Assembly: GCA_039030515.1 (NCBI GenBank)
Contig: JBCCEA010000043.1
Coordinates: 1 to 31,644, forward strand
Source: Myxococcota bacterium
GTDB taxonomy: Bacteria; Myxococcota_A; Polyangia; Polyangiales; Houyiibacteriaceae
Direction: 5' to 3'
Length of the DNA: 31,644 nucleotides
Notes under the pieces: generated by a model
Seen by the model: only the letters and a program-made list of their open reading frames with translations
What the model was told of the DNA's origin: nothing
Database searches by the model: none
In this document: piece after piece, positions 1 through 31,644 of the stretch
Position numbering within the stretch: position 1 is the first letter of the stretch
Layout of the letters: the number at the start of each line of letters is the position of its first letter
Made by a program: the position numbers and the translations under genes

Positions 1-90
1 ACCACAGAACATTGGCGCTGTGGGTTTCGGTCGTCAATTCGCCCAACTAAGGCAAACGGGTTAGGCTTTCTTCAAAACAGCCATTGGTCC

Positions 91-428
91 CCAGCGGGTC
101 TAGGTTGGTCCAAACAGCAAGCGCCCCGGAAGCGCAGGAGTGAAGGCGTACTTAAGGTACGTTGAGCGACGAGCATCGGAGGTAAGCAGCTGTTTGGGCC
201 GACATAGGCCCGCTGGAGCGCAGACGTGAAGGCGTACTTTGAGTACGTTGAGCGTCGAGCAGCTTCGGTCAGCGGAAGAATCAGCCGGCCTCCTACACGC
301 CACAGACAGGCCGAGGGGGGTTGATTCTTCCTGCGCCCACGCAGCGCAGACGTGAAGGCGTACTTTGAGTACGTTGAGCGTCGAGCAGCGGAGGTAAGCG
401 GAAGAATCAGCCGGCCTCGGCCTGTCTG
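91..428. repeat. Cluster of REP/MITE-like palindromic repeats (three copies of a CGTAC-N5-GTACG core unit inside long inverted repeats)
   Basis: The unit AGCGCAG..GTGAAGGCGTAC-N5-GTACGTTGAGCG.CGAGCA occurs at ~131, 217 and 343. Inverted repeats lie at 91-118/189-216 (24/28 match) and 303-331/400-428 (26/29 match). Confidence 0.85.
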
Positions 429-1147
429 ATGAAGTCGACGTACTGACCATGCGTAATACAATGCCCCCAAACCCGAATCGTATCGCCCGGCAGAATATCT
501 GGCGGAATTTGCACGACGTAAACCGTTTCTTTTCCACTATTGGTGGTCCGGTCTACCCCTCCAAAAGCGCGATAGCGTCCTGAACTTGTGGCCGGGTTGT
601 TGGGCCAAGTACCAAACCTTGTTTCTAATTCGATCGCCTCGTCAGCCGTTGCCTTTCGAAGCCGAATCCAATTGTAGTAATGCCCTTCGGGATTATCGTC
701 GGTTGGAGACGCGTTGGGATGTTTGACATGCCCTTTGGAAGGATCGCCCCACATCAGTGGAAGCATTCCTGAGGGAATCTGAGCCGAGTCTATCTCAGGG
801 ATGTAAGGCAGGTGTTTGCCGAGGTGGGCGACTTCGCCATCCGGTCCATTGATCGAGTCCCGATAGGATTCTGGGATGGCGCCTCGGTTTCCACGGGTTC
901 GATTGAACGCGATCGCGTCCCAGTCTGCCGGCTCCATCCATGGAATAGGCAGGGCTTTTGCACTCTGTAAAGCGTCACTGGACGCCACCTGCAAGTCTAT
1001 CGCTGCTCCGGAGGAGAGAGATTCACGCTCGGCTCCGGTCGAGACGCCTCCACTGCGGCGACAAGCGACAAAGCTGGGCCAAACCGCTGCTGCGACTCCT
1101 GCCCCCGCGAGCTTGATAAAGTGCCTTCGTTTTCCGTCGTGCATCAT
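407..1147 (-). CDS. Tat-exported (probable lipo)protein with superoxide reductase/desulfoferrodoxin-like iron-site motifs
   Basis: N-terminal KRRHFIK, hydrophobic stretch and FVAC lipobox-like site. Ordered motifs GKHLPYI, KHP, GHYYNWI and HCITHG parallel the SOR motifs EKHVPVI, HPM, HYIEWI and YCNLHG. Confidence 0.6.
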   Translation of the reverse strand: MMHDGKRRHFIKLAGAGVAAAVWPSFVACRRSGGVSTGAERESLSSGAAIDLQVASSDALQSAKALPIPWMEPADWDAIAFNRTRGNRGAIPESYRDSINGPDGEVAHLGKHLPYIPEIDSAQIPSGMLPLMWGDPSKGHVKHPNASPTDDNPEGHYYNWIRLRKATADEAIELETRFGTWPNNPATSSGRYRAFGGVDRTTNSGKETVYVVQIPPDILPGDTIRVWGHCITHGQYVDFIRQAEAG

Positions 1148-1241
1148 TCACCTCGAACCAAGCTAGTGTATTCAAGCGCGGCCTTCACAACTCGCGCTTT
1201 CGAACAGTCAAAAATCTAACCTAGGTTGAATTCAAAACCAC

Positions 1242-2774
1242 CTAAATGGAAGCCAACCGAGATAGAAAGTAGGATCGAATTTCCGCTCGCGAGCGCTTGA
1301 GACTTCTCAGCGAAAGAGGCCCTTCACCCGGCATTGCCGCAGCGACTAGGCGAGGCCGCTCATGAGAAGCGAAATATTCGTAAAGCAACTCACGAAGCCC
1401 AGCTGGCTGAAGTTCTGCAAATACCGCGACCATCGCGATCCGCTCGCCCCACGTATCGTCTTGTACGCCAAAGACGCAAACGTCCCGAAGTTCGGGGATG
1501 AGCTGCAGCAAACGCTGCTCGAGTTCCACCGGATCGATATTTTCACCACCCGTTATGATTCTATCGGACTCTCGGCCAACGACTTCGATCGACCCATCGG
1601 GATACATCCGGCCTAGATCTCCCGTACGAAACCATTGATAGGGCGAGTGCACTGTAGCCTCACCGAGGTAACCCGAAAAGAGCATCGCTCCCCGCACCTC
1701 CAGAGGTCCAACGGAAGGTCGATGCGACGCAGAAGACACCCGTATGTCTGCGCCCTCAACGGGCCAAGCCCGAAGTCCTCGAGGCCCTTCAGTGGCTACT
1801 TGCGAGCAAGTTTCAGTCATGCCGTAGGTGAGCCGCACAGGCAAACCGCGTTTCCGTGCTTCATCCACCACATCCTTCGGACATGCGGCTCCACCCACGA
1901 GGAGCGTTCGCAGGCTTGGACTGAACGTAAGGCCTGCATCTAAAAGTTGACGCAGCATGGCCGGAACTAAAGAGGCTCGCGTGATCTGATGTCTATCGAT
2001 CGATTCGATGACCGACTGAGCAGCGAACCGTTCACCTCCGAGCACGACAGTACTTCTTGCAGCCACCATGCGGAGGATAATCGATAGTCCTCCGATATGA
2101 GCGGGAGGCAGCAACAAAAGCCAGCGCTCCGTGCCATGCTGAATAGGCCCCAGTCGCTCCTCGCTCGCCAGAACTGAAGCCGCAAGGGCACGACGAGACA
2201 AGGTAACGACCTTTGGCTTCCCCGTAGTGCCGCTCGTGGTGATGTACAGCACTGGAGTTTCCAGCTTCGTCGGCTCCCGCCAGTGACTCCCCGCGTCCAC
2301 CATAAAGCCCGGTAGCGGCTCGCTGACGTCAGGGAGGCTGGATTCTTGACAAGCGTCTATGCGAAAATCGGAATCTTTCGAGTCGACACAGATGGAAGCG
2401 CCAACACGATGCAGTCGACGCGCACGTTCTATACCGGTCAGCTTCGGGTGCACCAGCACGAAGGGACGCTCTTGCTCGAACAGCGCAAGCATCCAGATCA
2501 CCGAGGAGACGTCAAGTCTTGGACAAAACCCGAGGTTAGAGTTTGTATCGAAACCATCGAGTGCGTCTCGGGCTCTATGCACCAGACACGCAAGCTCTGC
2601 ATAGGTCAGCGATTCCAGGTTCTCCTTGGGATCGGTCGACGGCAGCGAAGGCCTCCAGGTCAGCGCGGTTGCCTCCGGCGCTTCTCTTGCCGCTGCAAAA
2701 ACGGAGAGTCTGCCCGCATGCTTCCTCGCTCGACATACGGCACGCTCGATTTGCTCGTGCACGGGCATGCTCAT
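1242..2774 (-). CDS. menE: o-succinylbenzoate--CoA ligase
   Basis: AMP-binding motifs TSGTTGKPK, YGMTET, FRTGDLG and GGENI; HIGGLSI; men cluster context. Start moved to ATG 2774, which forms an ATGA overlap with the menC stop. Confidence 0.9.
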   Translation of the reverse strand: MSMPVHEQIERAVCRARKHAGRLSVFAAAREAPEATALTWRPSLPSTDPKENLESLTYAELACLVHRARDALDGFDTNSNLGFCPRLDVSSVIWMLALFEQERPFVLVHPKLTGIERARRLHRVGASICVDSKDSDFRIDACQESSLPDVSEPLPGFMVDAGSHWREPTKLETPVLYITTSGTTGKPKVVTLSRRALAASVLASEERLGPIQHGTERWLLLLPPAHIGGLSIILRMVAARSTVVLGGERFAAQSVIESIDRHQITRASLVPAMLRQLLDAGLTFSPSLRTLLVGGAACPKDVVDEARKRGLPVRLTYGMTETCSQVATEGPRGLRAWPVEGADIRVSSASHRPSVGPLEVRGAMLFSGYLGEATVHSPYQWFRTGDLGRMYPDGSIEVVGRESDRIITGGENIDPVELEQRLLQLIPELRDVCVFGVQDDTWGERIAMVAVFAELQPAGLRELLYEYFASHERPRLVAAAMPGEGPLSLRSLKRSRAEIRSYFLSRLASI

Positions 2775-4102
2775 GATCCGGCCTCGTCTATGAGACACTC
2801 GGTCGCAATCGCAGACGCTAGAGAAACCCCGTGGCCTCGGCCCAACACCGGACGGATGAAGAAGTCCTCTCTGTAAGGCTTGGGCAGCGCAGGATGCGGA
2901 CCGAGACCTTGCGCGGTGATCGAATCTGCACGGCACGCGCTTTTTGTTTCTGCCGGCAGAGAAGTCGCCCAAAAGAGCGCAAAGGCCAATTCTGAAGAGG
3001 CCACCTGCGCCACCGCTGACGAGAACAGATGAGAGATCACCCATCTGAATTGCGATGATCTCAAAAAGCGTTGAGCTGAGAGGGCCAGACGCAAACAGGC
3101 AGAAAAGCCACCGAGCGCCATCGGCTTCAGCACCAAGAAAGCCACCTTTTCGCGCTCCAGTAGGACCTGCAATCCGTCGATGTCCGAATGCTGCAGCGAC
3201 TCGTCAAGCGCTATCGGCATATGCAGCGCCGTCGTGTGAAGCGCTTCCAAGCGCGACTGAGGGCCGCTTTTCCCCCAACGAGAATCCAAAGGCACATGTG
3301 GATCTTCGATAAGTTTGATTGGCTCTTCGATAAATTCGATGGGAACGTCGCTTAAATTGGCCGCGAAACGTTGAAATTGCGACCAGCTCAAAGCTCCATT
3401 CGCATCGAGCCGAAACCGGCAGGTCCCTTTGAGTTGACGGTGGAGGTGACGCACCCAAAGGGCATCTTCATCGAGGGTCGCTGGCGAAATCTTAAACTTG
3501 AGCGTCCGCGCTCCTTGATCTAACGATCGCTCGACCAGTTCCTGCCGAAATGTTTCGCCTGTGGATGCCGGAGGTACAAGAGCCGCGACCGGTAATCGCG
3601 CATCGACCTCGGCCACAGATCGTCTTCGAAACCGGTGCACGAGAAGAGACGCAAGCGAGATACCGAGATGGCGCGCAATCCAGTCGAGTAGCGCGGTTTC
3701 CAAAGCAAAGCGGGCGCTCGGAATCTGCGTACAAAACGGTAAGACCTGAAGCCGATCGCACCACCACTGCAGGGCTCGCCTCTCGAGATGCGGCGCGTCT
3801 GCTGTCGAGATTTCGGAATCACCTGCCGCCGGATCCCGCGTCGAGATGTGTCGAAGCTCGCCGAGAACCTCTTCGAGCCAGTTTGAAACGCGAGCCTCGT
3901 CGATATCGCGTAGCGCCTGATTCGCTTCCTCGAAAGTCTCCTTAGAGTATCCGGGCAGTGGGGCCGCTTCCCCCAGGCCAACCTCGTCCAAATGACGATG
4001 AAAGAGGAAGATCGCCCGCCGCTCACTCCACCGGTGCTTTGCATTCTGTGCCGGCTGCGGGAGGCACCATCGACGCCGAACACAGTTCAAACGAGGAGTC
4101 AT
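2771..4102 (-). CDS. menC: o-succinylbenzoate synthase (enolase superfamily)
   Basis: GLGEAAPLPGYS, KFK, RLDANG, EEP, ALDES and VLKP motifs. Start placed at ATG 4102, 4 bp after the menA stop. Confidence 0.9.
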   Translation of the reverse strand: MTPRLNCVRRRWCLPQPAQNAKHRWSERRAIFLFHRHLDEVGLGEAAPLPGYSKETFEEANQALRDIDEARVSNWLEEVLGELRHISTRDPAAGDSEISTADAPHLERRALQWWCDRLQVLPFCTQIPSARFALETALLDWIARHLGISLASLLVHRFRRRSVAEVDARLPVAALVPPASTGETFRQELVERSLDQGARTLKFKISPATLDEDALWVRHLHRQLKGTCRFRLDANGALSWSQFQRFAANLSDVPIEFIEEPIKLIEDPHVPLDSRWGKSGPQSRLEALHTTALHMPIALDESLQHSDIDGLQVLLEREKVAFLVLKPMALGGFSACLRLALSAQRFLRSSQFRWVISHLFSSAVAQVASSELAFALFWATSLPAETKSACRADSITAQGLGPHPALPKPYREDFFIRPVLGRGHGVSLASAIATECLIDEAGS

Positions 4103-4106
4103 CGAT

Positions 4107-5045
4107 TCAAAAAAAGATTCCCAGTGCAAAAAGGACACCGAAGACAAGAAGCAACTTTGCTGTAGAAACCAGCACTGGATTGAGCCGGGTGCCCCGAAGG
4201 CGGACAAGGGCGCGCAGCATCCACAGCGCCCAGGGAAGCGTGATGAGCGGCAGTAGGATCGCCGCCGTTACGTGCCCTGCCCCCAAGAGCAGAAGCGGTA
4301 TCGCGTAGCTTATTCCGATCATCAAAGCGTACTCCAGGACTCCAGCCATCCGGCCGAGCTTCACCACCAGAGTGCGTTTACCGACAAGCACATCGGTCTC
4401 GCGATCGCGAACATTGTTCACCACCAAAATAGCCGTGGCTAGAGCCCCTACCGGAACCGCAGCCAGAATCGAAAGCAGGGGAACGCTACCAAGTTGAACG
4501 TATGCCGTGCCGCAAACCGCCACCAGTCCAAAAAACACGAACACAAACAGATCGCCAAGTCCATTGTACCCGAGCGGAAAAGGCCCGCCGGTATACGCAA
4601 GCCCTGAAAGGATCGAGAGCACCCCGATCCACACGACAGGAGCGCCACCGACCCAAACCAAGTAGAGACCTACTAGCACAGAAAGCGCAAAAACAAATAT
4701 CATCGCACGCTTGACTGCGTCCTGGGAAAGAATTCCGGCCTGCACCACCCGAGTAGGACCCAAGCGCTCTTCTGTATCCGCACCTTTTTGAAAATCGAAC
4801 AGGTCGTTGGCCAGATTCGTTCCAATCTGAATCAAGCAGGCACCAATTAGCGCCGCGAGTGCGGGCCAGACTCGAAATCCGCCCTCTTTGTAGGCGACCG
4901 CGCTTCCGACAAGCACCGGAACGAATGCAGCGGTAAGGGTCGCCGGTCGAATGGCCATCCACCAAGCGGCGGCGAGCGACACCTCAGTCTCCACCCCGGC
5001 ACGGCGCGATGCATGCGCCGCAGAAGCACTAGACCGGAAGGTCAT
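4107..5045 (-). CDS. menA: 1,4-dihydroxy-2-naphthoate polyprenyltransferase
   Basis: [48 protein letters not shown]; multiple TM helices. Confidence 0.95.
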
Positions 5046-5901
5046 CGATCCTCTCTTGGAGACACGTCTGAAGTATATGATCCGCTACCTGCGCCGGTGA
5101 CTCCAAGACGAGATTATGTCCACACTCGTCAAACGAATGCAGGGTCGCGTTCGGGCAGTGAAACCGTGCTTCTCTTGCAAGGTCGAGAAACTTCAAGTCG
5201 CGGGCTCCAACGAGAAAATGGACGGGCATCTCAAGATCCGGCAGATGGGGGTACATATCGGGCATGCGCGCTAAAGAGAGATTTTCGAGTGCTTTTGCGA
5301 GCCCAAAGGGGTCCTGACCGCAGCGGATCGCCCGCTGGGCGCAGCGTGCCTCCTTCGACACGCTGCGCTGCGTCGCAAAGAGAGGCAAAGCTTCCCAGTC
5401 GGACACGAACGATCGAAGCGACTCGGTGCGCAACTGGTGGATCCAGGGCGCTTCCCAACTCAGACGCTCCTGTCGTTCACGGAGACCTCTCAGTCCGGTA
5501 TGCGTCCCGATGAGCGTGGCTCCAGCAAACAAATGACCGTGCCGACAAAGCAATCCGAGCGCGAGTCTCCCCCCTAGAGAATAGCCGCAAAGATGCGCCT
5601 TTGTATCGAGATGACTCGACACGAGCTCGGCCAAACGGTCTACCTCTGCATCAAAGGTGCTTTGAGTCTGAACAGCAGAGAACGCACAAGAAGGCGGAGC
5701 ACAGTACTCCTGGGAGGAGGACTGAGTGACGACGTGCTCTGGGGAGGTGGACCGGGGGGGAAACGCAGCGCCCACGTGACCCAAAAGTGTCGGTCGAATC
5801 AACGACCAGTCTGAGGGCAGGTGAGCGGCCACCCCATCCCAACTGGCTGGTGCGCCGGTAAACCCGTGCAGAAGCACCAGAGGACTGACGTTCGAGCTCA
5901 T
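5029..5901 (-). CDS. menH: SHCHC synthase (alpha/beta hydrolase)
   Basis: LHGFTG, GYSLGGR nucleophile elbow, GARDLKF and GHN. ATG 5901 overlaps the menD stop (ATGA). Confidence 0.9.
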
Positions 5902-7706
5902 GTTTGACCCGTGGGACGTGCGATGCCCCGGGAATCGAACATCAGTCCATCCACACGAGCCCAATAGTTCTTTAAGTACGCAACCTCATCCCCTTTGCTG
6001 AGATCGATCTCCAACACCGAGGGTTCCGACGCTTCGATCGCCACCTTGAGCAAACGTTCGAGCTCGCCCGAATCGTGAGCGATGCGGTAGGGGAGACGGT
6101 ATTGCGCAGCCGCGTGCCGGAAATCGAGTCCATGCGAGGTGACAAAATGAGACGTTGCCGACCTGAGGTCATCACGTGCTCCAAGCGGCAAGCAGCGAAA
6201 TATCTGCCCGCCGTCGTTATTCAAAATGCAGATCACAAGCGATGCGCGCGCCCTCTCGCGGTTTCTGCTGGCACTCATGAGACTACCTAAATCGTGCAAG
6301 AAGCTTACATCGCCGATGGTCACTACCACGGGCTCCTCTGCCTGCAGCCAGGCTCCGACTGCACCCGCGATGTGTCCATCGATACCGTTGAGACCGCGCT
6401 GGGAAAGCACACGCAAGAAACTACCTTCACTTTGCGAGAATGAATCCGCATGCCTGATAGCGAGACTGTTACCAAGCATCCAGTACGCGCCCTGAGGGAG
6501 AGACTGACGAATTACTCGAAATACCTGGGCCACGTTGAACTCGGATGATGCAAAGAGTTCATCATCCAGCTGACGAACGCCTCCTGCCAGCTTCTGCCAA
6601 AGCTGAGCGTAGTCCTGCCGCGCGCACTCCACGGCCGCATTCCGCTCCTCGGGCACCGCTCGAAAGAATTCCTGCGGAGCCATCGCAAGTAGTGTGGTCG
6701 CAGTACCGTAAGGATCCGGCCATCCGTGCTCTGAGACGAGCAGTCGCGGGACTTCGGGACCGACGGATTCCATCAGTAGTTCAACACCCTTGGAAACCGG
6801 CGTATGACCTAGCTGGACGATGAGGTCGGGCCGGAGCGATCGTCGAAACGGAGAACGCAGCAAAGCGTCGAACGCACCAAAGCGCATCGGGTGGTGGGCA
6901 CCTCCGAAACGCAGGCCACTTGCCGGCTCAGGCAAAAGCGGCACCGAGTGCAGTTCTGAAAACGCCAGTGCCGAACTAAGAAAAGACGCTCCTTCTTCCA
7001 TCGATAGGGTGACAAAGGCGGGTCCGGCGATCAAAAGCGGTCGCTTGGCACTCTGAAGCATCCCGCATAGTTCAGCCGGCAACAGCGCATCTCCCCGTGT
7101 TGGCAGTTCGAGTCGAGTCGGAGCTTCCCCTCCGAATCCTGCGCCAGTGATGCCAATAGGTGGCTCAAACGGTTTTTTTGCCCTGACGTTGAGATGCACG
7201 GGACCGGGCTGAGGGCCGGTCGCACTATGGATCGCTCTCGATGCGGCTCGTCGCAAAGACGCGAGAGAGCGTTCGTCTTCCTGCGCTGATCCCAAGTCGA
7301 GAAAGAAACGCACGTGTCTACCAAAGAGATGTTGTTGGTCGACGGTTTGGGGAGCGCCCGCCTCATGCAGTCGATGAGGGCGGTCTGCAGATAGAATGAC
7401 GAGCGGCAGACAGGCAGCGGAAGCCTCGAGCACGGAGGGGTAGTAGTGGGCCGGTGCCGAGCCGCTGGTGCAGAGCAGCAACGCGGGCCTACCGGTGACG
7501 CGAGCATGTCCCAGCGCCATGAAACCGGCGCTCCGTTCATCCACAACGTCGACCACATCGAGGCTGGGATGGGCGTGCACGGCAAGCACAAACGGCGTGC
7601 TGCGAGAACCAGGACTCAGAAACACCCGGGTGATGCCTGAGCGTGCGAGCGCATCCACCAAAGTTTCCGCCCAGATCGCTTGCGCTTTAGAGATCGGCTG
7701 CTGCAT
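5898..7706 (-). CDS. menD: SEPHCHC synthase (ThDP-dependent)
   Basis: SPGSRSTP, DERSAGF.ALG, CTSGSA, ADRP, GNSLAIR, RGLNGIDG and GDVSFLHD...NNDGGQIF. Confidence 0.96.
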   Translation of the reverse strand: MQQPISKAQAIWAETLVDALARSGITRVFLSPGSRSTPFVLAVHAHPSLDVVDVVDERSAGFMALGHARVTGRPALLLCTSGSAPAHYYPSVLEASAACLPLVILSADRPHRLHEAGAPQTVDQQHLFGRHVRFFLDLGSAQEDERSLASLRRAASRAIHSATGPQPGPVHLNVRAKKPFEPPIGITGAGFGGEAPTRLELPTRGDALLPAELCGMLQSAKRPLLIAGPAFVTLSMEEGASFLSSALAFSELHSVPLLPEPASGLRFGGAHHPMRFGAFDALLRSPFRRSLRPDLIVQLGHTPVSKGVELLMESVGPEVPRLLVSEHGWPDPYGTATTLLAMAPQEFFRAVPEERNAAVECARQDYAQLWQKLAGGVRQLDDELFASSEFNVAQVFRVIRQSLPQGAYWMLGNSLAIRHADSFSQSEGSFLRVLSQRGLNGIDGHIAGAVGAWLQAEEPVVVTIGDVSFLHDLGSLMSASRNRERARASLVICILNNDGGQIFRCLPLGARDDLRSATSHFVTSHGLDFRHAAAQYRLPYRIAHDSGELERLLKVAIEASEPSVLEIDLSKGDEVAYLKNYWARVDGLMFDSRGIARPTGQT

Positions 7707-9195
7707 CCAACGCTGCGCTCATCGAAAGATCGGCTGCCGCATCTACTTTTTTGCGCAGAGTCGGCAGTGCCCGCATCACAGCCCGCATTTTCAGCTCTGT
7801 TTCCGAATACTCAAGCTCAGGGACAGAACCTGCAACAATCCCCGCCCCAGCATAGACGAAGGCGCGGTCCCCGTGAACCAAGCACGACCGCAAAGCGACC
7901 CAAAAATCACCATCACCGTTCGCATCAAGCCATCCGATAGGCCCGGAGTACCAACCACGAGAGGCAGGCTCTTCGCGTGCAATCAGCTGCTGCGCTCGCT
8001 CTTTGGGAACGCCTCCCACAGCAGGTGTGGGATGCAGCGCATCCACCAGGTCGACGATGTGGCTACGCTCCCGGAGCTGTCCGCGAACCAAGGTTTGGAG
8101 ATGCGCTACGTCTTGCAGCTCTAGGAGACCCGGCGCGGGGTCTACGATCACTCGAACGCATCGAGGCCTCAGCTCGGCGACAATGGCGTCGACCACCATT
8201 TGATGCTCTCGGAGATCCTTGTCGCTGCTCAGCAGCGTCTGCTTTGCCTCTGCGGCACTCGATCCTGCAAGGGCTTGACTGTAGACCTCACGGGCTCGCT
8301 TTTGCACCAGTCGCTCTGGCGTCGCTCCCACAAACAGCCTACCCGATCGTCGGAACACAAACCGTGTACAGTCTGGATATCTTTCACTCAGATTGTGAAT
8401 GATAGTCTCCGGCCGCGGCATTGAATTACATCGCAGCGAAGCACGTCTAGCGGCCACCACCTTACTCAGCTCGCCTGCCTCAATGCCGCTCAGGATATCT
8501 TTTACGCGTGCGATGAAACTGCACTCGGCCTCATCTTCCAAGGCAAACGCCGCATCGCCTGATTTCTGCACCTCGCTTGCAAAACTCAGGTGAGCCATCG
8601 CAAAGGTCAGTCGGCCGACCTTTTCATCTATGATTTCTGGGGAGAGCCGATCTTCGTTCACGACAAGGCTGAGTAGAGCTCTTCCTCTCTCCACAACGTA
8701 TGTGAGTTCCGGCAGCGTAAAACTCGCGTCGCCATAGGGGGACCAGGAGCTCTGTTCTGCTCCGCCAGGGGCGAAGGCAAAGCCGCCAAACATTCGAAGA
8801 TCGCCGCCGTCCTCCGGACCCAGAAAGCACATCTTTGCGAAACATTCTTTGGCCTGTTGCCGGACCGAGGCGAACCGAGCACTTCCGACTCCGGCGCAGC
8901 TCCACACCGATCCGAGGGCTGCCGCAGAGGGTCCCTCCTTAGGCAACCAGACGACCGCGTCCTGAGATTCATCAAACGATAGAAGACGCTCAGGACGAAC
9001 TAGAGGCGCTTCAATGGTGCATACCAAGAGGCGGGTACCCTCAGAGGAGTGAGGATCGGAGTTTTGGCAATAGCTTTGAAGTCGACTTCGAGCCGCTTCG
9101 ATGCCCTCAAGGTCTAGCTCGACTGAGGGCGGCAGGGTCACTGAGGGCGCCGAAGCCACTGAGGGCGCCGGGGCCACTGAGGGCGGCAGGGTCAC
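7687..9195 (-). CDS. menF: Isochorismate synthase
   Basis: FGGFAF, KVVAAR, GATPERL, ALAGS, KDLREH, LHPTPAVGG, RGWYSGPIGW, LRS and AGAGIV..S..E..ET..K. Start set at GTG 9195 (GTGA overlap with the menG stop); the longer upstream frame overlaps menG. Confidence 0.92.
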   Translation of the reverse strand: MTLPPSVAPAPSVASAPSVTLPPSVELDLEGIEAARSRLQSYCQNSDPHSSEGTRLLVCTIEAPLVRPERLLSFDESQDAVVWLPKEGPSAAALGSVWSCAGVGSARFASVRQQAKECFAKMCFLGPEDGGDLRMFGGFAFAPGGAEQSSWSPYGDASFTLPELTYVVERGRALLSLVVNEDRLSPEIIDEKVGRLTFAMAHLSFASEVQKSGDAAFALEDEAECSFIARVKDILSGIEAGELSKVVAARRASLRCNSMPRPETIIHNLSERYPDCTRFVFRRSGRLFVGATPERLVQKRAREVYSQALAGSSAAEAKQTLLSSDKDLREHQMVVDAIVAELRPRCVRVIVDPAPGLLELQDVAHLQTLVRGQLRERSHIVDLVDALHPTPAVGGVPKERAQQLIAREEPASRGWYSGPIGWLDANGDGDFWVALRSCLVHGDRAFVYAGAGIVAGSVPELEYSETELKMRAVMRALPTLRKKVDAAADLSMSAALDAAADL

Positions 9196-9199
9196 TGAG
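9122..9199. repeat. 18-bp in-frame tandem repeat at the menG/menF junction
   Basis: ACTGAGGGCG-N8 units at 9122, 9140, 9158 and 9176, partial at 9194; encodes VTLPPS/VAPAPS/VASAPS/VTLPPS. Confidence 0.9.
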
Positions 9200-9914
9200 C
9201 CCCCTCCGGAACCTCCTGCCTTGGCTCCGCAAGATAGAGACAGCATACCCCAAAGGTGAGCGGCTGGATCGTTTTGACGGTCAGCCCAGATGCCTCCATC
9301 AGCGCAGCAAACTCCTCGGGAGAAGGAAAGGCCGCGATCGATTGCTGAAGATATCGGTACTCTCGCGAGCCCGACAAGAGTCCCCCGACGAACGGGACTA
9401 CGTTGCGCATATGGAATCGGGCAAGGGTGCTGAGAACGCCGGTGCGCGGCTCGGAGAGCTCTAGAATCGCGACTTTGCCACCTGGGCGGACCACTCGCGC
9501 CATTTCTCGCAAACCTTGAGCTCTGTCGGCCACGTTGCGAATCCCAAATGCGATGCAGCACGCGTCGAAGGTGTCATCGTCGAATCGAAGTTCCTCTGCG
9601 GATCCGGTTTCGAAAGAGACGTCGTGTACACCGTTCATCCGAAGCTTACGCTCCAGAACTTCCAGCATGCGAACGCTAGGATCTACGCCAACGATGGATA
9701 CATCCCTCTGCTGCCGGAGCATTTCGAAGACGACGTCGCCGGTACCGGTGGCCAAATCGAGCGCTTTATCTCCGGACTTGAGCTGCAAGGAGGCTACAGC
9801 GCGTCGTCGCCAGCTTCGATCGATTCCAAGAGAGATGATGCGGTTGAGTGCGTCGTAACGGCTGGCGATCCGATCGAACATCGTGCCGCTACCTGGACGT
9901 GCGAGTTCCGACAC
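9192..9914 (-). CDS. menG: Demethylmenaquinone methyltransferase (UbiE/MenG)
   Basis: MFDRIASRYDALNRIISLGID..WR, LDLATGTGD, FGIRNV and RVVRPGG...LE. Confidence 0.95.
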   Translation of the reverse strand: MSELARPGSGTMFDRIASRYDALNRIISLGIDRSWRRRAVASLQLKSGDKALDLATGTGDVVFEMLRQQRDVSIVGVDPSVRMLEVLERKLRMNGVHDVSFETGSAEELRFDDDTFDACCIAFGIRNVADRAQGLREMARVVRPGGKVAILELSEPRTGVLSTLARFHMRNVVPFVGGLLSGSREYRYLQQSIAAFPSPEEFAALMEASGLTVKTIQPLTFGVCCLYLAEPRQEVPEGAQ

Positions 9915-11107
9915 TAAGCCCCCCGTTGTTCTTCCGCGGCTCCGCCCGCAGCAACCTGTTTACGACGATGCAGGCGCATATGACCTCTTTGGATTCCTTC
10001 ACCAGCAAGCGCCTTGAGCGCGGCCAAATTGCTTGCAAGCCCAGCCGAAGCCATCACGAGCGCCAGTTCTTTGGCGTCCGCAGGACGGAGCAGTTCAAAC
10101 GCAGCGCGAACTCCCCGATGCACCCGGGTTGATCCGCCGATCGTGCCCGCAGCCATCGGCATCTCAAGTACGCCGACCAGGGTTCCCTCCACGCAGCGCC
10201 AGGTTGCGATAGGGCGGTAGGCGCCTGACATCGCTGCCCACGCGTGCGCCCCAGCTTCGATCGATCGCCAATCCTGCCCCAGGGCCACCGCAACAGCGTC
10301 CACCCCGTTCATGACACCCTTGTTGTGCGTCACGGCGCGGTAAGGATCTTTCTCGGCAAAAAGGCTTGCGCGCTCGATGCCCTTGGCCAGGTCTGCACCA
10401 CCGACCGCATCGATGCTGACCTCCGCCCGCACCTTCACGGTTCGCCGAACCGGCAGATTCGACAGAATCCGAAGGCCGATGCGACCACCGATTCTCAACT
10501 GAACTTCAGGCGCAACCGCCTCAGCGACGGAGTCGACCACGTTTGCGCCCATCGCATCGCCGACATCGACGTAAAAGTGGACCACTACCAACCCTTCATC
10601 GTGGTCTAAGACACGTACTTCGAGGTCGTGACATCCACCACCGCGCTGAACCATCCTGGGAATGGCGCGATTGGCGCAATCGATCAACGCTTCTCGCACT
10701 TCGAGCAAACGCTCTTCCGCGTGCTGTGGCTCAGGTACTTCGTCGAGCTGAACCTGAGTGGTCATCACGGGTCGGGTGGCTTCTCCGGTAAATCCTCCCG
10801 TCATGCGTACCAGCTTTGCGGCGTGGCTTGCGGCCGCAACCACCGAGGGCTCCTCCACAGCCATGGGCACCAGGCAATCTCGGTGGTTCACGCGGAAGTT
10901 AAGCGCGATAGCTAGAGGCAGTCCGTGGGTGGCCACCACATTTTCGCTCATGCTGTCCGCAATACCGGGCTCGAGTCCTCCACCTTGCAGCAAAAACTCT
11001 AGGGACTCCGGGGAGAGCAGTCCGGTGTCGCGGAGTCGAGAGATTCGATCTTCGAGAGTTCGCGTGTAAAATCCGGGAATGCGGCTTGTCGGGGTGGCTT
11101 CAGTCAT
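9914..11107 (-). CDS. mvaA: Hydroxymethylglutaryl-CoA reductase, class II
   Basis: SENVV, PMAVEEPSVVAAAS, GDAMGAN, ILSN, THNKG and NLAALKALAGEGIQRGHMRLH. Confidence 0.93.
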   Translation of the reverse strand: MTEATPTSRIPGFYTRTLEDRISRLRDTGLLSPESLEFLLQGGGLEPGIADSMSENVVATHGLPLAIALNFRVNHRDCLVPMAVEEPSVVAAASHAAKLVRMTGGFTGEATRPVMTTQVQLDEVPEPQHAEERLLEVREALIDCANRAIPRMVQRGGGCHDLEVRVLDHDEGLVVVHFYVDVGDAMGANVVDSVAEAVAPEVQLRIGGRIGLRILSNLPVRRTVKVRAEVSIDAVGGADLAKGIERASLFAEKDPYRAVTHNKGVMNGVDAVAVALGQDWRSIEAGAHAWAAMSGAYRPIATWRCVEGTLVGVLEMPMAAGTIGGSTRVHRGVRAAFELLRPADAKELALVMASAGLASNLAALKALAGEGIQRGHMRLHRRKQVAAGGAAEEQRGA

Positions 11108-11124
11108 CGATAGATCCGTAGGTC

Positions 11125-12210
11125 TCAGTTCATTCGGTGCACGGTCGCGCGTGCCACCGTAATCAAAGCCTCTTTCGCCTGACCGTTCGGGCAGGCAGCA
11201 AGCGCCTCAATCCCCAACTCTATCTGGCGCTGGGCCAACTTTCGGCAGCGCTGAGCAATGCTTGGTGCCTGTAGCGCCATAATGATTCGGTTCCATTCCT
11301 GTTGAAGACCGTCCAATCGCCCGTGGGCGGTAGCGACTGCGTGCAGACTGGGTAGCAGAGAGGGATCTTCCTCCAACGCTAGGATTAGCGGATAGGTGGT
11401 TTTGCCCTCGCGAAGATCGACAAAGAGTTCCTTGCCGAGCGAGGCTCGCTCGCCGGAGTAGTCGAGAAGATCGTCCACAAGCTGAAAAGCGATACCCAGG
11501 TGAAGACCGTAATTTTCGAGGGCCTCGCATTCAGTAGAGGCGAGTTCACCCGCACGCCCGCCTGCGAGTAGAGCCCAGCGAAAAAGGGCTGCCGTCTTGC
11601 CCTCGACCACCTGAAAATAGCTCTCCGCGCTCACTCTCGCCTGACCCCGATTCTCGAGCTGCAAGGCCTCTGCGGAGATCATCGCGTCGATGATCTCGAG
11701 GAGTCGATCGAGCACGTCAAGAAAGCTCGTAGAGCGCACGCGTCTGAGGGCTTCGATGAGCAACCAGTCACCCGCGAAAATCGCTGCCGCATTGCCGTAG
11801 AGCGCTCGAGCTGAGGGCTCCCCGCGACGGGTGTCCCCTAGATCGACTACGTCGTCGTGAAGCAAAGTGGCGTTGTGTACCAGTTCAGCGGCAACTCCGA
11901 GCTGCTTTGCCGCGTCGTTGAATCCAGCCCCGACCCGCGAGGCAAGCGCTACGCACAGAGGGCGCAATCGTTTGCCACCGAGGTCGACCACATGATTCGC
12001 GGCTCGGTGTACGGAGTGCGTTCCCCTAGGCACACCCTGAAACTCTGCGTGGAGTGCTGCCATGTCCGGCGCCACAAGCTGTGAGAGGCTCGTAAGCCGC
12101 TGTCCCAACGCTCCAAGACCCTGGGAGTCGCAGATTGTTTTCAGTCGCTCCAGCACATCGATAGACTGGGGCTCGGGGTGAGCGTCGCGAAGAGCTGCCA
12201 TCAAGGACAT
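11125..12210 (-). CDS. Polyprenyl (octa/heptaprenyl-type) diphosphate synthase
   Basis: GGKRLRP, ELVHNATLLHDDVVD...RRG (FARM), GKTAALF, AFQLVDDLLD (SARM) and DLREGK.T.P. Confidence 0.92.
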   Translation of the reverse strand: MSLMAALRDAHPEPQSIDVLERLKTICDSQGLGALGQRLTSLSQLVAPDMAALHAEFQGVPRGTHSVHRAANHVVDLGGKRLRPLCVALASRVGAGFNDAAKQLGVAAELVHNATLLHDDVVDLGDTRRGEPSARALYGNAAAIFAGDWLLIEALRRVRSTSFLDVLDRLLEIIDAMISAEALQLENRGQARVSAESYFQVVEGKTAALFRWALLAGGRAGELASTECEALENYGLHLGIAFQLVDDLLDYSGERASLGKELFVDLREGKTTYPLILALEEDPSLLPSLHAVATAHGRLDGLQQEWNRIIMALQAPSIAQRCRKLAQRQIELGIEALAACPNGQAKEALITVARATVHRMN

Positions 12211-12502
12211 GTGCGTGTTCTCCCCACAGTGGCAGAGCTTTTGTTCGAGTTTGTCAAGGGCTCTGAAAGAGATATAGGTGCGCGAGGAGAGGCGGTCAAT
12301 GTTCGCGGACCGGGCAAGGCGCTATGGTTTGAGGGACGGGTCGGCGCCATCGATCGGACAGCTGTGCCAAGCCCGGCACGCGCACTTTCGGACGCGTAGC
12401 GAGCGGGTTATTTTGGCGCCCGCCGTCACGCTTCCGCGGGAAGTTCGCTCTGGGGCGCTCCTGCGAGCGACGTCCCATTGGGGTCACGAATCGCCGCTGA
12501 AC

Positions 12503-13645
12503 TCAGACCTTGTAGCCGAATTCGTCGAAAAGCGGGCGAAGGCGATCGTACACATAGGCGCGCTCGATTCCCCAGTACTCAAGGGTGAATCTTTGGGTGC
12601 TTTTGAAGGAATCCGATCGACCATCTTTCGTCGCATCTTCGAGTTTCCTTCGAAACTCCCGCTTCATCTCGTAGCCAAATTTCTGGTACACCTCTTCGAC
12701 TGTCGCAGTTGGATCGCCTGACAGATCCTCGTAGCGGACGAGCGCGAACTGGGATGGCGGAACAAAGTCGCGACACGCCAGCGCATGCTGGTATTGGCGA
12801 ATCGCCCAGTCGGCAACCGCGCGAGTCTCCGGACCCTTTGGGTAAATCGAGGGCGTATGTGCGGTCCAAGGCACATGGAAGAGGTTGATACAAGAAGGGA
12901 TCGCGTCGAGTGGATCGCGCATGATGTAGAGGAAACGGGCGTCCGGAAAGGTCTCTAAAAGCGATCGCACACGGGTCGCCGTGAAGACGTTCTTCGTAAG
13001 CAGCGTACGACCTCCGTTTGCGTAGAGGTGACGCTGAATCGACTTGCGGTACACGTCCATCATCCCGCGTCGCACCGGCTCTTCTAGCTCGTCGAGGCTA
13101 TTGACCCGATCGTAAGCTACCGCTTCTGGAAAGAGCAAAATGAGTCCGCTGCCGAGAAGCGCGAGCACGAAGATCGCCTCGTCTTCTTCTGGTCGACTGA
13201 GTCCCGTATCGTGGATTCCGTTCCAGCGTGTAAAAAAGAACTCGTTAACCAATTCGATCCAGTGCTTGAATGGTTTCCCGAGGTGAGCTTCTAGTCGCTC
13301 CGCAATGTTTACGGTGCGATTGGCACATACTGAGGGGAAAATCGTCTGCCAGAGCTGGAAATTCGTGAACCGCTCTTCATCGAGACTCAAGAGGTTGTGA
13401 AGCCAAGTGCTACCGCTCCTTGGATTCGAGAAGACGAAGAGCGGAGCGTCGATTTCCTGACTCCGATATCCAGGATAGAGCAGATCGTCCATTCTTTGCG
13501 CCGCGTACAGCGAGGAGTTCACCACGCCAAACAAGCCCGCAAAGCCCGCGAAATAGCCGGCACGACGCACAGAGCCTCGCGAGGAGCCAAACGTCCATCG
13601 GAGCAATTGTTTCGCGGTCGTAGGGTCGATAAAAAACTGTGCCAC
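12503..13645 (-). CDS. PAPS-dependent sulfotransferase (mycobacterial Stf-like family)
   Basis: 5'-PSB loop PRSGSTWLHNLL, PEEDE, LLTKN, 3'-PB motif FPDARFLYIMRDP...PS, RYEDL.GDP and terminal FGY. Confidence 0.88.
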   Translation of the reverse strand: MAQFFIDPTTAKQLLRWTFGSSRGSVRRAGYFAGFAGLFGVVNSSLYAAQRMDDLLYPGYRSQEIDAPLFVFSNPRSGSTWLHNLLSLDEERFTNFQLWQTIFPSVCANRTVNIAERLEAHLGKPFKHWIELVNEFFFTRWNGIHDTGLSRPEEDEAIFVLALLGSGLILLFPEAVAYDRVNSLDELEEPVRRGMMDVYRKSIQRHLYANGGRTLLTKNVFTATRVRSLLETFPDARFLYIMRDPLDAIPSCINLFHVPWTAHTPSIYPKGPETRAVADWAIRQYQHALACRDFVPPSQFALVRYEDLSGDPTATVEEVYQKFGYEMKREFRRKLEDATKDGRSDSFKSTQRFTLEYWGIERAYVYDRLRPLFDEFGYKV

Positions 13646-13983
13646 GCGGGGGGTGTTCCTGAGGTGATTGCGAGGTCAGCCAGGCTGCTGCGCCCACGAC
13701 GGCCAGAACTTGGATTAGGGCAGGCCTGGACCGCGCTCGAAAAGGCTGAGAACTATTTATCGAGGACTCGGAAAACGCAAATTCGTTCAAAACGCCGCTT
13801 CCGATCCTGTCCATGGTCGATCGGAAGCTCAGGTGATTTTCCCAGACGCTCGACTGGACGAAACTCAGAAAAAGGGCATTCTTCGCGGGCGCATTTGAGC
13901 ACGCTGGGCGCTCCTGCATGCAAAACTGCAGTTGGCGCGAGACCCGTTCCACCCTCTTGACGCTCCATTCTTTCGAAACGCCC

Positions 13984-15948
13984 ATGAGTGTACTTTTATT
14001 CGAAGATGTCTCGCTGAACCTCGGCGGCAAGGCGATTGTTACAGATCTAACACTTCGCATCGCCGATCAGGACCGCATCGGACTCGTCGGACCCAACGGG
14101 TCTGGAAAAACCACGCTGCTGCGCATGGCTGTCGGTACTCAGGGGCCAGATTCCGGCGAGGTGCATCGAGGCAAGGGCGCGCGCATCGGCTATCTGCCTC
14201 AAGACATCGCCCTTCAGGGAGGCAAGAAGCTGCTCGACTTCGTGACCGAGAGCGTTCCCGGCAAGTCGGATCTCACTCTGGCGGTCGCGGAAGCCGAGAC
14301 CCAACTCGCAGCCCAGAGCCAGCTGGCCGCTACGGGCGAGTCCGCACAGGAGGAGCTGCTCGAACTCGCCGGCAAAGTCGCCGACCTTCACGAGGCATTG
14401 GCTCGATTCGAACAACAGTACTCCACCCATGAGGCGCAGCGTATTTTGGTCGGCCTGCGTTTTCGCCAAGAGGATCTGGACCGAGACCTGGGGGAGTTCT
14501 CTGGCGGCTGGAAAATGCGGGCTCTACTCGCATCCCTGCTCTTTCAACGTCCCGACCTGCTGCTGCTCGATGAACCCACCAACCACCTCGATATGCCTTC
14601 GGTTTCGTGGCTCAGCAGCTTTTTGTATCGATACGATCGCGCCTTCATCTTGATCAGTCACGATCGCGAGTTCTTGAATGAACAGATCCAGAAAGTCGTC
14701 AGCTTCGAGGTCGAGGGGATCCGCCAATATAAGGGCGACTACGAAACCTATCTTGAGCAGAGGAAACAAGAAGAAGAGCTGATCGAGGCTCGAGCAAGAA
14801 ACCTGGACAAGGAACGTGAGCACATGGAGGCCTTTGTGCGTCGCTTTCGAGCCAAAGCGAGCAAAGCAAGCCAGGTTCAGAGCCGAGTGAAAGCCCTCGA
14901 AAAGATGGAGCGAATCGAACTACCCGCCCATCGTCAGGCGATGCGCTTCCGCTTCAAAGACATCGACAAGAGCGGCAAGGACGTGCTGATCGCCGAGCAC
15001 ATCACCAAACATTATGGAGAAAAACGGGTCTTAGAGGATATCGGGCTGCGCCTGGGCCGCGGCGATCGCGTAGCCATTTTGGGAGAGAACGGCGCAGGTA
15101 AGACCACCCTACTCCGAGTCCTGGCTGGCGAGCTAGACAGCGACGAGGGAACAAGGAGCTACGGCACTCGAGTCAAGCTCGGCTACTATGCCCAACATCA
15201 TGTGGACGTCCTCGATGGGACTCGAACCGTCTTCGAGGAAGTCAAAAGCGCAGCCATGGAGGGGAGTCCAAAGGACATCTACGCGGCGCTTGGAGCGATG
15301 CTCTTTCGCGACCAAGAGGTGGATAAAAAAGTCGGAGTGCTTTCCGGGGGGGAACGAGCTCGGGTGGCCCTTGCCCGCCTGTTAGTCGACCCGGGCAACC
15401 TTCTGATGATGGATGAACCCACCAACCATTTGGACCTCGACTCCAGCGAACGCTTGGCTGAGGCACTCGAAACGTTTGACGGAACACTCCTCTTCGTGTC
15501 GCACAATCGGGGATTTGTCAGACGACTTGCCACCAAGATTTGGTTCGTCGCAAACGGCAAGCTGGAGGTGTATCCGGGAACGCTGGACGAGTATCTCGCG
15601 TCAGAGCGCGATGCGAACCATCAAGGCCGCACAGCGAAGGAGGGCAAGCCGCGTAAGGCCGACAAAAAGGGCGAGAAGATGCAGCGAAAGAAAGCAGCTG
15701 CACTACGTCAGAAGCTCTCACCCTTGAGGAACGCGGTCAAAAGGCACGAAGAGCAGATCGCCAATTTGGAACGAGAGCATGCGTCAATTCTCGAAGCTCT
15801 GAGCGATCCGTCGATAGGCGATCGACCAGAGGACCAACGACAACTGAGCGCGAAGTTCGATACGCTGAGCAAAGCGATTGAACGTACCACTGGCGAGTGG
15901 ATGGCCGCGCAGGAGAAACTCGACGCAGCACAGAGCTCCGGACGCTGA
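13984..15948 (+). CDS. ABC-F family ATPase (YheS/Uup-like)
   Basis: Two ABC domains (GPNGSGKT/FSGGW/DEPTNHLD and GENGAGKT/LSGGE/DEPTNHLD), interdomain linker, C-terminal coiled coil and no TM segments. Start at ATG 13984. Confidence 0.93.
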   Translation: MSVLLFEDVSLNLGGKAIVTDLTLRIADQDRIGLVGPNGSGKTTLLRMAVGTQGPDSGEVHRGKGARIGYLPQDIALQGGKKLLDFVTESVPGKSDLTLAVAEAETQLAAQSQLAATGESAQEELLELAGKVADLHEALARFEQQYSTHEAQRILVGLRFRQEDLDRDLGEFSGGWKMRALLASLLFQRPDLLLLDEPTNHLDMPSVSWLSSFLYRYDRAFILISHDREFLNEQIQKVVSFEVEGIRQYKGDYETYLEQRKQEEELIEARARNLDKEREHMEAFVRRFRAKASKASQVQSRVKALEKMERIELPAHRQAMRFRFKDIDKSGKDVLIAEHITKHYGEKRVLEDIGLRLGRGDRVAILGENGAGKTTLLRVLAGELDSDEGTRSYGTRVKLGYYAQHHVDVLDGTRTVFEEVKSAAMEGSPKDIYAALGAMLFRDQEVDKKVGVLSGGERARVALARLLVDPGNLLMMDEPTNHLDLDSSERLAEALETFDGTLLFVSHNRGFVRRLATKIWFVANGKLEVYPGTLDEYLASERDANHQGRTAKEGKPRKADKKGEKMQRKKAAALRQKLSPLRNAVKRHEEQIANLEREHASILEALSDPSIGDRPEDQRQLSAKFDTLSKAIERTTGEWMAAQEKLDAAQSSGR

Positions 15949-15962
15949 ACTCCCGCCGCACT

Positions 15963-16058
15963 GCTTGCCAGAACCGTAGCTTGCCAGAACCGTAGCTTGC
16001 CAGAACCGTAGCTTGCCAGAACCGTAGCTTGCCAGAACCATGGCTTGCCAGACCCAAA
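15963..16058. repeat. 16-bp tandem repeat (GCTTGCCAGAACCGTA) x~6
   Basis: Four perfect units at 15963, 15979, 15995 and 16011, then two degenerate units. Confidence 0.95.
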
Positions 16059-16120
16059 GCCTCCTGAGACATTTTGTTCCGCGTTCCCGAGTGTGGTCTT
16101 ACTACCGAAGAATCCTGAAC

Positions 16121-16585
16121 ATGATCGATGCCACCATCCGCACTTTCTACCGCGCAGCACATGTCACTCGAACATGCCTATCTTTTGTACGCGAACCATC
16201 GACTCGAAGCGCGCGCGCAGCGGTATGGCACGGCGACCGACTCCTTCTCGTCTACAGGTCTTACGGACACCGATACACCCTACCAGGCGAATCTCTACGC
16301 GCTGGCGAAAGCCCTGACCGTATCGCAAGTCGTGCGCTCGAACGCACTTGCGGGATCCAGCTTCCACCGAGTCAATTTGAACTTTCGATGCAGTCACCAG
16401 CGCATCTCGAAAATCGAATAGACACCTTTTATGTTTGTGAAACGAACGTGGTCGAGGAGCCAAGAGTCCACATCAACCGCTGGAGGATATTCGGAGCCAG
16501 ATTTTATAGCATCGAATATGCACAAAAACTCGATCTTGTACCGCAATTACATACGTATCTAAGCCGAAGACAAGTCTTGTCCTGA
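16121..16585 (+). CDS. Nudix-fold protein with a degenerate Nudix box
   Basis: ARAAVWHGDRLLLV.RSY...TLPGESLRAGESPDRIASRALERTCGI aligns with GX5EX7REUXEEXGU but lacks the RE/EE glutamates. Start placed after the repeat. Confidence 0.7.
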   Translation: MIDATIRTFYRAAHVTRTCLSFVREPSTRSARAAVWHGDRLLLVYRSYGHRYTLPGESLRAGESPDRIASRALERTCGIQLPPSQFELSMQSPAHLENRIDTFYVCETNVVEEPRVHINRWRIFGARFYSIEYAQKLDLVPQLHTYLSRRQVLS

Positions 16586-16636
16586 AGTTCAACTACTGGA
16601 AATGCGTAATGAGCCGCCTCCCTAAGTCAGTTGAGA

Positions 16637-17059
16637 CTACCGACTATAGTTGACGGCATGTTCGATGGGACTCAGCCCGCGACAGAGTTCTTGCGGGGAA
16701 AGAGGCATTTTAATCAGCGAACCGACTACCGTAGGATACGATTCGATTTGATCAAGTTGAATCTGAGGCATATCGACAGACAACATCGGCACAACTTTGA
16801 CCGGCAAACGCTCCTGCTGTTGAGCCTTGAGGAACTGAAACCCATCCATCTCCGGCATGTGTAGGTCTAAGAACGCGACATTCGGGCACGGTGCAAAACC
16901 CCTTCGCGAGCAGTCTCGAAGTAGTTCGATCGCTTTCGCACCATCTTCCGCTTCCAGTACAGACTGAGCGATACCCGCGCGGGAGAGCAAACGCTTCAAA
17001 ATAAAGCGGTCATCTTCATTGTCGTCTACGATGAGAACGACTCCCAATGAAATCGTCAT
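16637..17059 (-). CDS. Single-domain response regulator (receiver)
   Basis: VLIVDDNEDD, FLDLHMPEMDGFQFL, MLS and late Lys; no output domain. Confidence 0.9.
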   Translation of the reverse strand: MTISLGVVLIVDDNEDDRFILKRLLSRAGIAQSVLEAEDGAKAIELLRDCSRRGFAPCPNVAFLDLHMPEMDGFQFLKAQQQERLPVKVVPMLSVDMPQIQLDQIESYPTVVGSLIKMPLSPQELCRGLSPIEHAVNYSR

Positions 17060-17289
17060 TCGATCTCGCTTTGCAAGCGATAAGAGCGACGGTCAAGATG
17101 CATTTAAAAGGCTAACGGTCAGAGTCGGGTCATTTGAACGGTCGTCTATATCCTCACTCAAATGGAGTTATGTATGAGTACGGATATCTGTGCGTACTAA
17201 GTTCTATTCGTATGGCCGCGTGGGAGCGAGTGGTTTGAGACCGAATACGCTTCAGAAATGAGTAGGCTCCGCCGTAACTAACTGATGGG

Positions 17290-18369
17290 ATGGTTGCACC
17301 GGGCGCGGAACTTTTTGTTCACCGAACCAAATCAGCGGCGTCGGGTTCCGGGGAAGGAGCGCAACTGAACAGCACGGAGGCTCCGGAGACACGAGGGTCT
17401 TGGAACTCGATCCAGGATCTAGGCGGAACGGCTCCAGGAAATCTGCAGGGCGCCATGCTCGTAGGTCGCAACTTGAGCGGCATTGACCTCTCCGGGGTCG
17501 ATCTTCGTAACGCGAATCTCGCCAATGCAAACCTGACGGATGCTGTACTGGTGGACGCCAAGCTGGATCGAGCGATCCTGCACGGGGCCAATCTGACCCG
17601 CTGTGAGTTTCACCGGGCGTCGCTGGTCGAAGCCAGACTTGAAGAAGTCGAGGGCACCCAGGCAGGCTTTGGTCAGGCGAATCTGAAGCGAGCGTCCCTC
17701 TTCGGCGCGGCATTGCGTCATGCAAGCTTTGTGCAAGCCGATCTGAGCCAAACGGATCTCCGCACCGCTGACCTCACCGAGACCAACTTTGATGGGGCCA
17801 ATCTGAGTGACGCCAGCCTGTGCCGAAGCATCCTTCATCGAGCAAATCTCACTCGCTCGCAAATCACGGGAGCTTCATTTCGCGAGGCGGATTTGAGAGA
17901 TGCGCAGGTTCGAGGCCTCACCGGCTTTCGCTCCGCGACGTTCATCGAAGCCGACATCCGCAACGTACATTTTGGAGGTGCCTATCTGCTCCGCCGCCAC
18001 ATCATGGACGAGGACTACATTCACGAACTCGCTCAGCGTGGAGGACTGTACAAGCTCACCTGGTGGATGTGGTGTATCACCAGCGACTTTGGCCGCAGTC
18101 TTCTTCGATGGAGCCTATTGATCGCGCTCATCACGATGGTGTACGGAGGACTCTACAGCGCCGTAGACATGGAATACGGTGAGCACGAGACCTTCCTTTC
18201 ACCTTACTACTTCAGCTTGGTAACCCTGACCTCACTAGGCTATGGCGACGTGCTTCCGGCTTCTACCACAGCGCAGGTTTTGGCAATGAGTGAATGCGTC
18301 GTCGGCTACATTATGCTGGGAGGTTTACTCAGTATCTTTGCAAATAAAATGGCGCGACGTGCGGAATGA
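17290..18369 (+). CDS. Pentapeptide-repeat protein fused to a 2-TM potassium-channel-like pore
   Basis: About 30 A(D/N)LXX-type repeats, followed by a TM helix, YYFSLVTLTSLGYGDVLP pore/filter and a second TM helix. Confidence 0.88.
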   Translation: MVAPGAELFVHRTKSAASGSGEGAQLNSTEAPETRGSWNSIQDLGGTAPGNLQGAMLVGRNLSGIDLSGVDLRNANLANANLTDAVLVDAKLDRAILHGANLTRCEFHRASLVEARLEEVEGTQAGFGQANLKRASLFGAALRHASFVQADLSQTDLRTADLTETNFDGANLSDASLCRSILHRANLTRSQITGASFREADLRDAQVRGLTGFRSATFIEADIRNVHFGGAYLLRRHIMDEDYIHELAQRGGLYKLTWWMWCITSDFGRSLLRWSLLIALITMVYGGLYSAVDMEYGEHETFLSPYYFSLVTLTSLGYGDVLPASTTAQVLAMSECVVGYIMLGGLLSIFANKMARRAE

Positions 18370-18372
18370 AGC

Positions 18373-19239
18373 ATGTTCGATTGGCTAAAAAAGAAGATGA
18401 CAGACCCAAACGCCACCATGGCGGAGGCTCTTGCAAAAACCGAACTGCAATCTTTTCCCGCCGTCGTTCGGGAGGCAATGGTCGCACTGCGCAATCCTAA
18501 ACTCAACGCGAACGGAGTCGCGGCGATCCTTGCCAAAGACCCAGGATTCTCGGTGCGGCTATTGAGACTCGCCAACTCTGCAGCCTACACTGCACGACAT
18601 CCTGTGCGAACAGTAACCCACGCTGTCGCCCTGCTGGGGAGAAGAGAGGTCGAATCCCTCCTGCTCGCAGCGACCGTCCCCAATCTGCTCCCCAAATCGG
18701 AGCACTTCAATCGACAAGAGTTTTGGCGCACCGCTGCTTTTCGAGCCACTACCGCACGGGCCCTGGCCCAACGCTACTATCCGAACATCGCTGAAGAGAG
18801 CTTTACCAGCGCACTACTTCAGGACATGGCCATACCTCTGCTCGCGGCAACCCAACCCGAAACCTATGCTCCACTGCTCGTTCAGGCTCAGCAGACCGAG
18901 GTGCCTCTTCTGGAGCTGGAGCGAGAGCGACTTGGTTACGACCACACCCAGATCGGTGGATGCCTGTGCGCGCTGTGGAGTCTACCCGACGGCATCGCAC
19001 GATCGATCTCAAGCCATCACGACGAACCCCACCATGACGGTACAGATGCGGGTGATCTCTCGGCGCCGCTGCCGATCTACTTCGTCGCATCACTAGACCA
19101 TGGCGTCTCCCCGGACCCCACCCCGATCATCGACAGAGCAGAACATACTCTCGAGGTGGGTCGAGACGAGGTTCGTCAACTCGTAGAGGAAGCATTTCAC
19201 TTAGCGGAATCCCTAAGCTCCACGCTTTCCTCAGGTTGA
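18373..19239 (+). CDS. HDOD-domain protein
   Basis: FPAVV, DPGFSVRLLRLANSA, TVTHAVALLG, SALLQDMAI, ERERLGYDHTQIG..L...WSLP..I..HH. Confidence 0.9.
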   Translation: MFDWLKKKMTDPNATMAEALAKTELQSFPAVVREAMVALRNPKLNANGVAAILAKDPGFSVRLLRLANSAAYTARHPVRTVTHAVALLGRREVESLLLAATVPNLLPKSEHFNRQEFWRTAAFRATTARALAQRYYPNIAEESFTSALLQDMAIPLLAATQPETYAPLLVQAQQTEVPLLELERERLGYDHTQIGGCLCALWSLPDGIARSISSHHDEPHHDGTDAGDLSAPLPIYFVASLDHGVSPDPTPIIDRAEHTLEVGRDEVRQLVEEAFHLAESLSSTLSSG

Positions 19240-19329
19240 GAGAATCAGCGAACAGAAACGGCATTGGGGTTGATCGGCCTGCGTATTCACTTGTGGCTCT
19301 AATACGCTTGAGGCAGGTTTCGGCGGGCG

Positions 19330-20277
19330 ATGTCCGAAGACAGTTCAAGACTCCTTGCCTGCGAAGTTCCGGGCCCCCTTGGGGATATGGTTCGTGCGCT
19401 TCCTTTGGTTCAGGAAACGCAGCACCACCGGGTAATCCATTCGCGGGTTCTGGTAGTGGATGCAGTGGACGGCACTCAGATGGTTGTCGCGTGTCTTCGA
19501 CCACCGACGGATCTTCCAGCGCTTCACGAACAGACCCGAGATGCGATCGAATCTGCTTTACTCGCGGAGCGCTGCGCACCCATCGATTCGTCAGAGGCTC
19601 TCCCGCCTGACTACCGTCTTCTGAGATTCGCCTCCTATATAGATGTACCCGGAATGGAGCGTGCACTACGTGCATTTGGCTTGAAGGAAGTCCGTAAGAC
19701 GGGAGGCGGCTGGCCCAAGGCCGAAGCACATCTTCGCGGTGAATGGCAATCTCTGGGTCTGGAGCTACCGGACGTACCGCGTTCTCGCTGGGAAGCTGAG
19801 TTCACCTCGGTCTCCCCGGCACTTAGAGAAACCCTCAGCCAAGCGAGAAAAGCAGGTCGCTGGAGCGGAGCACCCTGGGGGAGTCGACCGGGAGAGCTGT
19901 GGAAGCGAATCTCTTCTGTGCTGGGTCTACCTCAGCGACGCCCCTCACTCGATGTACTCCGAGAGTTTGAGCAGGAGTATATATCGACGACTTCAGGGAA
20001 AATACGTTCGCTTCCCGCAGAGTTGTTTCAAGCATCGTGCGATCTCGTGGGTCTTATCACCGAGCTGCAATTTAATAGACGCACTTGTTGGGCGGAAGCG
20101 GCTGAAATGGACAATGGTTTGAACCCGCCACCTCATCTGCAGATAGAGCGGGGTTCGGCCAAGATGGAACTGCCGATTGGACTCGTTGTACTACGCTGGT
20201 GGATCATGCCGCTCGCGGCAGGAGAGAAACCCGCGTGTCTTGCCGAGTGGTTGGAGGAAACTCTGAAATCACTCTAA
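19330..20277 (+). CDS. Hypothetical protein
   Basis: Long ORF with natural composition filling the gap; no family recognised; start may be ATG 19387. Confidence 0.6.
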   Translation: MSEDSSRLLACEVPGPLGDMVRALPLVQETQHHRVIHSRVLVVDAVDGTQMVVACLRPPTDLPALHEQTRDAIESALLAERCAPIDSSEALPPDYRLLRFASYIDVPGMERALRAFGLKEVRKTGGGWPKAEAHLRGEWQSLGLELPDVPRSRWEAEFTSVSPALRETLSQARKAGRWSGAPWGSRPGELWKRISSVLGLPQRRPSLDVLREFEQEYISTTSGKIRSLPAELFQASCDLVGLITELQFNRRTCWAEAAEMDNGLNPPPHLQIERGSAKMELPIGLVVLRWWIMPLAAGEKPACLAEWLEETLKSL

Positions 20278-20529
20278 GATTTGAGTGCGGCGCAATCCTT
20301 ACTGGAACATGTGCGAACCCAAATCTCTGTGGATGAAGGAGCTTAGGGGATAGATAGCGAGCGAGGGACGGAGCCACTCGGGGCAAACGTGTATCCCCGA
20401 GTGGATCAATCTTGTGTCCAGCAAACGGAACTATTCGAGCAGGCCGATTTTTAGCGGATGCGAATCGTTACCCGGAATCAGATGCCGGCGACAAGGTCCA
20501 ATTAGTAGTTTCGACTAGAATCGTGCGAT

Positions 20530-20823
20530 CTACCTACCGCCGTATGAGGCAGAGTCTTCATTGCGCTTTCTTGCGTTGGCGACGTTGACTGTAAGTTCAC
20601 GGCCTTCAATCTTGCGTTTGTTCATTTGTTCGATCGCTTTGTCCGCGTCACTTTCGTCACTGAAGGTGACGAATCCAAAGCCTCGAGAGCGACCTGTGTC
20701 TCGATCGGTCAAGACCTTGTAGTCTTTCAATTCGCCTTCTATTGCAAATTCGTGAAACATATCTGCAAGTCCTTCATCGTCTACGTTCCAGGGAAGGCCA
20801 CCAACAAAGAGTCTTTTGGGCAT
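20530..20823 (-). CDS. RRM (RNP-1) RNA-binding protein
   Basis: RNP2 LFVGGL, RNP1 RGFGFVTF, DRDTGRS and GRELTVNVA; GGAGG RBS upstream. Confidence 0.95.
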   Translation of the reverse strand: MPKRLFVGGLPWNVDDEGLADMFHEFAIEGELKDYKVLTDRDTGRSRGFGFVTFSDESDADKAIEQMNKRKIEGRELTVNVANARKRNEDSASYGGR

Positions 20824-20999
20824 CTGTTCCTACCTCCGAAGTGCGTCGATCGCCGGAGATGCGCTTCAAACGCCCGGCAAGTCGGTCCAAAAAAGAGCGC
20901 GTTATTTGCGCTCCCCGCGGGAGTTAGCATGGAACGCAACACCCTTCGAGAAAGGATTCATGTTTCCTGACACCGCACTCGTGAGACGACATAGGTGCG

Positions 21000-22433
21000 T
21001 CAGTGAGAGTTCAAGACGACAACATTTCCAGCCACTTTCGATAGATTTGCGCGATCGAGCACCAACAATTCAGTACCTACAGCGAGGAAAATATGTCGGG
21101 CGGACAGCTGGGAAGGCACGAACAGAGGGGGGACTTTTAGGCCGCGGGGCTGTTCCCACGAAACGGTCTCGTCAGAATCTGCCCTAATTCGTCGCAGCCG
21201 GCCTGGCTCGTAGAGGTAGGTACCGTCGGTCTGTGGGAGTACAGCAACCTTCATCGATACCGGCAGGCGGCGCACCACCCGACCCGAGGCGAGATCGCGA
21301 CTTACGACGGCGTTTCCTTCACGCAGCGCTAGGAACGATCCCAATTCGCGGGGGAGTGCATCAAGACCAGCCGGCACAGGATGCGTACTGGGGTCGATCC
21401 CAAGCAAATCGTCCAGCGACACCAACCATCGCAGTAGAAGCTCAGGCGGCGTCGACGTCTCGGAATGCGACAGCCGCGCGAGATAAACGCCCTCCCCGCC
21501 CGCTCCTCGAAACCGCACCAGCAAGTCCGCGGAAACCGGATCGTTCGAACCAGACGCAACGCGACTACACCCATCGAGACGAGCCGCTACCTGTCCGAGG
21601 GCTTCGCTAAACTTGGCGCTTTCGACCGAACCGCCGGGAAGACGGCGAAGTGCTCCTTCTTCGTCAAGCCAGAGGACACTCTGACCAAAGGCGCAAATCG
21701 AACCTCGGCCGTACATATGCCGCGCATGCTCATCGAACTGCCTCGACCAGACTCCTTGTTTATCTGCCACAAAGAGGGTGCGACCCACGACGTGCGCCAC
21801 GAAGACACCCGACAGGGGCTCGACGTAGCGCAACGAGCCATCGCTTCGGTCAAGCGCGACCACCTGTGTTGAAGGAATCCGGGCTGCAGTGCGAGACGGA
21901 TCGATCGAGTTCGCCGGAGCTTTACCGGGATCAAAACCCTCGATGCCTTCTCCTTCGGTGAGGATCCCCTCGGTGAATACGTAGTGCACCCCGGAGTGCA
22001 CCGCGCTAGGTGCCCGCAAATCTCCTGCTCCTCGTACCAGAGCACCGCGCCAGACGAACTCAGCTTCCTCTTGATTCACATCTCTCAAGAACGTGTGGGT
22101 TTCTCGCTTGCGAGACTCGGTAAACACTCGGAAGCTCACCCGTTCATCGTCGATGACGATCCCTTGAGGATCGACTAGGCCAAACAGGGCCATACGCCAA
22201 ACACCCGTGCCGTCAACGCGCGTGCGCACGGCATGCACATGCCCTCGATCGTCCGAACGGACTACCAAGGCCTCGGCGTCACCCATGGATGCGACCGCGA
22301 TGATGGGCCCGCTTGGCCAGTACGCAGCGAACCAATTGTGCATAAAAAAAGCAAGCACCGCGATCATCGCGAGAACAAAGAGCAAGGTAATTCGAGCGCC
22401 TGAAAAGCGGCTTCGATTCGATTTCATCGTCAT
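21000..22433 (-). CDS. Membrane-anchored hypothetical protein, possibly PQQ-like beta-propeller
   Basis: N-terminal TM helix; recurrent 'ALDRSDGSLRY', 'RDLASGRVV' and 'VLDRANL' blade-like segments; ATG 22433 overlaps the MATE stop (ATGA). Confidence 0.55.
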   Translation of the reverse strand: MTMKSNRSRFSGARITLLFVLAMIAVLAFFMHNWFAAYWPSGPIIAVASMGDAEALVVRSDDRGHVHAVRTRVDGTGVWRMALFGLVDPQGIVIDDERVSFRVFTESRKRETHTFLRDVNQEEAEFVWRGALVRGAGDLRAPSAVHSGVHYVFTEGILTEGEGIEGFDPGKAPANSIDPSRTAARIPSTQVVALDRSDGSLRYVEPLSGVFVAHVVGRTLFVADKQGVWSRQFDEHARHMYGRGSICAFGQSVLWLDEEGALRRLPGGSVESAKFSEALGQVAARLDGCSRVASGSNDPVSADLLVRFRGAGGEGVYLARLSHSETSTPPELLLRWLVSLDDLLGIDPSTHPVPAGLDALPRELGSFLALREGNAVVSRDLASGRVVRRLPVSMKVAVLPQTDGTYLYEPGRLRRIRADSDETVSWEQPRGLKVPPLFVPSQLSARHIFLAVGTELLVLDRANLSKVAGNVVVLNSH

Positions 22434-23749
22434 ACGCTCGTGCGTGCCCAGCTGCCCTGCCGCCAGAGCAGGGCGAAGACCAAACTCTGGGTGAGCCGGT
22501 AGCACACGTTGCAAATCCAGATCGCGGTAAGTCCAAACCCGGAGACCGGACCGATGAAGTACGCAAAGGGCAGAAAAACCAGCCATTGCATCCCTAGCGA
22601 AACGAACATGACCTGTAGCGTCGCTCCGGCACCGACGATCGCATTCATCAAAACCATACCCACCACGTCGCCGCAGAGGGAAATACCCACGATACGGAGT
22701 GGCGCGATCGCCAGCTTCAGCGTTTCAGCATCGTGGATGAAGAAATGCAGCATCCAGCCCGGCACAAAAATCGCAGGCAAAGAGAGCAAGAAGATCACCG
22801 CGCACGCGATGCGGGCCACCTCCCACCCCCAGCGACGTGCGTCCTCGACGTCCTGTCTACCCAAGGCCTGACCAACGAGAGATGCCGCAGCGAGTCCAAA
22901 ACCCAGACCGGGCAGGATACCGACGAGCAATAGCTGGGTGAGCACCTGGGTCGCAGCAAGCTCTTTGGTGCCGACCTTACCGACGATTACAAAGAACGCG
23001 ACCATACCGCCTGCAAAAAAGGTTTGCTGGATCCCGGAAGGCACCGCGAGACGGAGCATGGTCTTCAGAGTCGTCCAAGGAGGTACTCCGATAAGAAAGC
23101 CCTCTTTGCGAGCATGCCTTAGCCCTAAGAACGCATAGCTGATCGTGCCGACGTAGGTCGCGATGGCCGAAGCGATTCCCGCACCGGTCGGGCCCAGCGC
23201 CGGCGCGCCCCAATGCCCGAAGATGAGGATCCAGTTGAGCGCAATATTGCACACGTGCATCACCAATAGCGTCCGCATGTAGAGCATCGACCGGTCGGTG
23301 GCGTTCCAGTACCCTCGAAACGAATAGTTGATGCCCATCGCGACCATAGCGACAACCCGGGATTGCAGGTAGGGCACCGCCGCGGCGATCACATCGAGGT
23401 CGTCGATGAGCTGAGGGAAAATCAGGTCAGCGCTGTAGAAGAGAAGGGTCTGCCAAGGAACGGCGATCACGACCGAAATCAAAATGCCGCCGTTCAACGC
23501 GACGGCACTTTCGGCCTGTTTGCCCTCACCAACGCGGCGAGCCGCGATCGCTTGAACGGAGGGGGAAATGCCGAGAATGAATGCGGTGACCAAAAAGTTC
23601 ACGAAGGACGCGAGACCCACAGCCGCTAGGGCATCGTCTCCCAGTTGCCCCACCATCGCCGTATCGACGAGGTTAAGCACATTCTGGGACACCATCCCGC
23701 CGATGATGGGAAGAGCCAGATGGAGTACTTTGCGCGATCGATTCGTCAC
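22430..23749 (-). CDS. MATE family efflux transporter
   Basis: LALPII...VDTAMVGQLGDDALAAVG, NIALNWILIFG..G.P.LG..GAGIAS.IA and SLVGQALG; ~12 TM. Confidence 0.93.
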   Translation of the reverse strand: MTNRSRKVLHLALPIIGGMVSQNVLNLVDTAMVGQLGDDALAAVGLASFVNFLVTAFILGISPSVQAIAARRVGEGKQAESAVALNGGILISVVIAVPWQTLLFYSADLIFPQLIDDLDVIAAAVPYLQSRVVAMVAMGINYSFRGYWNATDRSMLYMRTLLVMHVCNIALNWILIFGHWGAPALGPTGAGIASAIATYVGTISYAFLGLRHARKEGFLIGVPPWTTLKTMLRLAVPSGIQQTFFAGGMVAFFVIVGKVGTKELAATQVLTQLLLVGILPGLGFGLAAASLVGQALGRQDVEDARRWGWEVARIACAVIFLLSLPAIFVPGWMLHFFIHDAETLKLAIAPLRIVGISLCGDVVGMVLMNAIVGAGATLQVMFVSLGMQWLVFLPFAYFIGPVSGFGLTAIWICNVCYRLTQSLVFALLWRQGSWARTSV

Positions 23750-23887
23750 GGCAGGTCGCGACTCGTACCACGCTCGCTTTGGACGGCCAACCGAACATCA
23801 AGGGCCGTACCGGTTGGCGCCTCGATGCGAATGCCGCCGCCTTACCACAAATTGGCGCTGCATCATCACCCCCCCTAACTTGAGTTT

Positions 23888-24988
23888 GTGCAGAAACGCT
23901 GGACCTTTCTTTCTCTGCTGCTCGTAAGTGTTCACCTGGAGTCGGCACCCGTTCAGGGAGCGCCGGTCCGCAGCGATACGGCGGACCGGCAAGACTTAGG
24001 AATGCAGGAACCTGCAGTCACTCCGGACAGACAGCGACCCAGTCGGCAAAGGCTGACCGTCGCGGTGATCAGCGATCTCAATCGCAGTACCGGATCCGTC
24101 CGCTACCATCGAGACGCCTCGGTCGCGGTCAAGCGCATTCGCAACCTGAAGCCCGACCTGGTGCTGTCCACAGGGGACATGGTCGCGGGAATGCAGGCCG
24201 GACTGGACTACCGCCGGATGTGGCAGAGTTTTCACGATACGGTGTCAGACCCTCTGGCAGAGGACGGCATTCCCTTCGCGGTGACCCCCGGCAACCACGA
24301 CGCCTCCAGCTACCTAAGCTACCGGCACGAGCGCCGGGTATTTGTCTCCGAATGGACCGCCCGAAAGCCCACGGTTCGGTTTCACGACGAAAGCCACTAC
24401 CCGCTGCGCTACAGCTTTTCGGTGGGCGAGGCCTTCTTTATCGCGCTCGACGCAACCCGAGTCGGTGCGCTCGACAAAAAGCAGATGGAATGGGTCGAAC
24501 GTCAACTGGAGTCGGCCCGATCTTTCAGCGTGAAGATCGTGTTCGGTCATCTCCCGCTGCATCCCTTTACCGAAAACCGCTCCCAGGAGATCCTCGGAGA
24601 TGCCGAGCTCGAGGCGCTGCTGAACTTCCACGAAGTCGACCTCTTCCTCAGCGGTCACCATCACGCCTACTATCCCGGGCGAAGAGGCACGCTACGCACC
24701 GTCAGCCTCGGCTGTCTTGGCTCCGGGCGTCGCAAACTCCTGGGCTCTTCTCAACCCTCGGAGCACAGCTTTGTTTACTTCACCATTCAAGGGGGAGCGA
24801 TCGTCAACCTGGAGGCGTTTCGAGCTCCAGACTTTCAGGCAGCCATCTCCCGCAGCGGTCTGCCGCCACGGGTAGGATTTGAGGGCCACTTTACCTTCCG
24901 AGACGATCTCTTTGTGCCGCATATCGCTAGTTCTACGCCTTCCTCCGATGCGCAAACGCAGTGGCCTATGTCGTCTACGCAGTACTGA
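23888..24988 (+). CDS. Secreted calcineurin-like metallophosphoesterase
   Basis: Signal peptide; SDLN, TGDMV, PGNHD, GHLP and SGHHHAY motifs. Confidence 0.88.
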   Translation: MQKRWTFLSLLLVSVHLESAPVQGAPVRSDTADRQDLGMQEPAVTPDRQRPSRQRLTVAVISDLNRSTGSVRYHRDASVAVKRIRNLKPDLVLSTGDMVAGMQAGLDYRRMWQSFHDTVSDPLAEDGIPFAVTPGNHDASSYLSYRHERRVFVSEWTARKPTVRFHDESHYPLRYSFSVGEAFFIALDATRVGALDKKQMEWVERQLESARSFSVKIVFGHLPLHPFTENRSQEILGDAELEALLNFHEVDLFLSGHHHAYYPGRRGTLRTVSLGCLGSGRRKLLGSSQPSEHSFVYFTIQGGAIVNLEAFRAPDFQAAISRSGLPPRVGFEGHFTFRDDLFVPHIASSTPSSDAQTQWPMSSTQY

Positions 24989-25103
24989 ACTGGAGCGTCG
25001 GAAGTACCCGTCCGAAAAGAAAGAGGAACGTCGAGGACGCAGCGTCAACTGACGGCGAAATCTATCGTCTCGCGATGGGTGGGTAGAGAAGGCCGAATAA
25101 ATT

Positions 25104-25865
25104 TCAGGAGTTCAAGTAGACGACACTAGCCACGGCCAGCGTACAGAAATAGCAAGCGATCGCGGAGAAGAGGAGCCTCCCGTCCGCTGCGAAAAGCTGC
25201 TGTCTTGCATCCTCTGGGGACATTCCAAAACTTCGCAAGAACCAGTGAAGCAGTTCGCGTAACGCATGAAGGCAACCCGACGCGACTCTTTGCCGCAAGG
25301 TTGGGTGGGGTGGCAGTCGCATACTTTCACGACCTTCTTTTGGCCAGCATGCGGGATGCATCAGCCTTCCGTTTGCCCCCGAGCAATGTGATGTAAGACG
25401 CCGAAGGTCCGGGCCGAACGGTGCTCTGCAGATTGGGCACGCGGGTGTGGAGGAGCGGCTGAGCAGACCGCCCAGGCAGTCGAGGCAGGATATTGGATGT
25501 GCTGAATCTCCAGGAAGCTCTGGAAGCAGAAAAGACTCTAGAAGCGATCCTCTGCTAAGGGTGTATCGAGCTTCAGCTCTCAAACCGAAACGTTCGCAAA
25601 CGCGTCGAACATCGGGCACGTGAACCACGACCGTTTTGTGACCGTGGAGATCCTCTTGACATATCGGGCAACAACCTTCTCGGAGGGCGTTTTCAGGTCG
25701 ACTAGGCGGAGCTGGACGACGACGTTCGACATATCCTTCAGCTATGGAGCCTAATCTCGTCGGAGGACGAGAACCGGCAACGACGACCTGGGTTACCGCG
25801 GGCCCCGTTTGGACAAGAACGTACCAAAATCCGTCGGGGAGCCAATCGTGCGGTAGCCGCGGCAT
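25104..25865 (-). CDS. RING-finger-like zinc-binding protein with C-terminal TM helix
   Basis: CPICQED...AHPISCLDC...CPICRAPF and a C-terminal hydrophobic helix. Start uncertain (ATG 25865 chosen; frame open to 25985). Confidence 0.6.
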   Translation of the reverse strand: MPRLPHDWLPDGFWYVLVQTGPAVTQVVVAGSRPPTRLGSIAEGYVERRRPAPPSRPENALREGCCPICQEDLHGHKTVVVHVPDVRRVCERFGLRAEARYTLSRGSLLESFLLPELPGDSAHPISCLDCLGGLLSRSSTPACPICRAPFGPDLRRLTSHCSGANGRLMHPACWPKEGRESMRLPPHPTLRQRVASGCLHALRELLHWFLRSFGMSPEDARQQLFAADGRLLFSAIACYFCTLAVASVVYLNS

Positions 25866-26172
25866 TGCGGCACGCGCGACACAGTCCGAGGGTGGAAGTC
25901 GGAAGGATGATGATGGGGCGAATGGCCTAGGTAGCCCGCCCTGACTGAAGAAAAAAAGACCTGTGTTCCCCCGCTCACTCGGCACGAGAGAGGCAAGCTT
26001 ACAGAAGTTCTTCGAACCTTCAATCCACCAGCTTGTCTATCCCCGTTGTTGACGCGTGTGCCGCGATGACGTGTCAACGGCGCGGCGAGTATGAGAAAGC
26101 CCAGGGTAATGCGGGGCAAAAGCCCGTTGGATTCGCGGCCGTCCTAGGTCAAGAGTACGCTCACCGCAGCGC

Positions 26173-27609
26173 ATGCATTTCGACAGTCTCGACTACATCC
26201 TCTTTCTCACGCTCTCGGTAGCCGCGTACTGGGCGGCACGCGCCCATCCGCTGTGGCGCTTGGGAAGCCTCTTCATCGCAAGCTGCGCGTTCTACATGGC
26301 GTGGCATCCGCTTTACATCGTCCTCATCCTCGGTTCGACGGTTCTCGATTTTAGCATGGGGTTGCGCATTGCTCGGGCTCGGAGCCAAAGAGCCAAAAAA
26401 GCCTATCTCCTCGCCAGCGTGGTCGGCAATTTGGGGCTGCTCGGGATGTTCAAGTACTTCAACTTCGCTGCCCGAGTTGCGGTCGACGGCCTCGAATTGC
26501 TCGGGTACTCCTTGAGGGCCCCCTACCTCGATGTGCTGCTGCCTGTCGGTATCTCTTTCTATACCTTTCAGACCTTGAGCTACACCATCGATGTCTATCG
26601 GGGCAGATTGAATGCGACCTCCAATCCAATCGAATTTGCGGTTTTCGTAACCTATTTCCCGCAGCTGGTCGCCGGTCCCATCGTACGCGCCGCAGAGATG
26701 CTGCCCCAGTTGCGGCAATTCCCGAAACTCACCCGCCGGCAGTCGTCAGAGGGGCTCTTTCTGATCGCCACCGGACTGATCAAAAAGGTAGCGATCGCCG
26801 ACTACCTCTCGATCAACCTGGTCGACCGCATTTTCGACAATCCCGCCGGATACACCGCGGTAGAAGTCGTGGTCGGCCTCTACGGCTTCACGATGCAGAT
26901 GTACTGCGATTTTTCCGGCTACACCGATGTTGCCCGAGGCTCGGCCAAATTGATGGGTCTCGAGCTGCCGGACAATTTCGACCGCCCCTACCAGGCGACC
27001 AATCCTGCCGACTTCTGGCGCCGCTGGCATCAAACGCTTTCCAGCTGGCTGCGAGACTACCTCTACGTTCCGCTCGGTGGCTCCAGGTGCGGCCCAGTAC
27101 GCGCCTACTTTAGTTTGGCACTGACCATGTTTCTGATCGGGATTTGGCACGGCGCCTCGTGGACCTTTGTCTACTACGCCCTGCTCCAGGCGACCGCCAT
27201 GGTGCTGCATCGCTTTGTCCGCCGAAGAAGCAGACGCTCGAGGAACGACGCGGTACACCCGGCGGCCGTAAACGTGACGATGATCGCAGCGAAGATCTTC
27301 GCCAACCTGCAGTTTGTTGTGTTTTCTCGGATCCTCTTTCGCGCGACCGACCTTCAAAATGCGGTCGACGTCACAGAACGTCTGTGGTCCGGCCAAACCT
27401 CAACCGCGCAGATCACCCCCGCAGTGTGGTTCGTGCTCCTACTGAGCTTTGCGCTTCACTACACTCCGAAGCGTTGGTTTGAGCGTTTGGAGCGCGAGTT
27501 TGTCTGGCAGTCACCCGCGTTTCAGGCGCTGGGGCTGGTCGTGGTCGGGTGCATCCTCAGCTTGGTAGCCAGCGCACAGGTCGTCCCATACATTTACTTT
27601 CAGTTTTGA
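26173..27609 (+). CDS. MBOAT O-acyltransferase (AlgI/PatA family)
   Basis: FKYFNF, LPVGISFYTFQ, FPQLVAGPI, DFSGYTD, FWRRWH.TLSSWLRDYLY, GIWHGA and C-terminal YIYFQF. Confidence 0.95.
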   Translation: MHFDSLDYILFLTLSVAAYWAARAHPLWRLGSLFIASCAFYMAWHPLYIVLILGSTVLDFSMGLRIARARSQRAKKAYLLASVVGNLGLLGMFKYFNFAARVAVDGLELLGYSLRAPYLDVLLPVGISFYTFQTLSYTIDVYRGRLNATSNPIEFAVFVTYFPQLVAGPIVRAAEMLPQLRQFPKLTRRQSSEGLFLIATGLIKKVAIADYLSINLVDRIFDNPAGYTAVEVVVGLYGFTMQMYCDFSGYTDVARGSAKLMGLELPDNFDRPYQATNPADFWRRWHQTLSSWLRDYLYVPLGGSRCGPVRAYFSLALTMFLIGIWHGASWTFVYYALLQATAMVLHRFVRRRSRRSRNDAVHPAAVNVTMIAAKIFANLQFVVFSRILFRATDLQNAVDVTERLWSGQTSTAQITPAVWFVLLLSFALHYTPKRWFERLEREFVWQSPAFQALGLVVVGCILSLVASAQVVPYIYFQF

Positions 27610-27642
27610 ATGCGAACTCGAACGAAGTAGGCGAGCAAATCC

Positions 27643-29292
27643 TTGAGTCAGGAGTCCAAAGTCCGCCCGCCTGAGCGCGACGCATCCTCTGCGGGGCCAG
27701 ACCACCAGACCGAGGAGGCGGGGGACGAAACCCGCGCGGCGTTGAAGAGACTCGCCATCGTCGCAGTGGTCTTTGGAATCCTCACCGCCCTCAGCTATGC
27801 GTTCCCGGCCCTGGAGCCCGTGCGCCCTTTGCGGCCGGGAGATTCGATCCCCGTCGTTCGTGCATTCCAAAGCTGGGGCGGATCGAAGCCGCCTGGATTT
27901 GCCGGTCTTGGCGACAGCTATCGCCCGCCAGAACAGGAGCGGAGCACCATCGAGAAGTCACTCGGCGTCTCGGTGGCAGACAACCTTCGATCAGAGGATC
28001 CACCCGTTGAACCCACCGGCATCGAAATCCGAGCGGAGGAATATCAAGGCATCGAGGTCACGGTCGAGGATCCTGAGTTCAGAGGCTTGACGCCCTTCTT
28101 CGAGCAGCTCGTCCGCACTGCGAAAAAAGAAGCGGGAGCGATCACCCGCATCGCGCATCTTGGGGACTCCAGCATCGCCACAGATCTCATCACCCACACG
28201 GTGCGCCGCAACCTTCAGCTCCGCTTCGGGGACGCCGGCCATGGTTTCGTGCTGGTAGCGCGAGGCGCCCTACCCTACGGCCATCGAGACGTTCACCACA
28301 CCAGCAGCAATCACTGGACCACGCTTGAAGCGGTGCGCAAGCAGGCCCGTGATGGACACTACGGGATCGGTGGAGTTCAGGTCAGGGCACGCGCCGGAGC
28401 CTGGGCGATCTTTGGCACCGCAGAGCATCCCCGAAGCCCGGTAGGTCAGCGGATGAGCATCTTCGAGCTGCATTTTCAAAGGCATCCGAGAGGTCCCCGT
28501 ATTCGGATAGAGCTCGACGACCGGGAGGTTCGGTGGGTTGAAACCCGCTCTGAAGAGCCCGAAGACGGTCACGTACGCATCCAGCTCGAAGACGGACCGC
28601 ACCGGGTACAGGTTCGGCCAGGCCCTGGGGGGATCGCACGGCTGTATGGCGCGGTACTCGAGCGGGAGGTTCCGGGAGTGGTCTACGATTCGCTCGGCAT
28701 GGTCGGCGCTCGGGCCCGACGCCTATCGAATTTCGACGAGAAGCACATCCAGCATCAGCTTTCACAGCGTCAAACGAACCTGCTGATCGTCGGGTTTGGC
28801 GGCAACTCCGCGAGCGACCCGCTAGAACGCTCCGAATACAAAGACAACTATCGGCGTATGCTGCGTCGGGTGCGGGGTACGCTTCCGGCCATGGGCTGTT
28901 TGATCTTTGCCCCACTCGATCAGGGATACCGTCGCGCTGGACGCATTCAGACCCTCGAAGCTCTGCCTCTTATTTTGGAGTCGCAGCGCAGTGTCGCCTT
29001 TGAAGAGGGCTGCGCTTTTTTCAACACCTTTGAGGCGATGGGTGGAGCCGGCGCGATCGGCCGCTGGTACCGAGCGAAGCCGCGACTTGCTCTGGGCGAT
29101 TTGCGCCACGCCACCCCAGAAGGCTACTCCGTTATCGGCAACATGTTCAGCAAGGCGCTGCTCAAAAGCTTCGCGCATTGGCTTGAAAGGCCTGCCTTAG
29201 AAAGCACCTCGCCCAAGCGGCCACCCGTTCGGACGCCTCTTGACAGAAGCACGCCCTCCGACAGGAGCTCCGGAGAACAAGATCTGCGCTGA
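27643..29292 (+). CDS. Membrane-anchored SGNH/GDSL protein (PatB-like O-acetyltransferase/esterase)
   Basis: N-terminal TM; block I GDSS, FGDAGHGF, block II GMVGAR, block III GGNS and block V DLRH; directly downstream of the MBOAT gene. Confidence 0.82.
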   Translation: MSQESKVRPPERDASSAGPDHQTEEAGDETRAALKRLAIVAVVFGILTALSYAFPALEPVRPLRPGDSIPVVRAFQSWGGSKPPGFAGLGDSYRPPEQERSTIEKSLGVSVADNLRSEDPPVEPTGIEIRAEEYQGIEVTVEDPEFRGLTPFFEQLVRTAKKEAGAITRIAHLGDSSIATDLITHTVRRNLQLRFGDAGHGFVLVARGALPYGHRDVHHTSSNHWTTLEAVRKQARDGHYGIGGVQVRARAGAWAIFGTAEHPRSPVGQRMSIFELHFQRHPRGPRIRIELDDREVRWVETRSEEPEDGHVRIQLEDGPHRVQVRPGPGGIARLYGAVLEREVPGVVYDSLGMVGARARRLSNFDEKHIQHQLSQRQTNLLIVGFGGNSASDPLERSEYKDNYRRMLRRVRGTLPAMGCLIFAPLDQGYRRAGRIQTLEALPLILESQRSVAFEEGCAFFNTFEAMGGAGAIGRWYRAKPRLALGDLRHATPEGYSVIGNMFSKALLKSFAHWLERPALESTSPKRPPVRTPLDRSTPSDRSSGEQDLR

Positions 29293-29399
29293 GCCAGGCT
29301 TGCACGGAACCAGGCCTGCACTGAGCCAGATTTGCGTTGAGCCAGATTTGCGCTGAGCCAGGCTTGCACTGAACCAGGCCTGCACTGAGCCGGGTCTCT
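29288..29399. repeat. Degenerate 16-bp tandem repeat (consensus RCTGAGCCAGRYYTGC) x7
   Basis: Units at 29288, 29304, 29320, 29336, 29352, 29368 and 29384, between convergent SGNH genes. Confidence 0.9.
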
Positions 29400-29430
29400 A
29401 TGGCAGGTGCGGCTCGCGATTGGCCTCAGA

Positions 29431-30975
29431 TCACTCTTGAAAGACGGTTTGCGGGGGAAGCGGCAAATCGCCTGCAGCGAACTCTGGACTAAATCCTTCC
29501 ATCATCGCGGCAAAAAGTTCTTCTGCGAGTCGCCGGTAGCCCTTGGCGGTCAAGTGAATGTGGTCTCTAGCGCCAAAGTCGAGTGCTACCCAGTCGACCA
29601 TCGAGAGTGGCCCTCCCATAAACGCGAGCAGATCGAAATAGCCACACCCAAACTCTAGGGCGAGTCGACGCTGGGTTTCGTTGATCTCCTGCACCCTCGG
29701 GAGCGCCTCCCATGCTCCCGACTCACCCTGCACCGGTCGATCGGAGGGGCCAACCAACAGGCACGATGACGACGGCACGACGTCTCGAATGCGGCGGAGC
29801 ACTCGACGCAGCTGAGCTTCGTAGGTGGGTATCGGCAGCGGATCTCCCGACTCATTCGTACCGTAGGCCAACACCACAAGGTCGGGCTGCCTTCGAGCCA
29901 AATGTTCCCGGTAGAGGTCGTCGTTCCACTGCAAATGAAGTCGCGCCCTCGCGCCGTTGATCCCGAGGGTATCGAGCACCACGCCCGATGCGTCTCGCTC
30001 CATCACCACCCCGAAGGCCCGAACCAGACCATCTCCCCGAGCGACGATCCGAAGTTGGTGGGGGCCGTCTGGGACGCGGTAAAGGCGATAGTCGGCAGTC
30101 GGCTCATCGGCGTCGGTTGAAACGACGTCTTGCGCGCGACCGTCGATCCACACTTCAAACGATCCTCCCTGGGGCTGACGGAGGTACCACAGTTCAAACT
30201 GATCCACTTGGCGACCCACTGGACCGCGACTAACGGTGCCCACCTGCCCAAAGGCACCTTGTTCCTCGGTCTCTACCGAAACCCCCGCAAGGCCGAAGTA
30301 GTCGATTCCCCGAAAACCCGTCGTCACCCGTCGAGCCACCCAGCGACGCCGATCGCTTTCGATGGAGACGCCCTGATGTACGTAAGTGCGCCACGGATGA
30401 ACGGGCATCACGAATCCATGGCCGGCATCCCCAAATCGGGTTTGAAGCTGCGCTCGGATCCAACCGGTAAAGCTGTCGCTCGCTACGTGGGAGGCTCCGT
30501 AGAAAAGCAGCCTGGCCTTTCCCTCCCCGCGCTCCGCCCGTCTTAGCGCAGCGTGAAACGCCTTCATCGACTGCCCGTCCGCATCCTCAACGCCGATAGG
30601 CAGTCCGAGTTGTCCATCGCTCTGCGGGCGACGCAGACGCAAAAGACGAGGTTCCGCGGAATCAGAACTGGAGACCGACGAACGCAAGGGTCCCGGTTCA
30701 TGCCTTACGGTGGGGGTTCCATCAGAAAGAGATTCCGCGCCGTAACCGGCCGACGAAGCGCGGTTGCCGGAATCCGCGTGACGATCCGCGATGCAGCCAC
30801 CGCCAAAGTAAGCAGCGGTAGACGTGATCAGCAGGAAGGTTCCCAACACAAGGCCAAACGCCAACCGGTCGGGACTCGTGCGAGAGCAGTTGGAAAGGAG
30901 ACCGTCGGTTCTTAAGCTGCGCGAATAAAATCGGCTGCCGGCGAGAAATCTAGACACGGCTGCATAATCCCTCAC
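29431..30975 (-). CDS. SGNH/GDSL protein (PatB/Ape-like), paralog of the neighbouring gene
   Basis: TM/signal region; block I GASH, FGDAGHGF, GINGAR, YGTNES and DHIH; start uncertain. Confidence 0.82.
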   Translation of the reverse strand: MRDYAAVSRFLAGSRFYSRSLRTDGLLSNCSRTSPDRLAFGLVLGTFLLITSTAAYFGGGCIADRHADSGNRASSAGYGAESLSDGTPTVRHEPGPLRSSVSSSDSAEPRLLRLRRPQSDGQLGLPIGVEDADGQSMKAFHAALRRAERGEGKARLLFYGASHVASDSFTGWIRAQLQTRFGDAGHGFVMPVHPWRTYVHQGVSIESDRRRWVARRVTTGFRGIDYFGLAGVSVETEEQGAFGQVGTVSRGPVGRQVDQFELWYLRQPQGGSFEVWIDGRAQDVVSTDADEPTADYRLYRVPDGPHQLRIVARGDGLVRAFGVVMERDASGVVLDTLGINGARARLHLQWNDDLYREHLARRQPDLVVLAYGTNESGDPLPIPTYEAQLRRVLRRIRDVVPSSSCLLVGPSDRPVQGESGAWEALPRVQEINETQRRLALEFGCGYFDLLAFMGGPLSMVDWVALDFGARDHIHLTAKGYRRLAEELFAAMMEGFSPEFAAGDLPLPPQTVFQE

Positions 30976-31160
30976 CGTAGACCTATCCGCCAGAGCGAAC
31001 CGCCCGCCCGTACTGGGCGGGCCCTTCCTCGAGCAAAAACGCGAACCTCAGGAATCGAGCAAGTGTGAACGAACGCCACAGTAAGACATGAATGTCCGGG
31101 TTCGACAGATTCATGCGACAAACTGCCTGAACTCCAAGCGAGGTCGCAGCGGCATATCTT

Positions 31161-31469
31161 TTGCTGCTTGTGCGTATAACGCTCAAGGACCCTCGCGTGC
31201 GAATACTTCTCTATTGTCTCTGCTGGAGTTTGCTCTGGCTCCCGCTGACCGGAACGATGCTCGACGCCTCTGTGCTGATGACCGGCTGGGCCGCTCCTGC
31301 GATTGGATTTGGCTCCGCGCTCAGTCCCGCCGGCTGGCAGGGGACCGAGCTGCAGACGACCACCCTTCCTTGGCTTCTCTACTGGTCCGGAGTCCTAATT
31401 GCAGCACTCCTGGGAATTGCCGGAGAGCTCCGCGTGCCAGACCGGCGGGACTCGAGGCTCTCTCTCTAG
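31161..31469 (+). CDS. Small putative membrane protein
   Basis: Two to three hydrophobic segments; no family recognised; start may be GTG 31197. Confidence 0.4.
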   Translation: MLLVRITLKDPRVRILLYCLCWSLLWLPLTGTMLDASVLMTGWAAPAIGFGSALSPAGWQGTELQTTTLPWLLYWSGVLIAALLGIAGELRVPDRRDSRLSL

Positions 31470-31525
31470 ACCGACCGCGGCCCGGGGGGCAGGCTTCGTC
31501 GGAGGACCCGAACATACGACGAGCA

Positions 31526-31644
31526 CAGAGCGTTGCACTCAGCAGAGCGTTGCACTCAGCAGAGCGTTGCACTCAGCAGAGCGTTGCACTCAGCAGAGCG
31601 TTGCACTCAGCAGAGCGTTGCACTCAGCAGAGCGTTGCACTCAG
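31526..31644. repeat. Perfect 17-bp tandem repeat (CAGAGCGTTGCACTCAG) x7, running off the window end
   Basis: Units at 31526, 31543, 31560, 31577, 31594, 31611 and 31628, with no spacers. Confidence 0.97.

Follow-up and report, generated by a model that had tools for sequence, protein, structure and literature searches.

The locus studied here raises two questions: what an exported protein with a superoxide reductase-like metal site does, and whether its position beside menaquinone (men) genes bears on its function. Superoxide reductase (SOR) is viewed as the anaerobes' cytoplasmic, rubredoxin-fed answer to superoxide; its Fe(II), held in a square-pyramidal site, converts superoxide to H2O2 and then needs re-reduction. 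The window, which is the whole 31,644-nucleotide stretch of DNA that was analysed, carries on its minus strand (407..1147) an open reading frame encoding a protein of 246 amino acids, P0001, which the original prediction took for a divergent, exported SOR-like lipoprotein that might be co-expressed with the men operon.

Export signal and predicted metal site

The P0001 gene is present in a single copy in the 4.08-Mb source genome, which is 85% complete. Translation more likely begins at the second ATG (1144), since its spacing to a GAGG is better and the database record has the 245 amino acids that this start gives. The N terminus contains the anticipated twin-arginine motif (KRRHFIK, residues 6-12; 1112..1132, minus strand), followed by a lipobox-like FVAC (1061..1072, minus strand) with Phe at position -3 and Cys29 as the predicted lipidated residue. 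Signal models matched just below their thresholds, with 16.7 bits against a cut-off of 22.7 for Pfam TAT_signal (E 0.007) and 16.2 against 16.7 for TIGR01409; the pattern itself is family-wide. RRx[FLMVI] was found in 104 of 120 close homologues, together with a relaxed lipobox in 87 and with a strict lipobox in 61, and Cys29 is kept in 127 of 135 aligned rows; several distant members lack the twin arginine yet retain the Cys. The source genome encodes TatC. The predicted export signal is a trait of the P0001 family. Cys29 is followed by a linker of ~35 residues of low model confidence (pLDDT 54-66 over residues 1-60). P0001 contains just two Cys, C29 and C230, and thus lacks the four-Cys N-terminal desulforedoxin domain of 2Fe-SOR/desulfoferrodoxin (Dx-SOR).

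At the other end of the gene, the last codons and the stop lie inside one arm (window positions 400-428) of a repeat, and the C-terminal tail of P0001 is a few residues longer than that of most homologues. This dispersed palindromic repeat is present in three copies at 87-428 of the window, with a 76-nt core, spacings of 86 and 126 and two long stem-loops. The genome contains at least 79 matches of at least 60 nt in ~52 clusters, 51 of which lie 1 kb or less from the end of a contig. By its appearance the repeat is REP/BIME-like.

A homologue search returned 235 proteins (clusters at 90% identity) at E ≤ 0.001, and the best 120 of these, which are 44-59% identical except for the window's own record, were used for the alignment. 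All four His and the one Cys expected in SOR order were present on the minus strand: GKHLP (806..820), which aligns to EKHVP and contributes Lys111 and the ligand His112; the HP of KHP, His143-Pro144 (716..721), which aligns to the canonical SOR HP and provides the second predicted Fe ligand; GHYYNWI, which aligns to HYIEWI and contains the third, His156 (680..682); and HCITHG (446..463), which aligns to CNLHG and contains His229, the predicted axial Cys230 and the fourth His, His233. The five predicted ligands are invariant in all 120 close homologues, which answers the concern that they might not be conserved. In the wider alignment of 135 rows, H112 and C230 are kept in 135 and H143, H156 and H233 in 134 each, all the losses occurring in a single degenerate member, P0131. 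The substitution of Gly for the Glu of the SOR EKH motif, a residue frequent in SOR though not required, was also borne out, Gly110 being present in 135/135 rows, and Lys111 in 132/135. Searching for the motifs in this order, with a pattern composed after sight of the P0001 sequence, gave no match in 20,000 shuffles and a single match among the 14,192 open frames of the genome, the P0001 gene itself.

The family has two elements of its own. The first is a predicted helical subdomain at residues 68-112 (812..946, minus strand), which ends in H112 and is modelled by AlphaFold2 with helices at 78-90, 93-100 and 104-112 at pLDDT 97-98; N82, R85, G86, G89, I91, P92 and Y95 are invariant in 120/120 close homologues. 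The second is an insertion at approximately residues 166-207 (527..652, minus strand) with an invariant W181-P182 and G205. The loop between HP and the third His is 6-8 residues longer than canonical in most members; in three it is short, with the H-x5-H spacing of canonical SORs. Near-invariance extends to H108 (130/135; 824-826), H229 (121/135) and Met132 (133/135), which the original prediction leaves unmentioned, and is not explained by the canonical SOR mechanism.

The conservation of H108 raises the possibility that His108 closes the sixth position of the iron, producing a saturated centre that would shuttle single electrons, or act as a redox buffer, between envelope cytochromes and oxidases and would not be a superoxide scavenger. 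H108 lies at i-4 from H112 on the same predicted helix, and cytochrome c, COX1-like or SCO1 neighbours are encoded at loci L032, L046, L052, L067 and L077. In one member, P0131, H108 is lost along with three of the four His ligands (H143, H156 and H233) and K111, the Cys and the scaffold being kept; P0131 is possibly a non-catalytic offshoot. Against a closed site, a few members, such as P0138 and P0140, have all five ligands but another residue in place of H108, the 80 loci share no conserved partner gene, and Lys111 is retained in nearly every row. The Lys before the first His of SOR serves in substrate steering. We consider this carrier role unlikely.

Kinship to superoxide reductase in sequence and predicted fold

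Standard models do not detect the family. No Pfam domain was assigned to any of the best 120 of the 235 homologues; the scan of these members gave just signal-peptide models and scattered weak matches, and none matched the SOR model PF01880 at E ≤ 1. PF01880, which has a cut-off of 22.2 bits, scored P0140 (15.8) and P0137 (14.9) best among the members, and TIGR00332 gave at most 17.8 on family members against a cut-off of 61.9. Searching the sequences of solved structures gave no match with P0001, and six uninformative matches (E 0.14-1) with the family profile.

For profile-profile alignment we took 20 domains of canonical SORs encoded in the same phylum, leaving aside four divergent exported ones and two fragments. 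Against these, a diverse family alignment of 25 rows gave an hhalign probability of 84.6% (E 6.8e-6) with KH, HP, H..W and CxxHG in register, that is, with all five ligands, whereas the alignment of the 120 close homologues gave a probability of only 15% (E 0.0017) over three histidines. The canonical-SOR profile recognised the short-loop members P0140 (E 4.9e-6) and P0137 (E 2.9e-5) within a set of ~155 proteins. These two members, with their weak PF01880 and TIGR00332 scores and the best scores on the SOR profile, bridge the gap to SOR.

Structure prediction by AlphaFold2 gave a mean pLDDT of 86.8 for P0001, confident over residues 60-246, and of 88.5 for P0137. Foldseek with the P0001 model returned SORs at ranks 1 to 13 (E 2e-3 to 9e-3) and no match at E ≤ 0.001; with the P0137 model the best E was 1e-4, 14 matches had E ≤ 0.001, and an SOR-family structure occupied every row to rank 25 among the matches listed. 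SORs thus came top for both models, and the prediction of an SOR beta-sandwich survived this check. VIA-align placed SORs as four of the top five among 48,161 chains (Z 5.1-5.2), tied with fibronectin-III and other beta-sandwiches, and in a second comparison all of the top ten were SORs (Z 5.5-6.3, rmsd 3.2-3.9, 89-106 aligned residues). With Z of only 5-6, the fold alone cannot separate P0001 from other sandwiches, and TM by target was 0.35-0.63 in the structure comparisons. A feature search of the ESM Atlas, which we treat as a lead only, ranked PF01880 clusters first (0.84-0.85), and the structure search there found two unnamed Myxococcota clusters at TM 0.91-0.93. Row 8 of the same structure search was a cluster of 142 membrane pyrophosphatases (PF03030) in which the aligned part is a PF01880 SOR domain; it looks like an odd fusion, with a score under the tool's bar.

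The models thus predict an immunoglobulin-like SOR beta-sandwich for P0001, with modest structural scores. No one test of kinship is strong; register, conservation and fold are in agreement. Judged from sequence and models, the P0001 family has retained the five iron-binding residues of SOR along with its predicted fold and is missed by the standard Pfam model, and the description of P0001 as a divergent, exported SOR-like metalloprotein is supported by ligand conservation, profile alignment and fold searches alike.

Another reading is an open, SOR-type iron site retuned to a different small substrate (NO, peroxide or O2) or to dismutation. The Glu is lost, divergence from PF01880 is extreme, and the large insertion and the helical subdomain, with their invariant residues, could gate access. 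We regard such retuning as very unlikely: no nitrosative-stress genes recur among 149 scanned neighbours, and loss of the Glu by itself fits superoxide reduction, going by the title of a reference listed in PMC3116461.

The family is conserved tightly, comprises at least 235 clusters and is invisible to Pfam. A full-library search yielded 36 representatives at 50% clustering, 34 of which appear among the matches listed, with E below 1e-7. Record names are mostly Myxococcota, with Bradymonadia, Desulfobacterales, Acidobacteriota, Planctomycetota and spirochaetes also represented; since some record titles read Desulfobacterales, the carriers are not all aerobes. The distribution is patchy, the gene being carried by 15/61 relatives and, across the phylum, by 19/301 genomes, always with one copy per genome. 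No fused forms of 556-2000 amino acids were found among 8000 candidates, which is weak evidence; lengths of 432-555 amino acids fall outside this range.

The menaquinone cluster and other gene neighbours

The P0001 gene lies, as originally described, 94 bp past a menE-like open frame on the same strand (1242..3044), the last gene of the men cluster. TIGR01923 is the best NCBIfam match of this frame (E 9e-71), yet the score is below the model's cut-off. The genes upstream on the same strand encode a polyprenyl synthetase, HMG-CoA reductase and a UbiE/MenG methyltransferase, and are followed by menF, menD, menH, menA, menC-like and the menE-like gene. The intergenic region (1148..1241) contains a hairpin, and G+C is 45% over 1141-1244 vs 58% for the window; a scan of 1148..1241 on the gene's strand found no consensus terminator or promoter.

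This arrangement invites the reading that P0001 is a dedicated member of the men operon, co-expressed to draw menaquinol electrons or to clean up after menaquinol. The distance, the shared strand and the lack of a consensus terminator favour it, and menD is present in 14/15 carriers vs 32/46 non-carriers (Fisher P 0.09). Naphthoquinone respiration is described as making periplasmic superoxide and, in E. coli, as raising periplasmic superoxide defence (PMC6911176); the idea is independent of men adjacency. Comparison of related loci did not bear out a functional tie. An upstream menE was found in 0/102 testable loci; of 111 related loci, which include some redundant ones, these are the loci whose upstream flank spans at least 1.4 kb. 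Among 14 relatives with the gene, menD lay on a different contig in 12, at a distance of 420 kb in one and was not found in one, and was thus unlinked in 13/13 relatives with both genes. At L047 the head of a men-type operon is located 3-8 kb upstream, divergently on the opposite strand with unrelated genes between, and the single menE-like match, at L073, has 28% identity over 150 amino acids and lies ~4.7 kb downstream. The mature protein, moreover, has no predicted membrane helix for quinol binding. We therefore rejected a conserved men linkage, the absence of which had been named originally as a refuting outcome. As a family property, membership of the men operon is largely refuted and highly improbable; on these data the men operon is a chance neighbour of the P0001 gene, a local accident.

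Several other features of the window were noted. HMG-CoA reductase and polyprenyl synthetase head the men cluster (9914-12210), likewise at L047, which suggests that the quinone side chain is mevalonate-derived and encoded with the head-group genes. No menB-like (naphthoate synthase) gene was seen among the open reading frames annotated in the cluster (4107-12210). The gene at 17290-18369 encodes a pentapeptide-repeat protein with an ion channel domain fused at its C terminus, and is followed by a gene for an HDOD protein. An MBOAT acyltransferase gene and two GDSL/SGNH-family genes at 26173-30975 have a layout that we take to be that of a polysaccharide or peptidoglycan O-acetylation system.

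We examined 153 immediate neighbours in 80 loci, of which 149 were scanned, along with 80 further hand-picked genes. No conserved partner gene emerged across the 80 loci; promiscuous families aside, no neighbour family occurred in more than 7 of them, as delimited by a rough gene caller, and the largest cluster (16 loci) was promiscuous and includes protein kinases. Counts of palindromes and 8-mers over 63 upstream regions revealed no shared motif. Several themes recurred. An AhpC/TSA peroxiredoxin gene is directly downstream at L001, L004 and L007; Fur-family and AhpC genes are near the gene at L006 and Hsp33 at L074, and fatty acid desaturases at L001, L004, L016, L078 and L079. Genes for c-type cytochromes are directly downstream on the same strand at L032, L046 and L077, the product at L077 having seven CxxCH motifs, with a multicopper oxidase gene nearby. 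L032 (8737-11916), L046 (8761-11509) and L052 (4620-7986) encode a conserved pair of polytopic membrane proteins, both with a single CxxCH cytochrome c domain at the C-terminal end, and the first of the pair is found at L069 (1-1149); CusF, CcmH and MbnP/MauG-family genes are nearby. Most of the cytochrome neighbours belong to one clade, and a search of the source genome with the membrane cytochrome of L032 found no match. The L032 pair is similar to OR-C1 bd-type reductases as described (bioRxiv 10.1101/2021.01.16.426971); we do not claim that name for it, as there was no cytochrome bd Pfam match. These recurring themes are leads.

The cytochrome and copper genes bear on the possibility that P0001 is a lipoprotein that binds or delivers copper or another metal, using His, Cys and Met ligands on an SOR scaffold for oxidase assembly or metal handling. 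CusF near the gene at L032 and L052, MbnP with a di-haem MauG-family gene at L052 and L069, SCO1 at L067, COX15 at L049 and the multicopper oxidase at L077 would suit it, as would the conserved Met132 and the extra histidines, and the lack of Cu/Zn superoxide dismutase (SOD) in most carriers is compatible with copper use. Such neighbours, however, occur in ~6 of 80 loci, three or four of which represent one clade, the ligand set and its spacing exactly match the SOR Fe site, and the fold searches were led by SORs and not cupredoxins, a CopC structure appearing just at rank 48 (E 0.06). We regard a role in metal delivery as quite unlikely.

Gene content was compared across genomes. The source genome encodes, besides TatC, a Ni-SOD family protein, two COX1-family and two CCP/MauG-family proteins; searches of this 85% complete assembly found neither rubredoxin nor canonical SOR, Cu/Zn SOD or Fe/Mn SOD. 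Fe/Mn SOD is present in most carriers. A gene of the COX1 (heme-copper oxidase) family, which takes in NO reductases too, is present in 29/30 carriers, and the one carrier without it, G324, is also the sole carrier with a canonical SOR. The carriers are probably oxygen-respiring bacteria. Canonical SOR showed no co-occurrence signal (1/19 carriers vs 1.45 expected). Cu/Zn SOD was found in 0/19 carriers vs 58/301 genomes (3.7 expected, nominal P 0.015) and in 1/15 carriers vs 12/61 relatives (2.95 expected, P 0.14), and its absence within single families gave P of only 0.08-0.09. An exclusion between carriage and Cu/Zn SOD is suggestive only, the P values being nominal and uncorrected for kinship among genomes that are not independent.

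Proposed mechanism and comparison with known systems

The analysis established the predicted ligand set, its conservation, the pattern of the export signal, and the kinship to SOR in sequence and predicted fold. From these we propose that P0001 is, on balance probably, a divergent protein of the SOR lineage with predicted Tat export, a lipid anchor at Cys29 and one iron, likely reducing superoxide to H2O2 in the envelope; sequences and models point to removal of superoxide in the cell envelope as the likely function of the whole family. The folded, iron-loaded protein would pass through Tat and then be held to a membrane by its flexible linker. Fe(II) would be bound by H112, H143, H156, H233 and C230 with the sixth site open, and Lys111 would steer superoxide to the open site, yielding H2O2 and Fe(III). 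With Gly in place of Glu, water or hydroxide would close the sixth site, and His108, one helical turn before H112, may give a proton. The Fe(III) would be re-reduced by periplasmic or membrane-bound c-type cytochromes, and since these rather than rubredoxin would be the donors, the quinol pool would be an indirect electron source only. Envelope peroxidases would clear the H2O2, and P0001 would fill the role played elsewhere by periplasmic Cu/Zn SOD. A 4His+Cys iron site is described for SOR in PMC7280497, which also reports that 1Fe-SOR in excess oxidised reduced cytochrome c in vitro, and a Glu-less neelaredoxin reduces superoxide according to the title of reference B112 in PMC3116461.

More doubtfully, the family may constitute a distinct, unannotated envelope SOR class of aerobic Gram-negatives that replaces Cu/Zn SOD, is fed by respiratory c-type cytochromes and not by rubredoxin, and uses H108 on the new helical subdomain in place of the Glu. 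If so, SOR chemistry would extend beyond the anaerobes' cytoplasm as an envelope defence of aerobes coupled to the respiratory chain. A family invisible to Pfam means that genome surveys undercount superoxide defences in the carrier lineages. It also makes testable the question of what re-reduces an SOR outside the cytoplasm: in Labilithrix luteola DSM 27648 (L032), which is cultured, the gene is directly ahead of the two membrane c-type cytochrome genes, a ready pair of enzyme and candidate donor. If the site is not that of an SOR, the family would represent a new use of the SOR scaffold.

The closest known system is centre II of 1Fe SOR/neelaredoxin (PF01880, TIGR00332), with which the family has in common the order and register of its four His and one Cys, a Lys preceding the first of these His, and the predicted beta-sandwich (PDB 4brv, 4d7p, 6gq8, 1y07, 2ji1). 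Unlike 1Fe SOR, all 120 members scanned lack a PF01880 match and Gly replaces Glu; the family adds the helical subdomain of ~45 residues, the insertion of ~40 residues and, in most members, the longer loop, together with a predicted export signal and lipid anchor, and its carriers mostly have a heme-copper oxidase family gene, with rubredoxin not found in the source genome.

Cu/Zn SOD (SodC, PF00080) has the same proposed compartment and target, whereas its fold and chemistry are unrelated and require no reductant; its gene was found in 1 of 31 distinct carriers of the P0001 family. Four shorter twin-arginine SOR-like proteins from the same phylum (L115:1117-1710, L116:1462-2163, L117:1480-2067 and L118:1483-2199) resemble the family in the RR signal, the Cys past the hydrophobic stretch and the lack of the Glu, with HCNxHG in L115 and L118. 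An hhalign comparison of these with the P0001 family gave a probability of 96% (E 4e-9), partly from the signal region. They differ in being shorter and in scoring barely above the PF01880 cut-off, and the P0001-family profile does not find them.

Exported SORs have been described before. SORGOdb predicted a TAT-SOR class of seven proteins in 2011 and describes sor genes as lying mostly among unrelated genes (PMC3116461), and in Sulfurimonas pluma the gene for a TAT-1Fe-SOR is transcribed, the protein having a putative role in the periplasm (PMC10066037). As described there, these proteins share with P0001 a twin-arginine signal before an SOR site and a proposed role in periplasmic scavenging, and the support given for them is prediction and transcription only. 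They were gathered as recognisable SOR domains, whereas the P0001 family goes undetected by SOR models and, going by those descriptions, differs in its predicted lipid anchor, its additional structural elements and its size, which is at least 235 clusters at 90% identity. Our literature search, largely outside subscription journals, found no biochemical study of an exported SOR and no mention of the P0001 family among the matches listed. An exported SOR and loss of the Glu are thus known ideas, the latter by a reference title; new are the architecture of the P0001 family, the failure of curated models to detect it and its occurrence across organisms that have respiratory oxidases.
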